From: a bacterium
Lineage (GTDB): Bacteria > Auribacterota > UBA3054
DNA: 64,000 nucleotides
Assembly (NCBI GenBank): GCA_017963805.1
Contig: JAGCTE010000015.1
Location: 122,350-186,349 of the forward strand
Direction: 5' to 3'
In this document: piece after piece, positions 1-64,000 of the stretch
How positions within the stretch are numbered: position 1 is the first letter of the stretch
How the letters are laid out: each line of letters opens with the position of its first letter
Position numbers and translations under genes: made by a program
Notes under the pieces: generated by a model
Databases searched by the model: none
The model's input: the letters and a program-made list of their open reading frames with translations, nothing else
What the model was told of the DNA's origin: nothing

Positions 1-108
1 TAAAGAAGCGCTGCGGCTTTGCGTTTGGCTTTTGGGCGGAAGCTGAATCCATAATTATTCCGAATAGAATATAGAAGAATTATAACATTTAGCCGTTTCG
101 GTTGGTAG

Positions 109-130
109 TCGCCCCGAAGGGGCGCTTTTG
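109..130 (+). terminator. Rho-independent terminator-like hairpin (GCCCCGAAGGGGC followed by a T tract), probably ending a gene upstream of the window
   Basis: A GC stem-loop followed by TTTT, read directly from the sequence. Confidence 0.4.
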
Positions 131-163
131 TAATTAAAACGGGCTTCTAGTATAATTTCTAAT

Positions 164-871
164 ATGAAGACAATAAAAGAAGTCAAAGAGACCCTGAGGG
201 GGATCTGCGTTTCGCCCTCGCTTCTCTCCTGCGATTTTTCCAAATGGGCGGAGGAGATAGAGACCGCGAAGGAATCAGGCGCGAACCTGATCCACTGGGA
301 CATCATGGACGCGCACTTCGTTCCCAACCTCACTTTCGGGCATCCGGTCGTGAAAAAGCTCCGGCCCCACTCCGACCTGATCTTCGACGTGCACCTTATG
401 ATCGACGATCCTGTCACCTACGCTCCCAAGTTCAGGGAAGCGGGCGCGGACATCATCACCATGCACATTGAAAGCCCGGCCTTCGACAGTCCCCAAAAAG
501 TCACCGACACCCTCAAAGGGCTAAAGGCTTCCGGCTGCGCCGCGGGTTTGGTCGTAAAGCCGAAAACCAAAGCGGAAGCGATCTTCCCGTACCTTGATCT
601 CTGCGACATCGTCCTTGTCATGACGGTCGAGCCCGGCTTCGGCGGGCAGAGCTTCATGGCCGACATGCTCCCCAAGATCGAACAGATCAAAAGCGAGATC
701 GAAAAAAGAGGCCTCGACTGCGCCATAGAAGTGGACGGCGGTGTGGACGGTGAGACCAAGGACCTCTGCTTCAAGGCCGGCGCCACCGCTTTCGTGGCCG
801 GCAGCTACCTTTTCGGCAAGCCCGACATGGCTGAGCGCATAAAAGCTTTCTACGCGATGGAAAAGAAATAG
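164..871 (+). CDS. rpe: Ribulose-phosphate 3-epimerase
   Basis: 235 aa. Carries the motifs HWDIMDAHFVPNLTFG, HLMIDDP and VEPGFGGQ, typical of the Rpe TIM-barrel. Confidence 0.9.
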   Translation: MKTIKEVKETLRGICVSPSLLSCDFSKWAEEIETAKESGANLIHWDIMDAHFVPNLTFGHPVVKKLRPHSDLIFDVHLMIDDPVTYAPKFREAGADIITMHIESPAFDSPQKVTDTLKGLKASGCAAGLVVKPKTKAEAIFPYLDLCDIVLVMTVEPGFGGQSFMADMLPKIEQIKSEIEKRGLDCAIEVDGGVDGETKDLCFKAGATAFVAGSYLFGKPDMAERIKAFYAMEKK

Positions 872-872
872 A

Positions 873-2285
873 ATGGCTGAGAACATAATAAAATTCGGGA
901 CCGACGGCTGGCGCGGCGTCATCGCCGACACCTTCACCTTCGAGAATCTGGCCAAGGCCGCCCAGGCCTACGCCGACTATCTCAAAGCGGAAGGCAAGGC
1001 CGGCGCCTCGCTCGTCGTGGGCTACGACCACCGCTTCCTGGGCAAACGTTTCGCCGAATTAGTGGCGGAAATACTCTGGGCCAACGGCTTCAAGGTATTG
1101 CCAGCCGACAAGCCCTTGCCGACTCCGGTCGTTTCCTACGCTGTGAAACATTACGGTTTGGCGGGCGGCGTCATGATCACCGCCAGCCACAATCCCGCCA
1201 ACTATTCCGGCTTCAAGATCAAGACGCCTCCCGGCTGCTCCGCCAACGTCGAAACCACAAAGGGCATAGAGGCTCAGGTCGGCAAAAACGAACCGAAGAG
1301 GATCTCGAGAGCCGAAGCCGAAAAGCTAGGCCTCGTTCTCAAGGGCGACCCCGAGAAAGTCTACCTTGAATGGGTGGATTCCTTCATTGACAAAAAACTT
1401 TTGTCTTCCAAACCGCTCAAGGTCCTCGTGGATTCCCTTTACGGCGTGGGCAAGACTTACATCGCGGATATCCTGAATTCTCTCGGCCACCAGGCCGTGA
1501 CTATCAGATCCGACCGCAACCCCGCCTTCCCGGGCATCGCGCCCGAGCCGGTCCCACCCAACATGGCCGCAAGTCTTGAAAAGATCAAAAATGAAGGCTT
1601 CGACATCTGCCTCGTCACCGACGGCGACGCCGACAGACTAGCGGCCGCGGACAATAGGGGAGAGTACATAATCACTCCCAAGATCGCCCTCATTCTCGCC
1701 CTCTACTTTATGAAGCGCAAAGGCTGGTCCGGCAAGATGGTCAAGACCGTCTCCTGCTCCGTGACTATCGACCGCTTCTGCAAAAAGTACGGCATCCCCC
1801 TGGAAGAAAAGCCTGTGGGCTTCAAATATATCGTTCCCCATCTCATCGACGGTACGGCGCTCGTCGGCACGGAAGAAAGCGGCGGCTTGGGCTTTCAAAA
1901 GCACATCCCCGAAAGGGACGGCATCCTCTCCGGCCTTCTTCTCGTCGAGGCCCTCATCGGCTTGGGTTTCAATAACGCCGGCGAAGCCCTGGACTACATC
2001 GACAAGGAATTCGGAACGATGCGCTACCACCGCATCGACAAAGCCTGCGATCCGAACGCCAAGGACGCTTTCATGAAAAAGCTTGAGACTGATCCTCCCG
2101 CCGAGATCCTCGGCCGCAAGGTGAAAAACATCAAGACCATCGACGGCGTCAAGTTCGAGCTGGAGGACGATTCCTGGCTCCTTCTGCGTTTTTCAGGCAC
2201 CGAACCGGTCTGCCGCTTCTACGCGGAAGCGCCAAGCTTGAAGGAAGCCGAAGAAATGACCATCCTCGGCTCCCGGATGCTCTGA
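873..2285 (+). CDS. Alpha-D-phosphohexomutase (phosphoglucomutase/phosphomannomutase family)
   Basis: 470 aa. Has GTDGWRG near the N-terminus and the TASHNP active-site serine loop. It starts 2 nt after the rpe stop. Confidence 0.85.
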   Translation: MAENIIKFGTDGWRGVIADTFTFENLAKAAQAYADYLKAEGKAGASLVVGYDHRFLGKRFAELVAEILWANGFKVLPADKPLPTPVVSYAVKHYGLAGGVMITASHNPANYSGFKIKTPPGCSANVETTKGIEAQVGKNEPKRISRAEAEKLGLVLKGDPEKVYLEWVDSFIDKKLLSSKPLKVLVDSLYGVGKTYIADILNSLGHQAVTIRSDRNPAFPGIAPEPVPPNMAASLEKIKNEGFDICLVTDGDADRLAAADNRGEYIITPKIALILALYFMKRKGWSGKMVKTVSCSVTIDRFCKKYGIPLEEKPVGFKYIVPHLIDGTALVGTEESGGLGFQKHIPERDGILSGLLLVEALIGLGFNNAGEALDYIDKEFGTMRYHRIDKACDPNAKDAFMKKLETDPPAEILGRKVKNIKTIDGVKFELEDDSWLLLRFSGTEPVCRFYAEAPSLKEAEEMTILGSRML

Positions 2286-2286
2286 T

Positions 2287-3606
2287 ATGGAAGAGCTCAT
2301 CGAAGTCAGGCTCATTGCCGACCCAATCGTCTGCGACCAGCTTTCCGAACTTTGGGACGATCCCGAAGCCGATTTTTCCGTGGAAAAACTCACGGATTCT
2401 GAAAAGGCCGTTTTCAGTCTTTTTTTGAAAAGCGAGGAAGAAGCAAGCCGATCCGAAGCAAAGCTTCTTGCTCTCGCCAAGTTCCTGACCTCCGATCTTT
2501 CCTTGGAAAGAAGGATCGTCAAAAAAGAAGACTGGGCGGAGAAGTGGAAGGAAAATTTCCACGTCAGCAGAGTAGGGAAGAACCTCGTCATCGTGCCTTC
2601 CTGGGAGAATTACTCTCCTGAACCTAACGACATCATCCTCGTCAACGATCCCGGCATGGCCTTCGGCACAGGGAGCCACGGCACCAGCAAAGCCTGTTTG
2701 GAATTCCTTGAGGAACTCTCCTTAAAGAACCATCCCCAGAGTCTTCTGGACGCCGGCACCGGCACGGGCGTCCTGGCTGTCGCCGCCGCCAAATTAGGCA
2801 TCCCCGACATCGACGCCTTCGACAACGAGCCCCAGGCCGTCACGGCCGCCAAAGAAAACGCCGAAAAGAACAACGTCGAAATCAACGTTTTTCAGCAGGA
2901 TCTCTTTTTTTACGCCCCCAATAAGAAATACGATATAGTTATCGCCAACATTCTCTGCGCCGTCTTAGAGCGCAATGTGGAGCGCCTGATGGCCGCCGTG
3001 GCGCCCAACGGCCACCTCGTTTTGGCCGGCATCCTGGACGAGCAGTATCCCGCCCTCTCAGTGCTCTTCACAAGCCTTGGCGCCATAGAGCAAAGATCGA
3101 CGCTTATAGAAGGCTGGAGAACGGGCGTCTTCAAGCTTCCCGAAACGCCAAGGCCCATAGAGACCGTCCCGCAGACTGAACCCGAAATGGAAGAAGCGGC
3201 CGCTTGGTTCAGCGATAAGTGGCACATCCCCAAAAGCGCCTACATATCCAGTATGAAAGAGCCCAAGGACAACTACTGGTACGTCGTAAGGGATCCTGAA
3301 ACGAAAAAGATCATCGCCGGCGCCGGCGTCATTCCCAACGATTTCCACGCGAGGCCTGACCTCGCGCCCAACCTTTGCGCCCTTTTCGTGGAAGAGCCCT
3401 TCAGAAAGCGGGGACTGGCGGGCGCGCTTCTAAACCACATCGCCAGGGACATGCAGACAAAGGACTGCGGCACGCTTTACCTCGCCACCGAGCACACCTC
3501 TTTTTACGAACGCTACGGCTGGGATTTCTACACCTTCGTCAAGGAAAGCAATTCCGATCACATGACGAGACTTTACCGCCACGTATGGATGGACGAGCGA
3601 AAATAA
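2287..3606 (+). CDS. prmA: Ribosomal protein L11 methyltransferase PrmA fused to a C-terminal GNAT acetyltransferase-like domain
   Basis: 439 aa. Residues ~1-290 carry the PrmA motifs (DPGMAFGTGSHGTS, LDAGTGTGVLAVAAAKLG, DIVIANIL). Residues ~300-439 resemble a GNAT fold (RKRGLAGALLNHI...YERYGW). Confidence 0.75.
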   Translation: MEELIEVRLIADPIVCDQLSELWDDPEADFSVEKLTDSEKAVFSLFLKSEEEASRSEAKLLALAKFLTSDLSLERRIVKKEDWAEKWKENFHVSRVGKNLVIVPSWENYSPEPNDIILVNDPGMAFGTGSHGTSKACLEFLEELSLKNHPQSLLDAGTGTGVLAVAAAKLGIPDIDAFDNEPQAVTAAKENAEKNNVEINVFQQDLFFYAPNKKYDIVIANILCAVLERNVERLMAAVAPNGHLVLAGILDEQYPALSVLFTSLGAIEQRSTLIEGWRTGVFKLPETPRPIETVPQTEPEMEEAAAWFSDKWHIPKSAYISSMKEPKDNYWYVVRDPETKKIIAGAGVIPNDFHARPDLAPNLCALFVEEPFRKRGLAGALLNHIARDMQTKDCGTLYLATEHTSFYERYGWDFYTFVKESNSDHMTRLYRHVWMDERK

Positions 3607-3959
3607 ACCTTGCCGCCGCCGTTCTGGTCATATTGGCTGTAATTGCTTTTTTCTCCTTTGTTGATCCGACCGCGTCTCCGTTTTTTCCCCGCTGCTCCTT
3701 CCGCGCCCTCACCGGCTTCGACTGCCCGGGCTGCGGCACCTCCCGCGCGCTTCACAGCCTTGCGCACGGACATCTGATCGAAGCCTTCAGCTACAATCCC
3801 ATCCTCTTTCTGGCCATCCCCACCGTAATAATCCTCGTCTTCTCCAAGAGGGCCAGACGTTCCGTCGCGCTCCCCATCGTCGTCCTCGTCGTCATCCTGC
3901 TCTACTGGGTCATAAGAAACCTCCCGCAATTCCAGTCCCTCCTTCAGTCCCTCCGCTGA
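3585..3959 (+). CDS. DUF2752-like small membrane protein (CPGCG motif)
   Basis: About 124 aa counted from the internal Met (MDGRAKINL...). Has a TM helix, then FDCPGCGTSRALH. The long upstream part of ORF 3375..3959 overlaps prmA and is discounted. Confidence 0.55.
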   Translation: MDGRAKINLAAAVLVILAVIAFFSFVDPTASPFFPRCSFRALTGFDCPGCGTSRALHSLAHGHLIEAFSYNPILFLAIPTVIILVFSKRARRSVALPIVVLVVILLYWVIRNLPQFQSLLQSLR

Positions 3960-4004
3960 AAATGATTTATAATATATAATAAGTGAAGATCGCTAGGTAA
4001 ATAT

Positions 4005-4532
4005 ATGCAAAAAGAGATTAGAGGAGAGCGCGTCGTTTTGCGCGAGCAAAGGGAAGAGGACGCGAAGTATTTCGCCCATTGGTTCAACAAGCCAGAGGTG
4101 ATGTTCCAGTGCGGCTTCGAAAAACCTACCGACGAGCAAGAGGAAAAAAAGCGCATCGCCGTTGCCCACAGGTCCGATGATTCGGTCTGGTATACGATCA
4201 CGGATCTCGAGGGAAACATTATCGGTGAGACCGGCCTTCTGCGCATGTTTTCCGCCTGGCATCAGACTGACCTTACGATAATCATTCCCGATCCAAAGAA
4301 TCAACGCAAAGGATACGGGACGGAAGCGATCACGATCATGCTGGACATGGCATTTAAAGAATTATCCATGCACCGGGTTTCCATCGGCGTGGTGGCCCTG
4401 AACACGAACGCTCTGAATTTCTACAGGAAGATCGGATTCAAAAAGGAGGGCATTCTGGAAGAAGCGTACTATTATGACAACGAGTACAGCGACTTCATCA
4501 TGCTGCGCATCCTCAGCCGGGAATGGAAGTGA
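4005..4532 (+). CDS. GNAT family N-acetyltransferase (RimJ/RimL-like)
   Basis: 175 aa. Has the QRKGYGTEA acetyl-CoA binding motif and the typical GNAT length. Confidence 0.75.
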   Translation: MQKEIRGERVVLREQREEDAKYFAHWFNKPEVMFQCGFEKPTDEQEEKKRIAVAHRSDDSVWYTITDLEGNIIGETGLLRMFSAWHQTDLTIIIPDPKNQRKGYGTEAITIMLDMAFKELSMHRVSIGVVALNTNALNFYRKIGFKKEGILEEAYYYDNEYSDFIMLRILSREWK

Positions 4533-4931
4533 TCAATTCAGCTTGAAGGAGGAGGGGAGTAGGGCGGAGAGAGTCGTCTCCTGGTAGGTGCCGTCGGTCT
4601 TGGCCATGAGGATAATGAGGTCGCCCTTGGGGGAGAATTCCGAGAGCACTTGCCGGCAGATGCCGCAGGGGACGGCGAATTCGGTTTCGTTGTAGCAGAG
4701 GGCGATGGCTGTTGGATCCGCGCCGCCGTTTACGATCATGTTGCAAACGGCGGCGCGTTCCGCGCAGATGGTGGCGCCGTAGGAGGCGTTCTCGATGTTG
4801 CAGCCCGTGAAGACTGTTCCGTTCTTCGTAAGGATGGCGGCGCCCACTTTGAATTTGGAATAGGGGGCGTAGGCCTTTTCCCTGGCTTCTATGGCCTGAT
4901 TAACGAGTTCCTGCGCGGTCTTGGTATCCAT
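4533..4931 (-). CDS. cdd: Cytidine deaminase
   Basis: 132 aa. Zinc-binding motifs CAERAA and PCGICRQ. Its start codon abuts or overlaps the mksB stop. Confidence 0.85.
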   Translation of the reverse strand: MDTKTAQELVNQAIEAREKAYAPYSKFKVGAAILTKNGTVFTGCNIENASYGATICAERAAVCNMIVNGGADPTAIALCYNETEFAVPCGICRQVLSEFSPKGDLIILMAKTDGTYQETTLSALLPSSFKLN

Positions 4932-7900
4932 TATTTTTTGCCTTTCGGTTTTGATTTAGCTTTGGCTTTCGGCTTCGCTTTGGGAGCGGGCTTTTTGGCG
5001 GCGGGCTTTTTCACGGCTTTTTTCGGCGCCGCTTTTTTCGCTTTGGTTTTTGCGGGAGCGGGCTTCTTTTCTTCCTTGGGATCTTCGGGTTTTTCCGGTT
5101 CGGGAGCGGCTTTCACGCCGATGGTGAAGCTTTCCTCTTCGTCGTTCTGACTGAAGATGTCCATTTGCTGGCCTTCCTGGGATTCCCAGACGAAGTTGCC
5201 GATGAAGATCTCGTTATTGGCGTTCTTCTCGAGGAGCAGCGTTGTGGATTCCCTCATGGCTTCCGTGACGCCGTCCATTTCCGGGGTGGCGATGACAAGG
5301 GAGAGGCCAAGTCTGTTGGCGAAGCGCAGAAGTTCTTCCCTCCTTTCCGCGTCGATGCCGTAGAAAGCCTCGTCGAATAAGAGGAAGCGGATCTTGGCGC
5401 CGATCTGGTTGTAGAGAAGCGCGCTCATGGCCATGATGAGCAGGTAGTTCGGCACGGCCTGTTCGCCGCCCGATCCGAGGCGGCGGATGTCGTTCGTCAG
5501 CTCGATGCCCTCGCCCTCGGTGCCTGTCACTTTCACGTGCAGCTGGTAGTCGAACCAGTGGCGGTAGTCGAGGAAGGAGGGGAGAGAGCCGTCGGGCTGC
5601 ATGCGCAGTTCCCCGATCTTCGATTCGAAGAAGGCTTTCAGCTGTTCCTGGCTGTCCTCGTCGATGTCGCCGGCTCTTCTTACGATGCCGTAGACCTGGC
5701 GGTACTCCCCTTTGATCTTCTGGGTGAAGCGGTATTGGGAGCGGCCGAAAGAGAGGCCTTCCAGCATGAGGTTGACGGCTTCAAGACTTTCCTTGAGGCG
5801 GTAGAGGTCGCGGGTGTACTGGTTGGAGAGGTCGCCGAGGATGGTCTTTTCGAGAAGCTTCCTTCTGTTTTCGGAAACGGAATTCTCGAGCTGCGTTAGC
5901 TGGTCGTTCAACCTTGCCGTTATGGTCTTGAGGTCGCGGCCGTCCTGGTCGATGAGGTCGTTGATGTCTTCGCGGTAGGTGAAGGCGTACTTGGTCCAGA
6001 GCAGCTCGTGGTGGATCAAGCCGCCTTTCGAGCGGGAGTCGTCGCTGCCAACTAAGCTTCCGATCTCGCGGTTGATGACGCGCTCCTGGATCTTGATTAT
6101 TTCAGCGAGCCTGCCTTCCTGGACGTTCTCGGCGCCGTAGGTCTCCTTAAGGTAGCTCTCGAGGTCGGGGTATTCCTCGCCGAGGCGGTCCTCAAGGATC
6201 TTCTTCTTGTCGGCCGCCTGGTTGATGGCCTCGTTGTAGCTGAGTCTGGTCTTGGCGTTCTGGGCCTCTAAGATGGAGACGCGCTCTTTGTAGCGGGCGA
6301 TCATCTCGACAAGCTCCTCGCGTTCCTTTTCCTCGTCGTTCAAACGTTTCTTAAGGATGTCTAATTGCTTGTGGATGTCGCCGGTGGTCTGGAACTGCTT
6401 GTCTTCCCTGAGTTCCTTGATCTGCTTGGTTATCCTCGCGATCTGGCGCTGGGATCTGGCCTGCTGGCTCTGGGCCGTCTCGACTCTTTCCTTTATCTCG
6501 GCAAGGAGATTGTCGTTGGCGGCTCTCTGCGTCAAGCGGTGGGCGATGAGCCAGGGCGAGACTTTTTCCTCGAGCAGGATCTTGATCTTGTATACGGCTT
6601 CTATGGTCTCGCTGAGATTGCCCTGCTTTTTCCCAAGTTCGTCGGCGATGTTGGATAGCTCTTTGTTTTTGATCTTCTGTTCGGTCAAAAGTTTTTCCTG
6701 GGCGGCCTGGCGGCGCGCTTTGCCGAGCAAGCCTTCCGCTTCGCGCTTGACGTAGCGGTAAACGGCGCGTTCTTTCACAAGGCCTTCCCTGGAGAGCCAG
6801 TCGCCGTCGGGGGTGGCGGCTAGGTCGCAGATCCTTATCTTGCCGAGCTGCGTGTCGACGAAGCAGCGGGCGTAGCCGTTTGCCGTCTTCAAGTATTTGG
6901 CCAAAGAGTTTTCCAGGGGCTTCGGGCTCTTAGTGGCCATGAGCTTCGAGGTGTCGGCGATCCTGATACCGGGGTTGGCTTTGCCAGCCAACCTTATGAC
7001 GGCTTCGAGATCGTCCTCTTCGGGGATGATGGTGCCGAGCCACTCGTCGCCAAGGAAAGACTCTATGAGGTTCATGAGCTGGGGCGGCGTGTTGGGCGCG
7101 AAATCAAGCATGGTGAAGAGCGGTTCGGCTTTCAAGCCCTCCCTCTTTACGGCGTCAAGGAAATCGCGGTAGCCGATTATCCTCGGCATCACTTCCATGA
7201 TTGGGACGGAGGCTTTTATTTCGCTTTCCTTCGTGAGGTCGGCAAGGCGCAGTGTGAGCGTCTGCTTTTCGTCCCTCAGGGCCTGCAGAAGATTGTCGGC
7301 AGATCTTATCGCCAGCTTTTGCGAGCGGGAGAGCGCCTCGGTGTCGCATTCGGCCGTTTCCTCGGCGTTCTTGTAGGCTTTCTTCAGCGAGGCGACGGTC
7401 TTCGAGAGATGAAGGGCCGCTTCGTTCACTGTCTCGGGGCAGGTGGGAAGCGATACGGTCTTTATGACGGCGTTCTGGGAGCGGATGGCTTCCAATACGT
7501 CGGCGCCGGCGTTCGCCTTGTCTTTTTCAAGCGTGGCCTGCTTTTGCAGTTCTTTTTCCGTCTCTTCCTTGAAGGTGACGGAATCCTCTTTCAGTTTCGC
7601 CAAGTCCTTTTCAAGGCGTTCGGCTTCTTCCCAAAGTTTGGCGCCGGTGCCGGTCCGAACTTCGGCAAGCGTGGTCCTTGTCTGCTCGAGCTTGGGCAGC
7701 AGGTCGTCGAGCTTGTTCTTCGCGTCGATCTGGTTCTGGCGGTTGACGGCCACGGCCCTTTCCTGGCTCTTCAGTTCGGAGGCGAGGTTGTTGAGGGAGT
7801 TTCTCAGCCTCAGGTAGCGGCACTCCTCGATCCTTGTTTTTGAAGCGGTGATCTTGGAAACGGTCTTGTTTGCTTCGTCAAGAAGTTCGGCTTCTTTTTT

Positions 7901-8683
7901 TAGGCCTTTGATGTCGCTCTCTATGGTCTCGAGGTTCTGCAGCGTCGTCTCGATGTCCTGGAAGACCTGATGGTCGGGGGCGGGGAGAAGAGCCGCGAAG
8001 AGGCCTTCGAAGTCTCTGGCCTTGACGACCAGGTCCTTGTAGGATTTGCTGGCTTTTAAGAGATCCGCCACGCGCTCGAAATTTGAGCGGCCGCCGAAGA
8101 AGCGGTTCGCGACTTGCGTGCGGTAGCGGCCGATGTCGTAAACTCTCGTCTTGCCGATCAGGCCGGGCAGTTCCTTTTTGTCCACCGGGCGGTACTGGGG
8201 CGCTTCGGAAACGTCGTTCACCCTTATCGTAAGCTGGACTTCGGATAGGGGAGCGTCCACTATGAAGCCCCACATCTCGGGTCTTTGGTCAAGGTTTTCC
8301 GCGAAGGCGCCGACGCCGATCGTCACAGGGTTCTGGCTCTTGGGGTCGAGGAGCTCCAAGGCGACATATCCTACCGCGCCGCCGGCTCTGCCCACCTTGC
8401 CGGTCTCGAAGTTGTGCTGCAAAAGAACGCCGGAGAGGCTGCGGCCGGATTCGGACCTGCCGCCGATCACGGTGGCGGCGTTGAACATCAGTCTCTGTCC
8501 GCCGGTCAATGCCAGCTGCACCGCGTCGATGATGGTCGTCTTGCCGGTTCCGTTGTTGCCCATCAGAAAGAGGCTGCCGTGGATATTGATGGTCTCGTCA
8601 GCGAAGTTATGGAAGTTGATGAGGCGCAGGGCCCTTAAGTTCAAAGCGTTTTCCCAACTGTGGTTTCCGTTCATCGTGTTCAC
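4931..8683 (-). CDS. mksB: MukB-like SMC ATPase MksB (Wadjet JetC-like) with a C-terminal lysine/alanine/proline-rich histone-H1-like tail
   Basis: 1250 aa. N-terminal Walker A GNNGTGKTT, very long coiled-coil middle, C-terminal Walker B/D-loop LLFDEAFYGID. The last ~60 aa read KPAPAKTKAKKAAPKKAVKKPAAKKPAPKAKPKAKAKSKPKGKK. It is the third gene of the mksF-mksE-mksB operon. Confidence 0.8.
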   Translation of the reverse strand: MNTMNGNHSWENALNLRALRLINFHNFADETINIHGSLFLMGNNGTGKTTIIDAVQLALTGGQRLMFNAATVIGGRSESGRSLSGVLLQHNFETGKVGRAGGAVGYVALELLDPKSQNPVTIGVGAFAENLDQRPEMWGFIVDAPLSEVQLTIRVNDVSEAPQYRPVDKKELPGLIGKTRVYDIGRYRTQVANRFFGGRSNFERVADLLKASKSYKDLVVKARDFEGLFAALLPAPDHQVFQDIETTLQNLETIESDIKGLKKEAELLDEANKTVSKITASKTRIEECRYLRLRNSLNNLASELKSQERAVAVNRQNQIDAKNKLDDLLPKLEQTRTTLAEVRTGTGAKLWEEAERLEKDLAKLKEDSVTFKEETEKELQKQATLEKDKANAGADVLEAIRSQNAVIKTVSLPTCPETVNEAALHLSKTVASLKKAYKNAEETAECDTEALSRSQKLAIRSADNLLQALRDEKQTLTLRLADLTKESEIKASVPIMEVMPRIIGYRDFLDAVKREGLKAEPLFTMLDFAPNTPPQLMNLIESFLGDEWLGTIIPEEDDLEAVIRLAGKANPGIRIADTSKLMATKSPKPLENSLAKYLKTANGYARCFVDTQLGKIRICDLAATPDGDWLSREGLVKERAVYRYVKREAEGLLGKARRQAAQEKLLTEQKIKNKELSNIADELGKKQGNLSETIEAVYKIKILLEEKVSPWLIAHRLTQRAANDNLLAEIKERVETAQSQQARSQRQIARITKQIKELREDKQFQTTGDIHKQLDILKKRLNDEEKEREELVEMIARYKERVSILEAQNAKTRLSYNEAINQAADKKKILEDRLGEEYPDLESYLKETYGAENVQEGRLAEIIKIQERVINREIGSLVGSDDSRSKGGLIHHELLWTKYAFTYREDINDLIDQDGRDLKTITARLNDQLTQLENSVSENRRKLLEKTILGDLSNQYTRDLYRLKESLEAVNLMLEGLSFGRSQYRFTQKIKGEYRQVYGIVRRAGDIDEDSQEQLKAFFESKIGELRMQPDGSLPSFLDYRHWFDYQLHVKVTGTEGEGIELTNDIRRLGSGGEQAVPNYLLIMAMSALLYNQIGAKIRFLLFDEAFYGIDAERREELLRFANRLGLSLVIATPEMDGVTEAMRESTTLLLEKNANNEIFIGNFVWESQEGQQMDIFSQNDEEESFTIGVKAAPEPEKPEDPKEEKKPAPAKTKAKKAAPKKAVKKPAAKKPAPKAKPKAKAKSKPKGKK

Positions 8684-8688
8684 CTAAT

Positions 8689-9432
8689 TTAAAAATTTTC
8701 CTGTTCGTTCTCTTCTTCCGCCGTCTCTTCACCGTCGCTCTTCAGGCTGTCCGTTTTGGAATAGAGCCTGGCGATCTCCTTGAAGGTGAGGACGTCCGGG
8801 CGGTAGCAGTGGATGCCCGGGAGGAATTCGTACATTACCTGCTGCTCGAGGCCTTCCGGCAGACGCTCGTCCTTTCCGACGTCCGCTTTTTCCTTCTGCT
8901 CGATGAAGCGGTATTTGATGAGCTTCGGGAAGAGCGTGCGGCAGGCGTCGACGATCGCTTTCTCGCTCGATTCGCCGTCCTCGAGCTCCTCGTTGAAACG
9001 GTTAAAGCAGTACTGCACAAAGTCGGAGATCAAAAAGCGCAGCCTCTTGTCGTCGTCGTAATTGGAGTTGAAGTCGCGGAGCAGCTTCTCGTAGAATTCC
9101 AAGAGCAGCATGAAGACCGAGCACTCGTCCCTTCTCGTCAGGTCGAACATGTCCCTTTGCGAAGGCTTAAGGGAATTGTTGTAGAGCTGCGGCTTGATTA
9201 TCCTCGCGGCCTGGCGGTCGACGTAGAGCTCCCAGCCGAAGTAGCGCATGAAGAAATGGCCGACGGCTTCCTGGTTCAATCTCAGGTAGGCGAAGAGATC
9301 CGGGTCGTCCGTCTGGTAGAAGAAGGGCGATTCGAGAAGAATGTTGAGAAGCGCCCTGACGCTGTGGATGTTCAGAGAATCGATCTGGTCGGAGTAATTC
9401 TCCGCTTCGTTTTCAAAGTATTGTTCGTTCAT
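8689..9432 (-). CDS. mksE: MksE/JetB-like (MukE-like) condensin subunit
   Basis: 247 aa, acidic, helical. The size and its position between the MksF-like and MksB-like genes match DUF4194-type MksE. Confidence 0.6.
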   Translation of the reverse strand: MNEQYFENEAENYSDQIDSLNIHSVRALLNILLESPFFYQTDDPDLFAYLRLNQEAVGHFFMRYFGWELYVDRQAARIIKPQLYNNSLKPSQRDMFDLTRRDECSVFMLLLEFYEKLLRDFNSNYDDDKRLRFLISDFVQYCFNRFNEELEDGESSEKAIVDACRTLFPKLIKYRFIEQKEKADVGKDERLPEGLEQQVMYEFLPGIHCYRPDVLTFKEIARLYSKTDSLKSDGEETAEEENEQENF

Positions 9433-9438
9433 AGTTTT

Positions 9439-10980
9439 TTAGTTGTTTTCCTGAAAGTCTACGGTGTAGTCGGGGGAGGAGAAATACCATTTGCCTCCCT
9501 TGAACTCGGCCTGCGGCGCGTTTTTGTCAGGCTGCTTCAAGGTGTATCCCAAGCGGATCCCGTGCTTGCGTCCTATCTTGTAGAATTTGACGGAGTCCAT
9601 GTAGTTCCTGATGTCGTCCATGTTCTTCAAAGAGAACAAATGGATGGGGCCGCGTTGTCCCATGGGGTATGCTTTCAAAAGCATGAAGTCCCTTAGGCGT
9701 TTGGCCTTTGCCTTCTCCAGTTCGCGGCTGGCTTGGGCGGAGCCGGTCTTGGCGATTATGGCGGCGTTGCGGAAGGGCGGCCTGGCCGCGCGGCGGCGCC
9801 AGTAGTTGGGCCTCGGCGGGGGAACGCGGTCTTCCGGAGTGCCGCCGCCCATGTCGTTTATGATCTGTCCTACGGAGAAGAGCTCCCTTAGGAAAGACTT
9901 GATCTCGGGCAGGGCTTCGTCGGGAGCGCCGATGCATTCGTTGGCGCGGCGGCGCAGGATCCTGATCCTGATGTTGCGGTGCCTGATGTCGTCGAGGTAC
10001 TGCCTGATGCGGCTGATAAGTATCCTGACCTGCTCGTTGACTCTCAGGCAGAGGAGCTGGAAGATGCCTTCGGGAGCGAAGAAGGGGATAAGCCTAGCCA
10101 GCATCTGCTCTATTGGGTCCTCCTGCTCGGCCAGGGCGCCGGACAAAGGATTGTTCTCGGCGTGCAGCCTCATCGCTTCCCTGGCGTTCCTCAAGATGGC
10201 GAGCCCCTGCTGGGAGTTCCAGCGCGACAAAGCGCTGTAAACAGGCGGCGTCAGGTTGGCCACGCGCTGCAGATACTGGTCGACGTAGCGGGCCAGGCGG
10301 TCTATTATCTGCGGCAGAGTTTCAAGCTGGAAAGGCTCGATGTTGAAAGTCGCTATCCTGGCGCCGAAGTCGCTGATCTCGTTGGCGACCAGGCGGCAGC
10401 GGTTGTCGAGCTCACTTATGTTCCTTGCGAGCCTGCGCAGCTCCGTTTCCGAAAGATTTTCGCCGCGGGAGAGGCAGAGGCCGATCTTTTCGACGAGCTC
10501 CTGGAGGTCCAGGAGGTGGTCCTGGTCAAGCGAGACCGCGTTCAGGTTTTCCACTGAGCGCATGAGTGAAAGACTCTCGAGCAGCGCCCTGGTATGGTCG
10601 GTCAGGCGGTAGAGGAATTTCTGCACTCTCCTGTCGGCGATGTGCTGCAGCCTCTTCGGCTCGATGCGGCGCTCGACGTTGCCCCAGAGCATAAGCTGCT
10701 CCATGTCGGCCCGGAAGGCCTGCTGGCTGTAGGGGCCGGCGGTCTCCAAAAGCGACTGGACGGCGTCGTAGATGTCGTTGTGATATTTCTCGACTTCATG
10801 GGCCTGGCGGCGCAGGAAGAGGAAATACAGAATGGTGGCGTAATACCACCTGCGCTCGGAACTGAGGAAGGCGCAGTGACTGACTGGAAGCAGGTCCAGA
10901 AACGGAGGCTCCGGCGCCACAGCCTGAAAAAGATCGGGCTGCGGCGCGGGATCGATCTGTTCAATTATATTGTTGTCCAT
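9439..10980 (-). CDS. mksF: MksF/JetA-like (MukF/kleisin-like) condensin subunit
   Basis: 513 aa, first gene of the three-gene operon. The size and predicted helical nature match DUF3375-type MksF. Confidence 0.6.
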   Translation of the reverse strand: MDNNIIEQIDPAPQPDLFQAVAPEPPFLDLLPVSHCAFLSSERRWYYATILYFLFLRRQAHEVEKYHNDIYDAVQSLLETAGPYSQQAFRADMEQLMLWGNVERRIEPKRLQHIADRRVQKFLYRLTDHTRALLESLSLMRSVENLNAVSLDQDHLLDLQELVEKIGLCLSRGENLSETELRRLARNISELDNRCRLVANEISDFGARIATFNIEPFQLETLPQIIDRLARYVDQYLQRVANLTPPVYSALSRWNSQQGLAILRNAREAMRLHAENNPLSGALAEQEDPIEQMLARLIPFFAPEGIFQLLCLRVNEQVRILISRIRQYLDDIRHRNIRIRILRRRANECIGAPDEALPEIKSFLRELFSVGQIINDMGGGTPEDRVPPPRPNYWRRRAARPPFRNAAIIAKTGSAQASRELEKAKAKRLRDFMLLKAYPMGQRGPIHLFSLKNMDDIRNYMDSVKFYKIGRKHGIRLGYTLKQPDKNAPQAEFKGGKWYFSSPDYTVDFQENN

Positions 10981-11064
10981 AATCCCTTCTTATACGAATA
11001 CACACTCAATATATTGTATCAAAAGGGCCTTTTTTTAACAATATATTGGGCCGAAGGGAGGGGA

Positions 11065-11517
11065 TCATCTGCGGGAGGCAAAGAAATCCTTGAGAAGGTT
11101 CTCGCATTCAAGGGAGCAAAAGCCTTCCAGCACCTCGACTTTGCCGCCCGTCCAGGTGTTGGCGAGGTTGGCGTTCGACAAAAGGGCGCCCCTTTCCCAG
11201 TCGCGCGCTCCGAAAACGACGGTTTTGATTCTTGAGAGAAGAATGGCTCCGGCGCACATGGGGCAGGGCTCCAAGGTAACGTAAAGCGTGCAGTTGGTCA
11301 GGCGGCGGCCTAGCTTTTTTTGAGCCTCCTTTATGGCCAGGAGCTCCGCGTGGGCGGTGGCGTCTTTTTTCGCTTCTATAAGGTTGTGGGCGGAAGCGAC
11401 AACGCTGCCGTCCGCGTCAACGATGACGCAGCCAATGGGGACTTCGCCAATTGCGGCGGCCGCTTCGGCCTCTTCGATCGCCAGCAGCATGTGACCTTTG
11501 TGTTCCATGGAAAACAT
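11065..11517 (-). CDS. tadA: tRNA-specific adenosine deaminase
   Basis: 150 aa. Has the HAELLAI and PCPMCAGAI zinc-binding motifs. Confidence 0.9.
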   Translation of the reverse strand: MFSMEHKGHMLLAIEEAEAAAAIGEVPIGCVIVDADGSVVASAHNLIEAKKDATAHAELLAIKEAQKKLGRRLTNCTLYVTLEPCPMCAGAILLSRIKTVVFGARDWERGALLSNANLANTWTGGKVEVLEGFCSLECENLLKDFFASRR

Positions 11518-11593
11518 TTTACCAAAATCATAAGCGGTAAATTTGCTATAATGTAAGTTTGACAGTAAGAATCCACACCAAAAGAGGTAATTT

Positions 11594-14206
11594 ATGAAAA
11601 AAGGATCTATTTTTCTCCTGACGGCCCTCGCTTTCGCCGCGCTTTTGTCGTATGCGGAACCGACGGTCTTCTTTACGGAAAATTTCGAAAGTTACGATAC
11701 GGGCGATTTTCTGCCGCAGTGCGAAACAGCCGTAATTTACCAGCCCAAACACCAGACGAACTTCGCCTACAAGGTCGAAAGCGGCGTCATGGATACCAAA
11801 TGTATTACCGTAACTAAGAACGACCCCGACAAAGTCAATTCCGGCGATTCCGGCGTCTGGATCCCCACTGGCGCCAGCGAGGAAATGTTCACCGAGACCG
11901 GCGTCATGAGGATACGTTTGAAACACCGCTCCATCAGCAACATCAGCGGCTTCATATTCGGCAACGGCGCAAGCGGCCGCGCCATTTGGGCCTACCGCAA
12001 CGGCGGCACCTTTTACATCAAAAGGGACAACGACGGCAAGCACGATATCCAGCTGACGGGCATCGGCGGAGACAAGGACAACGAACTGGAATTCAACATC
12101 CAGTATCCCTCCCGTCGACTCATCAACGTCATAGCTAATGGGGTGACCAACACTCCGGATAATTTTACATTTTCAAACGTTAGGATAACGCATATCGGTG
12201 TGGCAGTTATGGCCAACGGATGGATAGCTGAGGGCAGCGGCTACGTTACGGCCGTAGACGACATCGAGGTCGCTTATGAAGCGCTGACCACGCCGGAGGT
12301 CTACGTATCGACTGATCCTCTGCTTATCGGACGCCAAGTCGCCAGCCGCGATTTCGTCATAGCCAACAACGGCGGCGGCGAATTCACTTACACCGTCTCT
12401 GCCCTGGGCGATCCGGAATGGCTCTCTTTCGCCCCCACCGGCACTTGTAAGACCACCAAGAGCCACAAGGTGACCTTCAACCGCGATGTCATGGGCGACG
12501 GCTTCTACCGCACGATTCTGACTTTTGACTGCTCCCCTTACGGAGTATTTGACATCCCTCTCAAAATAAGGTCTGGCAAAGTTTTTTATTATGAAGATTT
12601 CGAGCAGCCTTATATGCAGCCCGGAGAGATACACGGGCAGCAGGATTGGTTTGGCAAAGAGGAAGGCAACGAATATTCACCTGAGACAAACGAGGCCTAT
12701 GTGAACACGCCCAGCGATCCCTGGGACGGCCAGTGCCTGACTGTGGAAAGAGCAGGCGGCTGGGACGGCTACTGGGTGCCCATATGGACGCCCTCCAACC
12801 TGATTATCAAGGTCTCCTGCAAATTCCGTTGGGATTTTGCCAACGATTCCGATCACTTCCAATTCCGTTCCAGCTATTGGATGAATCCTGCCGTGTTTCA
12901 CATTGAGTACACTAGCGGGAATGAAATAAAGCTCTGGGGCTACAACGACACTGCCGGTTATCCTCTGGTCGGCGAATATGGACTGCCAGGCGGAACATGG
13001 CACGATATGTCCTATACTATGGACTTCAGGATGCATACTTTAAATGAACTCACCTTCGGTGATTTCAAGACAAACTTTAATAATATGCCGCTGAGGAAAA
13101 GGATGAACGACAGAGTCGTGCCGGTGTTGTATTATGAGAAATTTGGATTTAGTTCCGGCTCATATGATGACAACGGAAAACTCGGCGTCTCAATCGACGA
13201 CCTCCTTATTACGGAAGTCGAGCGTCCCAAGATCTCCATTCCCGTTTACGAAAAAGCGGTCGCGATGGGCGGTTTGAGCCTTTACACCAACGTTTTGGAA
13301 AACGCCGGCGCCCAGAACTACAAGTTCACCGCCGAGGTCCTGGATTATCCGGACAACTTGAAACTCTCCCGCTACAAAGGCTCTATCGGCACCAAGGGCT
13401 TGGTCCTCTACAGGCTTGACCGCAAAGGCCTTGCGGACGGCTACTACACCGCCAGGATCAAATACGATTGGGTCGCCTCCAACAGCACCAACTCCGGCTC
13501 CTTCGTCCAGCTCGTGACCTTCGGCGTCGGCGGCTGGTACTACGCGACCGAGTTTGAGGGCGAACCCTTCCATCTCGGCCCCATCGACGGCCAGGAATGC
13601 TGGAAGATGGAATACGCTTACGGAGACATCGATCTGAGGCTCTTTAACGGCATCCAGTGCCTCTATTTCGACCAGGCCGGCAAAGCACAGGTTTCCGCCG
13701 GCGTTCCGGCCCAGAGCCATTACTCCTTCCGCTGCCTTGTCAACCTGCCGGACAACAACAACACGACCTACCTTAGGTTCTGCCAGAACACCGGCGAAGG
13801 CTTTTTGCCTTTCTTCATCAGGAGGGACAGGACATCCCATGAGGTCGTACTTGGCTACAAGCCAGCCGGCGAGGACGATGTCGTCGAGCTTATGAGGAAC
13901 AGCACGCTCGGCAAGTGGCAGACCTTCTCCTACACCATGGACCTTGACGAAGCCAATTCCTGCGTTACGCAGGTCACGCTTGGCGATTACGTGAAGGATT
14001 GCTATGTCGGCGAGATCGTCCTCAACACCGAATTCGACGGCCAGCCCATTTCCTCCTTCAGCATCGAGGCCGTGAACGACGGCCCGGACGAGGAAAGGGA
14101 CACCGGCGCCTACATCAAGAACGTTGTGGTCTGCGACCATACGCTCCCCGAGCCGGCCATCTTCGGTCTGCTTGCCGTCTCGCTGCTTTTGCTTCGCAGA
14201 AAATAA
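11594..14206 (+). CDS. Large secreted PEP-CTERM surface protein (paralog 1 of 4), three copies of an internal module plus Ig-like domains
   Basis: 870 aa. Has a signal peptide and conserved module starts FTENFESYDTG, FYYEDFEQPY and YYATEFEGEPF. The C-terminus reads LPEPAIFGLLAVSLLLLRRK (PEP motif, TM helix, basic tail). Confidence 0.8.
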   Translation: MKKGSIFLLTALAFAALLSYAEPTVFFTENFESYDTGDFLPQCETAVIYQPKHQTNFAYKVESGVMDTKCITVTKNDPDKVNSGDSGVWIPTGASEEMFTETGVMRIRLKHRSISNISGFIFGNGASGRAIWAYRNGGTFYIKRDNDGKHDIQLTGIGGDKDNELEFNIQYPSRRLINVIANGVTNTPDNFTFSNVRITHIGVAVMANGWIAEGSGYVTAVDDIEVAYEALTTPEVYVSTDPLLIGRQVASRDFVIANNGGGEFTYTVSALGDPEWLSFAPTGTCKTTKSHKVTFNRDVMGDGFYRTILTFDCSPYGVFDIPLKIRSGKVFYYEDFEQPYMQPGEIHGQQDWFGKEEGNEYSPETNEAYVNTPSDPWDGQCLTVERAGGWDGYWVPIWTPSNLIIKVSCKFRWDFANDSDHFQFRSSYWMNPAVFHIEYTSGNEIKLWGYNDTAGYPLVGEYGLPGGTWHDMSYTMDFRMHTLNELTFGDFKTNFNNMPLRKRMNDRVVPVLYYEKFGFSSGSYDDNGKLGVSIDDLLITEVERPKISIPVYEKAVAMGGLSLYTNVLENAGAQNYKFTAEVLDYPDNLKLSRYKGSIGTKGLVLYRLDRKGLADGYYTARIKYDWVASNSTNSGSFVQLVTFGVGGWYYATEFEGEPFHLGPIDGQECWKMEYAYGDIDLRLFNGIQCLYFDQAGKAQVSAGVPAQSHYSFRCLVNLPDNNNTTYLRFCQNTGEGFLPFFIRRDRTSHEVVLGYKPAGEDDVVELMRNSTLGKWQTFSYTMDLDEANSCVTQVTLGDYVKDCYVGEIVLNTEFDGQPISSFSIEAVNDGPDEERDTGAYIKNVVVCDHTLPEPAIFGLLAVSLLLLRRK

Positions 14207-14233
14207 GCGGCGGACTGAAGCGCCAGCTAAATT

Positions 14234-14260
14234 AGCCCCGGGTCTCCCGGGGCTTTTTTA
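14234..14260 (+). terminator. Rho-independent terminator after PEP-CTERM gene
   Basis: AGCCCCGGGTCTCCCGGGGCT stem followed by TTTTTT. Confidence 0.6.
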
Positions 14261-14333
14261 TTGCCTCCCGAAATGAACAGGTTTTCCTTCCCTTATCCAC
14301 CTGAATTCCACATCTTATCAAATTGTGGATAAC

Positions 14334-14363
14334 TTGTGGATATCTGTTAGTAAGTGCTATAAT
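14334..14363 (+). promoter_or_regulatory. Sigma70-like promoter candidate (TTGTGG, 18-nt spacer, TATAAT) overlapping TGTGGATA direct repeats upstream of bamA
   Basis: Hexamers read directly from the sequence. A second candidate, TTGATT-17-TACGAT, lies at 14422..14450. Confidence 0.4.
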
Positions 14364-14504
14364 ATAGTATATTTAGCCATCTTATGAATGTGCAATAAAC
14401 TGTGGAATATGTTAGCAACACTTGATTTAGAGGGCGCTTTGTGGTACGATGTCAGAAGATAATCTTATATTTGAAATATTGTCTTGGAGACTTAACTGGA
14501 TATT

Positions 14505-17075
14505 ATGAAATCAACCTTCGGAAAAAAGACATCAAGCCTGAAATTGGGACTGGCCGCTCTCGTTTTGACGGCGGTCCTTGGTCTTTCCGCTTACGGCGAG
14601 ACCATAATCGAGCGCATTGACATAGAGGGCAACAGGAGAGTGAGCGAGCAGGTCATCAGAGACATGATCAGCACGCATCCCAACGAGATCTACAGTGAAG
14701 AGAAAGCCATGGCCGACACCGAGAGGCTTCTGGCCTCCGGAGATTTCGAGAGCGCTTCCACTTCTACGAGCGACGGCATAAGCGGCACCATCGTCACATA
14801 CACCGTGAAAGAAAGGCCGATACTCGACAAGCTCGATTTCACGGGCAACAACAGCATCAAGGAAAAGGACCTCGTCGAAAAACTCCAGATCAAGATAGGC
14901 GAGCCTCTGAGCCTTGAAAAACTCGAGAATTCCGTCGAGGAGATCCGCAAATATTACGCTGAGAAAGGCTATGGCATGGCGGACGTCACCTACGAGATAG
15001 ACGACACCGCGGACGGCACCAAAGCCAGCGTCAACATTCTCGTATCCGAAGGCGAGGAATCCTACATCAGGGAAGTAAACATCAGCGGCAACACGCTGAT
15101 CTCCACTACCAAGATCAAATTTTTGATCGGCACGAAAGCGCGTTTCTGGTTCATGTTCGGCACCTACCAGGAAGACCAGGTCAGGGACGACATCTGGAAG
15201 ATCACGGAAATGTACCAGGAGATCGGATATCCCGAAGCCCAGGTCGATTATGACCTCCACGCCACCGAAAAAGGCGACGGATTAGCCCTCGACATCACTA
15301 TCGACGAGGGGCGTCCTTACTTTGTCAACGATATCACCGTCAGGCAGGGCAAGCTTAGGGACATGTACCTCACCAACATCATTTCCATGATCGAGGTGCA
15401 CCGCGACGAACCCTATACGCCGCAGGCTGTGGAAAGGGACACGGAGAACTTAAGGAATTACTTCCGCTCTTTGGGCTACGCCGACGCTGTCTGCGTCTCC
15501 AAAGTCCTCCTTGCCGAAGAGCAGCCTGACGACAGCGTCAGGGTCGATGTTTTCTACGAAATGGACGAATCGTCCCTTTTTGACATCGGCATCGTTTACA
15601 TCACCGGCAACGAGCGCACGAAAGACGTCGTCATAAGAAGGGAGCTCAGCTTCTTCCCGGGCGACCGCTACAACTACTACCGCATCGACACGAGCCGCCA
15701 GAGATTGATGAACATGGACTACTTTGAGAAAGTGGACATCGTCGAGGCGCCGAATCCCCAGGATCACAGCAAGAAAGACATTTACGTCGACGTCAAGGAA
15801 AAGCTGACCGGCCAGGTCGGCGTAGGCGTCGGCTTCTCCAGCCAGGATTATCTCTTCGGCACGATCACCATAACGCAGCCCAACTTCGACTGGAAGAATT
15901 ACAAAAACTGGTTCACCGGCGGCGGCCAGCATTTCCGCATCAAAGGCGAATTCGGCATTCACCGCCAGGACGTCATCCTAAGCTTCACCGAGCCTTACTT
16001 CCTGCATGAACAGCTGAAGGGAAGAAAAGTCGCGGCCGGCTTCGACGTCTACTGGAAGAACAACAACGCCCTGGGCCCGGATCTTAGGATCATGAGGATA
16101 GGCGGCGACATCAGGGCCGCGACTCCCATAAGCATGGCCTGGATCCCGACCGTCGGCAAGTATCTCGGCGTCATCAAAGTCGAAGGCGCGCTGGCGGGCG
16201 AGTACATCAGGGTCGGCGTCGACAAATCGCTTGATTACGGCGACACTATCGTCGGCGAAGACACCGCCTGGATCAAGCGCCGCCACGTCAACAGACATAA
16301 CGGCCGCGTCCAGAAACGCATGGTGCCTTTGGAATACGAGCGCTACGACAAGTACCTGAAGAAAGAGAAGGGCAGCTACGCCGTGCTCGCTCCGACCATC
16401 ACATTGACGCGCGACACCAGGGACGCCCTGTTCCTCCCGACTTCCGGCGCTCTTACCATTTTGAAAGGCAGAGTCGGCGTTGGTTCCACCATCTACGGCC
16501 TTGTGGAAGCATCCCACTCCCAGTACTTCAAGCTCTTCGAGCTCTTCGAAAGGAAGCCCAACTACGTATTCGCCGGTTCGCACGTTCTGTTGCTGCGCGG
16601 ATCGATCGGCTTCGCTTCCCGCAACACGCCGATCTTCGACCGCTTCTTCATGGGCGGTTCCGAAGAGATGCGCGGCTTCCGCTACGGATTTGTCGGCCCG
16701 AAGGACTACTCCGGCGACAACCCCCTGGGCGGCAACTTCAAGTTCATGGTGTCCGCGGAATACATCTTCCCGATCTGGCGCTACAACGAGAACATCAGCG
16801 TGCACGGCGCGGTCTGGACCGACATCGGCAACGTCTGGTGGAAGGAAAGGACCTACTACAAGGCCCTGCGCGCCGTCAACGGCCAGTACGTGGTCGAGAA
16901 AAAGAAATTCGACAACTTCGGCGAGATCAACGCGAGCGTCGGCGGCAGTCTTATACTGCAGCTGTGGCGCATGCCTATCAGAGTCAACTACGGCGTCCCG
17001 ATCTTCAAGGATTCCGATTCCAAAGACTGGAAACCGCTGGACGGCTTAACCCTCGGCACAGGATTCTCCTTCTGA
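14505..17075 (+). CDS. bamA: Outer membrane protein assembly factor BamA
   Basis: 856 aa. Has a signal peptide, repeated POTRA-like segments, a long C-terminal beta-barrel region and a terminal aromatic residue (…GTGFSF). Confidence 0.85.
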   Translation: MKSTFGKKTSSLKLGLAALVLTAVLGLSAYGETIIERIDIEGNRRVSEQVIRDMISTHPNEIYSEEKAMADTERLLASGDFESASTSTSDGISGTIVTYTVKERPILDKLDFTGNNSIKEKDLVEKLQIKIGEPLSLEKLENSVEEIRKYYAEKGYGMADVTYEIDDTADGTKASVNILVSEGEESYIREVNISGNTLISTTKIKFLIGTKARFWFMFGTYQEDQVRDDIWKITEMYQEIGYPEAQVDYDLHATEKGDGLALDITIDEGRPYFVNDITVRQGKLRDMYLTNIISMIEVHRDEPYTPQAVERDTENLRNYFRSLGYADAVCVSKVLLAEEQPDDSVRVDVFYEMDESSLFDIGIVYITGNERTKDVVIRRELSFFPGDRYNYYRIDTSRQRLMNMDYFEKVDIVEAPNPQDHSKKDIYVDVKEKLTGQVGVGVGFSSQDYLFGTITITQPNFDWKNYKNWFTGGGQHFRIKGEFGIHRQDVILSFTEPYFLHEQLKGRKVAAGFDVYWKNNNALGPDLRIMRIGGDIRAATPISMAWIPTVGKYLGVIKVEGALAGEYIRVGVDKSLDYGDTIVGEDTAWIKRRHVNRHNGRVQKRMVPLEYERYDKYLKKEKGSYAVLAPTITLTRDTRDALFLPTSGALTILKGRVGVGSTIYGLVEASHSQYFKLFELFERKPNYVFAGSHVLLLRGSIGFASRNTPIFDRFFMGGSEEMRGFRYGFVGPKDYSGDNPLGGNFKFMVSAEYIFPIWRYNENISVHGAVWTDIGNVWWKERTYYKALRAVNGQYVVEKKKFDNFGEINASVGGSLILQLWRMPIRVNYGVPIFKDSDSKDWKPLDGLTLGTGFSF

Positions 17076-17704
17076 TGAAAAGCGTGAAATACATACTTCT
17101 GGCCGCTGCTTCCGTTATGCTCTTCGGTTGCGCGAGAGCCACCATGGAAAACATCCACGAGGGCGTTGTGATGAACACCCGCAACCACATCAACCTCGCG
17201 GTCACCCCGAAGTACACGACCATCGCGGTCATGCCGTTCATAAACAATTCCGGAGTTAAGAACGCCAACACCTACGCCAGGCGTTCCTTCTACGGCAACC
17301 TCGTTTCCTACAAGAACTGGAACGTCCAGCCTATGGGCGAGACCGACAGCCGTCTAAGCAAGCTCACCCGCCGCGACCTCGACGAAAGCGCCGCCGGCAG
17401 GATGAGGAGCGCCCTGGGGGTCGACCTTGTCTGCTACGGCGAAGTGAAAGAGCAGTGCAGCCGCTACGGCCTTGTCTTCTCTTACAACAGCGTGACCGTC
17501 AGAGTCGCTTTCTACGACGCCTCTACCGGCGAAAAAGTCTGGGAATCCGAGGATTTCCGCGACTCCTTGGTCATGGGCATCAGCTTCATGTACATGTATG
17601 AAAGAGACGTCATGTGGGCCAGAGAGATCCACAACCGCTACGACGAACTCTTCCGCGACATGATGCAGCAGTTCCCCATGTGCACTTACGGGTACAAAAA
17701 ATAA
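17075..17704 (+). CDS. Hypothetical lipoprotein
   Basis: Its internal Met start (MKSVKYILLAAASVMLFGCARA) overlaps the bamA stop (ATGA). It has a lipobox-like LFGC. The upstream extension in ORF 16838..17704 is discounted. Confidence 0.5.
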   Translation: MKSVKYILLAAASVMLFGCARATMENIHEGVVMNTRNHINLAVTPKYTTIAVMPFINNSGVKNANTYARRSFYGNLVSYKNWNVQPMGETDSRLSKLTRRDLDESAAGRMRSALGVDLVCYGEVKEQCSRYGLVFSYNSVTVRVAFYDASTGEKVWESEDFRDSLVMGISFMYMYERDVMWAREIHNRYDELFRDMMQQFPMCTYGYKK

Positions 17705-17707
17705 GGT

Positions 17708-18415
17708 ATGGATATGAAGAAAATACTTTTACTCATATTGGCGATAACAGCGACGGCGGCCCTGGCTGAGAAGCCCGGTTTTAAAAAGTACACCGGCTCC
17801 TACAACCTTACCGCCGGCGGCAGCACTTACACCGTCATAGTGGCCAGGGACGGCTATACGACCTGCCTCGGCGGCCAGCTGAAAGACCCCGTGGCCGGCA
17901 AGGTGAAATTCTGGAAGGGCCGCCAGGAGATGCGCCTCCTGTACCCCCAGTACACTTTCAAGGGCTATGCCAACTCCACCGACCTTATTTCCGGAGAGTG
18001 GATGGACGCCACGCATGGTCCGGATTACGTCGACGCCACTTTGCAGAGAGCCGACGACCCCATCTTCCACATCAAGTTTTTGAAGAGCACCAAACGCACA
18101 GTCAAGGGCGACGTCTTCTACAACTACGGCAAGGAAGTGAAGCCCAGGAGCTATTATCTCGCTTACTATTACAGGACCGACGACGACAGGACCTTCTATC
18201 TGCGCAAGACCCAGAAGATCTCCCGTCTCGGCTTCTTCAATATGAACTTTCCGAAATTCTTCCAGGTCGACGTCTACGTCGTTTCCGAGGAAGGCTTGGC
18301 CGATCTTCCCGAAAAATACGAGAGCCCGCTTTCCGTGGACGGCAAAAAGATCATGGCTTACAATTACTGCGAACCGGGGTACAAGCAGCCCCGCGACGTA
18401 TATAAATCCAAATAA
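17708..18415 (+). CDS. Hypothetical secreted protein
   Basis: 235 aa. Has an N-terminal signal peptide (MKKILLLILAITATAALA) and no recognisable catalytic motif. Confidence 0.45.
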   Translation: MDMKKILLLILAITATAALAEKPGFKKYTGSYNLTAGGSTYTVIVARDGYTTCLGGQLKDPVAGKVKFWKGRQEMRLLYPQYTFKGYANSTDLISGEWMDATHGPDYVDATLQRADDPIFHIKFLKSTKRTVKGDVFYNYGKEVKPRSYYLAYYYRTDDDRTFYLRKTQKISRLGFFNMNFPKFFQVDVYVVSEEGLADLPEKYESPLSVDGKKIMAYNYCEPGYKQPRDVYKSK

Positions 18416-18443
18416 ACCAAACGATTCTTCTCCTACAATGTTT

Positions 18444-18475
18444 GGGCGGACGGGGCAACCCGTCCGCTTTTTTTA
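18444..18475 (+). terminator. Rho-independent terminator
   Basis: GGGCGGACGGGGCAACCCGTCCGC stem followed by TTTTTTT. It marks the left edge of the AT-rich island. Confidence 0.6.
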
Positions 18476-18530
18476 TTTTCTTTTACTTGATTTTTTTGTA
18501 TAATGTTTGCGGATAAAAAACGAGGTATTT

Positions 18531-20354
18531 ATGAGACGAATTATTAAATTTTCCCTTTTTCTTTCTTTAGTTTTCATGTCATATGTTTGCTTTGCAAACG
18601 AGGATATGGATTTTTCTTCAAACTTCGAAAAAGAAAAAGATCTGCTTGAACGGATAACGAAACTTCAGGCTCAAGTAAAAGACATAAAAGGGCAATACAT
18701 TTCAATAACTTCCCAATTGGAGAAGATACAGTTAAACATTCCTAAAGGACTTGTAAATTTTCCAGACCTTTTTGTCATTAATGATGACACGCTTGTTGTC
18801 GGGCCAGACGGGAATATATATTATGACGGATATGATGTAAGAAACGTTTTATGTTCTATAAACGGTTATTACGAAAGCGATAATTCAACAAACAATACTG
18901 AGCAAACAAGATCGGGATATGTTACGACTGAGCAATTTAATCAATTGGCTAGTCTTGTCTTTTCGTTAAGCGCCAATTGCCAGACGCTTAGCAATAATCT
19001 AAGTTCGATATCAAATACTGTTTACAATATTACTCAGCAAATGAGCATGATGGCGGCTACTGTACAGTATTTATCAACTCAGTGCGAAAATCTCAGTCAA
19101 AAATGTGACCTGATAGATTCTGCAATAGACATAAAAGACGACGGCAGGATAGTGATGAACGCCACATCTCCAATAATAGGAATCATTGAACCTAATTTCA
19201 CACCTTCACTTTATTCTTATCCTTCTATTTGGAGTTGGGATGGAATATGTACTAAATTTAACGTTTCGACTAACTCGCATTTGAAAAGCATAACTTTGTA
19301 TTGCAATGATATCAATAAAATAATGTCACCAGAAAGCGTTTACGTTTCTACTGGTGTTCCCAATAATGGCAGCTATCAAATGGCCTATTGGTACTGCAAT
19401 AGCGTAAATACCAATAGATTTCCTTTGTGTACTTACTCTTTTTCAAACCCAATCCTTATTAGGTCCGACAGGTTCCATTTATTAGGAATACGAAAAATAG
19501 GTAATAACCTTATATATCCATATGTTTGCAATGGATACAGGAATGGCGGATTGTACAAGCCTTATGGAGCAAACGAGTCTGAACTTCCGGTGAGGGGAGA
19601 TGATCCGCCTGATCCTGGACCTAGGGTTGGGCCATCAGATCCGCCTATGACATTGTCAGAATTTATGAACATGACATTTGAGTATTATTGGGAACCTTGT
19701 TTCGATTCATATGAGTTATGGTCTGTGTTCAATTTTGTTGAAGACGTCGGATTTACCTTTGATAAACACGGACTTGAATTGAAAAGCGGAGATATATCGA
19801 TTGCAGGAACTAGGGTTGTAACTGATGAAAGCCTTGGCGTAGCATTAACCAACAAAGCGGAAGTTTTAGGAGGGAAAATATCTTGGGATTCTTTTTGCCA
19901 AGGATTGAAAGATTATCTTATTACTGTTAACGGCGGAACAATAACTGGAGAATTGTACATTGAAGATCTAATTTTGCCTAACAATGGCAGTTGGCTTATA
20001 GGAAATGCCACGACTAGATCAGATATAAAAATTAACAATCCTAATGGATGCATAACGACATCTTCTGGTGATTTAAATTTGGCTTGCAATGGAGAAGATA
20101 CAAAAATAATTGCACATGATTTTGTGCAGTTTAGCGATTCAGAACAATGTGGGAAAGTGGTTATAAGTGCTGGTAGCACTTCTGTGTCAATTGCATCAGA
20201 TCTTTCTTCGGATGCAGTTGTAACTGTAACCCCCTCTCAACAAACAGATGTCAAATACTGGGTTGAAATCAACAGTCTAGGCGATGGATCGATAGTTATA
20301 GATGATAGAACAAACTGTGATTTGAGTTTCTTTTACATGATTATGAGAAAATAA
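18531..20354 (+). CDS. Island protein 1: secreted protein with an N-terminal coiled-coil and a beta-helix-like Cys-containing C-terminal region. A paralog starts at 62362
   Basis: About 607 aa from MRRIIKF. Has a signal peptide, then a heptad-like stretch LERITKLQAQVKDIKGQYISITSQLEKIQ, then short repeated beta-strand-like units. Confidence 0.55.
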   Translation: MRRIIKFSLFLSLVFMSYVCFANEDMDFSSNFEKEKDLLERITKLQAQVKDIKGQYISITSQLEKIQLNIPKGLVNFPDLFVINDDTLVVGPDGNIYYDGYDVRNVLCSINGYYESDNSTNNTEQTRSGYVTTEQFNQLASLVFSLSANCQTLSNNLSSISNTVYNITQQMSMMAATVQYLSTQCENLSQKCDLIDSAIDIKDDGRIVMNATSPIIGIIEPNFTPSLYSYPSIWSWDGICTKFNVSTNSHLKSITLYCNDINKIMSPESVYVSTGVPNNGSYQMAYWYCNSVNTNRFPLCTYSFSNPILIRSDRFHLLGIRKIGNNLIYPYVCNGYRNGGLYKPYGANESELPVRGDDPPDPGPRVGPSDPPMTLSEFMNMTFEYYWEPCFDSYELWSVFNFVEDVGFTFDKHGLELKSGDISIAGTRVVTDESLGVALTNKAEVLGGKISWDSFCQGLKDYLITVNGGTITGELYIEDLILPNNGSWLIGNATTRSDIKINNPNGCITTSSGDLNLACNGEDTKIIAHDFVQFSDSEQCGKVVISAGSTSVSIASDLSSDAVVTVTPSQQTDVKYWVEINSLGDGSIVIDDRTNCDLSFFYMIMRK

Positions 20355-20356
20355 AA

Positions 20357-22930
20357 ATGAGATTCATACCATTAAAAACAAAAATCATATTGATTTTTAT
20401 GGCATTAATGTGTTCGCTAATGATTTTCGCGGATAATGATCATTTTTATTATTACTATTGTTTTAATAGAAATTCTATGACTAATGTTGCCATGGGTTTC
20501 CCGTTTGGGATTTGTGAAATCATCCAAAGCAAATTATGGATTAAAGTGGAAGGTCAAGGACATTTACCTACATTTATAGCGAATGTACCGTTGGAGAACA
20601 AAACGGCGACTGATGTTATATATAATGACTCTCAGGGAAATGAATACTTTCCGGATCGTGATTTTAAATTAGTGTTTCAATGGGATCAGGTTGATTATGA
20701 AGACATAGAGGCTGAAGATGAAGTTAGAGGGGATATATTAAAAGAATATTATGAAGATCCAGCCATAACAATATTACACGATGTCGATATTTATTGTTTT
20801 ACCCCGAATTACACCGCATACTGTATTGAGATGGATAATAGCAGTAATGTTAAAATGGAAATATCTGATAATAATTTAAATTATGTGCCATGCACATTTA
20901 CAGATAATATAGAAACTACTATTGGATCTGGAAACAATCATAAAAGATATTACAAAACGGATTGGATTAGAAATCACAAGTATTATATAAAAGTCTATGG
21001 TCATGATGAAATTAACGATTATTATTCATCGGTACATGATTATAGTTTTACCATTAGAAGCGTTAAACCTATCGTATTAGTACATGGCATTAATTCGCAT
21101 CCTATAGATTCTAATGATAACAAGACAGCTTTTGAATGCATAAAAAAACATTTACCTAGAGCTGATGATCTTGACCCTATTTTACCTCTTGATTTTCCGT
21201 GGAATGATTCAGTGGGGGAATATACAGATTATTGTTTGAATGACAACTACTCTTTGTCAACTTTTATAAATAATAATTGTCAATATCTTGATAAAAAACC
21301 AATTGTGATTTCTCATTCGATTGGTGGCATGTTGATAATGAGACAAATTATTAATAACGATAACATATTGGGTAAAATTGACAAATTTATTTTTTATGGA
21401 ACTCCTTTTTGCGGTTCTGATAAAGCAAGCTGGTGGCTAACAAAAAATATACATATAACAAGCAACGATAATTTAAATCACCTTAAAAGGGGCTCTAAAC
21501 ACATTTGGAATTTGCTATCTAATATTCCGTCTTCATTCATCAATGATAAGCAGTCCACCTATTTTTATGGCAGCTCTGGATTTATGTTCTTCTTAGTATA
21601 TGGCGGTATTGATAGTGATAGCGTTGTATCTATTTCGTCTGCAAATTTGCCCGCAACTTTAGGTTTATCTTCTCTGGCAATATCCATTGACAAGAATCAT
21701 ACAGATATGAAGAAGTTATCATTCCCTTGTGAAGAAGAAGATTTGGTTGTATACAATATTTTAAAGGAATACATTAACGAATCTCCAGATAATAATACTG
21801 TAAATAATATATTTGATCCTTTATTGCGATTTTTTGGAGAATATAATTCCGCCATTGAACTACAAATGATTGATTATCACGATTTTGATTTTTATGAAAT
21901 TGAATATAGAGATTCAAATTCCGGAACGGAAGATTGGACAACATTAAGAATAGTTGAGGGTGATATTGAAAACAACTTAAACTATTATCATAGTGGAATT
22001 CTAAATTATGATAGCCAGCCAATTTTGATTAGATTAAAAAGTGATCATTTAGATAAAGTCAGTGATATACATTCTGTTAATATTAATGCTGGTAAAACGA
22101 CTTTTTTTAAAATGAAAATTATTAACGGAATTGCTGGCGATGATGTTATTTCACATTCTCTTAGTAATGATTCTTCTCTTCCGTTTTATAATATTCAGTT
22201 TCGTTTAAAAAATTTACCTAGACCTTGGATTAAATTCAAATTGTTGTCGCCCCCTAGACATCATAGAGAATCAAGACATTTAAATGTTAGATGGGAATGT
22301 GTTGATAATAGTAGATCTGGCGAAGACTATTCTATTTGGCTAGTTGTTGGATCGCAAAATAATAATGTTATTGATAGAATCAACGTTACAAATCTAACAT
22401 CCTATAATCTGAGCTTTTCCGATTACAATATGCCTCAAGGAGAGTATTGGTGGAAACTTGTTGCTGAGAATAATACAGATGATTTGGTTGAAAGCGAAAA
22501 GCGACCTTTTCATGTGGTAAATCAAGACTATTTTGATGACTCTGACGGAGATGGCTATGATGATTATGAAGAGTATATAAGGCACTCCAATCCGTATGAT
22601 GCAAACGACATTCCATTAATAATTGATTCTGGTGAAATCTGTCCCTTAGCATATTTAGATCAACAATACTTTTATAAAATAGAGACCAGTTTCAGAAATA
22701 ATATTTCATGGAGTTATAGAGGAAAGTTGCCAGAAGGAATAAAGCTAAGTCACAATGGAATTTTAAGCGGCATGTCAAAAGAACTTGGAACTTTTAATTT
22801 CACAATTCTTGTTTGCGGTCCTGGGCTAAAAGAAGATCAAATCAATATGACCTTGGAAACTTTAATACCACCAAATTCTGAAGTTACAACTGGAACTGGA
22901 TATTTTAAATCAGAAGGAGAAGAAGAATGA
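20357..22930 (+). CDS. Island protein 2: secreted multidomain protein with a lipase class-2/PGAP1-like alpha/beta-hydrolase core, an FN3-like segment, an EF-hand-like loop and a C-terminal putative-Ig (He_PIG-like) repeat
   Basis: 857 aa. Signal peptide. PIVLVHGINSHP (oxyanion region) and VISHSIGGMLI (nucleophile elbow) sit ~80 aa apart, as in Bacillus LipA. Also DSDGDGYDDYEE and LPEGIKLSHNGILSGMSKELGTFNFTI. Confidence 0.6.
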   Translation: MRFIPLKTKIILIFMALMCSLMIFADNDHFYYYYCFNRNSMTNVAMGFPFGICEIIQSKLWIKVEGQGHLPTFIANVPLENKTATDVIYNDSQGNEYFPDRDFKLVFQWDQVDYEDIEAEDEVRGDILKEYYEDPAITILHDVDIYCFTPNYTAYCIEMDNSSNVKMEISDNNLNYVPCTFTDNIETTIGSGNNHKRYYKTDWIRNHKYYIKVYGHDEINDYYSSVHDYSFTIRSVKPIVLVHGINSHPIDSNDNKTAFECIKKHLPRADDLDPILPLDFPWNDSVGEYTDYCLNDNYSLSTFINNNCQYLDKKPIVISHSIGGMLIMRQIINNDNILGKIDKFIFYGTPFCGSDKASWWLTKNIHITSNDNLNHLKRGSKHIWNLLSNIPSSFINDKQSTYFYGSSGFMFFLVYGGIDSDSVVSISSANLPATLGLSSLAISIDKNHTDMKKLSFPCEEEDLVVYNILKEYINESPDNNTVNNIFDPLLRFFGEYNSAIELQMIDYHDFDFYEIEYRDSNSGTEDWTTLRIVEGDIENNLNYYHSGILNYDSQPILIRLKSDHLDKVSDIHSVNINAGKTTFFKMKIINGIAGDDVISHSLSNDSSLPFYNIQFRLKNLPRPWIKFKLLSPPRHHRESRHLNVRWECVDNSRSGEDYSIWLVVGSQNNNVIDRINVTNLTSYNLSFSDYNMPQGEYWWKLVAENNTDDLVESEKRPFHVVNQDYFDDSDGDGYDDYEEYIRHSNPYDANDIPLIIDSGEICPLAYLDQQYFYKIETSFRNNISWSYRGKLPEGIKLSHNGILSGMSKELGTFNFTILVCGPGLKEDQINMTLETLIPPNSEVTTGTGYFKSEGEEE

Positions 22931-25323
22931 AACTAGGCAAATCTTTAGTTATTGTTATTTTTTTGTTGATATTAAGCGCTTGGTCAACATCAAATTCTTA
23001 TTTAAATAAATACCCTGGCATAGTTGCTATAACTACCAAAAGTGGAAATGCATTATTCGGAAAAAGGGACGAGAACAAAATTTTCCTTAACAAGGGGGAT
23101 CTTTATGAGGAATGCGATGGATGCGGATATATATACGAAAAATACGGTTTTATAGATGACATGACCAGAAGTTTTATTAAAGAAAATATCGAGCCGTCTA
23201 GAACGCCGTATAAAAATGTTAATAAGGAGTTGGAAAAACAATATGATGATTTTCAATCCGTAATCAGAAGTAAAAAACTGCCCGATAATTGGGTTGATAA
23301 CCCGGAAGGTCGTTATCAGTCTATTAAAGAAGGACTTTTAAGGGAGATCGATCGTTTGAAGGTATCCGGAAATTCCAAAGCAGACGAAAAGATAAAACAG
23401 CTAAAGGCAGAATATGCCTTTTATACGAACCGATATAGCGATTCAAAAATATTTGAAAAAATATCAGATCCTGACTTTGACCTTGATCAGGATGGATTAA
23501 CCAATTTGGAAGAATTCTACTGTCAGTCAGACCCTCTTGTCAGAAGCGGGCTTGCCGTATCTCCGGCTTTTTATAAATTTACTCTTAACGACAGTCTTGT
23601 TTACACCGGTAAATTCAGTATTGCAAATTTGACAAACACCAACAGGACATATTCTATTTACAGTAGATATCAAAGTTCTGATAATCGTTATGCTCCCAAA
23701 ATCGTACCGCTAAATTCTAAATTTTGCGTAGATAAAAATGGTTATATGGTGTTTAACATACCTCCAAAATCGAAGCAGTATTTTTTGTATCTGTTAAATG
23801 CTGAATATCTACCTTATTGTTTTGGCAATCTTTATAGTGTCAGCGTAAGGATTAAAAACGATTTGGGATTTATGGGGACGGATCTTGGAAATGTAGTTTT
23901 TTATATGTTTGGCAACAAGGGGTCCGAGATTTCAAAGACGGATAATCTTTATCCGAAATCCGGCGCAAGATTACAGCCGGAGAACAATACTCTTTCATTT
24001 ATATGGAAATCTGGTGAGCGCAATATTTCGAAGAATAGAGAGGAAGAGATAAGGTATGTTATACAGTTTTATAATGCGGATAAAAAAATGGCTTTTGATT
24101 ATTTCTGTTTTACAAACAAGTTTTTTGCTCCGGCTAAGAATGATCTCAATACTTTCTCGCCAGGCATTTATTTTTGGAGAATCATAAAGCAAGATGCATT
24201 CAGCGCCCCTGCTTGTTCAGATTGGAATTGGTTCTCCATAGGGAAAAAAGCAGACGAAGGCTGCTCAAATACATTGGAAAAAGGAAAGAGATTAATTCCG
24301 GAGAAAAAATATAATTGTGGAATAGCCTATTACGATATGTATAAAGGAATTCCATTTGATTTTGATATTTGTCCGCTGAAAGCTTCTGAAAAACAACCTT
24401 TCATTTACAAACTTCCAAAAGATTTTGAATGTTTTTTCGATGACAATTATTGGCATTTAAAGGGAACCCCTCATGAAGTCGGAAGATGGACAAACATGTG
24501 GTTCCGTATTAAGGCGGATAGGGCCTGGACTAACATTTGTGTTTTTAGTGTTTATGATCCTGCCGAAGAGATTTTGTCGCGTTCTTTTTACGATTTGGGT
24601 AAGAAAGCTGTTGTTCATGATTTAACAGTTGATTATCGATTCGAATATCCATTGCAAAGTTATTTTGATATCATTTCTAAAACTTCTGATACCGTTTTAA
24701 GCAAAGATTATTCTGTCAAGATCTCACCAGATCTTCCGGATGGATTGACTTTATCATTTGAAGACGGAAGATATATCATATCCGGTATTCCTAAAAATGT
24801 CGGCGAGTTTATTGCAGAAATAACTTATGAAAAGGATAATTTGCTCAAAGAAAAGCATATTTTTAATATACGCACAAGCAAAAATCCCAAGCCGCTTACT
24901 TTTGCCGAAGAGTGGAATGTCGTTTACCTAAGCGAAGAACCTTGGGGGCATTACCAATATTTCATGGTGGGGTTTAAAAAAGGAATGGTCAGGCATATTT
25001 TGAGCGATGAAAAAAGTGTCAGATATCCTTTATCTCTAGATTATCTAGCGTATGGGAGAAAACGTATTATGCTTGATTCTTATGAAACTAGTTTTGGACA
25101 AAAGAGGAGAGCATATAAAAAGCACGACGAAAATCAGCAGGAAGTAGAATTGTTATCGCCTCTCCCCAACGGCATAAGGTTAGAAGAAAGCGACGGCAAA
25201 TTTTACCTTGAATGTGAATTGCGTTCAGTTGGAGCTTTTACGAATCTTATCAGGATAGTCAGTCAAGATGGCGTATATACAAACATGCATATTTTCAGAG
25301 TAGAAAAAGTAAAAACCCAATAA
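22927..25323 (+). CDS. Island protein 3: secreted protein with an EF-hand-like loop and several putative-Ig (He_PIG-like) repeats
   Basis: 798 aa. Signal peptide. Its start overlaps the gene 2 stop (ATGA). Has DLDQDGLTNLEE, and repeats LPDGLTLSFEDGRYIISGIPKNVGEF and LPNGIRLEESDGKFYLECELRSVGAF. Confidence 0.5.
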   Translation: MKLGKSLVIVIFLLILSAWSTSNSYLNKYPGIVAITTKSGNALFGKRDENKIFLNKGDLYEECDGCGYIYEKYGFIDDMTRSFIKENIEPSRTPYKNVNKELEKQYDDFQSVIRSKKLPDNWVDNPEGRYQSIKEGLLREIDRLKVSGNSKADEKIKQLKAEYAFYTNRYSDSKIFEKISDPDFDLDQDGLTNLEEFYCQSDPLVRSGLAVSPAFYKFTLNDSLVYTGKFSIANLTNTNRTYSIYSRYQSSDNRYAPKIVPLNSKFCVDKNGYMVFNIPPKSKQYFLYLLNAEYLPYCFGNLYSVSVRIKNDLGFMGTDLGNVVFYMFGNKGSEISKTDNLYPKSGARLQPENNTLSFIWKSGERNISKNREEEIRYVIQFYNADKKMAFDYFCFTNKFFAPAKNDLNTFSPGIYFWRIIKQDAFSAPACSDWNWFSIGKKADEGCSNTLEKGKRLIPEKKYNCGIAYYDMYKGIPFDFDICPLKASEKQPFIYKLPKDFECFFDDNYWHLKGTPHEVGRWTNMWFRIKADRAWTNICVFSVYDPAEEILSRSFYDLGKKAVVHDLTVDYRFEYPLQSYFDIISKTSDTVLSKDYSVKISPDLPDGLTLSFEDGRYIISGIPKNVGEFIAEITYEKDNLLKEKHIFNIRTSKNPKPLTFAEEWNVVYLSEEPWGHYQYFMVGFKKGMVRHILSDEKSVRYPLSLDYLAYGRKRIMLDSYETSFGQKRRAYKKHDENQQEVELLSPLPNGIRLEESDGKFYLECELRSVGAFTNLIRIVSQDGVYTNMHIFRVEKVKTQ

Positions 25324-25337
25324 TTTTACGGGCTTTT

Positions 25338-25682
25338 TTACTTGAAAATAAAGTAGCAGGCGGCCACCATGCAGAGGGCGGCGTAGAGGAAGTTCCAGGA
25401 AACTTTCTCTTTCATGATGAAGATCGCGAAGGGAACGAAGACGGAGAGAGTGACGATCTCCTGGGTGATCTTCATCTGCATCAGGGTCAGCGACTGGTTG
25501 CCGAAGCGGTTGGCCGGGATCATGATGCTGTATTCGAAGAAGGCTATTATCCAGCTTGTTAGAATGGCGAGGAAAACAGGGGCGTCCGCTTTGTTCTTCA
25601 AATGGTAGTACCAAGCGAAGGTCATGAAGATGTTGGAGAGGACGAGCATGGAGGCGTAGAGGAAAAAATGGGCGAATTTCAT
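25338..25682 (-). CDS. Small DMT-superfamily-like membrane protein (DUF486-like)
   Basis: 114 aa and wholly hydrophobic, with about 4 predicted TM helices. Confidence 0.45.
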   Translation of the reverse strand: MKFAHFFLYASMLVLSNIFMTFAWYYHLKNKADAPVFLAILTSWIIAFFEYSIMIPANRFGNQSLTLMQMKITQEIVTLSVFVPFAIFIMKEKVSWNFLYAALCMVAACYFIFK

Positions 25683-26062
25683 ATCTGTCTGTTCCAGGCC
25701 GTGCCGGTCTTATTGTTGGTTATTGTGAGCGCGAAGAGGTTTTTTATGTGGGCTATCGCTTCGGAAATCCTCTGGGATGGCTTTTCGGGAAGCTCAAGGA
25801 GAAGCTTTTCCGGATTGGGGCCTATGGCCCTGGAGAGCGCCGCGAGGTAGAGCTCCTCTTCATCAAGATCCCGGCAGGCCTTGTAAAGGATGGGGGAGAG
25901 CCAAGGCCAATTTTCCATTTCGGCGATCCTTGCTTTTATCTCATCCTGGCTCCAGCCGCGCAGCGCAAGGTCGCCCTGGACGTTCTTGAAGACCGTCATG
26001 TGCGGGTACAGGGCGTGCCTTTGGGAAACGAATGCGGTGTCAGATGAACCGAAAGCGAACAT
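25679..26062 (-). CDS. Hypothetical protein with degenerate ABC-ATPase-like segments. A gene remnant is possible
   Basis: 127 aa. ALYPHMTVFKNV resembles the ABC Q-loop region and ALSRAIGPNPEKLLLELP resembles the Walker-B region with the D replaced by E. Walker A and the signature motif are absent. Confidence 0.3.
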   Translation of the reverse strand: MFAFGSSDTAFVSQRHALYPHMTVFKNVQGDLALRGWSQDEIKARIAEMENWPWLSPILYKACRDLDEEELYLAALSRAIGPNPEKLLLELPEKPSQRISEAIAHIKNLFALTITNNKTGTAWNRQI

Positions 26063-27510
26063 TACTTCTTATTCGAGCTTTTCTTAATGAAGCTTACGAT
26101 GTCGGCTTTGAGTTTGGCGCGCTCAGAGTCTATGGTGTACATCATGTGCCCGCCCTTGTAGTAGGTCTGGGAGATGTTCTTCTGCAGTTCGGGAGTAAGC
26201 GGCATATGGTTCACCGTGTGCCAGGTCGCGAAATACGGAGTGGCGAGGTCGAAGTAGCCGTTGGCGATCATGACCTTGAGATCCGTGTTGCGGCAGATAG
26301 CCTGGCGCAGTCTGTCGCTGACGTTGACGTATTTGCCCTCGTGGTCGAATTTCCAGGGATGCGCGCGGCCGGTCAGGACAAGATAGAGTTTTTCCGAATC
26401 GTAATTCAGTTCGCTTCTTACGTAATCGTTGAAGCAGGTCGTGAAAACGCCGGCGGTGGCGGAATGGCTTGGATCGGTCTCGGGATGGTCGCCGGCTCTT
26501 TCGCCGTCTCTTCCTTTGATCCTGCCGTCGAAGCGGCCGACGCTGTAGCCTTCCTCTTTCAGGAGGTTCTTGGTGAAGCGCCAGATGGAGGGCTTCAGGT
26601 TGCAGTCAAGCACGAACTGCTCGCTAAGACCGGTGTAGGAAGAGAGCTTTTTGGCCACCTCCAGCTTATCCTCTTCGGGAAGAGCCGTGCCCAGAAAGAG
26701 TGCGCGGAGATATTCGTTGACGGCGAAGCTTTCAACTTCGGAAAGGAAATCGCTTTGCTTCGTTCCTTTTCCGGCTTTGCCGTGATAGTGGGCGATCGCG
26801 GCGTAAGTCGGCAGGAAGAGAATGTAGGGGAGATCGTTGCCGAAGTCGAACCTCGCGGTGCCGAAATCAAGGATGGAGGAAACGAGTATGATGCCGTTAA
26901 GGTACATGCCCTGCTCGTTGTTCAAGTATCCGGCAAGGCCCGCGGAGCGCGTCGTGCCGTAGCTTTCGCCGAGGAGGTATTTGGGGGACATCCAGCGGCC
27001 TTGCTGGCTTGAAAAACGCATGATGAAGTCGCCCATGGCCTCGATGTCTTTTTCCAAACCGTGGAACTCGTCCTCGTGGTCTAGGTCGGCGGCGCGGGAG
27101 AAGCCCGTGCTGACAGGGTCTACGAAGACAAGGTCGGCTATGTCAAGGAGCGTTTCCTTGTTGTCCACGATCTCAAAAGGCGGTTTCGGAGCGGATCCGT
27201 CGGCGTTCATCCTGCAGCGCCTGGGGCCGAAGGCGCCCATGTGAAGCCAGATGGAGGAGGAGCCGGGGCCTCCGTTATAGATGAAGATAACGGGGCGGCT
27301 TTTCTTGTCTCTCACGCCGTCTTTTTCGTAGTAGGTGAAAAAGATCCTGGCTTTTATTTTGCTCTCGTCCTTGTGCTCCCTTAGGAAGAGCGTGCCGGTC
27401 GTGGCGGTATAGTTGAGCTTAGTGTTTCCCAGTTTGAGGGAATGTTTGGTCGTTACTCTTTCCTCTTTCTCGGGAACGGGAGGATTTTTGACTTCTTTTT
27501 CGTTTTCCAT
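26062..27510 (-). CDS. Serine carboxypeptidase (peptidase S10 family)-like
   Basis: 482 aa. Has YNGGPGSSS (the S10 GGPGCSS-like motif) and GESYG around the catalytic Ser. Confidence 0.7.
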   Translation of the reverse strand: MENEKEVKNPPVPEKEERVTTKHSLKLGNTKLNYTATTGTLFLREHKDESKIKARIFFTYYEKDGVRDKKSRPVIFIYNGGPGSSSIWLHMGAFGPRRCRMNADGSAPKPPFEIVDNKETLLDIADLVFVDPVSTGFSRAADLDHEDEFHGLEKDIEAMGDFIMRFSSQQGRWMSPKYLLGESYGTTRSAGLAGYLNNEQGMYLNGIILVSSILDFGTARFDFGNDLPYILFLPTYAAIAHYHGKAGKGTKQSDFLSEVESFAVNEYLRALFLGTALPEEDKLEVAKKLSSYTGLSEQFVLDCNLKPSIWRFTKNLLKEEGYSVGRFDGRIKGRDGERAGDHPETDPSHSATAGVFTTCFNDYVRSELNYDSEKLYLVLTGRAHPWKFDHEGKYVNVSDRLRQAICRNTDLKVMIANGYFDLATPYFATWHTVNHMPLTPELQKNISQTYYKGGHMMYTIDSERAKLKADIVSFIKKSSNKK

Positions 27511-27519
27511 AAATGTCCT

Positions 27520-28194
27520 TTATTTAACGAGTCCGGCGAAGCCCATGAAGGCTATGGCTAATAGGGCGGCGGTAAGGAAGGCGATCGGCATTCCCCTGAA
27601 AGGCTTGGGGATCTCAACAAGCGCCAGACGCTCCCTGATGCCCGCCATCAGCATGAGGGCGAGTAGGAAGCCGCATCCGGCGCCAAACCCCTGCAGGACG
27701 CCGAACAGGAGGCTCATTGGGTGCCCGTAGCCCAACTGAACGCCGTTGATGGTGACGCCCTCGATGTTGAGGATCGTAACGCCCAATACGGCGCAGTTCG
27801 TCGTGATAAGGGGAAGGTAGATGCCCAAGGCCGCGTAAAGGGGCGGGGCGATCTTCTGGATGACCATCTCCACGAACTGCACAAGGGCCGCGATGACAAG
27901 GATGAAGGTGAGCGTCATCAGGTACCTAAGGTCGAAAGACTCAACATTCTGTCCGTTTCCGAAGATCTTGTAGAAGAGATTGCTCTCGGAGGGGTAGAGG
28001 AAGAAGTGATAGACCAGCCAGCAGACTACGCTCGCGAGAGTCATGACGAAGATGACGGCGAGCCCCATGCCCAAGGCCGACTTCTTCTCCGTGGAGACGC
28101 CGATGTACGGGCAGTAGCCCAAAAAGCGCGAGAAGATGAAGTTGTTGACAAGAACGACCGAGATGATGACCAAAAAGGCGGTGGCTAAGTTCAT
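27520..28194 (-). CDS. rnfA: Electron transport complex subunit RnfA
   Basis: 224 aa polytopic protein with FLGYCPYIGVS. Confidence 0.75.
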   Translation of the reverse strand: MNLATAFLVIISVVLVNNFIFSRFLGYCPYIGVSTEKKSALGMGLAVIFVMTLASVVCWLVYHFFLYPSESNLFYKIFGNGQNVESFDLRYLMTLTFILVIAALVQFVEMVIQKIAPPLYAALGIYLPLITTNCAVLGVTILNIEGVTINGVQLGYGHPMSLLFGVLQGFGAGCGFLLALMLMAGIRERLALVEIPKPFRGMPIAFLTAALLAIAFMGFAGLVK

Positions 28195-28784
28195 TTGGCC
28201 CTCCTTTGGGCTAGAACGTTACGCACGGCCATGACCAGGCCGAAAGTAAGGAGCGCGCCGGCGGGCAATATCATGATGCCGATGGGATCCCAGCCGGGAA
28301 CGACGGTGAGCCCGAACCATTTGTTGGCGCCCAAAACTTCCCTTACGGTCGCGATGATCGAGATGGCGATGAGGAAGCCGATGCCCATGCCCAGTCCGTC
28401 GAGCGCTGCTCTCAAAGGATTGTTCTTGGCGGCGAAAGCTTCCGCGCGGCCAAGGATGATGCAGTTCACGACGATCAGTTTGATGAACAAACCGATAGCC
28501 TTGCTCAGTTCAGGCGCGAAGCCCGCGATGAGCATGTCGACGACCGTCACCAAAAAGGCGATGACGATAATGTAGCAGGGGATCCTGATCTTGGAAGGCA
28601 CGAAGCTCTTGATCAAAGAAATGATGATGTTGGAGAAAGTCAGGACCGCGATGACTGAAAGTCCCATGCCCACGGCGTTCTTCATGCTGCCGCTCGTGGC
28701 GAGAGTCGGGCACAGGCCCAAGGATAGGACCAGGACGGGGTTCTTTTCCCAAATGCCTTTTAAAAATTCTTTGAAAAGACTCAT
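28191..28784 (-). CDS. rnfE: Electron transport complex subunit RnfE
   Basis: 197 aa. LGLCPTLATS motif. It is paralogous to RnfA. Confidence 0.75.
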   Translation of the reverse strand: MSLFKEFLKGIWEKNPVLVLSLGLCPTLATSGSMKNAVGMGLSVIAVLTFSNIIISLIKSFVPSKIRIPCYIIVIAFLVTVVDMLIAGFAPELSKAIGLFIKLIVVNCIILGRAEAFAAKNNPLRAALDGLGMGIGFLIAISIIATVREVLGANKWFGLTVVPGWDPIGIMILPAGALLTFGLVMAVRNVLAQRRAK

Positions 28785-29425
28785 AATTGTCCCTCCGCTT
28801 TAGCTTTCAGGAAGAGTTCTATTGGCTCTTTGACCGCTTTCGTGACAGCCGTGCTTGTGATCGTCGCGCCGGAAAGCGCTGTGATGTGTTTTTGATCCTT
28901 CGTCTTCACGACTATCAATTCTTCCGGCGTCTTGCCGGAAAATTGGGCCTGGAACCAGGGTATCTGGACTTCCTCCGATTTGTCTTCCTTCTTTGAGAAG
29001 AGTCCAGTGATCGCGCTGAATATCGTGTCGCTGCTTGGCAGCGCGTCGACTTCCGCGCCGAGGCCCGGAGTCTCGGCCTGCTCGAGCACCCTGATGGCGA
29101 CGACCTTGCCGTCTGGCTCGATGCCAGTCAGGACTTTGATCCTAGACTGGTAGCCGCCGACGGAGTAGAGCAGTTCGTAACCGATAACGTTTTTGCCTTC
29201 GTCGAAGACTTCGTAGTACTCGATCGTTTTGCCGTCGGTTTCAAGCTTTTTCAGTTCGCCGAAAGAGGAGGCGGAAGGGAAGGCCAGCTTCTGGCCCTCT
29301 TCAAGCCTTTTGCTCTGGGCTTCGGATATGGGTCCTTTGGTGATCCGGTCGACCAGGGAAAGCCCTACGCCGGCAACTCCGGCGATCAGTAGAAGGACTA
29401 AGCCGTAATGCAGAATCGTTTTCAT
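28781..29425 (-). CDS. rnfG: Electron transport complex subunit RnfG (FMN-binding)
   Basis: 214 aa. N-terminal TM helix and the FMN_bind-like LSGATITSTAV. Confidence 0.75.
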   Translation of the reverse strand: MKTILHYGLVLLLIAGVAGVGLSLVDRITKGPISEAQSKRLEEGQKLAFPSASSFGELKKLETDGKTIEYYEVFDEGKNVIGYELLYSVGGYQSRIKVLTGIEPDGKVVAIRVLEQAETPGLGAEVDALPSSDTIFSAITGLFSKKEDKSEEVQIPWFQAQFSGKTPEELIVVKTKDQKHITALSGATITSTAVTKAVKEPIELFLKAKAEGQL

Positions 29426-30462
29426 TTTTTGCCCGTCCCGAATACTCTGTTAGAAACAAGACCGTCTATAAGGGGCACCGTAGCGTTCATGATCAGAATG
29501 GAGTAGGAAACGCCCTCGGGATAACCGCCCCAGCGTCTTATTATGAAAGTCAAAAGTCCGCAGCCGAATCCGAAAATCAATTGCCCCTTGTGCGTCAGGG
29601 GAGAAGTGACCATGTCGGTCGCCATAAAGAAGGCGCCCAGCATCGCGCCGCCACTTAAGATCGCGAAAAGCGGATCTCCCTTGAAGAGGAAGGTCACGAC
29701 CGCCAGGGTAAGGAGGAAGCTTATGGGAATGTGCCAGCTGATGATGCCTCTTATGAGCAGGAAGAGACCGCCCAAAAGCAAAAGGACGGCCGATATCTCG
29801 CCGACGCAGCCTATGGCCCCTCTGCCGTAGCCGAAGGCGAGGTCAAGGTACATGCTGCCCTTCGAACCGAAAGCCTCAAGGAGAGCCTCCTGGCCGCCTT
29901 CTTTTAGCAGTCCCAGAGGCGTCGCCTGACTGACGGCGTCCACGGGATTGCCGAACTGCGCGCCCAAGGTCCAGCTCGTCATGTGCTTCGGGAAAGAGGC
30001 GAGCAGGAAAGCGCGCCCGATCAAAGCCGGGTTGAAGATGTTGCAGCCCAATCCTCCGAAGCACTGCTTGACGATCACGACCGCGACGGCCGTGCCGAGC
30101 ATCGGCATCCACAAAGGAATGGTCGGCGGAACGTTGAAGGCGACAAGAAGGCCGGTCAGGGCCGCGCTGCCGTCCCAGCAGGACTTAACAGGCTGCTTCC
30201 TTATTTTGAGGCAGGCCGCTTCGCAGACCATGGCGAAAAGAACGCAGACGACGGTCAGCTTGACCGCCATGAGGCCGAAGATGACGTAGCTCCAGATCAA
30301 AGCCGGCAGCAGCGCCAAAAAGACCGTCCACATGACTTTCGGGACGGAGTCTCCAGACCTGATGTGCGGCGAGGAGGAAAGTTTGAGAAGTTTGTTTTCC
30401 ATATCTTTAGACTGTTGTGATTGCGAATGGGGGAGCGAAGAGGCTAACCTTCTGCTTGCCAA
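29422..30462 (-). CDS. rnfD: Electron transport complex subunit RnfD
   Basis: 346 aa polytopic protein with SSSPHIRS near the N-terminus and FMATDMVTSP. Confidence 0.8.
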   Translation of the reverse strand: MASRRLASSLPHSQSQQSKDMENKLLKLSSSPHIRSGDSVPKVMWTVFLALLPALIWSYVIFGLMAVKLTVVCVLFAMVCEAACLKIRKQPVKSCWDGSAALTGLLVAFNVPPTIPLWMPMLGTAVAVVIVKQCFGGLGCNIFNPALIGRAFLLASFPKHMTSWTLGAQFGNPVDAVSQATPLGLLKEGGQEALLEAFGSKGSMYLDLAFGYGRGAIGCVGEISAVLLLLGGLFLLIRGIISWHIPISFLLTLAVVTFLFKGDPLFAILSGGAMLGAFFMATDMVTSPLTHKGQLIFGFGCGLLTFIIRRWGGYPEGVSYSILIMNATVPLIDGLVSNRVFGTGKK

Positions 30463-30898
30463 AAAGGGAAGCGAATTCTTCCGCGAAAGGGAAGGACTCT
30501 TTTTGAAGTTCTCTCAGGGGTGCCAGGACGAAAAGCCTTTCCTTCATTCTGGGATGGGGGATAGTCAGTTCTTCGGAACTTGTTTCGACGTTTCCCATCG
30601 AGAGGATGTCTATGTCAATTGGCCGCGGCTCGTTCAGGACAAGCTTTTCCTTTCTGCCGAGCGTTTTCTCGATCTCTTTTGTGAAACGTAGCAATTCTAC
30701 TGGCTCCATAGCGCACTCGAAGGAGCAGACCGCGTTGAGAAACGCGCCGCTTCCGCTTGGACAGTCCACGGGCGCGGTCTCCCAAACAGAGGAGCAGGAA
30801 ACGAAAGAGAGCCTGGAGCGCAGTTTCTCCACCGCGCTTTTCAGATTCTCCAAGCGGTCTCCCAGATTGGAGCCGAGACTGAGAAAAACTAGACTCAT
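30407..30898 (-). CDS. folK: 2-amino-4-hydroxy-6-hydroxymethyldihydropteridine pyrophosphokinase (HPPK)
   Basis: Starts at the internal Met (MSLVFLSLGSNLGDR) and contains WGPRPIDIDIL. Its start overlaps the aminotransferase stop (ATGA). The upstream extension in the ORF track is discounted. Confidence 0.85.
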   Translation of the reverse strand: MSLVFLSLGSNLGDRLENLKSAVEKLRSRLSFVSCSSVWETAPVDCPSGSGAFLNAVCSFECAMEPVELLRFTKEIEKTLGRKEKLVLNEPRPIDIDILSMGNVETSSEELTIPHPRMKERLFVLAPLRELQKESFPFAEEFASLFGKQKVSLFAPPFAITTV

Positions 30899-32067
30899 TT
30901 GTAGATGTTGAGCTTTTTGATCCTTTCCACCGCTTCGAGGAGTCTTTCCTTGGGAGCGGTCAAAGTCATTCTTATGTAGCCTTCGCCGGAGGGGCCGAAG
31001 CCGTTGCCGGGCGTAGCCACGACCGCCGCTTCTTTCAAGAGCTTCATGGTGGTCTCCTTGCTGGTCATGCCTTTGGGAACCGGCGCCCAGACGTAGAAAG
31101 CGGCCTGGCTCGGCTTCACGGGGCAGCCCAGAGCCTGCAGGCCTTTCACCAGCGCGTCCCTTCTCTCCTGGTAAGTCCTGAGCAGCTCCTCGCGCCAACT
31201 CTGGTCGCCCGTCAGCGCTTCCACGGCAGCGTCCTGGACGGCGCCGAAGATGCCGGAGTCCAAGTTGCCCTTGATGCGGGAGAGCCCGGCCACAAGGGAG
31301 GGGTTGCCCACCGCGAAGGCCACTCTCCAGCCGGTCATGTTGTAAGTCTTGGAGAGCGAGTAGTACTCCACGCAGTATTCCTTGGCGCCTTCCACTTCCA
31401 AAAAGGAGTGGGGCTTGATGCCGTCGTAGTAGACGTCGGCGTAGGCCGCGTCGTGGGCGATGATGATATTGTATTTCTTTGCGAAATCCAGGGCTTTCTT
31501 GTAGAAGCTAAGAGGCGCTGTGACGGCGATGGGGTTGTTGGGGTAGCACAGGAACATCATCTTCGCCCTTTGCGCGATCTCTTCCGGGATAGCGTCAAGG
31601 TCGGGGAGATAATCGTTCTCTTCCTTCAAAGGCATGTAGTACGTTTCCGCGTCCGCGAAAAGCGTGCCGGAATGATAGACCGGATATCCCGGTTCCGGAA
31701 CGAGGACTATGTCGCCGGGGTTGACGAAAGCAAGGTGGATGTGCCCGATGCCTTCCTTGGAACCAAGAAGCGGCATGATCTCGGTGTTGGGGTCAAGAGT
31801 CACGCCGAAACGCGTCTTGTAATAGGCGGCGCAGGCTTCCCTAAGCGTCTGCTTGCCGTTATCAAGGGCGTACTGATGGTTGGCCGGGTTCAGCGCGGCC
31901 TTCCTCAAAGCCTCCACGATATGCGGCGGAGTGGGCAGGTCGGGGTCGCCAACGCCCAAATTGATGACGTCGGCGCCGGACTTTTTCAGTTCGCTCTTCA
32001 GGGCGTCGATCTCTTTGAAGAGATACGGCGGCAGAAGAGAAAGTCTTTTTGAAAGTGGAAAATCCAT
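30895..32067 (-). CDS. Class I/II PLP aminotransferase (LL-diaminopimelate aminotransferase DapL-like)
   Basis: 390 aa. Has GVGDPDLPTP, YPNNPIAV and SLSKTYNMTGWRVAF (PLP-lysine region). Confidence 0.7.
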   Translation of the reverse strand: MDFPLSKRLSLLPPYLFKEIDALKSELKKSGADVINLGVGDPDLPTPPHIVEALRKAALNPANHQYALDNGKQTLREACAAYYKTRFGVTLDPNTEIMPLLGSKEGIGHIHLAFVNPGDIVLVPEPGYPVYHSGTLFADAETYYMPLKEENDYLPDLDAIPEEIAQRAKMMFLCYPNNPIAVTAPLSFYKKALDFAKKYNIIIAHDAAYADVYYDGIKPHSFLEVEGAKEYCVEYYSLSKTYNMTGWRVAFAVGNPSLVAGLSRIKGNLDSGIFGAVQDAAVEALTGDQSWREELLRTYQERRDALVKGLQALGCPVKPSQAAFYVWAPVPKGMTSKETTMKLLKEAAVVATPGNGFGPSGEGYIRMTLTAPKERLLEAVERIKKLNIYK

Positions 32068-32124
32068 TTTGTTCCTTTATTATTCGGTTATTTATGAAAT
32101 TATATCATAACCGCCCTTGCTTAG

Positions 32125-32322
32125 TCGCGAACGCGGCATATACCCCTCGCTCACGGACTACGCGTGAAGTGCGCGCCAGCACATATCCCCCGCTCACGGA
32201 CTACGCGTGCATGGCCTTGATTTGCGTCCTCCGTGAGTTCGCTTGGGGATATGTGCTTAGCGCGCACTGCAAATTACTTGCGTCCTCCGTGAGTTCGCTT
32301 AGGGGTATATGCCGCGTTCGCA
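32125..32322. repeat. ~200-bp nearly perfect nested palindrome (long hairpin) in a divergent intergenic region
   Basis: Outer arms GCGAACGCGGCATATACCCCT and AGGGGTATATGCCGCGTTCGC. Inner arms AGCACATATCCCC and GGGGATATGTGCT. CGCTCACGGACTACGCGTG is repeated twice on one side, with imperfect reverse complements on the other. Confidence 0.7.
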
Positions 32323-32388
32323 CTCGACTCCGCGGCCGCAGGCCAATTTGTTATAATGTTATGGATAACCAACCGAATGGATTGACGA

Positions 32389-33356
32389 TGAGGAAGATTT
32401 CTTTGCTCATGGCGCTCTGCGTATCTATGGCTGTTTTGTCGGCGCAGGCCGTGATCGATCTTAAGGGGAAACTCAGGATAGAAGTGCTGGACGAGGAAAA
32501 CGGTTCGCCTGTCCCGGGCTATGAGTTTTCCGTCAGCGAGGATTACAACCACACCAAGATCATTTCCACGGTCAAAACTGATATCAACGGCTGGGGTTGG
32601 GGCAAAAAGCTGAAACCCGGCGAATACTACATCTTCAACAGCGGGACTTCCGGCGGCTACGCTCCCTACGAAGGCGGCGGAGCTTTCTCTTTCCCCGCGG
32701 CCGGCACTTCCATGGTCTTCAAAGTCAAAAGCGGCAACAAGGCCGCGCTGATAGATCCGCCGGGATCGGAGTGCACTTTGAAGATGTCGGCCATTGTTAC
32801 GGACGAGACGCTGGGAAGGATAGATGCCGACAGCGAGCACAGATTTTTCGTCAGCTGCAAAGGCAACATCTTTTCCGATGGCTTCTGCATTATTCCTAAG
32901 GGCTCCGACGGATATTTGAAAGGCAAGGACATAAGCTTGAATTTCAAGCGCAAAAAAACCACGCTGACTTTCAAGATCGGCCCGGCTTACGCGAACAATT
33001 ATTTCAATTTGGGAACTTATTCTGAAGACACCCCCTTTGTCGAGGAACTGCTTCCGGTAAATAATTTCTCCGGAAAAAACACCAACGTTCACAACCAGGA
33101 CAAAGATCCTTTCAACAACAGCACGGTGACCTTCCGCCACGGCTGGGTCAAGGAACCGGCAATGCTCGGAGGCATGAGTTTCAAATTTACCGACAAGGGC
33201 AGCCAGTATTCCTGCGATGAAACCACGACTGTGGAAGGAATGAAAGTCACGCTCAAGGCTTCCGTTGGCAAGAAGAATCACAAACTTAAACTGACCATGA
33301 AGGCTTATGACTGCATAGGCTGCAATTTCCGGTTTACGAAAAACGAAGACAAATAA
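32389..33356 (+). CDS. Hypothetical secreted protein
   Basis: Starts at the internal Met (MRKISLLMALCVSMAVLSAQA, a signal peptide). The long upstream extension of ORF 32049..33356 runs through the palindrome and is discounted. Confidence 0.5.
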
Positions 33357-33384
33357 GCAATTAACACAACACAAAGGAACGATC

Positions 33385-33819
33385 ATGAAAAAAATTGCAT
33401 TAGCGGCGCTGCTTTTTGGCGTACTCATCCTCACGGGCTGCTCCGGCCTTTCGATCCAGGAAAAACAGTCCTACAGAAGCTTGCAGTCCCAGGGCATCAC
33501 CATCGACCATCCGATCGGATTGTGGGAAAAACCCGCCAGCCCTGTGGCCGCCGGTTTTCTTAACCTGCTTCCCGGCTGCGGCAACTTTTATCTGGCCTGC
33601 GGCAACGCCGGCGACAGCGAGCACTTTGTGCTGGGCTTCGTCAACATGCTGTTCTGGCCCTTCTCCGCTGTCTGGGGCATTCCCGAAGCGGTGGTGGACG
33701 CGGACAACATCAACAAGCGCGACATGATCCACTTCTACACCTTCGACATCGGCGGCGAGGAAGCCCTGGCCGAAAGAGGCTTGCAGATGAACAAGCGCGC
33801 GCAGGTGGAAAGGAAATAA
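33385..33819 (+). CDS. Hypothetical lipoprotein
   Basis: 144 aa. Signal peptide with lipobox ILTGCSG. Confidence 0.5.
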   Translation: MKKIALAALLFGVLILTGCSGLSIQEKQSYRSLQSQGITIDHPIGLWEKPASPVAAGFLNLLPGCGNFYLACGNAGDSEHFVLGFVNMLFWPFSAVWGIPEAVVDADNINKRDMIHFYTFDIGGEEALAERGLQMNKRAQVERK

Positions 33820-33840
33820 CTTTCGCTTGAACGCCGAAAC

Positions 33841-33876
33841 AAAAAAGCCCGCGGAGTTCCGCGGGCTTTTTTGTTG
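33841..33876. terminator. Bidirectional rho-independent terminator
   Basis: AAAAAA, then GCCCGCGGAGTTCCGCGGGC, then TTTTTT. It lies between convergent genes. Confidence 0.65.
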
Positions 33877-33883
33877 CGTTTGA

Positions 33884-35281
33884 TCAGCGTTCCCTGGGCG
33901 GAGCCTGGTGGACGCAGAGCTTGTGGATCATGTGGGCCGCTTCCATGACGCCTTCGGCTAGGCTGGGATGAGCGTGGATGACGTCGCCCAGCTGCTTGGC
34001 GGTCATCTTCTGGGAAACGGCCAGCGCCAATTCCGCGATGATGTCGGAAGCGTGCGCGCCCATTACCTGGGCGCCTAAAAGCTCGTCGGTTTTGGCATCG
34101 GCGATGAGGCGGAAGAAGCCTTCCGTTTCGCCCATGGCCATGGCTTTCCCCAAGGCGCCGATGGGGAACTGCGCGATGGTCACCTCGTGGCCCGATTCCA
34201 CGGCCTTCGGTTCGGAGAGGCCGACGGAAGCGATCTCGGGGACCGTGAAGATGCAGCTTGGCACCACGCCATAATCGATGGTCTCGTCAAAGCCTGCGCA
34301 GTTTTCCGCGGCCACCAGCCCCTGGGCCGTGGCGACGTGCGCCAAAAGGATCTTGCCGGTGATGTCGCCGATGGCGTAGATGTTGGGGACTTTGGTGCGC
34401 ATTTTTTCGTTGACGGAAATGAAGCCGCGCTCCGTTTCGATGCCGACCTTGTCGAGGCCGATATCCGCGGTGTTCATGCTGCGGCCGATGGCCACCAGCA
34501 TCTTTTCCGCTTCGATAGTCGTTTCGCCGACCTTGCCTGTCACGCCGTTTTCCGTTACCGCGATATCCGAAATGCCTGTTCCCAGCATGACTTCGATCTT
34601 GCGTTTCTTGAAGGCTCTGAGAATGTGCTTGGATATTTCGGGATCTTCCAGCGGCAGTAGACGGTCGAGCATTTCCACGATCGTGACTTTCGTTCCGCAT
34701 TCCGCCAGGATGCCGGCGAATTCGCAGCCGACTACGCCGCCGCCTATTATTATGACGGAGGAGGGGAGGGAAGTCTGGGAGAGGAAAGTTTTGCTCTCAA
34801 CTATTTTTTCGTCGTCGAAGGGAATGAAGCGGGGACGGGCGGATTCGCTGCCGGTCGCGATGATGCAGTTTTTGAATTCAACCGTTTCAATTCCGTCGGC
34901 TGTCTCAACTTCAGCGTGGTTCTGATCGATGAGGCGGGCCTTGCCCATGACGGTTTTTACGCCGTGAGCCTTGAGGAGTTGGGCGATGCCGCCCGTCAGT
35001 TTCTTGACGACGCCGTCCTTTCTTTCAATGGCTTTGGCGTAGTCGATGACCGCGCCTTCCGGAGCGTTCACGCCGAAAGCGGCGGCGTTCTTGACGGTAT
35101 GGAAAGCTTCCGCGGAGGCCACCAAGGCTTTGGTGGGAATGCAGCCCCAGTTGAGGCAGGTCCCGCCCACGGCGGTCCTTTCGGCTATGACAACATTGAG
35201 CCCGCGCTGAGCGGCTCTTATCGCCGCGGGATATCCGCCCGGACCGGCGCCCATTACGAAAACATCACAAGTGTAAGGCAT
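33884..35281 (-). CDS. lpdA: Dihydrolipoyl dehydrogenase
   Basis: FAD-binding GAGPGGY, redox-active GGTCLNWGCIPTK, and an NAD-binding GGGVVG. The start is taken at MPYTCDVFVMG. Confidence 0.9.
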   Translation of the reverse strand: MPYTCDVFVMGAGPGGYPAAIRAAQRGLNVVIAERTAVGGTCLNWGCIPTKALVASAEAFHTVKNAAAFGVNAPEGAVIDYAKAIERKDGVVKKLTGGIAQLLKAHGVKTVMGKARLIDQNHAEVETADGIETVEFKNCIIATGSESARPRFIPFDDEKIVESKTFLSQTSLPSSVIIIGGGVVGCEFAGILAECGTKVTIVEMLDRLLPLEDPEISKHILRAFKKRKIEVMLGTGISDIAVTENGVTGKVGETTIEAEKMLVAIGRSMNTADIGLDKVGIETERGFISVNEKMRTKVPNIYAIGDITGKILLAHVATAQGLVAAENCAGFDETIDYGVVPSCIFTVPEIASVGLSEPKAVESGHEVTIAQFPIGALGKAMAMGETEGFFRLIADAKTDELLGAQVMGAHASDIIAELALAVSQKMTAKQLGDVIHAHPSLAEGVMEAAHMIHKLCVHQAPPRER

Positions 35282-35300
35282 GGTTTTAAAGTTTGTATGG

Positions 35301-39304
<4,004 letters not shown>

Positions 39305-39496
39305 AGTCTCGGATAGATTTGGTAATAATGATTCATTATACTATTATCGCCCGTCCGGTGCCAACACCAAAAATGGGGAGAGGGATTTATATTATCCTAT
39401 TGAAATAGGATTTCTTATTTGATACCATATCTGTCCGGATATTTTGAAAATAAGAAACACAGAGAAATACACAACGATCCAAGGAGACAAAGCAAA

Positions 39497-40846
39497 ATGA
39501 ACGCCTACGTTCAAAGCGTCATCGAAAAAGTTAAGGCGAAATATCCGCATCAGCCGGAATTCTGCCAGACCGTGGAGGAGGTTTTGACCTCGCTTGAACC
39601 CGTTATCGCGAGCGATCCCGCCTACGAGCAGGCTGACATCTTAGGCAGGATGGTGGAGCCTGAAAGAATGTTCACTTTCCGCGTCGTCTGGACGGACGAC
39701 AACGGAAAAGTGCACACCAACACCGGCTACCGCTGCCAGTTCAACGGCGCCATCGGCCCCTACAAGGGCGGCTTGCGCTTCCATCCCTCCGTTTATCCCG
39801 GCATCATCCGTTTCTTAGGATTCGAGCAGACTTTCAAGAACGCCCTGACCGGCCAGCCTATTGGCGGCGCCAAGGGCGGCTCCGACTTCGACCCCAAAGG
39901 GAGGAGCGACGCGGAAGTGATGCGTTTCTGCCAGAGCTTCATGACGGCCCTCTACCGCTACATCGGACCGGACATTGACGTCCCGGCCGGCGACATCGGA
40001 GTGGGCGGCCGCGAGATCGGCTTCCTTTACGGCCAGTACCGCAGGCTGAAAGGCGCCTTCGAGAACGGCGTCCTGACGGGCAAGGGTCTGACTTACGGCG
40101 GCTCCCTCATCCGCCCGGAAGCGACCGGCTACGGCGCGATCTATTACCTCAACGAAGTCCTGAAGCACGAAAAAGATTCCCTTAAAGGCAAGACCATCGT
40201 GAGTTCCGGCTACGGCAACGTGACGTGGGGTATCTGCAAGAAAGCCGCCGAATTGGGCGCCAAGGTCATCACCATTTCCGGCTCCCAGGGCTATATCCTC
40301 GACGAAGAAGGCGTCACCACTCCCGAAAAGATCGACTTCCTTCTCAAGATGCGCGCCGCCAATGACAAGAACATCAAGGCTTACGCCGACAAGTTCGGCG
40401 CCAAGTTCTTCCCGAAAGAGAAACCCTGGGGAATAAAGGGCGACATCGTCATGCCCGCCGCCACCCAGAACGAAGTTGACGTTCCCGAGGCCAAAAAGAT
40501 CGTCGCCAACGGCACGAAGTACTACATTGAGGTCTCCAATATGCCCACCACCAACGAAGCTCTCAACTACCTGAGAGGCGAGAAGGGCATAGTGGTCGCC
40601 CCCTCCAAGGCCGCGAACGCCGGCGGCGTCGGCGTCTCCGCCCTGGAAATGTCCCAGAACAGCGAGCGCCTCAATTGGACCGCCGAGGAAGTGGACGAGA
40701 AGCTGGCCGTCATGATGAAGAACATCCACGACGCTTCCGCCGAAGCCGCGGAAGAATACGGCTTGGGCTACGACCTTGTGGCCGGCGCCAACATCGCCGG
40801 TTTCAAGAAAGTCGCGACCGCCATGCTGGAACAGGGCCTCTTCTAA
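39497..40846 (+). CDS. gdhA: Glutamate dehydrogenase (NADP-type)
   Basis: KGGLRFHPSV, GGAKGGSDFDPKG and the dinucleotide-binding GYGNV. The start is taken at MNAYVQSV. Confidence 0.9.
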   Translation: MNAYVQSVIEKVKAKYPHQPEFCQTVEEVLTSLEPVIASDPAYEQADILGRMVEPERMFTFRVVWTDDNGKVHTNTGYRCQFNGAIGPYKGGLRFHPSVYPGIIRFLGFEQTFKNALTGQPIGGAKGGSDFDPKGRSDAEVMRFCQSFMTALYRYIGPDIDVPAGDIGVGGREIGFLYGQYRRLKGAFENGVLTGKGLTYGGSLIRPEATGYGAIYYLNEVLKHEKDSLKGKTIVSSGYGNVTWGICKKAAELGAKVITISGSQGYILDEEGVTTPEKIDFLLKMRAANDKNIKAYADKFGAKFFPKEKPWGIKGDIVMPAATQNEVDVPEAKKIVANGTKYYIEVSNMPTTNEALNYLRGEKGIVVAPSKAANAGGVGVSALEMSQNSERLNWTAEEVDEKLAVMMKNIHDASAEAAEEYGLGYDLVAGANIAGFKKVATAMLEQGLF

Positions 40847-40946
40847 GGGGAAGAGGCTCTTGATTTTTAAAAAAGCTTGTGATACCATTATCAGCACCAT
40901 TTGAAAATTTTCGAAACATTTAACTAAGTAAAAACCAAGTTCATCT

Positions 40947-41207
40947 ATGCCTTCACATCAGCATCGCGTCAAAAGCCTCAAGCAGGCTGCCGTACGTCAG
41001 GAACGCAACACGCAGGTCAAATCCCGCGTGAAGACCATGTCCAAGAAAGTCTCTCCCGAGAGCCAGGATCTCGAGAAAGATCTGCGCAACGCTATCTCCA
41101 CGGTTGCCAAAGCTTCGCAGCTCGGCGTTCTTCATCGCAAGGCCGCCAGCCGTCGCATCTCCCGCTTGGCCAAACGCGCCAACAAGATCCAGGCCGAGAA
41201 AGCCTGA
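40947..41207 (+). CDS. rpsT: 30S ribosomal protein S20
   Basis: 86 aa, basic and helical, with a typical S20 N-terminus (HRVKSLKQAAVRQERN). Confidence 0.85.
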   Translation: MPSHQHRVKSLKQAAVRQERNTQVKSRVKTMSKKVSPESQDLEKDLRNAISTVAKASQLGVLHRKAASRRISRLAKRANKIQAEKA

Positions 41208-41338
41208 CTTCTTCTTATCATAGACGTCCCAAAAGGGCCGCATAAGCTTTTGCCTGCCGCGTGTGGGGAAGAACTTGTGCGGTCTTTTTTTATTCGCTAG
41301 TAATAAACAAAATAACCATAAGCTTAGAGAGGTCCACC

Positions 41339-42697
41339 ATGAACGACAATGAAAACCCCCTTCTGAACCCCAAGTTCGACATCACCTGCCTGGGCGGCGG
41401 GTACAAACATCTCTCCAACAAAGAACACAGCCTTGCCACCATCTGCACCCAGGGCGGCTGGCAGCCCGTCAACGGCGGTCCCAGGGCACTCCCTATCTTC
41501 CAGAGCACGACCTGGCGCTACGCCACTAGCGAAGAGATGGGTAAGCTTTTCGATCTGGAAGCTGCCGGCTATTTCTACACCAGACTTCAGAACCCGACCG
41601 ACGACGTGGTGGCCTGCAAGATCGCCGACCTTGAGGGCGGCATCGGCGGCGTTCTGACCGCTTCCGGCCAGGCCGCCAGCTTCTTCTCGATCTTCAACAT
41701 CGCCTCCGCGGGCGACCATGTCATAAGTTCAGCCTCCATCTACGGCGGAACGCTGAACCTTTTCGTGGTCACCATGAAGAAGCTCGGCATCGAAGTGGAG
41801 CTCGTCGACCAGGATCTGTCCGAAGAAGAATTGGACAAATATTTCCGTCCCAACACCAAGTGCGTCTTCGGCGAAACTTTGACGAACCCCAACGTGAAAG
41901 TCCTGGACATCGAGAAGTTCGCCCGTATAGCCCACAAGCACGGCGTGCCCCTCATTGTGGACAACACCTTCCCGACGCCCATCAACTGCCGCCCCATCGA
42001 GTTCGGCTGCGACATCGTCATCCACTCCACCACCAAGTATCTTGACGGCCACGCCAGCGTGACCGGAGGCGTTATCGTCGACAGCGGCAACTTTGACTGG
42101 GACAAGCACGCTGACAAGTTCCCCGGTCTCACCACCCCGGACGAGAGCTACCACGGCCTCACCTACACCAAGGCTTTCGGCAAGAAGGCCTACCTAGTGA
42201 AACTGGTGGCCCAGCTCATGAGGGATATCGGCGCCCAGCAAAGCCCGATGAACGCTTTCCTTCTGAACCACGGCCTCGAGACGCTGCATCTCCGCGTGCC
42301 CAGGCACTCCGAGAACGGCCAGAAGGTCGCTGAATTCCTGGAATCCAGGCCGGAAGTGGAATGGATCAACTATCCCGGCCTTAAGAGCAGCCCGGACTAC
42401 GAACTAGCCAAGAAGTACCTGCCCAACGGCTGCAGCGGCGTCATAGCCTTCCGCGTGAAGGGCGGGCGCAAGGAAGCCGCGGAATTCATCGACCGCTTCA
42501 GGTTCATCGGCGTGGAAACGCACGTGGCCGAGAACAGGACGATCGTTCTGCATCCCGCCAGCCATACGCACCGTCAGCTGACGGACGAGCAGTTGGAAGC
42601 CGCCGGCATCCCGGTCGGCCTTATCAGGCTCTCCGTGGGCCTCGAGGATGTCAACGACATCATCGCCGACCTCAAGCAGGCCTTCGAGAACAAATAA
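41339..42697 (+). CDS. metY: O-acetylhomoserine/O-acetylserine sulfhydrylase (Cys/Met-metabolism PLP enzyme)
   Basis: PLP-lysine region IHSTTKYLDGHASVTGGVIVD. The start is taken at MNDNENP. Confidence 0.8.
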   Translation: MNDNENPLLNPKFDITCLGGGYKHLSNKEHSLATICTQGGWQPVNGGPRALPIFQSTTWRYATSEEMGKLFDLEAAGYFYTRLQNPTDDVVACKIADLEGGIGGVLTASGQAASFFSIFNIASAGDHVISSASIYGGTLNLFVVTMKKLGIEVELVDQDLSEEELDKYFRPNTKCVFGETLTNPNVKVLDIEKFARIAHKHGVPLIVDNTFPTPINCRPIEFGCDIVIHSTTKYLDGHASVTGGVIVDSGNFDWDKHADKFPGLTTPDESYHGLTYTKAFGKKAYLVKLVAQLMRDIGAQQSPMNAFLLNHGLETLHLRVPRHSENGQKVAEFLESRPEVEWINYPGLKSSPDYELAKKYLPNGCSGVIAFRVKGGRKEAAEFIDRFRFIGVETHVAENRTIVLHPASHTHRQLTDEQLEAAGIPVGLIRLSVGLEDVNDIIADLKQAFENK

Positions 42698-42704
42698 AAA
42701 AGAA

Positions 42705-42740
42705 AAAAATAAGGCGGCCGAAAGGCCGCCTTTTTTTATA
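42705..42740. terminator. Bidirectional rho-independent terminator
   Basis: GGCGGCCGAAAGGCCGCC flanked by A and T tracts. Confidence 0.65.
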
Positions 42741-43503
42741 GTATCGTTTTTATCTGGCTTTCCTCCAGCCAGCCTGCTTGGCTTTGCCCTTCCTCCTGAT
42801 TGACCAGGATCTTTTTCCAATTGCCCTGCGATCTCGTCACCTTGACTTCCGAGCCGGATCTCAGGACGAACATTTCGGTGTAGGAGGCGTCGGGACCGGC
42901 GTGGATCTTCGCTTCCTTATCCGTTACGACGCCCTGATGCGTGGCGTCGTAATATTTGTAGGAGGCGAACGCGAAGAAGACGAGCGTCAGGACGAGAAAG
43001 AGCAGGGCTAACTTCTTGGCGACGCCTCTTACGCTCCCGTTCTTGGAGAGAATGAAAACGCTCAGGACAAGCCAGAGGATGATCCAGAAGATCAGGGCCA
43101 GTTTAGCCTGTTCCTGGAGCCCGAGGTAGAAGTAGAGGAAGAAGAAGGATCTTAGGGCGGAGGGAACTTCCTTCCTCACTATGTTGTCTTCGGTCTGGCT
43201 CAGGGCGCGCAATAAGTTGGCGGAAGTGTCGGCGTCCCTGGGAGCGAAGAGCTCCGCTTTCCTGTAATAGGCGATGGCGTTGCCAAGGTCGCCCGTCTTG
43301 TAGTAGGCGTTGGCAAGGTTGTAGCTCAAAGCGGGGGAGGAGAGTCCTTCCCGCGCCGAACGGTTGTAGCACGCGATGGCTTCCTGGTAATTCTGGTTCG
43401 TGTAGGCGGAGTTTCCCTGGGCGAAGTATTTCGCGGCCTCGAAAGAGCCGGCCTGCGCAGAAATTACGGCGATTATAAAGAGAGCGGTTATGATCTTTTT
43501 CAT
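42736..43503 (-). CDS. batE: BatE-like TPR protein with a C-terminal SH3-like segment
   Basis: Signal peptide (MKKIITALFIIAVISAQA), TPR-like repeats, and a C-terminal end …EVKVTRSQGNWKKI…GWLEESQI. It is the last gene of the Bat operon. Confidence 0.5.
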   Translation of the reverse strand: MKKIITALFIIAVISAQAGSFEAAKYFAQGNSAYTNQNYQEAIACYNRSAREGLSSPALSYNLANAYYKTGDLGNAIAYYRKAELFAPRDADTSANLLRALSQTEDNIVRKEVPSALRSFFFLYFYLGLQEQAKLALIFWIILWLVLSVFILSKNGSVRGVAKKLALLFLVLTLVFFAFASYKYYDATHQGVVTDKEAKIHAGPDASYTEMFVLRSGSEVKVTRSQGNWKKILVNQEEGQSQAGWLEESQIKTIL

Positions 43504-45281
43504 TTCAAAGTCCTCCTTAATTCTTTCAAGAGGCGGGAGGTGTCCGAGAGCAGTTGGTCGTTGTCGCACTTCGGTCCGTAGTTGCCGGCGAAGCGCGCCA
43601 TCTCTATCCTTGTCATGAGATCCTGCCATTCTTTTTTGAGAGCCGGATCTTCGATGGTGTCGGCGGAAATGGAGCCCTTGGGAAGATCCAGGGTGTCGGC
43701 GACGTAGTCGTTGAGGGCGGCCGAGAGGCAGCCGCAGAAGTCTTTGATGGCTTCCGGCTTTCCTTTGAGCTTTCTCGCTTTCTTAAGATTCTGCTCAGCT
43801 TTTGAGTAAGCCTGGCTTTTCCTCTTGAAGCTCGGGTCCTCCTCCTTGGAGCGTTTGAGGGCGAAGAGCGCGCAGAGAATGAAGAAAGCGGGAGGGATCA
43901 ACGCCGAAGCAAGCAGAAGCTTTCTGTTGCGGATGCTGTCGAGCGCATCGTCGCCGCTCTCCAACTTTATGCCGAAGATATCCTGGTTTAAGATCTTGAT
44001 GGCGGGGGAGGCGCCCCTTTGGATCGGGATGGCCTCGGAAACGGTCACCTTCTGGCTCTGCGCGGATTTTTCCACGGTAAGCGGGAATGGCCCTGCAACA
44101 AGAGTTTGGTAATCGTTTTTGGCGGTGTCGAAATACGAGAAGGAGACGGCCGGCAGTTCCGTTATCTCGGAACTCAAGGGCACCCACATCTGGCTGTAAG
44201 TCTTGATGCCTTTCAGCTGTCCGTCCGCCACGCTCGTCTTCTTGTCCACGACGGGATCGTAGACTGTGAAGCCCGCCGAATTGGTGCTGGAAAGATCGAC
44301 GACGGCCTGGTCTATGTTGCCTATGCCGGTCAGAGTCAGCTTAAGCGTGACAGGCTCGCCTTCCTTGACCTTCTTGGGCGTTACTTCGGCCGAGAGGGCG
44401 AAGCGTCCGACTGCGCCTTTGAAGTCCTTCGGCTTGTTCTGGGCGGGAAGGTTTTGGACATTGATGAAAAGAGGTTCGGAAACGACGTTCTTCTCTATTG
44501 TGCGGTAGCGCTGGAAAAGGCTGAAGGGATCGTCGAAGGGATCGCGCGAGCGGCTTCTTTGGGTTATGGGAATGTTCACGGCGACGCGCATGTTGGCGGG
44601 GCCTATGGAGAGTTTGCCGGCTTTCAGGGGGATGATTAGTTTCTGGAAGCGCAGGTAATTGTAGATCTGCCCGCGGTAGCGCTGGCGGTCCTGCTGATAT
44701 TTGCCGATGTCCTGGACGTTGAAGCCCGTGAACTGAAGTTCCGGCTGGCTGGCGTCGGAAAGATTGACGTCCCTGTAGTAGAGCGTGATCGTAAGGAAGA
44801 TCTGATCGCCCAAAAAGGTGTTCGTAGAGCTGGCGTCCAGTTCCAAAAAGAGTTCGCCGCCGACTTCCGTCGTGGCGGGGGAGTTGGCCGAGCTTTTCCT
44901 CGCCTCTGAAACGTCGATGGAGATCTTCGGCAGGGTGTAAGTCTTGCCGTCGGCCTTCACTTTCGCTTCGCCGATCGTCAGTTTGCCGGTCCTTGTGGCC
45001 TGCAGCTCGTAGCTGAATTCCTGGGAGGAGGACTGCACGCCGTTTATGATGGAGATGTTGCTGCTCTGGCTTGGCCCCATGATGACGCGGAAGCCGTCCA
45101 TTTCGCCAAGCGCGGGCGGCGAGGCGTTCTTGGCGTTCTCCACCAGAACGGTGTAGCGCAAGGATTCGTCCATGCTGATGGACCTTCTGCTGCAGCTGGC
45201 CGAGACTTTGACCTCGGACAGCGCCGAGAGCGCGAACATCAGGGTTAGGAAAAAGACTTTAATTTTCATCGTATTTTTCAT
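43500..45281 (-). CDS. batD: BatD-like protein
   Basis: 593 aa. Signal peptide, beta-rich, with a TM helix near the C-terminal third. Its position follows BatC. Confidence 0.55.
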   Translation of the reverse strand: MKNTMKIKVFFLTLMFALSALSEVKVSASCSRRSISMDESLRYTVLVENAKNASPPALGEMDGFRVIMGPSQSSNISIINGVQSSSQEFSYELQATRTGKLTIGEAKVKADGKTYTLPKISIDVSEARKSSANSPATTEVGGELFLELDASSTNTFLGDQIFLTITLYYRDVNLSDASQPELQFTGFNVQDIGKYQQDRQRYRGQIYNYLRFQKLIIPLKAGKLSIGPANMRVAVNIPITQRSRSRDPFDDPFSLFQRYRTIEKNVVSEPLFINVQNLPAQNKPKDFKGAVGRFALSAEVTPKKVKEGEPVTLKLTLTGIGNIDQAVVDLSSTNSAGFTVYDPVVDKKTSVADGQLKGIKTYSQMWVPLSSEITELPAVSFSYFDTAKNDYQTLVAGPFPLTVEKSAQSQKVTVSEAIPIQRGASPAIKILNQDIFGIKLESGDDALDSIRNRKLLLASALIPPAFFILCALFALKRSKEEDPSFKRKSQAYSKAEQNLKKARKLKGKPEAIKDFCGCLSAALNDYVADTLDLPKGSISADTIEDPALKKEWQDLMTRIEMARFAGNYGPKCDNDQLLSDTSRLLKELRRTLK

Positions 45282-45292
45282 AGGGGAATATT

Positions 45293-46960
45293 TTACCAGT
45301 TTTTGTCAACAGGCACGATCGCCCCGGGCATTTTTTTGCGGTTCTTTTCCTTGTCGGAGTTGTCTTCCTCGAAAGCGCGGAGCATCTGCTCGGCCTGTTC
45401 CTTGGTCATTTCCTCGCTTTCAGGTTGATCCTGCTGCTGCTGATCCTGCTGCTGCTGATGCTGGTTTTGATCCTGCTGCTGCTGATCTTGCTGATTCTGG
45501 TCCTGATTCTGATCCTGGTTCTGGTCCTGCTCCTGCTGATCTTTCTGATCCTGCTCTTGCTGATCCTGATCCTGGTTCTGGTTGTCGTTCTGCTGCTGAT
45601 CCTGGTTCTTCTGCTGCTCTTCGTTGTTGTTCTGGTTGTCGTCCTCGAACTCTTTCCTAGCCTTGATGAAATTGTCAAGGGCGACGAACTGGTTCGTGGG
45701 CGCTTCGACAATTAGATTCTTAAGTTTTTCCTCAGCGGCTTTGGAAGCGGCGGAACCGAGCTTCAGGTATTCAATAGCGTTGGTGATGCTCATGGCGAGC
45801 GTCTTTTTGCTGGCGGCGGGGAGGGCTTCCTCTTTCTCTTCGCTTTCGCCTTCCTCTTTCTCCTCGCCTTCCTTTTCGTCCTTCTGCCCGCTGCGGGACT
45901 TCAGTTCCTTGACGATCTCCTGGCCGATGGAGTTGAACTTGTCGGCGCATTCCTTCAGGGCGGGGGCGTCCAAGAGCGAGAGGTCGATGGATAGGTCGTA
46001 GAAATTGTTGAAGACTTCCGCGCAGCGCCCGGCCAGATCGTTGACGTAGGGCGAAACGTTTTCCGAAACAAGGCCGACGGCGGTCGCCCTGGCTTCCTGG
46101 AAACGGTTGGAGAGAGATTGGAAAACGTCCGTCTGGGGAACGCCGCCCTTTATGCACTGGCTGAGGCCTTGGCCGACGTTTCCGAAAGCTTGGTAGAGGT
46201 TGACCAGCGCTTCGTTCTCCGGAGTTTGAGGGAGTCCCTGCTGCATCGGCGCCTCGCCTGTGGACTGCAGCCTTTCCGGCGGCAGGTTGGTGAAGAGCGC
46301 CTGGAAACCGACGATGAGGTAGTCGGCTTTCTCAGAGTGGGCGTACTGGTTCGTCATGATGCCGCTAAAGAAGTCGGGCGGGATGTCCTTGCTCTTTTCG
46401 AGGCTCTTTACGGTCTTTAAGAGCGTCAGGTTCTGCGCTCTTATGAGCGCTTCGAGTTCTCTCAGAAGCTTCTGCAGGGGATCTTTCTCCTGCTCGTCCT
46501 TCTGCTGGCTCGCCAGCTCTTTCATCAGCCTCGTGACGTACTCGATGTTGGCCTTGGTGTCCTCGTCGTCGCGGTCCAGCTCGTTGGCTCTTTTGTAGCT
46601 CTCCAGGGATTCCTTCAGTTTGCCCTGTCGGAAGAGGCAGTTGCCGATGTTGTAATGGCACTTGGCTTCCAGGTCCTGGGAGGCGCCGCTGGCGGCTCTC
46701 TGGAAGGCCGAGATCGCTTCGTCGTATTTTTCAAGGCGGTAGCAGGCGAGACCGGCGTTGTAGTTCGCTTCCGGATTGTCGGGGGAATCGATCTGCGCGT
46801 CGGCGTATTTCTGTTCGGCTTCCTGGAAATTTCCGTCCCGGAAAGCTCTGTTGCCGTCCGCTATCTTGGAGGCGAGCTCTTTGCTGTCGGCGGCGCTGAT
46901 ATCGGCTGCAAAGCTTAAAAGCGAAAGCGCGAAGAGTAGAAGTATGTTTTTCATTTTCAT
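45293..46960 (-). CDS. batC: BatC-like TPR protein with a long Q/D/E/N-rich low-complexity tail
   Basis: 555 aa. Signal peptide, N-terminal TPRs, and a C-terminal QDQDQQEQDQKDQQEQDQNQDQNQDQNQQDQQQQDQ tract. Confidence 0.55.
   Translation of the reverse strand: MKMKNILLLFALSLLSFAADISAADSKELASKIADGNRAFRDGNFQEAEQKYADAQIDSPDNPEANYNAGLACYRLEKYDEAISAFQRAASGASQDLEAKCHYNIGNCLFRQGKLKESLESYKRANELDRDDEDTKANIEYVTRLMKELASQQKDEQEKDPLQKLLRELEALIRAQNLTLLKTVKSLEKSKDIPPDFFSGIMTNQYAHSEKADYLIVGFQALFTNLPPERLQSTGEAPMQQGLPQTPENEALVNLYQAFGNVGQGLSQCIKGGVPQTDVFQSLSNRFQEARATAVGLVSENVSPYVNDLAGRCAEVFNNFYDLSIDLSLLDAPALKECADKFNSIGQEIVKELKSRSGQKDEKEGEEKEEGESEEKEEALPAASKKTLAMSITNAIEYLKLGSAASKAAEEKLKNLIVEAPTNQFVALDNFIKARKEFEDDNQNNNEEQQKNQDQQQNDNQNQDQDQQEQDQKDQQEQDQNQDQNQDQNQQDQQQQDQNQHQQQQDQQQQDQPESEEMTKEQAEQMLRAFEEDNSDKEKNRKKMPGAIVPVDKNW
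45406..45660. repeat. Triplet-type tandem repeat DNA (CTG/ATC/CTG on the + strand) encoding the Q/D-rich tract of the batC-like gene
   Basis: Repeated CTGCTGCTGATCCTG units read directly from the sequence. Confidence 0.6.
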
Positions 46961-46972
46961 GCGGCTTCTCCT

Positions 46973-48031
46973 TTAGCTGATTTTTTTCTGGCCGTCTTTT
47001 ACGACGGACTGCAGAAAGAAGCAGAAAAACGCGGCGCACAAGGGCCACTGGAACCTGTGCTCGTAGTGCTTCTTCTTGGAAGAGTCGAGCTCCTTGGTGT
47101 CCATACCAGCTATTCTTTTCGTATAGATGGCGTCCAGCTCGAGTCCGGAAGCGACGGCCTGGGCGTAGGCGCCGCCGGTTTCCAGCGCGATCTTCTGGAG
47201 CGTCTCTTCGTTGAGCTTACTTAGAACCTGGTTGCCGCTGCGATCGGTGATGTAGGTCTTGCGGCCTTTCTCGTCCGTGATCTGGATGGGGCTTCCGCTG
47301 GGCGTTCCGATGCCGATGCAGAAGATCTTGACGCCTTTTTCCTTGGCCATCTTTATGGCGTTGTCGAGGTCGCCCTGAAGGTTCTCGCCGTCCGTTATGA
47401 GGATGAGCGCCCTGGTGTTGCGTTCGTTGCCCTCGAAGGCGTTGACGGATTTTATGATGGCTTCGCCGATCTGCGTTCCGCCTTTTGGTATGAGCGAGGG
47501 GTCTAATTCGGAGAGGAACATCTTCGCCGCGCCGTAGTCCAGGGTCAGGGGGCACTGGACGAAAGCGCTGCCGGCGAAGGCGACCAAGCCTATGCGGTCG
47601 CCCTGCATGATCTGCATGAGGTCAAGGATGGCGCGCTTGGCGCGCTCAAGCCTATTGGGCGCGATGTCCTGGGCGAGCATGCTTCTCGATACGTCCACGG
47701 CGACTATGATGTCGCGGCCTTCCCTTTTCATCTCCTCCCAAGTGTAGCCCCACTTCGGTTCCATGAGGGCAAGGACCAAAAACGTCAGGCCGAAAAGGAA
47801 GAGGAAGATCTTGAGCACCCGTCCGCCCGCGCTTCTGGTAGTGAGCTTGTCGAGCATTTCCCTGGAGGCGAATTTTTCCAGCATGGCGCTCCTTTTGCGG
47901 TCTCTGTAGAAGAGGAAGACCGCCAGGGCTATAACGATCCAGAGAAGGTGTATGTAATAAAGTTTTTCAAAGTACATTTTTGTCTCCTTAAGGCAGTTTT
48001 TGGAATCTGGTAGCCAAAAGCAGAGTTTCAA
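46973..48031 (-). CDS. batB: BatB-like von Willebrand factor A protein
   Basis: 352 aa. N-terminal TM helices and the MIDAS motif DVSRSM. Confidence 0.7.
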   Translation of the reverse strand: MKLCFWLPDSKNCLKETKMYFEKLYYIHLLWIVIALAVFLFYRDRKRSAMLEKFASREMLDKLTTRSAGGRVLKIFLFLFGLTFLVLALMEPKWGYTWEEMKREGRDIIVAVDVSRSMLAQDIAPNRLERAKRAILDLMQIMQGDRIGLVAFAGSAFVQCPLTLDYGAAKMFLSELDPSLIPKGGTQIGEAIIKSVNAFEGNERNTRALILITDGENLQGDLDNAIKMAKEKGVKIFCIGIGTPSGSPIQITDEKGRKTYITDRSGNQVLSKLNEETLQKIALETGGAYAQAVASGLELDAIYTKRIAGMDTKELDSSKKKHYEHRFQWPLCAAFFCFFLQSVVKDGQKKIS

Positions 48032-48977
48032 TGATAAGAAGCGCGGCGGCCGCGAAGACTAGTCCCGGGAATCTTTCTATCCATTCCATATAGGTCATGG
48101 ATTCCGTCTTGGTCTTCTCAAGTTGGTCGATCTCCTTGTAGATCTTTTCCAGCGAGGCTTTCTCGGTGGCGCGGAAATACTGGCCGCCCGTGGTCTTGGC
48201 GATCTCTTTCAGAAGATCCTCGTCTATTTCGACGGGGACCTGCTGGAGGATCTTGCGGCCGAAGAAGTCGGTGCCCGGGACAGGGGCCATGCCTCTGGTG
48301 CCGGCGCCTATGGTGTAGATCTTTATGCCGAGAGCTTTGGCGCTTTGCGCGACGGCAAGAGGCGCCATCTTGCCGGCGTTGTTCATACCGTCGGTAAGGA
48401 GGACGACCACTCTGCTCGTGACGCTGGAGTCTTTCAGCCTCAAAAGCGCCGTGGCAAGCGCGTCGCCGATGGCGGTCGCGCTCTGGTCGGCCATGCCGAT
48501 CTCGCACTGCTCCAAGAGTTGCAAAAGCGTTCCGTAGTCAAGCGTCAGCGGGCACTGCGTGTAAGCGTCGGCGCCGTAGACCACCAGGCCTATGCGGTCG
48601 CTCGATCTGTGCTTGATGAAGTCGGCGGTCACTTCTTTGACGACGTCGAGCCTGTTGCGGTCCTTGGCAAGGTCTTCCGCGATCATGGAGCCGGACGTGT
48701 CTATGGTCAGCATGATGTCGATGCCTTCCGTAGTCACTTTGGTGTCCTCTTTGCCTTTCTGGGGGCGGGCCAGGGCGATGGCTAAAAGCGCCACGGCGGC
48801 CACTCTCAGAAGGACTATGAAGGGACGGAGCCTGACGGCCAGGGTCGGCTTTATCCTTTTAAGCAGGCTGATGTCGGAGTATCTGACGCCGGCTTTTCCT
48901 TTCTTGCTCAGCGCGTCCCAAAGGATCACGGGGATGAGCAGCAGAAGCAAGAGCCAATATGGGTCGTGAAGGATCAT
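47988..48977 (-). CDS. batA: BatA-like von Willebrand factor A protein
   Basis: 329 aa. TM helices and the MIDAS motif DTSGSM. Confidence 0.7.
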   Translation of the reverse strand: MILHDPYWLLLLLLIPVILWDALSKKGKAGVRYSDISLLKRIKPTLAVRLRPFIVLLRVAAVALLAIALARPQKGKEDTKVTTEGIDIMLTIDTSGSMIAEDLAKDRNRLDVVKEVTADFIKHRSSDRIGLVVYGADAYTQCPLTLDYGTLLQLLEQCEIGMADQSATAIGDALATALLRLKDSSVTSRVVVLLTDGMNNAGKMAPLAVAQSAKALGIKIYTIGAGTRGMAPVPGTDFFGRKILQQVPVEIDEDLLKEIAKTTGGQYFRATEKASLEKIYKEIDQLEKTKTESMTYMEWIERFPGLVFAAAALLIIETLLLATRFQKLP

Positions 48978-49945
48978 TGCTTTCCTCCTTCTTCTTTTTG
49001 TTCAGCGGTCTCCTTGGTCTGCTCGATGAAATTTTTGATGTTGTCAGTGGCTTCCTTCGCCAGTTCCGCGGAAGTCTCGCCCTTGGCGAATTTGATCATG
49101 TCGCATTCGCCCAGGAAGGAGCGGAGCATTTCCCTCTGTTCATAGCTGAACTTGGGGTCCTGCCTTAAGACGGCGAGGAATTCTTCCGTGGTCAGTTCCG
49201 GAGCGCGGATCTCGAATCTGTCTTCAATGTAAGTTCTCAAAACAAGCGAGAGACGGCTGAAATATTCTTTGTAAAGTTCCTTTTCCAATAGCCCCTCGGC
49301 GAGGAGGGCCTCAAGGGCGGCAAAGGCCTTGACGTGCGCGGGCACCGGCGGGGGAGCGGTTTTCTCTTTCTTCCTTCCGAGGCAGAGGAGCAGAACGAGG
49401 GCGACGGCGGCCAGCGAGGCGAGCACGATTATCACTTTCGTTCTGTTCTTTTCCTTCAAGAGAAGCTCGACCACGCCCTTGACGTCCCTGATGTCGTTCA
49501 TCTCTCCTTCCTTCGCGATGGAGACGACCTCCACGCAGAGAGCGGAACTATAGAGCGTGTTGGTGTTGCCGTTTATAACGAAATCGACTTTCGCGGGCGG
49601 GATCTCGTAGACGCCGGTCAGGTAGGTCTCGAGCTCGTAGGTCTGTTTTTTGACGACGCGGCCGCCCGGCAGCGTTTCATCCGGCAGGTTCTCCCAATCG
49701 TGGATCAGAAGGCTTTGAATGGGCGCCAGGTTCTCGGCGAAATCGGGCATCGCGACGTCGATGTTGGTCAGGGCGTTGACGGAGATGGTGTATTTCACAA
49801 GGTCTCCCACCCTGACCTGCGGCCTGTCGACGAAGACGTTCACCGCGACGGGATCGCTGGTCTGGGGAACCGCGAGTTCCGCCTTCTTCTTCTGGCAGCC
49901 GAGCAGCGCCGCGGCGAAAAGTGTTAGCAGAAAAAATTGACGCAT
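48974..49945 (-). CDS. Bat-operon membrane protein (DUF4381-like)
   Basis: 323 aa. Lipoprotein-like signal, a central TM helix, and its position between DUF58 and batA. Confidence 0.4.
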   Translation of the reverse strand: MRQFFLLTLFAAALLGCQKKKAELAVPQTSDPVAVNVFVDRPQVRVGDLVKYTISVNALTNIDVAMPDFAENLAPIQSLLIHDWENLPDETLPGGRVVKKQTYELETYLTGVYEIPPAKVDFVINGNTNTLYSSALCVEVVSIAKEGEMNDIRDVKGVVELLLKEKNRTKVIIVLASLAAVALVLLLCLGRKKEKTAPPPVPAHVKAFAALEALLAEGLLEKELYKEYFSRLSLVLRTYIEDRFEIRAPELTTEEFLAVLRQDPKFSYEQREMLRSFLGECDMIKFAKGETSAELAKEATDNIKNFIEQTKETAEQKEEGGKQ

Positions 49946-49946
49946 G

Positions 49947-50441
49947 TTATTTTTCCTCCTGCTTCTCGACCTTCGCTTCCTCTTTCGCTTCTTTTTTCTC
50001 CGTTTCTTTCTCCGCGAGACTGGGGTCCAAGGCGGTGTATCTCTTCCTGGCCGCGGCCGCCTCTTTCTGGCGTCCGAGCTTCGTTAAGGAATCGACCACT
50101 CTTTTGGGAACGTCCCTGTCGTTCGCGAAGGTGGGGTCAAGGGCTTCGGCGCGGTAGTAGTAGGCGACGGCGTTGGCGAAATCGAGCTTGTCGTAATAGA
50201 TGTTGCCGATCGTAACGCAGATGCCGGGCCTTTCCTTAGCCGGGATCGGGTAATCGCTAAGGTATTTCTGCAGCTCTTTGGCGGCCTGCAGGTCGAGCCC
50301 TTTTGTCCTCAAGTTGACGGCCAGGGCCCTCTGCTGCTCGGCGGTCCAATTTTCCGCCTTGGGAGGGAAGTAGAGCCTGTACGCGATCAGAAGGAGCAGT
50401 ATGAAGCAAAGGATCTGTATGAAGGAAATTGTTTTTGACAT
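49947..50441 (-). CDS. Small TM and TPR protein of the Bat operon
   Basis: TM helix followed by TPR-like repeats. The start is taken at the internal Met to avoid overlap with DUF58. Confidence 0.4.
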   Translation of the reverse strand: MSKTISFIQILCFILLLLIAYRLYFPPKAENWTAEQQRALAVNLRTKGLDLQAAKELQKYLSDYPIPAKERPGICVTIGNIYYDKLDFANAVAYYYRAEALDPTFANDRDVPKRVVDSLTKLGRQKEAAAARKRYTALDPSLAEKETEKKEAKEEAKVEKQEEK

Positions 50442-50445
50442 AAGT

Positions 50446-51327
50446 TTAGAAAATGTTTTTTTCCCGGCGCTTGAAGAAGCGGACGATCTCGTCGCCATAG
50501 TTGGCGCCGGTCGAGACGCGCATGGAGTCGACGCCCGAGGAGGTGAAGTTTTTGTCGCGATCCTCGCTCCTCATAAGGGAAAGCTTTTCCAGAGTCCGGC
50601 GGACTTTGCCGTCAAAGGTGTCGACCGTTATGGCTTCGCCGGTCTCGGCGTCCTCCAAGGTGATGAGGCCTATAGGCGGGAGAGAGCTTTCCCTCGGGTC
50701 GGAAACGCAGACCGGGATGAGGTCGTGGCGTTTGCTGGCGAGATTGATCGGCTTTTCATAGCCTTCGCACAGAAAGTCCGAGATAAGGAAGACCACGGCT
50801 TTCCTGCGGCAGACTTTGTTGAGGAAGTCGAGCGCGTTTCCGACGTCCGTTTTGGAACGCTCGCTCTTCTTGAAGCCCAAGACTTCCCTTATCACTCTCA
50901 GAACGTGGGAGTGGCCTTTCTTCGGCGGGATGTAGAGCTCGATCTGATCCGTGAAGATGATGAGCCCTACCCTGTCGTTGCTTCTTATCGCGGTGTAGGC
51001 CAGAAGGCCCGCGATCTCCGCGGCGATCTCGTTCTTGCTCTTATCAAGGGATCCGAAGGCGCCGGAAGAGCTCGCGTCCACCATAAGCATGACGGTCAGC
51101 TCGCGCTCCTCGACGAAGCGCTTCACATACGGCACGCCGGTCCTGGCCGTGACGTTCCAGTCGATGGTCCTGATGTCGTCGCCGGGCTGGTAGAGCCTGA
51201 CTTCGTCAAACTCCATGCCGCGCCCTTTGAAGGCGCTCTTGTATTCGCCGGCCATGACTTCGGTCACCTGATGGCTGGTCCTGATCTGGATCTGGCGGAC
51301 TTTCTGGAGCAGTTCTTTGGATAACAT
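50446..51327 (-). CDS. DUF58 protein (MoxR-associated VWA-like)
   Basis: 293 aa. Has DDIRTIDWNVTAR and a degenerate MIDAS MVDASSS. Confidence 0.75.
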   Translation of the reverse strand: MLSKELLQKVRQIQIRTSHQVTEVMAGEYKSAFKGRGMEFDEVRLYQPGDDIRTIDWNVTARTGVPYVKRFVEERELTVMLMVDASSSGAFGSLDKSKNEIAAEIAGLLAYTAIRSNDRVGLIIFTDQIELYIPPKKGHSHVLRVIREVLGFKKSERSKTDVGNALDFLNKVCRRKAVVFLISDFLCEGYEKPINLASKRHDLIPVCVSDPRESSLPPIGLITLEDAETGEAITVDTFDGKVRRTLEKLSLMRSEDRDKNFTSSGVDSMRVSTGANYGDEIVRFFKRREKNIF

Positions 51328-51359
51328 CTTAATTTCTCCTTAACCTAAGGGAAAAACTA

Positions 51360-52349
<990 letters not shown>

Positions 52350-52360
52350 GTTTTCTCCTT

Positions 52361-53230
52361 TTAGATGTAAAGCTCATCCGTTTCCTTTTGACGGTTGGGC
52401 TTGTTACGGATTAATAATTCTTTCAAAAAATCATAGGCGCGCTTTTCCTCCATGGCGGAGGGCTCGTAGCCGGCGTAGCGCACGTTGAAGCAGAGGGCGC
52501 AGACATCTTTGGCGGTCCTCAGCATCCTCTGGTCAACGCTCATTTCCTTCGCTTCCTTTTCGCCGAAGGAATCGAGGTCGGCTATGGAATATTTGGCGCG
52601 CAGGTAGTTTCTCAGCAGCCCTTCGCATTTGCCGAAGTAGGCGGCGGTCTCGCCCTTCAACCTCAGCTCCTTGCTTTCCTCAAGCTTCGATAAGTATTCT
52701 TCCTCGAGGTTCTGTTCCGGGCGCGCATCCGCCTTCTTCGCGTTTTTCTTTTTGACCGCGAAAAAGATCAGAAGAGCGGCAAAAATGACGGCGGCGGCTG
52801 ATCCTATCAGAAGCCAGGGGAGGGCGGAGCCCCTTACGTTAAGAGTCACGCCGGACAGATCCGAGCTTTTGAATTCGCTGTCCTCCAACCCCCTCGACAT
52901 TACTTCGATGAAGCCTGTCTCGACGGACGTGCCCGGAGCGTTCGTGACCAGAAGCTCTATCACGTAGGTTGCGGTGTGCTGCGTTCCGCCCGCTCCCGGC
53001 TTCGACTCGTTGTAGCTGACGATGTCTTTTACAAGCGCGCCTTTAAGTTCCTTGAAGCGGGGAGTGCGCACCGAGATCGTCTCAAAGCCGGTCCAAGTGG
53101 CCGTCATCTTAAGCTGCGTGCTCTTCTGCGAGACGACGTTCGTGCTCTCCGGCATGATCTCCCACTTCACTTCCGGATAGACGCTCAGCGCCGCGAGAAA
53201 AATTGCCAATATGTAAGAAATGTTACGCAT
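52361..53230 (-). CDS. Hypothetical secreted or membrane protein, upstream of moxR
   Basis: Signal peptide followed later by a TM helix. No recognisable motif. Confidence 0.35.
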   Translation of the reverse strand: MRNISYILAIFLAALSVYPEVKWEIMPESTNVVSQKSTQLKMTATWTGFETISVRTPRFKELKGALVKDIVSYNESKPGAGGTQHTATYVIELLVTNAPGTSVETGFIEVMSRGLEDSEFKSSDLSGVTLNVRGSALPWLLIGSAAAVIFAALLIFFAVKKKNAKKADARPEQNLEEEYLSKLEESKELRLKGETAAYFGKCEGLLRNYLRAKYSIADLDSFGEKEAKEMSVDQRMLRTAKDVCALCFNVRYAGYEPSAMEEKRAYDFLKELLIRNKPNRQKETDELYI

Positions 53231-53459
53231 GCCGGATATATTGCAAAAATCGTGCCAAAAATTAACCAACTATGTTTGAGCAATTTAATAAATTGGCCTC
53301 GCTGGATTTTGTCAAAATGACAAAGCGAAGTGAATGTTTTTAATCTATAAAAAAGGCTGTTTTTTAAGGATATTTATATATAGTTTGCTTTTGCGTATCA
53401 TTGTTATCGATTGAGATAATCCTTATAAACATCCGTTAACCAAAACCAACGAGGTTATT

Positions 53460-55982
53460 ATGAAACGAGTTCTTATAGCTTTGCTGCTCCTGGTCTGCGT
53501 TCCGGTCTTCGCCGGCGTCGTCTATCAGGAAGATTTTGAAAGCTACGAAGTGGGCACCCAGATGGCCGAACAGGAAGGCTGGGAATTCTACAACAATTAC
53601 AGCGGCAACACCACGGTCGTTGACAACGCTCCCAATATCGATTCCAAGGCCATGGAACTGAGTCAGTCCATGAGCGGCTCCACCGAGTACGTCATGGTCC
53701 TGACTCCAACCTTCGATGCCAAGCCTGAAAGTATCTTCAAAGAGGTCACCAAGGTCTCCACGAAAGTTGTCTCCAGTTCCAGCACCGATCTTTTCGCGCT
53801 CTATGACAAGAACATGAACCGCTTCTTCTATCTGCATCTGAACGCGGTGGACGGCTTGATGGCTTCGAACCCGGGCGGCGTTTCCTTTGATAATTTCAAC
53901 TCTGACGGTCTGACCCCCAACGAGATCTCTTTCGTTTTCGACCATCTCAACAATCAGATCACGTCTGTGACCTGCAACGGCGAGACTCAGGAATGCGCCA
54001 TTATGCTGGAAACCACCTGCGAACAGCCGTGGAGACTGCGTCTTTCCACGTATCTTGGCAGTTTGGTCGAAGGCGCCGCCGGCACCTACTATGACTACGT
54101 TACGGTCGAGAATGTGAACCGCGCCGAAGAGCCCACCATCTTCTGCGACAGCGACGCGGTCATTCCTCTTGATTCCACCAGCGCGGAGTTCACGCTCTTC
54201 AACGGCGGCCCCGAAGGCGAGATCAACTTCAGCGTCACGACCGACGCCGCTTGGCTGGAAGTCACTCCCGACAGCGGCACCTTCACCGACTCCACCGCCC
54301 TTACCCTGAAGGCCAAGGAAGACATGCCCGACGGCTTCTACCGCGGCAGCATGACCGTCTCCGGCGGCGCCGGCGAACCGAAAGTGGTTTCCGTCATGTG
54401 CTCGAAAGGCAACGTTATCTTCGAAGAAAAATTCGACGATATGGAAGACGGCTCAATCGTCGGCCAGCGCGGCTGGACGCTTGACATGGGCGATGTCATC
54501 GTCACCAACGCCTACGATTGCAGCGGCAAATGCATGTTCATTTTGGGCGCGGGCGGCAACAACGCCTGCAGCATGTACCTGCCGGAAGCTTGTTGGTATG
54601 AAAACCTTGTGGTGAAGGTCTCCTACGACGTGTATTGGCCTGTCGACGGCACGGCCACAGACGTCTGCATGCTGCAGAAAAACAGCCACGAAAAGTTTGA
54701 AAACTACGTTTCGAGAGACGACAGCGGCGAAGGTTTCAAACTGGTGAACATCCAGAAGCAGAGCGGCGCCAAGAGCATCAAGAATTTCCCCCTCGCCTCC
54801 TATGACAAGTGGGTCACGGTCGAATACACGATCGACCTCCAGGCCAACATGCTTCTCAGTTTCGGCTGGGACGGCGCCATCACCAACTTCAACAACTTCC
54901 AGCTGAAGAAACCCGAAGTGAATTTCTACAATTCCTGGGGATATGCCGTTTGGGATAACGCCAACGGTGTTCTTGAATGCAATCACGGCATCGACAACTT
55001 GAAGGTCGAAAGAGTCGAAAGGGAAGCGGATCCTACTTTGATCGTTCCCATGTCCGCCTCTGTCGGCGTTAACGAAAGCGCCGCAATCACCGTCTTGAAC
55101 GGCGGCAAAGGCACCTTCGACTATACGGCTGAAGTTCTCGATCTTCCCGAGAACGTCACCCTTGATCCAAGCAGCGGAACCGTTGAGGAAACTCAGGAAG
55201 TGACGCTCACCGTTGACAGGGAAGGCTTAGAGGACAACTACTATCGCACCAGAGTGGTGTTCAACGCCGGCGAAGCCGGATGCGCCACCACCATCGTTTC
55301 CTTTGTGGTAGGCGGCGTTTATTACTCCGCCGACTTTGAAGAACCGTTCTTCACGCTTGGTGACTTTGCCGGCCAGGACGACTGGGGCGACAACAACCCC
55401 GGAGCCAACGTTGCCTACATTCTCAGCACCAACGACAACCAGACCGTGATGATTGAGATCGGCGGCGGTTACGGCGGCTACTACCACTCCTTGGCAGTTC
55501 CCGAGAACAACATCGTCAGGTTCGACTGCGATGTCTTCCTCCCGCCCGCCATCTTTGAAAGGGAAGATCTGATCGGCAGGGAAGTAATTTACTTCAAGCA
55601 GAACAGCATGGGGTCTTCCGCCGCTGACATAACTTTGGACATCGACTTCATGGACGGCGTTCCCATTGTTTACGGTCTCGACCACGCCAACGATTACATG
55701 TTCTCGACGACCGAGTACGCTGAGGATTGGATGCACGTTTCCTACGTCATCGACTACAAGGAAGGCAAACTTGTGGAATTCACGATCGATGACAATTCGG
55801 AATATCCCGTGGACGCCTACATCAATGACTCGTACAAAGGCGCCGGCTGCAACCTCTTCTGCCTGTGCGTCACCTATCAAGGCAACATCCAGTTCGACAA
55901 CGTCAAAGTCAGCGTTGTTCCTGAACCGGCTGTCTTAGGCTTCCTCGCTCTCCTTGCTCTGGCTCTCATCAGACGCAAATAA
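53460..55982 (+). CDS. PEP-CTERM surface protein (paralog 2 of 4)
   Basis: 840 aa. Signal peptide. Module starts YQEDFESYEVGTQMAEQEGW, FEEKFDDMEDGSIVGQRGW and YYSADFEEPFFTLGDFAGQDDW. C-terminus VPEPAVLGFLALLALALIRRK. Confidence 0.8.
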   Translation: MKRVLIALLLLVCVPVFAGVVYQEDFESYEVGTQMAEQEGWEFYNNYSGNTTVVDNAPNIDSKAMELSQSMSGSTEYVMVLTPTFDAKPESIFKEVTKVSTKVVSSSSTDLFALYDKNMNRFFYLHLNAVDGLMASNPGGVSFDNFNSDGLTPNEISFVFDHLNNQITSVTCNGETQECAIMLETTCEQPWRLRLSTYLGSLVEGAAGTYYDYVTVENVNRAEEPTIFCDSDAVIPLDSTSAEFTLFNGGPEGEINFSVTTDAAWLEVTPDSGTFTDSTALTLKAKEDMPDGFYRGSMTVSGGAGEPKVVSVMCSKGNVIFEEKFDDMEDGSIVGQRGWTLDMGDVIVTNAYDCSGKCMFILGAGGNNACSMYLPEACWYENLVVKVSYDVYWPVDGTATDVCMLQKNSHEKFENYVSRDDSGEGFKLVNIQKQSGAKSIKNFPLASYDKWVTVEYTIDLQANMLLSFGWDGAITNFNNFQLKKPEVNFYNSWGYAVWDNANGVLECNHGIDNLKVERVEREADPTLIVPMSASVGVNESAAITVLNGGKGTFDYTAEVLDLPENVTLDPSSGTVEETQEVTLTVDREGLEDNYYRTRVVFNAGEAGCATTIVSFVVGGVYYSADFEEPFFTLGDFAGQDDWGDNNPGANVAYILSTNDNQTVMIEIGGGYGGYYHSLAVPENNIVRFDCDVFLPPAIFEREDLIGREVIYFKQNSMGSSAADITLDIDFMDGVPIVYGLDHANDYMFSTTEYAEDWMHVSYVIDYKEGKLVEFTIDDNSEYPVDAYINDSYKGAGCNLFCLCVTYQGNIQFDNVKVSVVPEPAVLGFLALLALALIRRK

Positions 55983-55999
55983 AAGAGCGCTTCTCTAAC

Positions 56000-56035
56000 A
56001 AAAAAAGGCCCGGCCCATGCCGGGCCTTTTTTTGT
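56000..56035 (+). terminator. Rho-independent terminator
   Basis: GGCCCGGCCCATGCCGGGCC stem followed by TTTTTTT. Confidence 0.65.
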
Positions 56036-56150
56036 TATTAATGTATAATTATCTTGGTTTTTTTAAGGTATTAATTTTCAAGGTCTTGTTTTGTATAATC
56101 TTAGGTACAAATCTGTGGAAATTTTTAATCAACGAACAAAAGGCGTTTTT

Positions 56151-58676
56151 ATGAAACAGCTTCTTATCCTTTTTCTCTTCGGTGCGCTTTCCCTCGCCGC
56201 TGAAACGGTGATCTTTGAGGAGAACTTCGAAAGTTACGAAGTCGGAACTCAGATGTCCGAACAGGAAGGCTGGGGAATACTTGGCAACTTCGACGGCAAC
56301 ACCACGGTCGTTTCCGGCATTTCCGGATTCAGCGGCAAATGCATGGAAATGAGCCGGTCCGAGAGCGGCAACCCCAACGATGTGGTGGTGATGCTTCCGG
56401 GCGCGGATCTTGTTCCGGCGGATCCTTTGAAAGAGCTCACGAAAGTCTCGCTTTCCTTCGTCTGCTCCACCGAAAACGATATGATAGCGCTGCACGACGC
56501 CAACGGCAACCCCTTCTTCTATCTCCGCTGCAACTCAGTGAACGGCGCGTTGGTCAGCGTGCCTGGCGGCGTTTCTTTCAGCAATCTCTACAAGGACGGC
56601 CATACTCCCAACACCTTCTCAGTGATCTTGGACTTCAACGATAAAAAGGCCGTTGAAGCAACTTTGAACGGCGTTACGCAGGAATGCGCCGTCGAGTTCT
56701 CCGGCAGCTGCGTGATGCCTACCAGGCTGTACTTTTACGTGCAGCTCTCCACCATGCAGGAAGGCTGCACCGCCTCCTATTTCGACGACATCCTGATTCA
56801 AACCATTCCCCGTCCCGCCGGCCAGGCCATCATCTGCGACGACAGCGCGCTTATTCCACTCGACAAGACCGAGGCGCAGTTCACCGTAAAGAACGGCGGC
56901 GAATCCGACATCACCTTCACGGTGACATCCGACGACGAGTGGCTGGCAGTTACGCCTGACAGTGGCACCTTCAGCGACAGCCAGACGCTTACGCTCTCCG
57001 CCAAGGAAGGCTATCAGGACACTTTCCGCCGCTGCAACATGACAATTGACGGCGGCTTGGCCGGAACGAAAGTCGTTTCCGTCATGTACCAGGGCGGCAA
57101 CATCATTTTCAAGGAAGACTTCGATTCCATGACGGACGGCACCATAGTAGGGCAGCGCGGCTGGACGCTTGACGTCGGCGACGTGGTCATCACCAACGCC
57201 TACGAATGCGAAGGTAAGTGTATGTTCCATTATCTCTCCGGCGGCAACAACGGCTGCAGCATGTATCTGCCGCAGCCCTGGTATGAGAACATGATCGTAA
57301 AGGTCAGCTACAAGCTCTATTGGCCCAGCACCAGCGGCGCCACCGGCGTCTGCCCGCTGCAGAAAGATTCCGGCACCACGGAAAAATTTGAGGCCGGCTA
57401 CGTGCCCGACAACAGCGGCGAAGGCTTCACGCTTTCCTACATCAACAAGCTGAGCGGCGGCAGCACGGTCGCCAAATCCATCCGCGATTTCCCGATCGCT
57501 CCCTACGACCAGTGGGTGCCCATCGAATACACCTTAGACCTGCAGACGCAGAAACTTCTCTCTTTCGGCTGGGACGGCACAATTACGAACTTCGTGAACT
57601 GGTCTCTGCCCAACCCCTCCTGCAATTACTTCTGCTCCTGGGGACACGCCGACTGGGATCCCACGGGCCCCACCTCGCTCCACGCCGTCGACGACCTCAC
57701 CATAGAGAGAGTGCCCAGGTCCCAGGAAGCCACCCTCATCGCCCCCTCCTATGTCAACGGCGGCGTTGAACCCTTCTTCACCATCGAAATGCGCAACGGC
57801 GGATCCGGCAGTTTCGATTATACCGCGGAGATCTTAGACATTGACGACGCTTTGAAGATCAACAGGCCGACTGGCACCATTAGTGACGTGGGCACTATCA
57901 CCGTGACCCCCGACAGGAGCCAGCTTGACGAAAATTATTATCACGCAAGGGTAAGGATCGACGCCGGGGAAGCCGGCTGCGTGACTTCCATCGTCTCCTT
58001 CGTGGTCGGCAACGTCTATTACTTCGCCGATTTCGAGGAACCCTTCTTCCATTCCGGCGACATCACCGGACAGGACGATTGGATGAACGACAATCCGGAC
58101 TGGAACCTTGCCTACGTTCTGACCACCAACGACCAGCAAACTCTCTGCGTCGAGACCGGCGGCGGTTACGGCGGCTACTATCACACCCTCGACGTCCCCA
58201 AGAACAACTTCGTAAGGTTCGAGATGGATATTTTCGTCCCGCAGGCGATCTTTGAAGATCCGGACAGGCTCACCAACCCCATCCTGCACTTGAAGCAGAA
58301 TGACAAATACAACCCCTCCATAGAGCTGAGGATCGCTCCCGACCTGATGGACGGAGTGCCTATTCTAGTCGGCGACGCCGTGGGCTACGAAGACTATCCT
58401 TTGGCCATCGCTGATTATCCTGATGATTGGACGCACCTGAGCTACACCATAGACTACCTTGAAGGCAGGCTGGTGGAATTCAGCATCGGCGACGTCACCG
58501 AGTTCCCGGAGTATGTTTACACCAGGGACTCCGACGTGCCTTGCACGCTGTTCTGCGTTTGCGTTGGCAGCGAGGTGGATCTCCAGGTCGACAACGTGAA
58601 AATCAGCGTCGTTCCCGAGCCTTGCGCGCTATTGCTCCTCGCGTTCGCGGCCGCGCTCGCGTTGAGGCGCAGGTGA
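56151..58676 (+). CDS. PEP-CTERM surface protein (paralog 3 of 4)
   Basis: Starts at MKQLLILFLF. Has the same module starts (FEENFESYEVGTQMSEQEGW, FKEDFDSMTDGTIVGQRGW, YYFADFEEPFF). C-terminus VPEPCALLLLAFAAALALRRR. Confidence 0.8.
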   Translation: MKQLLILFLFGALSLAAETVIFEENFESYEVGTQMSEQEGWGILGNFDGNTTVVSGISGFSGKCMEMSRSESGNPNDVVVMLPGADLVPADPLKELTKVSLSFVCSTENDMIALHDANGNPFFYLRCNSVNGALVSVPGGVSFSNLYKDGHTPNTFSVILDFNDKKAVEATLNGVTQECAVEFSGSCVMPTRLYFYVQLSTMQEGCTASYFDDILIQTIPRPAGQAIICDDSALIPLDKTEAQFTVKNGGESDITFTVTSDDEWLAVTPDSGTFSDSQTLTLSAKEGYQDTFRRCNMTIDGGLAGTKVVSVMYQGGNIIFKEDFDSMTDGTIVGQRGWTLDVGDVVITNAYECEGKCMFHYLSGGNNGCSMYLPQPWYENMIVKVSYKLYWPSTSGATGVCPLQKDSGTTEKFEAGYVPDNSGEGFTLSYINKLSGGSTVAKSIRDFPIAPYDQWVPIEYTLDLQTQKLLSFGWDGTITNFVNWSLPNPSCNYFCSWGHADWDPTGPTSLHAVDDLTIERVPRSQEATLIAPSYVNGGVEPFFTIEMRNGGSGSFDYTAEILDIDDALKINRPTGTISDVGTITVTPDRSQLDENYYHARVRIDAGEAGCVTSIVSFVVGNVYYFADFEEPFFHSGDITGQDDWMNDNPDWNLAYVLTTNDQQTLCVETGGGYGGYYHTLDVPKNNFVRFEMDIFVPQAIFEDPDRLTNPILHLKQNDKYNPSIELRIAPDLMDGVPILVGDAVGYEDYPLAIADYPDDWTHLSYTIDYLEGRLVEFSIGDVTEFPEYVYTRDSDVPCTLFCVCVGSEVDLQVDNVKISVVPEPCALLLLAFAAALALRRR

Positions 58677-58742
58677 AATTTCATAACGGGTGGTTTTTTG
58701 TTAAAATAGAGTAAACAAATTAACCGATCACGAGAACGAGTT

Positions 58743-59660
58743 ATGAAACGATTTCTCCTCCTCATCCTTGTGGCGCTGGCCCTCTGCCCGTCCTGTACCG
58801 ATAAGGAGCAGCCGAAGGCCGGACACGTCATTTTCATCGGCGTGGACGGCGTGTCTACGCCCGCCTTTAAGGATCCCAAGCTTCTGGATGGTCTGCCCAA
58901 CCTCAAGATGATGATGAACGAGGGAAGTTACACCCTGGAAAAACGCTCCGTGATGCCGTCGGCTTCGGCCATCAACTGGGCCTCCATTTTCAACGGGCTT
59001 CCCACTGAGCAGCACGGGTTTGGGCATTGGAACACCGTAAAGCCAGAGGTCCCGCCCGTTTTGGACAACGGCAGGGGAATGCCGCCGACCATCTATACGC
59101 TGCTCAGGGAACAGCGCCCGGACGCTGAGACCGGCTGCGTATACGACTGGGACGGCATCGGCCCGCTCATCGACGAGGAGGTCATCAACTATCACCTGTA
59201 CCGCAAGCCGGACAGCAGCGCGCTTGAAAAGTATGTCAGGGAAGACGCCGTCAGGTATATCCTGGAGAAGAAGCCGACGTTCTTCACAGTTTACATCGGC
59301 GAACCGGACGAAGTGGGTCATAATGAAGGCTGGGACACCCCCAGTTATTACGAAAGTCTTGAAAGAGTTGACAAGATGGTAGGCATCATTATTCAGGCGT
59401 ACAAGGACGCCGGCATCATGGACGATACGATCTTCGCCTTCTCGTCCGACCACGGAGGTTCGGAAAAAGGGCACGGAGAACTTAAGATGCTGCATCTTGA
59501 GACGCCCTTCATCCTCTACGGAAAAAATATCCGCAAAGGTTATGTCCTGGACGAGCCAACGATGCAGTACGACCTAAGTGCCACGCTCGCCTACGCTCTT
59601 GGTCTCAAGATCCCCAAGGCCTGGCGCGGACGGGCGCTGACATCCATGTTCAACGAATAG
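58743..59660 (+). CDS. Alkaline-phosphatase-superfamily enzyme (type I phosphodiesterase/nucleotide pyrophosphatase-like), secreted
   Basis: 305 aa. Lipoprotein-like signal, metal-ligand regions VIFIGVDGVS and FSSDHGG, and GEPDEVGHNEGW. Confidence 0.7.
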   Translation: MKRFLLLILVALALCPSCTDKEQPKAGHVIFIGVDGVSTPAFKDPKLLDGLPNLKMMMNEGSYTLEKRSVMPSASAINWASIFNGLPTEQHGFGHWNTVKPEVPPVLDNGRGMPPTIYTLLREQRPDAETGCVYDWDGIGPLIDEEVINYHLYRKPDSSALEKYVREDAVRYILEKKPTFFTVYIGEPDEVGHNEGWDTPSYYESLERVDKMVGIIIQAYKDAGIMDDTIFAFSSDHGGSEKGHGELKMLHLETPFILYGKNIRKGYVLDEPTMQYDLSATLAYALGLKIPKAWRGRALTSMFNE

Positions 59661-59712
59661 ATTTTTTGTTAAAGCATAGCAAACCAACTAACAACTAACA
59701 CAGGAACGAGTT

Positions 59713-62247
59713 ATGAAACGAATCCTTATTCTTTTAGCGCTCCTTTCCTTCGCCGCCTCCAATCTGGCCTTTTCCGATACCCTCTATCGGGAAGATTTCG
59801 AAGCGTATGAAGTGGGAACGCAGATGACAGATCAGGAAGGCTGGGACTTCTACAGCACCTACACCGGCAACAGCACGGTTGTGACCAACGCTCCCAATAT
59901 CGAGGGCAAAGCCATGATCCTTTCTCCCTCCGCGACCGGTCACGACGAATACGTCATGGTATTGACGCCGAGCGTTGATCTTACGACGCCCAATGCGGCG
60001 GCCAATCTGGTCACCGTCAGCGCCAAAGTCATAATGGCCAGCAGCATCGATCTTTTCGCCATCTATGACAAGGACATGAACCGCTACTTCTATCTGAAGG
60101 GCGACCGCAGCAACGGTACGCTGGAAAGCTACCCCTCCGGCGTCGTTTTCAGCAACCTCTACACCGACGCGACGACCCCCGACGAGATCGCTTTCGTTTG
60201 GGATCCCTTCGAACAGAAGGTCGTAAAGGTCTCCTGCAACGGCGAGGAAAAGGAATGCAGCATTCTGCCCAGCGGCACTTGCGCTCAGCCTTCCAGGCTG
60301 CGCCTTTCCCTGCAGCACACTTCCTTGGACGGCGCCGAGGGCACTTACTACGATTATGTGGACGTTTCCTATTCGCCCCGTTCCGCCGATCCTATGCTTT
60401 ACTGCCCTGAAGACGCGCTCATCCCGCTGGATGCCGAAAGCGTTGAATTCGAGATCTACAACGCCGGGCCGGACACCACCACCATCAACTACTCCATCAC
60501 CACGTCCAGCGATTGGCTGAGCGTCACTCCGACTAGCGGCTCATTCAACGAATCCGCAGTCCTGACTCTCAAAGCCGCGGAAGGTTTGGAAGAAGGCTTT
60601 TACCGCGGCACCATGACCGTTGACGGCGGCGAGGCCGGAACGAAAGTTGTTTCCGTCATGTGCTCCAACGGCAACGTTATTTTCGAGGAGAATTTCGACG
60701 ACATGACGCCCGGCAACATCGTCGGCCAGCGCGGCTGGACGGTGGACGTCGGCAACGTCAGCGTCACCAACGCCTACGACTGCTCCGGCAACTGCATGTT
60801 CATGCACCGCTGCGGCGGCAGCTACGCCTGCAGCATGTACCTGCCGAAACCCTGGTATGAAAACATCATCGTCAAGGTCAGCTACGACCTCTACTGGCCC
60901 AGCGACAGCAACTGCGACGACTCCTACGTTCTCATGAAGGACAACGGCCAGAACGAAAAGTTCGAAGGCCAGTTCATGCCCACCTATCCCGACGGCCTCG
61001 GCATCAAGATGATCAAGAGAAGCAACAAGGACGGCAGCGAGCAGGAAAAACGCGTCAAAGATTTCCCGCTCTCTCCTTTTGACACCTGGAACAGGGTGGA
61101 ATACTGCCTTGACCTGCAGAGCCAGAAGCTTCTCTATTTCTCAATGGGCGAGAACGTCACAAACTTCGTCGACTGGCCCTTGATGAACCAGGGCTGTAAC
61201 TTCTTCAACTCCTGGGGCCACTCCGCCTGGAACGGCGTAGACAACGGCAGCCGCGTGGCGGTCGACAACCTTAGGATCGAAAGAGTGCCCAGGGAAGCCG
61301 ATCCCGAGCTGGTGGTTGACAAATTTGTTTCCATCGGAGTCGACGACGGCATAGTTTACAGCGTCCGCAACGGCGGCGCCGGCAGCTTCGACTTCACGGC
61401 GGAAGTCCTCGACCTCGACGACGCCGTCACCTTAAGCCAGACCAGCGGCACGGTGGAAAGCTCCGTCGACATCGACGTCTCGGTCAACAGGGAAGTTTTG
61501 GAAGACAACTACTACAGGTTCAGAGTCAGAGTGGACGCCGGGGAAGCCGGCTGCTCCACCACCATCTTCGCCTTCGTCAGTGGCACCGTCTATTACTTCG
61601 CCGACTTTGAGGAGCCGTTCTTCACGCTGGGCGACTTTGCCGGCCAGGATGAATGGGTGGACGACAACGGCGGCGAAAACATTGCCTACATCTGCTCCAC
61701 CAACGACCAGCAGTCCCTTTATATGGAACACGGCGGCAACTGGGGCGGCTTTATGCACTCCCTCGAAGTGCCGGCCAACAGCATGGTGAGATTCGACATG
61801 GATCTGTTCATTCCGCCCGCTCTCTTCGACGATCCCGAGTGGATGGACCAGACCGTACTCTATCTCAAGCAGAACAGCAAAAGAACGCCTTCGAAGGAAC
61901 TGATGCTTAACATCACTTCCGTGGACGGCGTCCCGTATGTCTACGCTACCGCCAAAGACTACGACATGACGTTCTGCGAAACGGAATACGCTTACGAATG
62001 GATGCACGTCTCGTATGTCATCGACTACCTCCAGGGCCTGGTGACCGAAGTCACGATCGACGACAACACCTTCGTTACCGATGAACTGGTCACCGAAGAC
62101 GCCGGCGTGCCCTGCACCCTGTTCTGCCTGTGCGGCTCTTACGGCGCCAATCTGACCTTCGACAACGTCAAGGTCTCGGTCGTTCCCGAACCGGCCGCGC
62201 TCGTCGCGCTCATCGCGCTTCTGGCCCTCGGCATTCGCCGCAGATAA
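59713..62247 (+). CDS. PEP-CTERM surface protein (paralog 4 of 4)
   Basis: 844 aa. Module starts YREDFEAYEVGTQMTDQEGW, FEENFDDMTPGNIVGQRGW and YYFADFEEPFFTLGDFAGQDEW. C-terminus VPEPAALVALIALLALGIRRR. Confidence 0.8.
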   Translation: MKRILILLALLSFAASNLAFSDTLYREDFEAYEVGTQMTDQEGWDFYSTYTGNSTVVTNAPNIEGKAMILSPSATGHDEYVMVLTPSVDLTTPNAAANLVTVSAKVIMASSIDLFAIYDKDMNRYFYLKGDRSNGTLESYPSGVVFSNLYTDATTPDEIAFVWDPFEQKVVKVSCNGEEKECSILPSGTCAQPSRLRLSLQHTSLDGAEGTYYDYVDVSYSPRSADPMLYCPEDALIPLDAESVEFEIYNAGPDTTTINYSITTSSDWLSVTPTSGSFNESAVLTLKAAEGLEEGFYRGTMTVDGGEAGTKVVSVMCSNGNVIFEENFDDMTPGNIVGQRGWTVDVGNVSVTNAYDCSGNCMFMHRCGGSYACSMYLPKPWYENIIVKVSYDLYWPSDSNCDDSYVLMKDNGQNEKFEGQFMPTYPDGLGIKMIKRSNKDGSEQEKRVKDFPLSPFDTWNRVEYCLDLQSQKLLYFSMGENVTNFVDWPLMNQGCNFFNSWGHSAWNGVDNGSRVAVDNLRIERVPREADPELVVDKFVSIGVDDGIVYSVRNGGAGSFDFTAEVLDLDDAVTLSQTSGTVESSVDIDVSVNREVLEDNYYRFRVRVDAGEAGCSTTIFAFVSGTVYYFADFEEPFFTLGDFAGQDEWVDDNGGENIAYICSTNDQQSLYMEHGGNWGGFMHSLEVPANSMVRFDMDLFIPPALFDDPEWMDQTVLYLKQNSKRTPSKELMLNITSVDGVPYVYATAKDYDMTFCETEYAYEWMHVSYVIDYLQGLVTEVTIDDNTFVTDELVTEDAGVPCTLFCLCGSYGANLTFDNVKVSVVPEPAALVALIALLALGIRRR

Positions 62248-62271
62248 ACCGGCATAATCAAAAACCGAAAC

Positions 62272-62309
62272 AAAAAAAGGCGGAGGAATTTTTCCTCCGC
62301 CTTTTTTTG
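62272..62309 (+). terminator. Rho-independent terminator
   Basis: GGCGGAGGAATTTTTCCTCCGCC followed by TTTTTTT. Confidence 0.65.
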
Positions 62310-62310
62310 T

Positions 62311-62339
62311 TTGACATTTTTGGAGAAACATTATACAAT
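62311..62339 (+). promoter_or_regulatory. Near-consensus sigma70 promoter (TTGACA, 17-nt spacer, TACAAT) driving the second copy of island gene 1
   Basis: Hexamers and spacer read directly. AAAGGAG sits 8 nt before the ATG at 62362. Confidence 0.55.
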
Positions 62340-62361
62340 AATAGAGAAAGGAGTGGCTATT

Positions 62362-64000: not shown

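Follow-up and report, generated by a model that had tools for sequence, protein, structure and literature searches.

Organisation of the locus

The DNA analysed here (the window, 64 kb in full) carries a three-gene operon of a kleisin, a KITE protein and an SMC ATPase. The operon spans 4931-10980 on the minus strand in the order jetA-jetB-jetC, and its GC content equals the genomic background. The features of the locus, all on the minus strand, are as follows.

10981-11050, minus strand: conserved private promoter/operator region upstream of jetA, a candidate from the promoter scan
9439-10980, minus strand: jetA-like kleisin, 513 aa, first gene of the trio
8689-9432, minus strand: jetB-like KITE, 247 aa, second gene
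4931-8674, minus strand: jetC-like SMC ATPase, 1247 aa from ATG 8674 (1250 aa if translation begins at the GTG at 8683)
8534-8560, minus strand: Walker A, GNNGTGKTT, read directly, invariant in 15 clade members
5459-5479, minus strand: ABC signature, LGSGGEQ, read directly, with invariant G1067-Q1072
5351-5383, minus strand: Walker B and D-loop, LLFDEAFYGID, read directly
4934-5113, minus strand: JetC C-terminal extension, in which an acidic Pro/Glu linker leads into a histone-H1-like Lys/Ala/Pro tail
4533-4931, minus strand: cdd, tetrameric cytidine deaminase (TIGR01354, 150.5 bits against a cutoff of 114)

The sequence-only reading had placed three open reading frames at 9439-10980, 8689-9432 and 4931-8683 (1250 aa from the GTG) and had named both Walker motifs; the frames are real and the motifs can be read directly from the sequence. 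That these are genes and not chance frames follows from their Pfam and PADLOC matches, from orthologous trios in 16 GTDB species and from dN/dS values of 0.06-0.14. Of the two intergenic gaps it had given, the 6 nt between kleisin and KITE (AAAACT) are correct, but the 5 nt between KITE and SMC become 14 nt when jetC starts at ATG 8674. From the sequence this start is the more likely one, because the GTG forms part of AGGTG, a Shine-Dalgarno-like motif 7 nt ahead of the ATG, and because the gene callers of six independent assemblies give 1247 aa.

The start of cdd overlaps the jetC stop by 1 nt (TAATG at 4931), making it a fourth, translationally coupled downstream gene. It adjoins jetC in the rumen clade only, where it is a co-transcribed neighbour outside the SMC complex, and is not adjacent in distant clade members. 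As an alternative effector or nuclease it was rejected: it scores above a housekeeping equivalog cutoff, and outside the rumen clade it does not follow jetC. The gene tadA was also rejected as an operon member, being inverted and displaced in three loci (L012-L014) while the jetA promoter region is intact.

Upstream of jetA the promoter scan gave a putative promoter, TTGTTA-17-TGATACAAT, at 11013-11041. The palindrome CAATATATTG occurs twice (11039-11048 and 11007-11016), and the region also holds an AAGGGA ribosome-binding site. These 70 nt are near-invariant in six species despite a coding dS of 0.5-1.0, are constant even where the neighbouring gene changes (tadA versus an 870-aa gene) and accompany jetA through local rearrangement. 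In the terminator scan, sites were no more numerous than in shuffled sequence.

Identity of the three subunits

Profiles and folds identify all three subunits, in agreement with the earlier assignment to the MukBEF/Wadjet group. The families named in that assignment were the wrong ones: the type I/Mks-like DUF3375, DUF4194 and DUF3584 gave no threshold match, and DUF2397 and DUF2398 were found instead. Type I and type-I-like MksBEF families were rejected, as there was no match to PF18982 or to the MksE family PF21980 and DUF4194 (PF13835) reached only 16.3 bits against a cutoff of 32.7.

The kleisin consists of an N-terminal winged helix, a helical bundle, a disordered linker (about residues 371-412) and a C-terminal winged helix. 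It matches Pfam DUF2397 (64.3 bits, cutoff 28.5) and PADLOC JetA2 (53.6 bits). Foldseek ranks N. vireti Wadjet-II JetA (9qe0_E, E 2.8e-9) first among the PDB matches of its AlphaFold model (pLDDT 71) and MukF next. By sequence, the kleisin profile gave no useful match in PDB.

The KITE is a single lobe of two winged-helix domains with an acidic C-terminal tail. It matches Pfam DUF2398 (36.2 bits, cutoff 26.9) over profile positions 2-81 of 363 only, and the PADLOC JetB2 profiles match it by either half (6-93 of 404 and 215-307 of 420). Fold comparison of its model (pLDDT 73) puts nvJetB first (9qe0_D, 220 of 384 columns aligned), ahead of ecJetB and MukE; the KITE profile found nothing in PDB by sequence. 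The full-length family members found are, with few exceptions, about 220-290 aa long, and tandem KITEs surface in the family search no better than at E 1e-6 to 1e-4, each matching in two stretches. A literature search on DUF2397 and DUF2398 found no paper.

The ATPase motifs of JetC are invariant across the clade. Its Pfam matches are AAA_29 and SbcC_Walker_B, and its PADLOC matches are JetC1 (235 bits) and JetC2 (130 bits). For relatives in PDB, useful results came from just the JetC family profile and the fold searches: a single-sequence JetC search gave none, and among solved SMC-complex structures the profile matched only type II JetC (N. vireti 9qe0_A, E 1.6e-24). The 1247 aa include a 60-aa tail, without which about 1190 aa remain; relatives have 1196-1210 aa. 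The tail has 22 lysines in its last 48 residues and a net charge of +20. It is present in 5/5 rumen-clade orthologues, with the same composition and a variable sequence, and is absent from relatives of 45-52% identity; by this sequence comparison it is a gain of the rumen clade's JetC. Within the 64-kb window it is the only strongly basic segment of its type. One other open reading frame passes the composition filter, but it is a Glu-rich repeat.

Comparison with known systems

As in the Wadjet defence system, a JetA kleisin, a JetB KITE and a JetC SMC ATPase are encoded together; unlike there, the JetD/MksG Toprim nuclease is not encoded with the window operon. Wadjet type II of N. vireti (PDB 9QE0/9QE1; TIGR02677-TIGR02680) shares the DUF2397 kleisin, the DUF2398 KITE and the jetA-jetB-jetC order, and nvJET-II is the best solved-structure relative for all three subunits. 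The differences are considerable: the type II KITE is a tandem (388 aa, four winged-helix domains) as opposed to a single 247-aa lobe of two, type II JetC is enlarged (about 1360-1370 aa, nvJetC 1371 aa, versus about 1190 aa plus the tail), and the window proteins fall far under the NCBIfam type II equivalog cutoffs (38 vs 166, 29 vs 125 and 79 vs 463 bits).

Counterparts outside the clade are three metagenomic single-KITE DUF2397/DUF2398 Wadjets (L032, L033 and L034), apparently undescribed so far, with the same subunit types, sizes and profile-match pattern. On the JetC tree they branch closest to the clade, and their KITEs are 37-50% identical to the window's, but they have kept JetD (PF09983 and PF09664), their JetCs are only 26-28% identical and they have no basic tail.

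MksBEF-type operons are thought to derive from Wadjet through nuclease loss. MksBEF of Pseudomonas aeruginosa, reportedly described by Petrushenko in 2011, and other nuclease-less Mks systems share with the window a chromosomal three-gene kleisin-KITE-SMC operon without MksG/JetD, and MksBEF was adopted as the functional model. It belongs to another branch, however, with type-I-like JetA (PF18982) and JetB (PF13835); the nearest such JetCs are 18-20% identical, and the window KITE has no match to the MksE family in Pfam. The trio resembles the nuclease-less condensin class in lacking MksG and being stably chromosomal; the role in folding or segregation is one that we infer. MukBEF of gamma-proteobacteria is also a Wadjet-group SMC complex without a nuclease and serves as a chromosomal condensin. 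The window KITE and kleisin have MukE and MukF among their best fold matches, a similarity at fold level only: MukB_N scored 19.4 bits against a cutoff of 23, MukE and MukF had no Pfam match, and MukB is much longer than the window JetC. Several Wadjet-group clades without MksG have been reported (PMC7617805, Fig. S1A), and no accession of the present clade was found in the examined part of the text of its Data S1.

Canonical Smc-ScpAB was rejected, with SMC_N at 31.7 bits (cutoff 40) over the N-terminal P-loop only and with JetA-like and JetB-like partners. ScpB identity of the KITE was likewise rejected, ScpB appearing in the fold search only at E 0.1 or worse. The 64-kb window holds no smc or scpAB.

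Loss of JetD

The operon had been described as having no adjoining JetD/MksG, and scans of the window found none. Pfam and PADLOC scans of open reading frames of at least 200 aa revealed no JetD or Toprim gene in the 64 kb, and the JetD families PF09983, PF09664, PF11795 and PF11796 and PADLOC JetD had no match in the window or at any clade locus. Nor did a jetD missed in translation, a possibility raised earlier, turn up: a profile built from three sister-group JetD proteins had no match among all six-frame open reading frames of at least 60 aa in the window. Candidates for a hidden nuclease, the 870-aa frame (11594-14206) and the three frames of a low-GC island (18507-25323), gave no PADLOC, significant Pfam or JetD-profile match; among them was one sub-threshold LCAT match.

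Across the clade loci, JetD is missing from the surrounding 10 kb or so. Just outside the clade, the nearest relatives have the full Wadjet set and share the unusual subunit types: the jetABCD genes of L034 and L033 form co-directional operons, and in L032 JetD is immediately upstream of jetABC and divergently transcribed. All three JetDs were confirmed by PF09983/PF09664 and PADLOC JetD1/JetD2. A neighbour-joining JetC tree recovers the JetD-less clade as monophyletic, nested beside these sisters. JetD loss is therefore derived: JetD is present in the nearest sister systems but missing from all eleven distinct species-level loci with at least 1.7 kb sequenced on both sides.

Distribution and evolution of the clade

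The trio is rare and stands apart as an isolated clade, carried by uncultured bacteria (UBP3-like rumen MAGs and relatives). Values of dN/dS for jetA, jetB and jetC are comparable with those of neighbouring bamA (0.06-0.10, with matching dS) and lower than those of tadA, cdd and prmA. The genes on either side have housekeeping or metabolic roles and keep their order within four sub-lineages, and JetABC identity is comparable to or above theirs. Synteny and the conserved private promoter, both read from sequence, point to vertical, housekeeping-like inheritance. No kleisin homologue was found among 72,556 plasmids.

These data bear on whether the genes are a decaying, non-functional remnant of a Wadjet that lost JetD. 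The absence of JetD is what would be expected of such a remnant, but in 16 species none of the three reading frames is broken, and 45-65% identity has been held across deep divergence. The dN/dS of about 0.1, the invariant catalytic motifs and the conserved promoter effectively refute decay, which is thus extremely improbable.

Two non-rumen sub-lineages have defence-type genes at the jetB-jetC junction, lending the locus some defence-island flavour. In L031 these are an MmeI-like R-M gene and a YhcG PD-(D/E)XK gene; L020 has a degraded, internally deleted YhcG, and its close relative L021 has an ORF6N gene. The inserts behave like transient passengers, since the YhcG copy of L020 has an internal deletion and L021 carries ORF6N in that place. 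Neither the window species nor the rest of the rumen clade has an insert; the junction there is just 14 nt long.

Such inserts would suit an operon that is still an anti-plasmid Wadjet, in which JetABC would recognise small DNA circles by extruding loops and deliver them to a nuclease from another locus (an unlinked JetD, or an effector such as a YhcG-type PD-(D/E)XK protein). The sisters are bona fide Wadjets, and in L032 JetD is already off the operon's strand. This reading is nevertheless unlikely given the lack of JetD in the searched surroundings, the empty junction in the rumen clade and the passenger-like inserts elsewhere. Wadjet systems are moreover expected to diversify rapidly (10.1101/2025.03.10.642339), as opposed to the bamA-like conservation seen here. 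Purifying selection and vertical inheritance alone do not separate a condensin from a long-retained defence system.

Proposed function

The operon is probably a domesticated, MksBEF-like chromosomal loop extruder descended from a type-II-related Wadjet that lost JetD. The sequence-only reading had favoured a chromosomal condensin over defence, and genomic comparison backs this choice indirectly through the derived loss of JetD, bamA-like purifying selection, synteny and the absence of plasmid copies. With the genes kept like housekeeping genes and the nuclease lost, the complex most likely organises the chromosome.

The ancestor would have been a JetD-bearing plasmid-restriction system whose Toprim nuclease was lost. 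What remained is predicted to be a complete SMC motor, assembled from a JetC-like ATPase dimer, a JetA-like kleisin and a dimer of single-lobe JetB-like KITEs. Such a motor may have kept DNA loading and loop extrusion driven by ATP hydrolysis, its presumed target being the host chromosome, where it would act in folding and segregation as an MksBEF-like condensin. In the rumen clade the H1-like tail on the ATPase head might raise non-specific DNA affinity.

The same motor could instead provide immunity with no nuclease at all, by compacting, silencing or mis-segregating extrachromosomal circles uncut, with the basic tail helping to clamp DNA. Wadjet ancestry and a complete motor with intact ATPase motifs would allow this, and by analogy so would eukaryotic Smc5/6, which silences extrachromosomal DNA (PMC10586767). 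Nothing in the sequence indicates selectivity for foreign DNA, though, and housekeeping-like evolution fits a chromosomal role better. We know of no bacterial example, and such immunity seems improbable here.

MukBEF and MksBEF are currently hypothesised to have arisen from Wadjet plasmid-restriction systems by nuclease loss and co-option for chromosome maintenance. If the chromosomal loop extruder is the correct reading, the clade is an independent natural example of Wadjet domestication in a different branch. As JetD-bearing sisters are available for comparison, its steps are testable, namely how JetABC changes once JetD is gone and what the basic DNA-binding tail adds. For annotation, JetABC matches alone should not earn such operons a defence-system label. 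The existence of DUF2398 KITEs as single lobes also bears on the origin of the type II tandem KITE.

A further suggestion, conceivable if doubtful, is that the JetD-less complex is the sole SMC condensin of its lineage (UBP3-like rumen bacteria and relatives). A domesticated Wadjet would then have replaced Smc-ScpAB a second time and independently, from the type-II-related branch and parallel to MukBEF. The single-lobe KITE would in that case show the type II tandem KITE as it was before duplication, and the H1-like JetC tail would be a new way to anchor an SMC head to the nucleoid.

The JetABC operon and its subunits

The minus-strand operon at 4931-10980 encodes a full set of kleisin (JetA), KITE (JetB) and SMC (JetC) subunits with intact ATPase motifs and without a linked nuclease. 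Its three closely packed ORFs of 513, 247 and 1250 aa, together with the Walker A and Walker B motifs, are present as a sequence-only reading had described them. The motifs below were read directly from the sequence.

8534-8560, minus strand: Walker A, GNNGTGKTT
5459-5479, minus strand: ABC signature, LGSGGEQ
5351-5383, minus strand: Walker B, LLFDEAFYGID

The jetA-jetB spacing of 6 nt also agrees with that reading, but its 5-nt jetB-jetC gap probably does not hold. The jetC start is probably ATG 8674 and not GTG 8683, because the GTG falls within an AGGTG motif located 7 nt before the ATG and gene callers give a product of 1247 aa (six independent assemblies). The gap then becomes 14 nt and the SMC protein 1247 aa rather than 1250. 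The jetC stop shares one base with the start of the next downstream gene (TAATG), a housekeeping tetrameric cytidine deaminase (TIGR01354, 150 bits vs a cutoff of 114).

Matches to DUF2397 (64 bits) and PADLOC JetA2 identify the 513-aa protein as a kleisin. In its structural model an N-terminal winged helix is followed by a helical bundle, a disordered linker and a C-terminal winged helix, and the best fold match is Neobacillus vireti Wadjet-II JetA (9qe0_E, E 2.8e-9), with MukF next. The 247-aa KITE matches DUF2398 with 36 bits over profile positions 2-81 of 363 only, and the PADLOC JetB2 profiles align to it with either half (6-93 of 404; 215-307 of 420). Its model is closest to N. vireti JetB (9qe0_D, 220 of 384 columns), then to Escherichia coli and Pseudomonas aeruginosa JetB and to MukE. 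PADLOC scores of 235 bits for JetC1 and 130 bits for JetC2 mark the large protein as a JetC-type SMC ATPase, and among solved SMC complexes its family profile matches only N. vireti type II JetC (E 1.6e-24). From these profile and fold matches, type II Wadjet, and not the type I/Mks families named earlier from sequence alone, is the nearest known type for all three subunits. However, all three fall far under the NCBIfam type II equivalog cutoffs, and the operon lacks two structural hallmarks of type II Wadjet: its KITE is not a four-winged-helix tandem of ~390 aa, and its JetC is not enlarged to ~1370 aa (Roisne-Hamelin et al., 10.1101/2025.03.10.642339).

The kleisin, KITE and JetC each form a small isolated family of their own. 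For JetC, matches score either 776 bits or more (with 43% identity or more) or no higher than 93 bits. An exhaustive alignment-profile search of 1.84 billion representative proteins returned 106 KITE matches at E <=1e-3, 34 of them at <=1e-30, and tandem KITEs appeared only at E 1e-6 to 1e-4. The jetA-jetB-jetC order is kept in all 16 GTDB loci (16/16) and in further metagenome loci. The nearest GTDB species representative is "bacterium UBP3_UBA3054", joined by ruminant-gut MAGs; the host is uncultured.

Absence of JetD

The absence of a following JetD/MksG nuclease gene, noted in the sequence-only reading, extends to the whole clade of JetD-less relatives. Neither precomputed Pfam annotation of called genes nor a profile of the JetDs of three sister systems detected JetD at any clade locus, including eleven distinct species-level loci with at least 1.7 kb on each side, and smc, scpA, scpB and jetD are absent from the rest of the window. 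The closest systems outside the clade share its unusual subunit types but possess JetD. In L034, the closest of these sister systems (KITE 50% identical), the jetABCD genes overlap and the fourth gene matches JetD_C (45 bits), DUF2399 (41 bits) and PADLOC JetD1/JetD2. In L032 (KITE 40% identical) JetD is 452 aa long and transcribed divergently, and L033 (KITE 37% identical) has a jetABCD operon. In a neighbour-joining tree of JetC, with type-I-like trios as the outgroup, the JetD-less loci form a single clade, with L034 as its sister and L032 and L033 next. Given this topology and the JetD-bearing sisters, the simplest reading is that JetD was lost once, at the base of the clade.

Beyond the DUF2397/DUF2398 lineage, the nearest JetC relatives found by a word-based search (L028, L029 and L030) are type-I-like JetA(PF18982)-JetB(PF13835)-JetC trios, likewise without annotated JetD. 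Glycogen-synthesis genes adjoin two of them and Dot/Icm-type conjugation genes adjoin one.

Wadjet-group operons without a nuclease are already known (MukBEF, P. aeruginosa MksBEF and several clades; PMC7617805 Fig. S1A), and loss of JetD has been proposed as their origin (PMC10586767). The novelty lies in the branch: a rare DUF2397/DUF2398 lineage whose KITE has a single lobe and whose JetC is of type I size, and which includes both JetD-positive and JetD-negative members.

Selection, inheritance and promoter

The operon lies in an ordinary chromosomal setting, with rpe, a phosphohexomutase gene, prmA and a GNAT gene on one side and tadA, an 870-aa ORF and bamA on the other. In comparisons of the window with four related species, jetA, jetB and jetC have dN/dS values of 0.06-0.14, on par with bamA (0.06-0.10); tadA, cdd, prmA and the 870-aa gene are all higher. 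The dS values of jetABC are in line with those of neighbouring genes, and the GC content of the operon equals background. Flanking genes are syntenic inside each of four sub-lineages and not across them. Inside the sub-lineages JetABC conservation is comparable to or above that of the neighbours, and in one of them JetABC are 86-92% identical vs 68-72% for flanking genes. No kleisin homologue was found in PLSDB plasmids. As judged from these comparisons, the pattern is that of a constrained, vertically inherited housekeeping module and differs from that of Wadjet defence systems, which are expected to turn over rapidly (10.1101/2025.03.10.642339).

A stretch of ~70 nt preceding jetA hardly varies among six species. 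The stretch contains TTGTTA-17-TGATACAAT, an AAGGGA ribosome-binding site and two palindromes:

11007-11048, minus strand: two copies of the 10-bp palindrome CAATATATTG, overlapping the -35 and -10 of the jetA promoter and conserved across species

Since this stretch is kept although the upstream gene varies, the operon has a conserved promoter of its own and a probable operator; the palindromes suggest a binding site for some regulator. The idea that the operon is a decaying remnant is barely credible, being refuted by the low dN/dS, the invariant catalytic motifs and the conserved promoter.

Insertions between jetB and jetC

The jetB-jetC junction has taken up insertions repeatedly in non-rumen members of the JetD-less clade, as follows (coordinates within each locus):

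L031, 10760-15162: MmeI/Eco57I-type R-M fusion (1062 aa) and an intact DUF1016/YhcG PD-(D/E)XK gene (376 aa)
L020, 3909-4472: YhcG with an internal deletion, 61-81% identical to the L031 YhcG
L021, 7941-8438: ORF6N gene in place of YhcG

A fourth member, L023, has no insert at this junction. Such defence-type genes lend some support to a role in defence, in which JetABC would work with a nuclease encoded at an unlinked site. However, the inserts differ between genomes whose JetC proteins are 91% identical and none is present in the window, and this role is considered unlikely.

A lysine-rich tail on JetC

In the last 60 residues of JetC (4934-5113) an acidic Pro/Glu linker leads into a Lys/Ala/Pro tail; 22 of the final 48 residues are Lys, and the net charge of these 48 is +20. 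The tail is found in all five rumen-clade orthologues (5/5), conserved in composition and variable in sequence, and is absent from relatives at 45-52% identity. Lys/Ala/Pro tails of this kind are similar to histone H1 and to bacterial H1-like nucleoid proteins. One example of the latter is Streptomyces DdbA (PMC3643593). No report of an H1-like tail on an SMC-family ATPase was found in the literature. The JetD-negative clade is fixed in an uncultured lineage, with the H1-like tail gained in one sub-clade.

The tail may add non-specific DNA affinity at the head, which would fit a nucleoid-bound motor better than a sensor sampling small circles. Silencing of foreign circles by JetABC without any nuclease is given a low probability.

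Proposed mechanism

Assembly steps can be modelled on solved MukBEF and Wadjet structures (PMC7617805; 10.1101/2025.03.10.642339). By analogy, JetC would dimerise via its hinge, and JetA, itself dimerising through the N-terminal winged helix and bundle, would bridge neck and cap. The central kleisin would carry a dimer of two single-lobe KITEs, and ATP-driven DNA entrapment and loop extrusion would follow. Without JetD, extrusion would have no cleavage endpoint, so the output would be DNA folding. A chromosomal condensin is the moderately favoured reading of the operon.

Other genes in the window

The remainder of the window contains rnf genes, ligA, a Ser/Thr kinase gene, gdh, a Bat/MoxR operon and genes for BACON-domain proteins. 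The 870-aa ORF (11594-14206, plus strand) between tadA and bamA gave no match to Pfam, NCBIfam or PADLOC. It is conserved across the rumen clade but is the fastest-evolving gene compared (74-86% identity, dN/dS 0.17-0.23). The product of prmA (ribosomal protein L11 methyltransferase; 2287-3606, plus strand, 439 aa) has an extra C-terminal GNAT acetyltransferase domain and looks like the result of a gene fusion.

Three ORFs of 615, 857 and 798 aa lie in the same orientation in a low-GC island at 18507-25323 (GC 0.32-0.41 vs a background of 0.55-0.57). They gave no significant Pfam or PADLOC match, the sole match being weak and LCAT-like, and tRNA genes are absent from the island's flanks. GC drops again, to 0.41, at the window end (62001-64000). 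After a Bat/MoxR/VWA aerotolerance-type operon (43500-53269) come genes for three large proteins of ~840-860 aa (53460-62247, plus strand), possibly paralogous, each with a BACON_2 domain at a similar position. The Ser/Thr protein kinase (37472-39304, minus strand) has C-terminal LysM domains and an (EKAAA/KEAAE)n Ala/Lys/Glu repeat linker.

Follow-up and report, generated by a model that had tools for sequence, protein, structure and literature searches.

A jetABC operon, followed directly by a cytidine deaminase gene, was noted on the minus strand of the window (i.e., the whole stretch of DNA analysed, 64,000 nucleotides), and the 3' end of jetC was found to encode a two-part C-terminal tail. 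The features that bear on this tail are as follows.

11013..11041, minus strand: sigma-70-like promoter match, TTGTTA-17-TACAAT with TG (consensus match only), in the 84-bp spacer that precedes jetA
9439..10980, minus strand: jetA-like kleisin subunit gene (513 aa, DUF2397)
8689..9432, minus strand: jetB-like KITE subunit gene (247 aa, acidic C-terminus)
4931..8683, minus strand: jetC/mksB-like SMC-family ATPase gene (1250 aa, uninterrupted ORF)
5069..5110, minus strand: acidic Glu/Pro-rich spacer of the JetC tail (residues 1192–1205, 14 aa, AAPEPEKPEDPKEE)
4934..5068, minus strand: polycationic Lys/Ala/Pro block of the JetC tail (residues 1206–1250, 45 aa)
4533..4931, minus strand: cytidine deaminase gene cdd, directly downstream of jetC

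Judged by sequence, the host protein of the tail is a JetC/MksB-type SMC ATPase, in agreement with its designation as MksB-like in the preliminary description. The jetC product, which begins at GTG 8683 or at an ATG three codons downstream, matched PADLOC JetC (3.7e-70) and the Pfam families AAA_29 and SbcC_Walker_B, and also matched NCBIfam TIGR02680 with a score under the cutoff of that model. The Walker A (GNNGTGKT at 42), signature (LGSGGE at 1069) and Walker B (FLLFDE at 1100) motifs were intact in JetC and invariant in 16 orthologs. No match was returned when solved structures were queried with the JetC protein, and a family-profile search of the same structures returned only Walker-A-level matches to PtuA/Rad50 and spurious coiled-coil matches to haemagglutinin; the JetC C-terminus was not placeable on known JetC or MukB structure from these structure searches by sequence. 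An AlphaFold2 model of JetC residues 801–1250, made from a 16-sequence alignment, was too poor for use (mean pLDDT 42.9, pTM 0.25).

The PADLOC matches of the kleisin and KITE genes were JetA2 and JetB2, respectively. JetA also matched DUF2397 (1.2e-17) and JetB matched DUF2398 (4.9e-09), both above the Pfam cutoff, the latter match covering only positions 2–81 of 363, while both proteins were under the NCBIfam TIGR02677/TIGR02678 cutoffs. JetB is of the size of a single KITE and ends in an acidic run, ...DGEETAEEENEQENF. At the other end of the operon, the ATG of cdd and the stop codon of jetC share bases (TAATG), so that cdd is probably co-transcribed and translationally coupled with jetC; no minus-strand terminator-like site was noted between the two genes, and the same jetC-cdd arrangement was seen at loci L001, L002 and L007–L010.

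The slot occupied by cdd is taken by JetD in sister Wadjet operons. No JetD Toprim nuclease (DUF2399/JetD_C) was detected among 37 ORFs scanned in the window, nor was one found in loci L002, L003, L007–L012 and L015–L017; five sublineages within the clade were covered in all. In contrast, complete JetABCD Wadjet operons are found in the nearest sister clusters, JetD being carried by the operons of clusters P0018, P0019, P0020 and P0026. Housekeeping genes (rpe, pgm, prmA, cdd, tadA and bamA) are neighbours of the operon, and the order bamA-tadA-(870-aa gene)-jetABC-cdd...prmA-pgm-rpe was kept among the contigs inspected (for P0002, 4 of 14 contig places viewed). Given the lack of JetD at the locus, the housekeeping synteny and the complete JetABCD sister clusters, the operon appears to be a JetD-less, domesticated Wadjet derivative. 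These comparisons place the ancestry of the JetABC family within Wadjet, and the complex is apparently an MksBEF-like, nuclease-less derivative. A role for the 870-aa gene beside the operon, whether as a conserved partner or in place of JetD, was considered and rejected, its product being a secreted protein (signal peptide and hydrophobic C-terminal anchor); this gene is 76% identical in L007, but the 670-aa gene found at the corresponding position in L011 is not related to it.

Minus-strand translation of 4931..8683 gave a JetC C-terminus that reads ...SFTIGVKAAPEPEKPEDPKEEKKPAPAKTKAKKAAPKKAVKKPAAKKPAPKAKPKAKAKSKPKGKK up to the stop codon. The tail comprises the last 59 residues (1192–1250, 4934..5110) and begins after a conserved anchor, FTIGVK. 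A Lys-rich tail of approximately 60 residues had been reported earlier for 4934–5115, and the translated peptide was identical to the one quoted, this interval being the last ~60 codons. The tail is bipartite: an acidic spacer rich in Pro comes first, and a cationic block with 21 Lys in 45 aa and no acidic residues comes after it. The conserved portion of this block is its final ~20 residues, ...KPAPKAKPKAKAKSKPKGKK. The preliminary description had not covered the minus-strand location of the gene, this two-part layout, the narrow distribution of the tail or the derivation of the complex from a Wadjet subfamily without JetD. The Lys content of the tail is greater than chance would give: in six frames of the window, the tail was the sole place where 12 or more Lys fall within 40 residues, and in related loci of the same clade such a stretch was likewise noted only at the tail, so that no lineage- or window-wide Lys-rich trend was seen in the window and these loci. 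The composition of ortholog tails was K 35.9%, P 24.9%, A 22.4% and R 0.6%, with a Lys:Arg ratio of 60:1 and a net charge that ranged from +13 to +25. The tails are thus built almost wholly from K, P, A and E, with opposite charges clearly segregated, and a tail of such restricted composition is predicted to be disordered.

Conservation of the tail was evident from 31 full-length ortholog proteins at 84% identity or more, taken from independent ruminant-gut assemblies in NCBI, ENA, JGI and Logan (contigs up to 1.4 Mb, the 1.4-Mb contig being one that carries P0002). The tail of protein MBP5626828.1 is identical to that encoded in the window. The tail was present in frame in every one of these orthologs and was represented by 25 distinct sequences, all of which terminate in K(P/T)KG(K/R)K. 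The variation in length that had been anticipated was confirmed (58–88 aa), and the indels responsible were always in frame. Basic residues (K+R), on the other hand, numbered 23–29 and were nearly constant while length differed by 30 residues; the coefficient of variation across ortholog tails was 0.06 for K+R, compared with 0.12 for tail length and 0.45 for the number of acidic residues. In these tails, the acid-free block spanned approximately 45–60 aa with 20–26 basic residues, and the hypervariable part was the spacer, which in orthologs included up to 34 aa of (EP)n/(AP)n. Alignment columns 1201–1250 were the least conserved part of jetC (amino acid identity of 0.61 vs 0.89 overall), while identity in the last 22 alignment columns was 87% (4 genomes), which is about the gene average.

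The DNA under the tail had been described as a simple repeat prone to length variation. The second part of this description was supported by the in-frame length differences between orthologs but the first was supported only in part, since TRF reported one weak array (period 15, 2.1 copies, score 50) and a repeat search found only short, imperfect, scattered repeats of 15–21 nt. These findings indicate a cryptic repeat rather than a clean microsatellite. Similarly, pentapeptide (PAKKA-like) periodicity was limited to the weak 15-nt-period array and imperfect repeats, the repeat unit being loosely periodic. The proximal half of the tail is low in complexity and hypervariable, as is sequence that replication slippage generates neutrally.

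No tail was present in 12 orthologs at approximately 50% identity, which stop 0–6 residues past the anchor, or, outside the query's own cluster, in approximately 90 full-length proteins that represent the wider family. This family numbered 757 members at E < 1e-10. The earlier view of the tail as unusual for its family was therefore sustained, with no instance among the latter representatives. One unrelated family member, P0037, has an Arg/Ser-rich end that resembles a frameshift. Among the relatives examined, the tail is confined to one narrow ruminant-gut clade. It is a genuine extension of an SMC-type ATPase, translated and specific to its lineage, that was added by one subclade of the JetD-less Wadjet derivatives. 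Acquisition of the tail by fusion with a small H1-like neighbour gene was considered and rejected, no Lys-rich small ORF being present in ten tail-less loci. In the literature searched, no lysine-rich tail was found on a bacterial SMC, MksB or JetC, although absence there is no proof. With regard to the lineage itself, the nearest named relatives of its LigA, at approximately 50% identity, are from Chlamydiota, Omnitrophota and Planctomycetota, an observation that is suggestive only.

Several explanations of the tail were weighed against these results. A sequencing, assembly or annotation artefact, in which a frameshift or missed stop created a spurious extension, is almost certainly not the answer. 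The preliminary description had allowed for this outcome as well as for a tail carried by no ortholog; apart from the frameshift-like end of P0037, which shows that such errors exist in databases, nothing was found to favour an artefact, and one reading frame and one C-terminal motif, with no in-frame stop, were shared by all 31 close orthologs despite their origin in different collections. Conservation of the 3' end of jetC as the translation-initiation region of the overlapping cdd is very improbable as an explanation for the tail. Such a constraint on the nucleic acid fits the conserved TAATG stop/start overlap and the fraction of identical codons among identical residues, which was 0.85 in the last 22 codons vs 0.72 in the whole gene, but this excess of synonymous conservation is modest, the reach of the constraint is limited to the last ~20–30 nt, and the 45–60-residue acid-free block, the constant Lys count and the occurrence of 25 different sequences are left unexplained.

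Consideration was also given to the tail as a tolerated by-product without function, which we regard as rather unlikely. On this account, the stop after ...FTVKT was lost, read-through continued to the stop at the start of cdd, and slippage expanded an A/G/C-rich stretch, which persists because it does no harm. In favour of this account, tail-less orthologs end 0–6 residues from the anchor, the end of the tail coincides exactly with the TAATG overlap, the proximal half of the tail is the most variable part of jetC, its DNA contains cryptic 15-nt periodic repeats, its distribution is limited to a narrow clade, and tail-less loci contain no adjacent H1-like gene for fusion. What this account leaves unexplained is the maintenance of frame without a premature stop in 31 of 31 orthologs, the retention of 23–29 basic residues despite a 30-residue spread in length, the conservation of the terminal 20 residues at the level of a folded domain, and the clear segregation of charge within a composition restricted almost wholly to K, P, A and E. 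A stop-loss origin does not in any case decide the matter of function since it is compatible with later functional recruitment. Also unlikely is a regulatory or localisation element that docks on acidic surfaces (its own E/P spacer, JetB or the kleisin) and thereby gates the ATPase or DNA loading, or that binds RNA, polyphosphate or anionic lipid. An acidic spacer does directly adjoin the basic block, JetB does have an acidic terminal run, and the Lys tail of Ku provides a precedent for lowered DNA affinity (PMC3553676). However, the acidic C-terminus of JetB is present in tail-less L003 as well, which rules out its co-evolution with the JetC tail, and DNA is not only what the machine acts on but also the polyanion present in greatest abundance around it.

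The reading that we consider somewhat probable is that of the tail as a DNA tether on a JetD-less, domesticated, MksBEF-like condensin complex, with non-specific electrostatic tethering to DNA as the most likely role of the tail itself, a function served by the lysine-repeat tails of actinobacterial HupB, Ku and TopA. The direct DNA anchoring by a clamp suggested in the preliminary description is likewise putative. The three-subunit JetA-JetB-JetC complex, after loss of the JetD nuclease, is inherited vertically in a housekeeping neighbourhood, and for this reason it looks like a domesticated chromosome condensin of the MksBEF type. The acidic Glu/Pro spacer is probably extended and polyproline-II-like, for which the (EP)n(KP)n rod of TonB is a precedent, and would project the cationic block, with its nearly fixed number of approximately 23 Lys, away from the ATPase head. 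This block may bind the DNA backbone non-specifically, in which case each JetC dimer would bear a pair of flexible tethers and gain in local affinity for DNA. Such tethers could aid loading, anchor one side of the extruded loop, or increase residence time and processivity. The tail is evidently not essential to the machine since tail-less relatives with the same operon manage without it. We are more doubtful that the polycationic tail arose as an adaptive innovation in the wake of the domestication of a plasmid-defence Wadjet motor. In that scenario, once JetD had been lost, a built-in, sequence-independent DNA anchor on the SMC head would have altered the grip of the loop extruder on the chromosome, e.g., through anchoring that is permanent and one-sided or through loading that needs no loader. 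If that were true, the complex would be a chromosome condensin sufficient in itself, in a lineage that branches deeply, and a natural case of an SMC motor equipped with a histone-like tether to DNA.

The tail touches the open mechanistic question of how an SMC loop extruder anchors DNA during reeling, and a tail of approximately +20 charge, set against tail-less relatives of approximately 50% identity with the same operon, offers a natural comparison for loading, anchoring and processivity. If the tail is a neutral product of slippage, the finding is a curiosity only.

Comparison with Wadjet JetABCD (MksBEFG/EptABCD), which are anti-plasmid SMC systems, indicated the same gene order and the same kinds of subunit, namely a JetC-type ATPase, a DUF2397 kleisin and a DUF2398 KITE. 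The query operon differs from these systems in that it is without the JetD Toprim nuclease, is located in housekeeping surroundings rather than a defence island, scores under all of the NCBIfam TIGR02677/8/80 cutoffs, and encodes a JetC with a polycationic tail. Moreover, the KITE of type II Wadjet is a tandem protein of approximately 388 aa with four winged-helix domains (bioRxiv 10.1101/2025.03.10.642339), whereas the query JetB, at 247 aa, is single-sized. Like the MksBEF/MukBEF condensins (e.g., P. aeruginosa MksBEF and mycobacterial MksB), the query locus is a three-gene SMC-kleisin-KITE operon without nuclease in a chromosomal housekeeping context. We take canonical MksF and MksE to be the DUF3375 and DUF4194 families; in contrast, the query kleisin matches DUF2397 and the query KITE matches DUF2398, DUF4194 reaching only 16.3 bits vs a cutoff of 32.7. 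Given this absence of orthology to MksF/MksE, the locus appears to represent an independent loss of the nuclease by a Wadjet subfamily now established in a housekeeping neighbourhood, which is the route proposed for the origin of MksBEF/MukBEF, systems with a proposed role in chromosome organisation, from Wadjet through JetD loss (PMC10586767, PMC11329512). No lysine-rich tail of mycobacterial MksB was mentioned in the literature searched.

The likeness of the tail to the C-terminal domain of histone H1, chlamydial Hc1/Hc2 and Pseudomonas AlgP, which had been suggested in the preliminary description, was confirmed for composition (K >> R, Ala plus Pro, high positive charge) but not for homology. 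An excess of Lys far above Arg is a feature of H1-type DNA-binding tails. In Pfam searches, three tails scanned alone matched 0 families at E ≤ 10, so that membership in these families was rejected and the likeness taken as compositional; whole JetC contained no linker-histone or Hc1 domain at E ≤ 0.01. In JetC, moreover, the segment is attached to an enzyme and does not form a nucleoid protein of its own.

The PAKKA/AAKK-type tails of actinobacterial HupB/Hlp, Ku and TopA, like the JetC tail, are Lys/Ala/Pro low-complexity C-terminal extensions of folded DNA-transacting proteins and are lineage-restricted and length-variable. The Lys-rich tails of HupB, Ku and TopA are described as modulators of DNA binding, bridging or processivity (PMC3553676, PMC7398561), the high processivity of actinobacterial TopA being attributed to lysine repeats (PMC7398561). 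Tighter binding with more lysines is not guaranteed, as the DNA affinity of M. smegmatis Ku rose after removal of its Lys-rich tail (PMC3553676). In contrast with these examples, the host of the present tail is an SMC ATPase from an uncultured ruminant-gut lineage with LigA nearest to that of PVC-group phyla, the basic block is preceded by an acidic E/P spacer, and the repeats show no more than a loose periodicity. Set beside them, the JetC tail does not amount to a new type of system but to an uncommon version of a familiar device.

Translation of the minus strand gave an uninterrupted ORF of 1250 aa ending in ...SFTIGVKAAPEPEKPEDPKEEKKPAPAKTKAKKAAPKKAVKKPAAKKPAPKAKPKAKAKSKPKGKK*, identical to the C-terminal peptide quoted in the preliminary description, and the presence of a Lys/Ala/Pro-rich tail on this protein was confirmed both by translation and by comparison with orthologs. 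The tail and the genes around it were as follows.

4934..5110, minus strand: tail, 59 residues after the conserved anchor FTIGVK
5069..5110, minus strand: acidic/proline spacer of the tail, 14 residues
4934..5068, minus strand: Lys/Ala/Pro block of the tail, 45 residues, 21 Lys, acid-free
4533..4931, minus strand: cytidine deaminase cdd, start overlapping the jetC stop (TAATG)
4931..8683, minus strand: jetC/MksB-type ATPase, 1250 aa; Pfam AAA_29 and SbcC_Walker_B; PADLOC JetC, best 3.7e-70
8689..9432, minus strand: JetB-like KITE, 247 aa; DUF2398; directly upstream of jetC
9439..10980, minus strand: JetA-like kleisin, 513 aa; DUF2397; upstream of jetB
11594..14206, plus strand: 870-aa protein with a signal peptide; no Pfam, NCBIfam or PADLOC match

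The earlier assignment of the ORF as an MksB-like ATPase was borne out by these PADLOC and Pfam matches and by intact Walker A (GNNGTGKT at 42), signature (LGSGGE at 1069) and Walker B (FLLFDE at 1100) motifs, which did not vary across 16 orthologs. No solved structure was detected for JetC beyond the P-loop by protein or family-profile search. Scores of the JetABC proteins were under the NCBIfam TIGR02677/8/80 cutoffs and these proteins therefore represent a divergent branch. A sigma-70-like consensus match was noted upstream of jetA, and no terminator-like site was found on the minus strand between jetC and cdd. JetB ended in an acidic run (8689..8730, minus strand; ...SDGEETAEEENEQENF), which was rejected as a trait of tail-bearing genomes because a similar end was present in the tail-less locus L003.

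Close orthologs were listed from three 90%-identity clusters (84–94% identical to the query), which together with the window and two related loci, L001 and L002, gave 31 full-length sequences drawn from assemblies of NCBI, ENA, JGI and Logan. The related genome records were sheep-rumen and yak-omasum MAGs. The nearest named relatives of LigA, at approximately 50% identity, were from Chlamydiota, Omnitrophota and Planctomycetota, which hints at a deep PVC-related lineage. The tail was in frame in 31 of 31 sequences and indels within it kept the frame. Thus, the tail is neither the product of a missed frameshift or stop nor a feature that orthologs lack, and an artefact, excluded by these orthologs and the uninterrupted ORF, retains practically no probability. 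Among 25 distinct tails (that of the window being identical to that of MBP5626828.1), length ranged from 58 to 88 aa (CV 0.12), K+R count from 23 to 29 (CV 0.06) and the acid-free block from 44 to 62 aa with 20–26 basic residues, while the CV of acidic residues was 0.45. Overall composition was K 36%, P 25%, A 22%, E 9% and R 0.6%, and all 25 tails ended in K(P/T)KG(K/R)K. No other stretch with at least 12 Lys in 40 residues occurred in six frames of the 64-kb window, nor was a second one seen in related loci of the tail-bearing clade.

When four genomes were aligned by codon, conservation within the gene was lowest in the spacer region (amino acid identity 0.61 vs 0.89 overall) and the last 22 residues of JetC were about average (0.87), with somewhat raised synonymous conservation (0.85 vs 0.72). 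A nucleic acid-level constraint, i.e., service of the jetC 3' end in translational coupling of cdd, is a very improbable explanation of the tail, as it could account for the last ~20–30 nt at most. The description of the underlying DNA as a simple repeat held only in part, since a single weak array (period 15 nt, 2.1 copies; TRF) and a few imperfect direct repeats of 15–21 nt amount to a cryptic repeat. That the tail is a tolerated product of slippage was considered unlikely, and its action as an intramolecular, regulatory or other polyanion-binding element slightly less likely again.

Outside the clade, all 12 orthologs of approximately 50% identity stopped no more than a few residues past the anchor. 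Nor did a Lys-rich end occur in ~90 additional full-length proteins representing the wider family at 50% identity, the C-termini of which were mostly short and acidic/proline. The tail is thus unusual for this family, as first supposed. One family representative (P0037, 1190 aa) had an Arg/Ser-rich end (...TSRRITTGTTQRSRRRRSSVSVRR...) that diverged inside the conserved head, at the site where relatives carry the motif GDVHLAPYHYWN; this end probably reflects a frameshift in the assembly it came from and not a genuine basic tail. Likeness to H1, Hc1 and AlgP extended to composition but not to homology, because a Pfam scan of the tails alone gave no match at a threshold as lax as E<=10. Gene fusion was disfavoured and origin de novo, by stop shift and slippage, appears the favoured route, because no small Lys-rich ORF was located close to jetC in tail-less relatives.

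No JetD/Toprim protein was encoded among 37 window ORFs scanned. The neighbours included rpe, phosphohexomutase, prmA, GNAT, cdd, tadA, bamA, rnf genes, ligA, gdh and a bat operon, and the order bamA-tadA-[870 aa]-jetA-jetB-jetC-cdd...prmA-pgm-rpe was repeated in the inspected contigs of P0002, a close tail-bearing ortholog (14 contigs, the longest among those listed 1.4 Mb; synteny viewed at four places). The ~50%-identity orthologs, from lake and other metagenomes, likewise had jetA-jetB-jetC without JetD, among different yet housekeeping neighbours (e.g., dxr, pgm, purE, tilS, glycosyltransferases). In contrast, the sister clusters, nearest in a search of 1.84-billion-protein representatives, were mostly associated with JetD.

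P0018: DUF2399/JetD_C gene downstream
P0019: PADLOC JetD1 match (1e-23) downstream
P0020: JetD present, surrounded by PLD-helicase, HNH and SNF2 genes
P0026: JetD upstream, divergent
P0022: overlapping downstream gene, incomplete at contig end

Given this difference in gene content, the query clade is derived from a Wadjet subfamily but has no JetD. KITEs of this subfamily were short (220–291 aa in the window and in loci L013, L014 and L018-L020) and matched only the N-terminal ~80–100 positions of DUF2398, a type II family described as a tandem KITE of ~388 aa (bioRxiv 10.1101/2025.03.10.642339), and JetC scored best with type I models. Thus, in this subfamily type II-like families of kleisin (DUF2397) and KITE go together with a KITE of single size, unlike the tandem KITE of type II, and with a type I-scoring JetC.

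Zinc-deaminase genes flanked jetABC, namely cdd and a TadA/MafB19-type gene (11065..11517, minus strand) upstream of jetA; cdd stayed joined to the end of jetC in all tail-bearing genomes seen but not in tail-less lineages. The segment with tadA and the 870-aa gene (11065..14206) was inverted relative to the P0002-type loci L007 (4320..7489) and L002 (3849..7489). Thus, in the window tadA lay directly upstream of jetA in the same direction and the 870-aa gene pointed away, whereas the 875/881-aa gene of L002 and L007 shared the direction of jetA, and tadA there pointed away. The 870-aa protein, with a C-terminus (...LPEPAIFGLLAVSLLLLRRK) that resembles a PEP-CTERM sorting signal, had a 76% identical counterpart in L007 but bore no relation to the 670-aa gene that takes this place in locus L011. 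A low-GC island (18507..25323, plus strand; GC 0.32–0.41 vs ~0.56 background) held three large ORFs in tandem, of 615, 857 and 798 aa. Their N-termini were signal-peptide-like, they matched neither Pfam nor PADLOC, and they are probably a horizontally acquired secreted-protein set. GC dropped again, to 0.41, at the window end (62001..64000).

In the proposal considered most likely, made by analogy with the tails of HupB, Ku and TopA, the E/P spacer would serve as an extended linker and the block of about +21 to +25 would bind DNA non-specifically, so that a JetC dimer would present a pair of flexible tethers favouring its loading, anchoring or residence on DNA. The preliminary interpretation was supported in part, namely for the host protein and for the reality, rarity and variable length of the tail; direct DNA anchoring is a putative role. 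An AF2 model of the JetC C-terminal part had a mean pLDDT of 42.9, and no conclusion rests on it. Two caveats apply to such tethering: removal of the tail from M. smegmatis Ku raised DNA affinity (PMC3553676), and sister lineages evidently manage without a tail.

Loss of the nuclease has been proposed as the origin of the MksBEF/MukBEF chromosome condensins (PMC10586767), and the JetABC complex is, by analogy, best described functionally as MksBEF-like, although it is not orthologous to canonical MksBEF because DUF4194 scored only 16 bits. Our literature search found no paper on such a tail in a bacterial SMC, MksB or JetC, which does not prove absence. The closest functional precedents are Lys-rich low-complexity tails on unrelated DNA proteins, i.e., mycobacterial Hlp/HupB and Ku and actinobacterial TopA, whose high processivity is due to its lysine repeats (PMC7398561). 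A Lys-rich DNA-type tail is of a known kind; what is new here is its host, a Wadjet-derived SMC complex without the nuclease.

Follow-up and report, generated by a model that had tools for sequence, protein, structure and literature searches.

Within the window, the whole 64,000-nucleotide stretch of DNA that we analyzed from an uncultured rumen bacterium, a block of AT-rich sequence splits the 3' intergenic spacer of two convergent host genes, a 233-aa gene and a DMT_6 gene. The block carries three genes (g1, g2 and g3), and the start of a related block lies at the far end of the window. The features are as follows.

18444-18479, + strand: intrinsic terminator of the host 233/235-aa gene (hairpin at 18444-18469, then a T-tract); a flank feature outside the insert
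18481-18490, no strand: left copy of the 10-bp direct repeat TTTTACTTGA, at the junction
18491-25335, + strand: inserted AT-rich island, 6,845 bp between both repeat copies, delimited by GC contrast and empty sites
18497-18504, + strand: predicted extended -10 promoter element TGTATAAT, read directly at the left edge of the island
18531-20354, + strand: g1, predicted exported coiled-coil fibre-like protein, 607 aa, with signal peptide, helices and β-sandwiches
20357-22930, + strand: g2, predicted exported multidomain serine hydrolase, 857 aa, domains assigned from weak or local matches
22927-25323, + strand: g3, predicted exported β-rich protein, 798 aa, with TSP3 and He_PIG-like domains
25336-25345, no strand: right copy of TTTTACTTGA, a perfect 10-bp match to the left copy
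25338-25682, - strand: host DMT_6 (DUF486) gene (Pfam PF04342, 135.6 bits), right flank, convergent with the island
62311-64000, + strand: start of a second, paralogous cassette, AT-rich and running off the window

Composition and organization of the island

In 500-bp windows, the GC content was 0.54 to 0.59 up to about 18.2 kb, 0.27 to 0.40 over 18.25 to 25.25 kb, and 0.53 to 0.58 past 25.5 kb. The original prediction had described a drop from about 60% to about 30%; the drop is real but smaller, from about 56% to about 34%. GC3 showed the same contrast: it was 0.32, 0.25 and 0.33 in g1, g2 and g3, respectively, versus 0.69 to 0.81 in 11 host genes. On its coding strand, the island had exactly three ORFs of 80 aa or longer, at the positions and of the lengths originally given; g1 and g2 are separated by 2 nt, and g2 and g3 overlap by ATGA, also as claimed. 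An alternative TTG start at 18507 would extend g1 to 615 aa. A putative ribosome-binding site, GAGG, lies at 18522-18525, 5 nt 5' of the g1 ATG. The promoter element TGTATAAT was not listed by a consensus promoter scan because of its poor -35, and it is kept in an older allele of the island (L057).

It was also proposed that the island lies exactly between two terminators. The left hairpin is indeed strong (11-bp stem with 8 GC pairs, -22.4 kcal/mol, z of -5.2), but as the terminator of the host 233-aa gene it also occurs, unchanged, in the empty sites L013 and L009, whereas the hairpin 3' of g3 is weak and nonsignificant (-8.9 kcal/mol, z of -1.6).

An abrupt change of composition in a metagenomic source might reflect foreign AT-rich DNA joined to a high-GC contig by an error of assembly or binning. 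We give this explanation almost no weight. Identical junctions recurred in ENA, Logan and NCBI assemblies, on no fewer than 11 independent contigs of which some exceed 200 kb, and because these contigs come from different samples and assemblers, the island junctions are not an assembly artifact. The junction repeat and the empty sites also agree with a clean insertion.

Empty sites and horizontal spread

In relatives with an empty site, the 233-aa gene and the convergent DMT_6 gene are about 70 bp apart. The island was absent from loci L009 to L016, L025 to L029 and L031, and the site was empty in each of the six GTDB species representatives that cover it, with an intact spacer and one repeat copy. 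The alignment of the left flank to an empty site stops at position 18490, and that of the right flank begins at 25337 (L013) or 25340 (L009), so that in L013, 9 bp are covered by both alignments. With repeat starts at 18481 and 25336, the net insertion is 6,855 bp, one repeat copy included. The right copy includes the stop codon of the DMT_6 gene (TAA, - strand, 25338-25340), and the left copy has decayed to TTTTATTTGA in the older allele. The repeat may be what a transposition event left behind, or else a recombination core or microhomology. We found no integrase or transposase, and no terminal inverted repeat.

We then compared the island with its flanks. The island was about 99.97% identical between genomes whose flanks share just 88 to 94%. 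In locus L005, only 2 mismatches with the window were found over the 6.9-kb island, while the flanks showed 10 to 18% mismatches per 250 bp on the left, as far as 18408, and 4 to 12% on the right, beyond 25700; L007 and L008 followed the same pattern. These loci were fetched by an exact match to g2, a procedure that is biased toward identical islands, not toward diverged flanks. In one genome pair, the dS of the island genes was 0.09 to 0.20, versus 0.57 for the adjacent DMT_6 gene. Since a near-identical island sits inside such diverged flanks, the comparison indicates that the island spread horizontally in the recent past. Together with the empty sites and the 10-bp junction repeat, this bears out the horizontal acquisition that had been proposed.

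Alternatively, the locus could be ancestral and deleted in the relatives, its AT-richness being the product of local mutation or selection rather than of foreign origin. The restriction of the family to one host lineage, its AT-rich composition across deep divergence and the presence of the older allele (94 to 96% identical) at the same site are in line with this idea, and the decayed remnant of another cassette in L025 indicates that deletions do happen. However, the intact spacers of the six empty representatives, a flank divergence of 6 to 12% around an almost invariant island, a dS well under that of the flank, and a near-identical cassette at two unrelated sites make an ancestral origin very unlikely.

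Predicted properties of the three proteins

The N termini of all three proteins fit an n-region, a hydrophobic h-region and a small-residue site, as had been predicted. Read by eye, the signal peptides are MRRIIKFSLFLSLVFMSYVCFA followed by NED in g1, MRFIPLKTKIILIFMALMCSLMIFA followed by DND in g2, and MKLGKSLVIVIFLLILSAWS followed by TSN in g3; the AF2 models place helices at residues 2-22 of g1 and 6-25 of g2. The description as a coupled operon whose three products are exported is supported. None of the three C termini ends in PEP-CTERM, in agreement with the original prediction, and that of a host 844-aa BACON_2 protein reads ...VPEPAALVALIALLALGIRRR. In Pfam, NCBIfam and PHROGs scans, no protein reached a curated family threshold, as expected from the initial failure to name a family, and the g1, g2 and g3 families are very rare (3 to 22 clusters among 5.8 billion). 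The two AF2 models are of low quality (mean pLDDT of 51 and 44), and the domain assignments below rest on weak or local matches. Because the dN/dS was 0.15 to 0.28 (0.147 for g1, 0.276 for g2 and 0.237 for g3), a range of purifying selection, the analysis shows the island genes to be functional, as judged from substitution rates.

In the g1 model, helices at 29-69 and 133-196 are followed by a β-sandwich at about 222-335, a Pro-rich linker at about 350-372 and a C-terminal β-sandwich at about 540-607. Of the coiled-coil and beta-helix-like parts originally proposed, the coiled coil was upheld, but no beta-helix-like part was recovered, the confidently modeled regions being β-sandwiches. The g1 family comprises 22 homologue clusters and is mosaic, with exchangeable C-terminal modules: over four segments, homologues P0105 and P0110 share 94, 97, 88 and 50% identity, and P0112 and P0122 share 52, 43, 62 and 82%.

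Long coiled coils broken by short β elements, terminal β-sandwiches and mosaic C-terminal exchange are also seen in phage tail fibres, tailspikes and other receptor-binding proteins, and in reovirus sigma-1. The island might then be a remnant of a degraded prophage or tailocin, with g1 as tail fibre or tailspike and g2 and g3 as tail-associated depolymerase-type proteins. Phage baseplate, tailspike and tail-fibre proteins top the fold searches with the g1 model; tailspike C-domains from two libraries match the C-terminal sandwich of about 72 residues (prob 1.0, rmsd of 2.7 to 3.3 Å); and the coiled coil weakly matches sigma-1 (E of 0.24). However, the structural matches are local or have global TM-scores of only 0.09 to 0.17, and the viral library favors fibres for any long extended model. 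The resemblance of g1 to phage receptor-binding proteins is weak. Unlike those proteins, g1 has a Sec signal peptide, as do g2 and g3, and none of the eight contexts contained other phage genes. No named PHROGs family was matched (g1 and g3 hit unnamed families of unknown function at E of at least 0.004, and g2 hit none), and no relatives were found in plasmid collections, among 2.9 million IMG/VR contigs or in 50,697 phage genomes. We consider a phage origin improbable.

The g2 protein contains a PPC/collagen-binding-like β-sandwich at about 110-235, which resembles the ColG collagen-binding domain (E of 7e-5, target TM of 0.64), and a predicted α/β-hydrolase core at about 236-475. The core has HG at 243-244 and a Ser321-Asp421-His448 triad, and the catalytic residues are invariant or nearly so across 11 homologues, which agrees with the lipase-like hydrolase core originally recognized. 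Beyond the core, the protein continues with β-rich domains, one TSP3 repeat (728-749) and, at about 780-835, a He_PIG-like Ig domain. Like the minimal α/β-hydrolase lipases (Bacillus lipase A family I.4; Pfam Abhydrolase_6 and LCAT), g2 has an oxyanion VLVHG motif, an H-S-x-G-G nucleophile elbow, and conserved Asp and His in the expected order. Its best sequence matches, to LCAT and Abhydrolase_6 in Pfam and to Bacillus lipase A and BlEst2 in the PDB, are weak and under curated thresholds (20.0 versus 21 bits; 17.5 versus 26.3). Unlike these lipases, g2 has Ser, not Gly, as the first elbow residue, and its core, modeled with a pLDDT below 50 over most of its length, is set in a protein with a PPC-like sandwich, TSP3 and He_PIG. 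We infer that g2 is a lipase/esterase-like enzyme.

The original prediction also offered an effector or toxin role. In one such reading, g2 would be a phospholipase or lipase toxin whose targets are rival bacteria or the membranes of the host, protozoa or fungi, with g1 and g3 as delivery or targeting subunits. The lipase-like triad fits such a role, and the N-terminal sandwich of g2 is also like the receptor-binding C-domain of Clostridium perfringens enterotoxin. A class-B homologue of g2 weakly matches the Tle3 phospholipase effector (E of 0.015, below the cut-off), and strain-variable presence and mosaic, fast-diverging parts are typical of conflict genes. However, the island has no small immunity-like gene, the ±10 kb around it yielded no family of the T6SS, T7SS or CDI type, and contact-dependent effectors do not typically carry Sec signal peptides; the toxin proposal found no specific support. 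PADLOC gave no match, the family scans of g1 to g3 listed no toxin family, and what variant cassettes add is a glycosidase-like enzyme, not toxin domains. We regard a toxin function as unlikely, if less so than a phage origin.

The g3 protein has a TSP3 repeat at about 175-204 and He_PIG-like Ig domains at about 590-650 and 740-785, and no enzymatic motif was found in it. The Ca-loop and putative Ig repeats noted at the outset in g2 and g3 are therefore present in both, as TSP3 and He_PIG-type domains. A single TSP3-type Ca-loop followed by Ig-like domains is also found in PVC He_PIG/TSP3 surface proteins (NCBIfam Amuc_1099, pilus-like), and the TSP3/Ig segment of this family is the sole NCBIfam match of g2 and g3. 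Membership was rejected at 13 to 16 bits against a 50-bit cut-off, with about 25 to 30 residues covered. No pilus, secretin or assembly genes adjoin the island.

A family of related cassettes

The second cassette in the window begins with a predicted promoter, TTGACA-17-TACAAT, at 62311-62339, 3' of a host terminator (62279-62308). Its g1 paralogue begins at 62362, is 57% identical to g1 and continues past the window end. The cassette is complete in L021 and L042, with four genes (599, 468, 373 and 793 aa), and L056 is the empty version of this 62.3-kb site. Chromosomal sites with related cassettes number at least 8, and the cassettes are always AT-rich in hosts of about 56% GC. Paralogues in the same genome are 26 to 57% identical and both have a GC of about 0.32 to 0.39, so that AT-richness is kept across deep divergence. 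One class-B cassette occurs at two unrelated sites (88.5% identity over 10.5 kb). The cassettes are ORF-tight, with homology from about 45 bp 5' of g1 to the last stop codon; sister cassettes adjoin tRNA-Gln, and some variants add an α-galactosidase-like enzyme. The family is rare and undescribed, carries no mobility genes of its own, and all members seen so far lie in the chromosomes of a single uncultured lineage of ruminant-gut bacteria. This lineage probably falls in the PVC group; one flanking protein has its nearest outside relatives in Opitutales and Planctomycetes.

The cassettes are comparable to AT-rich genomic islets that lack an integrase and carry surface or secreted operons. Shared features are the sharp compositional deviation, presence or absence among close relatives, a clean junction with a short direct repeat, the 3' intergenic location and the accessory exported cargo. 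Unlike such islets, the cassette has no integrase, transposase, terminal inverted repeat or long att-like repeat, and its family is multi-copy per genome, at 8 or more sites, ORF-tight and AT-rich despite deep divergence.

We favor, as the probable explanation, a strain-variable, horizontally exchanged accessory operon that encodes a surface-binding and ester-hydrolyzing module. The promoter at the left edge would produce a single tricistronic mRNA, tight coupling would ensure co-production of the three proteins, and Sec would export them. The two coiled-coil segments of g1 may let it trimerize into a fibre, with its exchangeable C-terminal β-modules binding targets or docking partner proteins. 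g2 would supply the substrate-binding sandwich and a Ser-Asp-His esterase/lipase, and attachment would fall to g3 and the g2 C terminus, with their Ca-binding TSP3 loops and Ig-like He_PIG domains. The three proteins could together form a cell-surface or released module that combines binding with ester hydrolysis. The payload would differ by cassette, and homologous recombination in the conserved flanks would be the simplest route of spread at a given locus. What the first reading had overlooked is that the island belongs to a cassette family with multiple copies and sites, and that a second copy begins in the same window.

Composition, junctions and exchange of the island

The AT-rich island at 18491-25335 holds three genes, g1, g2 and g3, predicted to encode a coiled-coil fibre-like protein, a lipase-like protein and a β-rich Ig/TSP3 protein:

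18531-20354, +, g1, open reading frame of 607 aa
20357-22930, +, g2, open reading frame of 857 aa
22927-25323, +, g3, open reading frame of 798 aa

The sharp fall in GC content that had been predicted was borne out by the windowed profile, which was 0.54-0.59 until about 18.2 kb, 0.27-0.40 at 18.25-25.25 kb and 0.53-0.58 past 25.5 kb. The third-position GC content was 0.32 in g1, 0.25 in g2 and 0.33 in g3, against 0.69-0.81 in 11 host genes of the window. The open reading frames also agreed with the proposed gene coupling, with a 2-nt gap between g1 and g2 and an ATGA overlap between g2 and g3. All three N-termini read as classical Sec-type signal peptides, as the original prediction had it, and no C-terminus has the PEP-CTERM whose absence had been claimed, unlike the host 844-aa BACON_2 protein, which ends in ...VPEPAALVALIALLALGIRRR. 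Terminators had been placed at both edges of the island: the left one is strong (-22.4 kcal/mol, z -5.2) and is a property of the upstream host gene, whereas the hairpin after g3 was no better than shuffled sequences (z -1.6). An Rfam match to an L20 leader over the host terminator was below threshold and was dismissed. Since at least 11 independent contigs, drawn from several assemblies, show the identical arrangement, an assembly artefact was ruled out.

The island lies between a host gene for a 233-aa protein on the left and a convergent DMT_6 gene (DUF486, -) on the right. In 90%-identity relatives of the 233-aa protein (loci L009-L016), the DMT_6 gene follows after about 65-70 bp and the island is absent. 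The flanking S10 peptidase (88-98% identity) led to seven GTDB species representatives from the same uncultured lineage of ruminants, and the site was empty in all six whose contigs span it (L025-L029, L031). A perfect 10-bp direct repeat, TTTTACTTGA, stands at 18481-18490 and 25336-25345; the DMT_6 stop codon sits inside the right-hand copy, and the empty sites have a single copy. The flank alignments to empty sites abut with overlaps of 6-9 bp, and the breakpoints fall at 18490 and 25337, with a 9-bp overlap in the empty sequence. The breakpoints and the 10-bp repeat therefore define an insertion of 6,855 bp.

Deviant composition and codon usage, empty sites in relatives and flanking direct repeats, all of which are marks of a genomic island, were thus found. 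No mobility gene (integrase, transposase or relaxase) was found, the three long open reading frames matching no recombinase family in Pfam, NCBIfam or PHROGs. A search of the island for terminal inverted repeats and long direct repeats found none, and a tRNA search across the window found none, so the insertion is not tRNA-adjacent. It could have arisen by transposition-type duplication, through a short recombination core or by microhomology.

We then compared the island with its closest copies. Locus L005 differs from the window at 2 positions across the 6.9-kb island, while its left flank has 10-18% mismatches per 250 bp up to 18408 and its right flank 4-12% past 25700. Loci L007 and L008 showed the same identical island in diverged flanks. 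All three were retrieved by an exact g2 match, a bias to identical islands that does not account for the diverged flanks. A second island allele, 94-96% identical, occupies this site in a different set of samples, with its left repeat copy decayed to TTTTATTTGA. Between the two alleles, dN/dS was 0.147 for g1, 0.276 for g2 and 0.237 for g3, and the island genes had a dS (0.09-0.20) well under the 0.57 of the neighbouring host DMT_6 gene. The simplest reading is that the island is an accessory block segregating in a recombining population and spreading at the locus via homologous recombination in the flanks. That the island is ancestral and was deleted in relatives, rather than gained here, is contradicted by the identical islands within diverged flanks and by the finding of one cassette at unrelated sites. 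The horizontal acquisition first proposed is supported by the empty sites, the junction repeat and the near-identical island in diverged flanks, and the horizontal, accessory and functional status of the island is well supported.

A rare cassette family at several sites

Relatives of the three proteins are few. Among 5.8 billion 90%-identity clusters, we found 22 homologue clusters for g1, 11 for g2 and 3 for g3, all unnamed and, where the source was checked, from ruminant-gut metagenomes. An HMMER profile search with g3 of 1.84 billion representatives returned only about 25-30 full-length relatives. JGI metagenomes gave 2 loci only. The g1 profile had no relative among 185,579 GTDB species representatives, IMG/VR viral contigs had none of g1 or g2, and tblastn gave no match for g1 or g3 in INPHARED phages or for g1 or g2 in PLSDB plasmids. 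Pfam, NCBIfam, PHROGs and PADLOC scans of g1, g2 and g3 gave nothing above threshold, in keeping with the claim that the three fit no named family. Coiled-coil matches (DUF16, IcmG/DotF and others) were compositional and were set aside.

The loci with related cassettes were as follows:

62279-64000, on past the window end, second AT-rich stretch (cassette 2); full copy at L021 10001-16728 and L042 12650-19377
L018-20, sister cassette between a metallophosphatase gene and thiC
L056, sister cassette 5' of an AddB-like gene
L017 and L053, sister cassettes beside tRNA-Gln and a GH2 gene, two different variants at one site
L017 6154-6227 and L053 20584-20657, tRNA-Gln(CTG) adjoining the cassette site
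L061, sister cassette between a NAGLU gene and an EF-G gene
L051, sister cassette at a further site
L025 2569-5081 and L030 785-3142 (two species representatives), decayed remnant between SpaA-like and aminotransferase genes

Cassette 2 is in the same MAG, its g1 homologue (57% identity) starting at 62362, 34 genes downstream. It has four genes (599-468-373-793 aa), the g2 equivalent being split in two, and a promoter, TTGACA-17-TACAAT; it begins directly after a strong host terminator, that of the third BACON_2/PEP-CTERM gene. In L056 the cassette 2 site is empty and the other cassette lies about 6 kb away.

Class A cassettes consist of g1, a lipase-like protein (fused or split) and a g3-like protein, and class B cassettes of g1, a lipase-like protein, two TSP3/He_PIG proteins and a melibiase-like protein. 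At the tRNA-Gln(CTG) site, the L017 and L053 variants are a 3-gene class A and a 5-gene class B cassette; their right flanks share 88.5% identity, a sign of cassette replacement at that locus. One class-B cassette was found at two unrelated sites (88.5% identical, 10.5 kb), the homology running from about 45 bp 5' of g1 to the last stop codon; comparison of the two sites showed no conserved end motif, and no upstream element is common to the cassettes beyond -10-like boxes. The GC content of every family member is low (0.29-0.45), against about 0.55-0.58 in the flanks. Since the family holds 30-40% GC across deep divergence in chromosomes of about 56% GC, an unsampled AT-rich reservoir or a selection or mutation bias is possible.

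The remnant in L025 and L030 consists of a lone g3-like gene, with 41% identity to g3, preceded by no more than the final 47 codons of a g2-like one, which is evidence that cassettes erode by deletion. In L024, the lipase-like gene of cassette 2 has an additional T in a T8 tract and a GAG-to-TAG nonsense change (equivalent to L021 12848 and 12959), and L006 has a 2-bp deletion in the g3 signal-peptide region (equivalent to window 22976-22977). Sequencing error, pseudogenisation or slipped-strand switching could explain these inactivating changes, which are sporadic among samples. Another truncated paralogue was an N-gap artefact. With a single T8-tract case, the others being the artefact and the 2-bp deletion, the cases were too few to speak for or against phase variation via homopolymers.

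Other features were seen near the cassettes and elsewhere in the window:

4931-10980 (within), -, SMC/SbcC-like ATPase of 1250 aa (AAA_29, SbcC_Walker_B)
4931-10980 (within), -, DUF2398 protein of 247 aa and DUF2397 protein of 513 aa
53460-55982, 56091-58676 and 59713-62247, +, three tandem paralogous BACON_2 proteins of about 840-860 aa

The three-gene block at 4931-10980 has no obvious link to the island and resembles the TIGR02677-02680-type conserved system. A 305-aa sulfatase/phosphodiesterase-like gene separates the second and third BACON_2 genes, and at least the last BACON_2 protein has a terminal PEP-CTERM. In L027 (species representative RGIG7788), a different AT-rich insert (362-3642, GC 0.33-0.43) lies beyond the aminotransferase gene and, to judge from its translations, appears type I restriction-modification-like, with HsdM-like (554 aa) and HsdS-like (202 aa) proteins; since this is a cassette-type intergenic site, such sites collect unrelated AT-rich cargo. 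In the relative L015 (217-788), part of the BamA region, on its upstream side, is replaced by a toxin-antitoxin pair of RelB/ParE type and a gene with a Fib_succ_major domain; the place is probably the edge of a contig or of a rearrangement.

Predicted products and the phage and toxin readings

The 19-sequence alignment of g1 had a mean column identity of 68%. The AF2 model, poor overall (pLDDT 51), showed long helices (29-69 and 133-196) and, with moderate confidence, β-sandwiches (about 222-335 and 540-607). Of the coiled-coil and beta-helix-like architecture first described, the helices fit the coiled coil, but the β-helix was not recovered in the model. Fold searches with the poor g1 and g2 models were used for locally confident domains only. 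For g1 they gave no significant global match in PDB or BFVD (TM-scores 0.09-0.17), and the top entries in both were phage baseplate, tail-fibre or tailspike proteins; a C-terminal domain of about 72 residues matched tailspike C-domains locally (prob 1.0, in the model of pLDDT 51). Because the viral library favours long extended models, we treated the phage fibre match as resemblance only. The g1 profile matched only the sigma-1 coiled coil among PDB sequences (E 0.24). Its "GGTVTGxLTV" motif presumably resembles phage tail-fibre repeats; since g1 matched no Pfam phage-fibre family up to E 1, that likeness stays a mere lead.

It was considered that the island is a prophage remnant or a phage tail-fibre module, as the ranking of phage fibre and spike proteins highest in the g1 fold searches, at low global TM-scores, could suggest. 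That reading lacks homology: PHROGs gave g2 nothing, and g1 and g3 only unnamed families of unknown function (E>=0.004). Phage structural, lysis and integration genes were absent in 8/8 contexts examined, and the predicted signal peptides on all three proteins conflict with a phage origin.

Comparison of g1-family proteins segment by segment gave identities of 94/97/88/50% for P0105 and P0110, 87/73/89/99% for P0107 and P0110, and 52/43/62/82% for P0112 and P0122. By these identities, the family is clearly mosaic. In the few cassettes examined with context, the C-terminal module type tracks the downstream gene set, a pairing consistent with a variable tip for receptor binding or with a platform on which the partner proteins dock.

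In g2, a G/S-x-S-x-G elbow, an oxyanion HG, and catalytic Asp and His residues occur in the order of an α/β-hydrolase. Across 11 homologues, H243-G244, H320-S321-x-G323-G324, D421 and H448 were invariant or conserved to at least 90%, and these nucleophile-Asp-His motifs support the lipase-like core that had been suggested. The Pfam scores were below the curated thresholds (LCAT, 20.0 bits vs 21; Abhydrolase_6, 17.5 vs 26.3). The best matches in a PDB profile search were Bacillus lipase A-type enzymes and BlEst2 (E 0.03-0.3); a single-sequence search of PDB sequences gave no match. The AF2 model from 11 sequences was poor (pLDDT 44.5), with residues of about 290-350 alone moderately confident in the hydrolase fold, and fold matches to esterases/thioesterases were weak (ranks 1, 47 and 49). 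The confident N-terminal sandwich at about 110-235 matched a ColG collagen-binding (PPC-type) domain (E 7e-5, target TM 0.64) and also C. perfringens enterotoxin, in its receptor-binding domain. A putative TSP3 loop and a He_PIG-like domain lie in the C-terminal part of g2.

The He_PIG-like segment is all that g3 has in common with g2. The g3 alignment comprises only 4 sequences. A g3 profile matched Pfam-verified He_PIG repeat proteins at 590-650 and 740-785 and a Pfam-verified TSP3 protein at 175-204; a profile of g3 and its homologues had no match among PDB sequences, and no catalytic motif was found in g3. In the Pfam scan, g2 scored 17.6 bits for TSP3_bac (PF18884) against a gathering threshold of 25, and neither g2 nor g3 matched He_PIG (PF05345) directly, whereas the split g2 paralogue passes it (32.7 vs 24). 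The Ca-loop and Ig repeats originally ascribed to g2 and g3 are thus backed by the TSP3 and He_PIG-type matches of relatives and profiles. Both proteins also matched the Amuc_1099 family pilus-like system protein (NCBIfam NF042425), but at 16.4 and 13.4 bits against a cut-off of 50, with matches that are confined to about 25-30 TSP3-like residues rather than full-length.

The original prediction was of a secreted effector, toxin or adhesin cassette, and a sub-threshold Tle3 match of a class-B homologue might speak for the effector or toxin reading. That reading lacks context and is unlikely: the island has no small immunity-like open reading frame as a partner, and T6SS, Rhs, PAAR and VgrG families were absent among the genes called within ±10 kb.

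Proposed function and meaning

We infer that the cassette is a surface module for binding and ester hydrolysis, which the domain content and variant payloads fit. The three genes would be co-translated from one promoter at the island edge. The g1 product would be an exported coiled-coil fibre with exchangeable β-modules, g2 a substrate-binding serine esterase/lipase, and g3-type proteins Ig/TSP3 attachment proteins. The class-B α-galactosidase-like enzyme together with the lipase points, speculatively, to galactolipids.

A bolder proposal, which we consider unlikely as a whole, is an undescribed modular "fibre-led payload cassette" of one uncultured rumen lineage that is swapped and mobile and displays enzymes on an appendage. 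The conserved 5' fibre gene would serve as both structural stalk and recombination handle, and the g1 C-terminal module would be swapped as a unit with a downstream payload of enzyme and Ig protein, the enzyme being a lipase with or without the α-galactosidase-like enzyme. The ORF-tight, persistently AT-rich cassettes would move among intergenic sites close to terminators, by a mechanism that is trans-acting or non-canonical, and the surface appendage would present ester- and galactoside-cleaving enzymes, for example for harvesting plant galactolipids in the rumen.

We conclude that the island is genuine, an accessory operon that is exchanged horizontally, encodes three exported and uncharacterised proteins and belongs to a rare, undescribed modular cassette family. 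The AT-rich accessory islet is familiar as an element type; what is new is its protein families, the mosaic fibre gene and the occurrence at many sites without an integrase. The island provides a clean, junction-resolved case of gene flow still under way in an uncultured lineage of the ruminant gut, the 6.9-kb operon being essentially identical between genomes that differ by 6-12% beside it. It also defines three very rare protein families without curated annotation, and a modular cassette system whose GC content stays very low in a 56% GC host and which has no recognisable mobility gene. Should its function prove mundane, the island would still be useful for marking variation between strains. 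On the fibre-plus-lipase reading, if true, the cassette would represent an unrecognised way in which rumen bacteria bind and attack lipid or ester substrates, or other cells, and g2 would be a candidate new lipase scaffold.

Follow-up and report, generated by a model that had tools for sequence, protein, structure and literature searches.

A nested palindrome as a probable composite of two members of a dispersed, hairpin-forming repeat family in uncultured ruminant-gut bacteria

The ERIC or IRU sequences of enterobacteria are reportedly imperfect palindromes of ~100-130 bp whose centre is a conserved inverted repeat, said to be present in tens of extragenic copies per genome and to have longer forms with internal additions. 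They have no known transposase to our knowledge, and we know of no description of apical-loop self-nesting or of frequent in-place inversion for them. MITEs derived from insertion sequences, such as the Correia elements of Neisseria, have terminal inverted repeats that are conserved and duplicate their target site (TA for Correia), while IS1397 and ISKpn1, which insert into the loops of palindromic units, are autonomous and carry a transposase. The REPINs of Pseudomonas fluorescens SBW25, found together with RAYT transposases, have invariant 16-mers at both ends and a variable, paired spacer between them (PMC3116915), and a preprint puts the REPIN copy number at up to hundreds per genome (bioRxiv 10.1101/119743).

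Here we describe a nested palindrome in a 64-kb window (the whole stretch of DNA that was analysed). It occupies the spacer between a gene for LL-diaminopimelate aminotransferase (dapL; PF00155; 30895..32067, minus strand) and a gene for a secreted protein with a SpaA prealbumin-like domain (32388..33356, plus strand), both of which lie outside the element; the ATG of the latter gene is at 32388, and not at 32389 as initially annotated. The palindrome belongs to a new, previously uncatalogued repeat family of the REP/ERIC/REPIN kind, and we consider it probable that the full explanation, mechanism included, is a composite of two members of this dispersed family of hairpin-forming extragenic repeats. 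For annotation, recognising an eye-catching palindrome as a repeat-family member avoids calling it a leader, an operator or a small RNA, and it also avoids calling a gene from the 435-aa open reading frame that runs through the palindrome (32049-33356), which is spurious. For biology, it provides a well-delimited repeat family, described by a covariance model and ~90 distinct copies, in an uncultured ruminant-gut lineage. The layout of this family, a conserved tip on a covarying base, is the reverse of that of REPINs, and its behaviours are measurable: units nest in one another, invert in place (in 7 of 25 orthologous pairs) and are associated with local rearrangements.

Architecture of the palindrome in the window

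The palindrome is real, near-perfect and nested, and spans ~195 bases; the first-pass annotation, which recognised it, had placed it at 32125-32322, and its extent is corrected here to 32127-32321. The outer arms (32127-32147 and 32301-32321, 21 nt) and the inner arms (32178-32190 and 32245-32257, 13 nt) are each 100% complementary, and the unit GCAYATAYCCCYCGCTCACGGACTACGCGTG is directly duplicated on the left (32136-32166 and 32179-32209, period 43), all as had been described. On the right, TTGCGTCCTCCGTGAGTTCGCTT is indeed present in two copies (32222-32244 and 32278-32300, period 56), and the two are identical. The half-site CTCACGGA/TCCGTGAG is present four times in the element.

Arm complementarity and folding resolve this structure into one full ~100-nt unit sitting in the apical loop of another, with the core arms in the order L-L-R-R (32127..32321, plus strand, as are all of the features that follow). 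The outer left stem arm, GCGAACGCGGCATATACCCCT (32127..32147), leads into the outer L arm of the conserved core, CGCTCACGGACTACGCGTG (32148..32166), a core that is invariant outside its loop in 80 standard units. The complete inner unit (32169..32267) consists of a left stem, GTGCGCGCCAGCACATATCCCC (32169-32190), an L arm (32191-32209), a 14-nt apical loop, CATGGCCTTGATTT (32210-32223), an R arm (32224-32243) and a right stem, GGGGATATGTGCTTAGCGCGCAC (32245-32267); the covariance model R1 matches it at 32164-32272 with 113.7 bits on the plus strand and 31.9 on the minus strand. Beyond the inner unit lies TGCAAATTACTT (32268..32279), which we read, from its sequence and from comparison with a single-unit locus (L060) and a nested one (L078), as the remnant of the outer unit's loop; together with the AA at 32167-32168 it comes to 14 nt, the canonical loop length. 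The outer R arm of the core, GCGTCCTCCGTGAGTTCGCT (32280..32299), a 20-mer that recurs in metagenomes, and the outer right stem arm, AGGGGTATATGCCGCGTTCGC (32301..32321), which pairs with 32127-32147, complete the element.

As the first-pass annotation had anticipated, the palindrome folds stably, the whole region forming one long interrupted hairpin with z about -12 on both strands. The RNA fold of the plus strand reaches -131 kcal/mol vs -76.4 +/- 4.2 in shuffles (z -12.9), that of the minus strand -132.1 (z -11.7) and the DNA fold -81.1 (z -12.8), and no shuffle equalled the observed value in any of these three tests. The architecture also proved to be without a second example in the window, where the covariance model of the unit matches only the 32127-32321 site and the arms do not occur elsewhere at <=3 mismatches (chance expectation 0).

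A dispersed family of hairpin units

A dispersed repeat had been one of the initial suggestions for this palindrome, and its arms do recur over many contigs of several related genomes. The 19-mer L arm occurs at 36 loci on different contigs of seven MAGs from rumen, omasum and jejunum, and the 20-mer R arm at 55 metagenome loci, with up to 5 per 306-kb contig. The L arm was also found at 3 loci in unrelated MAGs without any further match to the unit, which we read as chance matches; by an arithmetic estimate, about 4 chance matches are expected for a 19-mer in 596 Gb. The family is found in uncultured ruminant-gut bacteria of one clade, whose MAGs are labelled RGIG... and UBP3_UBA3054, with tens of copies per genome. 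It should be noted that the comparison sequences are all short-read MAG or metagenome assemblies, in which palindromes are error-prone. Being scattered in tens of copies per genome, the unit is a repeat element rather than a gene-specific leader or operator. Outside this clade, blastn of the element gave no match in plasmids and phages, and three matches to a 17-mer in viral contigs were all rejected as chance by the covariance model.

The anatomy of the family was derived from 87 non-identical units. The basic unit is ~100 nt long and consists of a 53-nt apical core on a ~22-bp stem. The core, composed of CGCTCACGGACTACGCGTG, a 14-nt loop and GCGTCCTCCGTGAGTTCGCT, is asymmetric and nearly invariant, with an entropy of about 0 outside the loop; the entropy of the stems is 1-2 bits and that of their ends 1.7-2.0 bits. 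Pairing is kept in these stems: 94.2% of stem cells are paired, vs 82.1 +/- 0.6 in shuffles, a share that drops to 25-53% on sliding the partner by 1-3 columns, and 152 stem cells are changed on both sides, vs 49.9 +/- 7.5 in shuffles, with compensatory changes in 15 of the 17 stem pairs. Counts of G.T and A.C mismatches (18 and 35), a possible guide to which strand folds, were set aside because a single mismatch inherited within one subfamily accounts for most of them. The unit is stranded, scoring ~110 bits forward vs ~30 reverse in the covariance model, and the signal in its flanks is weak, often a C before the unit and a T after it.

The same full-length stems are shared by non-orthologous loci of one genome (e.g., L023 and L027, or positions 400 and 1613 of L035), and the whole stem is therefore part of the repeated unit. 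Changes in the inner stem are almost all paired transitions away from a common GCATATACCCC-like ancestor. Together, these two observations led us to reject, as a general rule, the possibility that the variable stems are pre-existing palindromes (terminators) that were entered by a bare core. Full or partial nesting is seen at about 20 of about 109 sites (~18%), and the outer loop remnants in nested sites total 13-17 nt, near the 14 nt of the canonical loop. One further unit (L028) seems, on visual inspection, to lie within the loop remnant of another hairpin family.

The family has several properties in common with REPINs: it is short, non-coding, extragenic and dispersed, its two conserved inverted sequences give a ~100-nt hairpin in single-stranded DNA or RNA, its less conserved part stays paired through compensatory changes (PMC3116915 for REPINs), and inheritance appears to be mostly vertical in both. 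However, the topology is reversed, with an invariant apical centre and a variable but paired base, neither the L nor the R arm is a small palindrome in its own right, no RAYT was found in the searched flanks of ~100 copies, and there are tens of copies per genome vs the up to hundreds given for REPINs. With ERIC, the family shares the size of the imperfect palindrome, the conserved centre, the extragenic location, the tens of copies and the existence of longer forms that hold internal additions. The resemblance is confined to architecture: in 5,426 E. coli genomes (28 Gb), the element had no match by blastn, and the host lineage is different. As for MITEs such as Correia, the family is likewise small, non-coding, palindromic and dispersed, can lie near promoters and terminators and can be nested, but its termini are its most variable part. 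The outer stem arms differ between copies and form no conserved terminal repeats, and no direct repeat or target-site duplication was found in the flanks of 44 units. The original suggestion of a REP/MITE-like element is supported by the dispersal of the arms, the check that the first-pass annotation had itself proposed, although in a strict sense the family lacks the defining ends of a MITE and of a REPIN alike.

Spread and retention of the family

A mobilising enzyme was sought in about 780 kb flanking ~100 sites, using phmmer with E. coli RayT as a single query (E up to 10) on six-frame ORFs of the loci and of the window, and regular expressions for HuH and Y motifs. No RAYT or Y1 transposase was found in these sequences, and the only HuH/Y matches were chance ones in the aminotransferase. 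The flanks also held no integrase or recombinase recurring beside the copies, all-against-all clustering of the flanking proteins revealed no recurrent non-orthologous neighbour, and no parent element with L and R arms around a gene was seen among the loci.

We propose that the unit is a non-autonomous element and that a sequence-specific factor acting in trans would recognise its conserved apical hairpin in single-stranded nucleic acid that has folded; mismatches and bulges are conserved on one arm, which points to recognition of the folded strand rather than of the duplex. The unit would enter single-stranded hairpin loops by preference, which would lead to nesting. This would resemble the behaviour of IS1397 and ISKpn1, in that new copies seem to favour the single-stranded tips of extragenic hairpins already in place, but what goes in here is the hairpin itself, in another copy. 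Units would then persist where they do little harm or are of some use, that is, between convergent genes, where copies with an A-run and a T-run may act as bidirectional terminators or 3'-end stabilisers. The copy in the window would be a passenger in an untranscribed spacer between two divergent promoters, and its main local effect may be to render this spacer prone to inversion and rearrangement.

A possible but rather doubtful alternative is that the family is a host-functional module, either a bidirectional terminator or an mRNA 3'-end hairpin, with a core that docks a lineage-specific RNA- or DNA-binding protein, and that new copies arise only rarely, by duplication or conversion. The gene context speaks for such a module, as half of the sites fill spacers between convergent genes and the stems abut stop codons: convergent genes flank 45 sites, tandem genes 37 and divergent genes 8, vs 59, 110 and 36, respectively, among all intergenic spacers in the same loci, and the copies lie mostly at gene 3' ends, with a median distance from stem to stop codon of about 20 nt. 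The polarity of the A- and T-runs points the same way. Of 86 units, 28 have an A4+ run in the left arm and 29 a T4+ run in the right arm, vs 10 and 5 in the reverse-polarity controls; about a third of the units thus have arms that, around a G+C-rich hairpin, resemble a bidirectional intrinsic terminator, although ordinary ones have no long conserved core. From these features, the family could have a role in termination. Yet the other two thirds of the units lack U-tracts, and promoter spacers such as that of the window also hold copies; no T-run is present in the window copy, whose neighbouring genes diverge, and a terminator scan found no terminator in 32127-32321.

Conservation at orthologous sites also favours a host module. 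In 25 orthologous pairs (pair threshold 0.75), identity is 0.983 in the L and R arms, vs 0.86 in the flanks and 0.78-0.79 in the stems, which is a signature of selection at each locus, and it is 0.86 in the loop. Nearly all of the orthologous sites examined are still occupied by a unit, and neither a clean empty site nor a whole-unit insertion polymorphism was found among 94 loci. Several orthologues that seemed to have no core were artefacts of extrapolation across neighbouring insertions, and the comparison of L043 with L090, a candidate empty site, was rejected as a partial deletion. Such occupancy would be expected as much of old elements, inherited vertically and possibly immobile and under selection, as of mobile ones, and the lack of a transposase nearby is likewise in keeping with a host module. 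What such a module explains poorly is the behaviour of the unit itself. The core is asymmetric, yet its orientation relative to transcription in tandem contexts is unbiased (14 same, 17 opposite), and the inversion of the element relative to its flanks between orthologues is hard to square with a strand-specific RNA ligand. In addition, the self-nested sites need a process of insertion or duplication aimed at hairpin tips, and the identical full-length stems at non-orthologous loci indicate that copies have been made.

We speculate, more tentatively still and as something that on balance is unlikely, that these units represent a new class of hairpin element. Its asymmetric apical module would be recognised by a protein and selected (~98% per locus across species) while the stem drifts under pairing, and it would spread via hairpin tips, invert by arm exchange and use a single-strand-specific enzyme other than RAYT. 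If true, the family would be an 'inverse REPIN' retained by its host, which would both terminate transcription and drive rearrangement in an uncultured rumen lineage. The contrast between the core arms (98%) and the stems (78%) at orthologous sites makes the question of whether the family is selfish or domesticated directly testable.

The dapL / SpaA-domain spacer in the window and in relatives

Extended -10-like boxes, conserved in all orthologues, lie outside the element, between it and each of the two start codons. The box of the aminotransferase gene, TGATATAAT (TGaTATAAT; 32099..32107, minus strand), is kept as TGRTATAAT in L060, L073, L078 and the element-free locus L097, and that of the SpaA-domain gene, TGTTATAAT (TGtTATAAT; 32349..32357, plus strand), is kept in L026, L060, L073 and L078. 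Reading these boxes as promoters, for which we rely on their sequence, the element would lie upstream of both, and the window copy is probably untranscribed and, in this position, atypical of the family.

Relatives differ in what they carry at this locus. A single unit is present in L060 and L073, the L-L-R-R architecture is shared with L007 and L039, which have the orientation of the window, and with L078, which is nested but flipped, and L097 has no element, although its promoter box is present, its aminotransferase is 86% identical and its HPPK-Rnf synteny is the same. The flanks of L060 (single, canonical loop) and L078 (nested, non-canonical outer loop) are near-identical, so that simple insertion into that loop does not explain how a single unit became nested; replacement, conversion or a double deletion is needed.

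Rearrangement at this locus also includes a gene. In RGIG7086 and RGIG9765, a low-GC gene for an 821-aa secreted protein lies between two inverted nested copies. This protein and those of the window's low-GC island (18481-25341) have signal peptides and match no Pfam family above cut-off, and are thus not transposases. A permease gene between inverted units in L023 is missing from L001, and an ORF6N-domain gene beside a unit in L004 is absent from four orthologous loci. These cases suggest an attC-like recombination site at the boundaries of gene cassettes, with folded hairpins inserting and excising accessory genes, and the bulged bases on one arm of the unit recall the extrahelical bases of attC. 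We nevertheless hold this explanation to be improbable. Integron attC sites have conserved R''/R' boxes (RYYYAAC ... GTTRRRY) at their ends, a variable centre, and a cassette array and integrase next to them, whereas the family is the opposite, with variable ends and no GTTRRRY-like box. Moreover, no integrase or recombinase recurs beside the copies, most units lie between ordinary convergent housekeeping genes, and the island in the window has no flanking element.

The first-pass annotation had also offered an operator array, which is unlikely, and a structured 5' leader, which finds no support. In the former case, the element would hold four sites, two direct and two inverted, for a regulator of the divergent aminotransferase and SpaA-domain genes. 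The fourfold half-site would suit such an array, as would the position of the element, which lies exactly between the two divergent promoters and ends close to where their -35 positions would be expected. But the core occurs at ~100 other sites, mostly between convergent genes of unrelated function, the sites differ in number (2 or 4) and orientation among close relatives at this locus, which carry a single, a flipped or no unit, and in L097 the dapL promoter box is present although the element is not. An operator array is therefore very unlikely.

A structured RNA made from the spacer, be it a 5' leader, a riboswitch-like element or a small RNA gene, seems to us just as far from probable. In its favour are the very stable predicted fold on both strands and the covariation in the stem. 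However, on either side a conserved -10 box stands downstream of the element, the unit shows no preference of orientation relative to transcription, and one relative lacks the element at this locus. An Rfam scan, which the first-pass annotation had proposed, gave no match at the gathering score anywhere in the window, and for 31900-32600, where Rfam 15 was searched up to E = 10, it returned only noise. A near-perfect duplex of ~95 bp is also more typical of DNA palindromes and RNase III substrates than of ligand-binding RNAs.

The spacer itself bears traces of an older, degenerate inverted duplication, in which the left flank of the element (32056..32126) pairs with the right flank (32322..32395), the latter with a vestigial ATGGATT copy of the aminotransferase start; its score is 25, vs 8.2 +/- 3.4 in shuffled sequences, of which none of 500 scored as high. 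Although this duplication, and the proneness of palindromes to fold-back duplication and misassembly, could suggest a purely local origin by palindrome amplification (template switching) or an assembly artefact, such an origin is extremely unlikely and largely refuted by the dispersal data, with the same unit at ~100 unrelated loci in independent assemblies from several host species and the nested structure shared with four independently assembled relatives.

The complementarity of the arms could come from hairpin-templated repair (template switching) instead of selection. Evidence for constraint on pairing comes from this locus, where an ancestral A.C mismatch in the outer stem was repaired differently in two lineages: in the window the right arm was changed (GTACATG to GTATATG), and in L007 the left arm (CATATAC to CATGTAC).

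Architecture and setting of the nested palindrome

The first-pass annotation had described a nearly perfect nested palindrome between two divergently transcribed genes, and every part that it listed was confirmed by reading the sequence and by a repeat finder run over 31900-32560. The outer arms (32127-32147 and 32301-32321, 21 nt each) and the inner arms (32178-32190 and 32245-32257, 13 nt each) are exact reverse complements, the left unit is doubled as two copies ending in CGCTCACGGACTACGCGTG at a spacing of 43 nt, and the right unit is doubled as two copies of TTGCGTCCTCCGTGAGTTCGCTT at a spacing of 56 nt. The architecture is indeed unique in the window, with no second occurrence of any arm when up to 3 mismatches were allowed. 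A single long interrupted hairpin is predicted for RNA of both strands and for DNA (RNA, plus strand, -131 kcal/mol vs -76.4 +/- 4.2 for shuffles, z -12.9; RNA, minus strand, -132.1 vs -77.1 +/- 4.7 kcal/mol, z -11.7; DNA, plus strand, -81.1 vs -37.9 +/- 3.4 kcal/mol, z -12.8).

The element is a nested pair of members of one hairpin family, with one unit lying within the apical loop of a second. It comprises the left arm of the outer stem (32127-32147), the outer L arm (32148-32166) followed by AA, a complete inner unit (32169-32267), whose stem is GTGCGCGCCAGCACATATCCCC / GGGGATATGTGCTTAGCGCGCAC and whose loop is canonical, the outer-loop remnant TGCAAATTACTT, the outer R arm (32280-32299) and the right arm of the outer stem (32301-32321). 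The two outer-loop remnants (AA and TGCAAATTACTT) are together as long as a canonical loop (14 nt).

The element is flanked by the genes for an LL-diaminopimelate aminotransferase (30895-32067, minus strand) and a secreted SpaA-domain protein (start ATG 32388, plus strand). Extended -10-like boxes stand between the element and each gene, TGATATAAT on the aminotransferase side (32107-32099, minus strand) and TGTTATAAT on the other (32349-32357, plus strand); they are consensus matches in an uncharacterised host lineage, are kept in all orthologues, and were left unlisted by a consensus promoter scanner because they have no -35 hexamer. Given the position of these boxes, the element is most likely untranscribed DNA upstream of both genes, and the structured 5' leader proposed earlier is not borne out. 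In a mechanical ORF list, a 435-aa ORF with a TTG start (32049-33356) spans the entire palindrome; it was rejected as a gene, its N-terminal extension being spurious and the true start being ATG 32388, followed by the signal peptide MRKISLLMALCV...

The window copy falls outside the probable transcripts, and relatives differ in whether, and in what form, they carry it. L073 and L060 have a single unit, oriented opposite to that of the window; L078 has a nested pair, also opposite; and L007 and L039 have a nested pair oriented as in the window. L097, with an aminotransferase 86% identical and HPPK-Rnf synteny preserved, has no unit but retains the TGGTATAAT box. Even in the window, the sequences on either side of the element (32056-32126 and 32322-32395) make up an older inverted duplication, now degenerate, within which both -10 boxes lie (score 25 vs 8.2 +/- 3.4 for shuffles); through it, the region upstream of the SpaA-domain gene mirrors the promoter-like box, an ATAACC motif and ATGGATT, the start of the aminotransferase gene.

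The hairpin family

Genome and metagenome scans for the arm sequences confirmed that the element is a dispersed repeat. When one genome per species was scanned, the 19-mer CGCTCACGGACTACGCGTG was found at 39 loci, 36 of them on separate contigs in seven ruminant-gut MAGs (RGIG3546, 12; RGIG7086, RGIG8200 and UBP3_UBA3054, 6 each; RGIG9704, 4; RGIG9765 and RGIG7520, 1 each). The other three are in unrelated MAGs and have nothing beyond the 19-mer in common, so we read them as chance; by our own arithmetic, ~4 chance matches to a 19-mer are expected in 596 Gb. The 20-mer GCGTCCTCCGTGAGTTCGCT gave 55 further loci in metagenomes, with at most five on a single 306-kb contig, and from this density on metagenome contigs we put the copy number at tens per genome. 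The sequences of all relatives come from short-read assemblies, either of MAGs or of metagenomes. No true copy was found in viral contigs, and blastn of the element against E. coli genomes, plasmids and phages gave zero matches.

Extraction of all copies gave a unit of ~100 nt. From left to right it has a stem arm of ~22 nt, the L arm CGCTCACGGACTACGCGTG, a loop of 14 nt (consensus CATGGCCTTGATTT), the R arm GCGTCCTCCGTGAGTTCGCT, 1-2 unpaired bases and a second stem arm that is complementary to the first. Pairing between L and R is imperfect (8 bp, a 2x2 internal loop, 4 bp), and the extra bases TT and CTT occur only on the 3' side. The mismatches are identical across all copies and therefore give the unit a defined strand; R1, a covariance model of the unit, scores ~110 bits forward vs ~30 bits in reverse. 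The copies thus make up a dispersed family that is structured and has a defined strand.

Across 87 non-identical units, the core outside the loop is invariant and stem positions have 1-2 bits of entropy. Standard pairs account for 94.2% of stem cells (shuffles, 82.1 +/- 0.6; slid partners, 25-53%), cells changed on both sides number 152 (49.9 +/- 7.5 in shuffles), and compensatory changes occur in 15 of the 17 stem pairs. Repairs at the window locus tell the same story of maintained pairing: an A.C mismatch in the outer stem of L060 and L078 (CATATAC opposite GTACATG) is gone in the window through a right arm changed to GTATATG, and in L007 through a left arm changed to CATGTAC. Inner-stem changes are nearly all paired transitions (C-G to U-A, A-U to G-C), a pattern which indicates that the inner stems derive from a common GCATATACCCC-like ancestor. 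Full-length stems are identical at non-orthologous loci of one genome, and the stem is therefore part of the repeated unit. Neither a target-site duplication nor a conserved terminal motif is present at unit ends or flanks. We propose that the unit would be recognised as a folded single strand, by way of its conserved apical hairpin.

The same genomes hold other hairpin-repeat families of like construction, in which the conserved core differs and is carried by a purine-pyrimidine alternating stem ending in CCC/GGG. In family B (L020, L022, L033, L012, L023, L035 and L037) this core is GTAAGCAAACTTAGCGAAGCCTGTTTGCCAA; family C (L019, L027, L030, L036 and L038), which has CATGAG and AATTAC variants, is a sister of the main family.

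Orthologous sites and gene context

Orthologous pairs (n = 25, from L001-L094 and the window; both flanks at least 75% identical, mean flank identity below 93%) show identities of 0.86 in the flanks, 0.78-0.79 in the stems, 0.86 in the apical loop and 0.983 in the L and R arms. As the main alternative to a mobile repeat, the family would be in essence a module of the host, namely a terminator or 3' hairpin whose tip binds protein, and would now move rarely or never. The strong conservation of the core favours this, as does the fact that almost all orthologous sites are still occupied; no clean empty sites were found among 94 loci. A purely strand-specific RNA role for such a module is opposed by the flipping of units, which are inverted relative to their flanks in 7 of the 25 pairs, the window and L078 among them. 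This suggests frequent flip-flop inversion through arm-to-arm exchange, by which a unit would be inverted in place.

Self-nesting also speaks against a purely strand-specific RNA role. Full or partial nesting is seen at ~20 of ~109 sites, a count that, like the others of sites here, includes orthologous redundancy. Because hairpin tips are a tiny fraction of intergenic DNA, we infer a strong bias to them, and they may be the preferred entry sites of the unit. By eye, the L028 unit apparently lies within the loop remnant of another hairpin family.

Gene contexts, called heuristically with our own simple codon-usage ORF caller, were convergent at 45 element sites (59 among all spacers of at least 40 nt in the same loci), tandem at 37 (110) and divergent at 8 (36). 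In the convergent context, stems mostly adjoin stop codons (median gap ~20 nt), and the family may be tolerated or useful at gene 3' ends. About one third of units look like bidirectional intrinsic terminators, since an A-run lies on the left and a T-run on the right (A4+ in the left arm of 28/86 units, T4+ in the right arm of 29/86; 10 and 5 in reverse-polarity controls); the window copy has no A4+/T4+ runs. Orientation relative to transcription is random between tandem genes (14 same, 17 opposite), and this, together with the copies in promoter spacers, again counts against a purely strand-specific RNA role.

At L043 (2168-11303), hairpin units lie between four tandem paralogous genes of ~800 aa each (rll at 3667, LR at 8731, LRrl at 11332), and one unit is partly deleted in the near-identical strain L090. 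At L015 (4659-4768), L021 (7052-7161) and L034 (6461-6701, two tandem units), units appear by eye directly 3' of a tRNA/tmRNA-like 3' end (…GGTTCAAGTCCG…CTCCA); in this position the stems are almost wholly different between species and the core is unchanged.

Known repeats and neighbouring rearrangements

An attC site, a known RNA family (the Rfam scan gave no relevant match for the window element) and a MITE, which is defined by the conserved termini and target-site duplication lacking here, were all rejected. REPINs are hairpins of two conserved inverted sequences with a paired, compensating variable part (PMC3116915). The family shares this composition; however, its layout is reversed, and on this ground we reject REPIN membership. 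For RAYT, the Y1 HuH transposase tied to REPINs, the E. coli RayT query gave no match in ~780 kb of flanks. Nor did any transposase-like protein recur near copies in the flanks. ERIC elements have a conserved central inverted repeat, tens of copies and no known enzyme. The family resembles them in both architecture and copy number but has no sequence homology by blastn against E. coli genomes. It works most like REPINs and ERIC elements. The REP/MITE-like option raised at first pass is supported in that the repeat is dispersed, but strictly the family is neither MITE nor REPIN. We rate it as a new family of a known kind, notable mainly because its layout is reversed, its units nest in one another, and core and stem differ so cleanly in conservation.

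At the aminotransferase locus of RGIG7086 and RGIG9765, two copies of the nested element, the second of them inverted and truncated, enclose a low-GC gene that encodes an 821-aa secreted protein (L039 7810-8000 with L026 1-2880; L007 5426-8000). The ten bases that follow the first copy on its right match the L078 left flank in reverse complement, so this copy is an inverted duplicate of element and flank together. The 821-aa gene has 66% DNA identity to the third gene (22927-25323) of a low-GC island in the window (18481-25341; GC 0.32-0.41 vs ~0.56 elsewhere). This island, which has no flanking hairpin repeat, holds three large secreted ORFs (615, 857 and 798 aa) with no Pfam family above the cut-off, and it is precisely missing in RGIG7086, where L039 goes from window position 18480 to 25342. 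Another low-GC stretch (0.41) is found at 62001-64000, where the window ends. A hairpin unit of L004 has beside it an inserted ORF6N-domain gene (2337-3365; Pfam E 4.7e-34), which is missing at four orthologous loci (L036, L071, L084 and L089).
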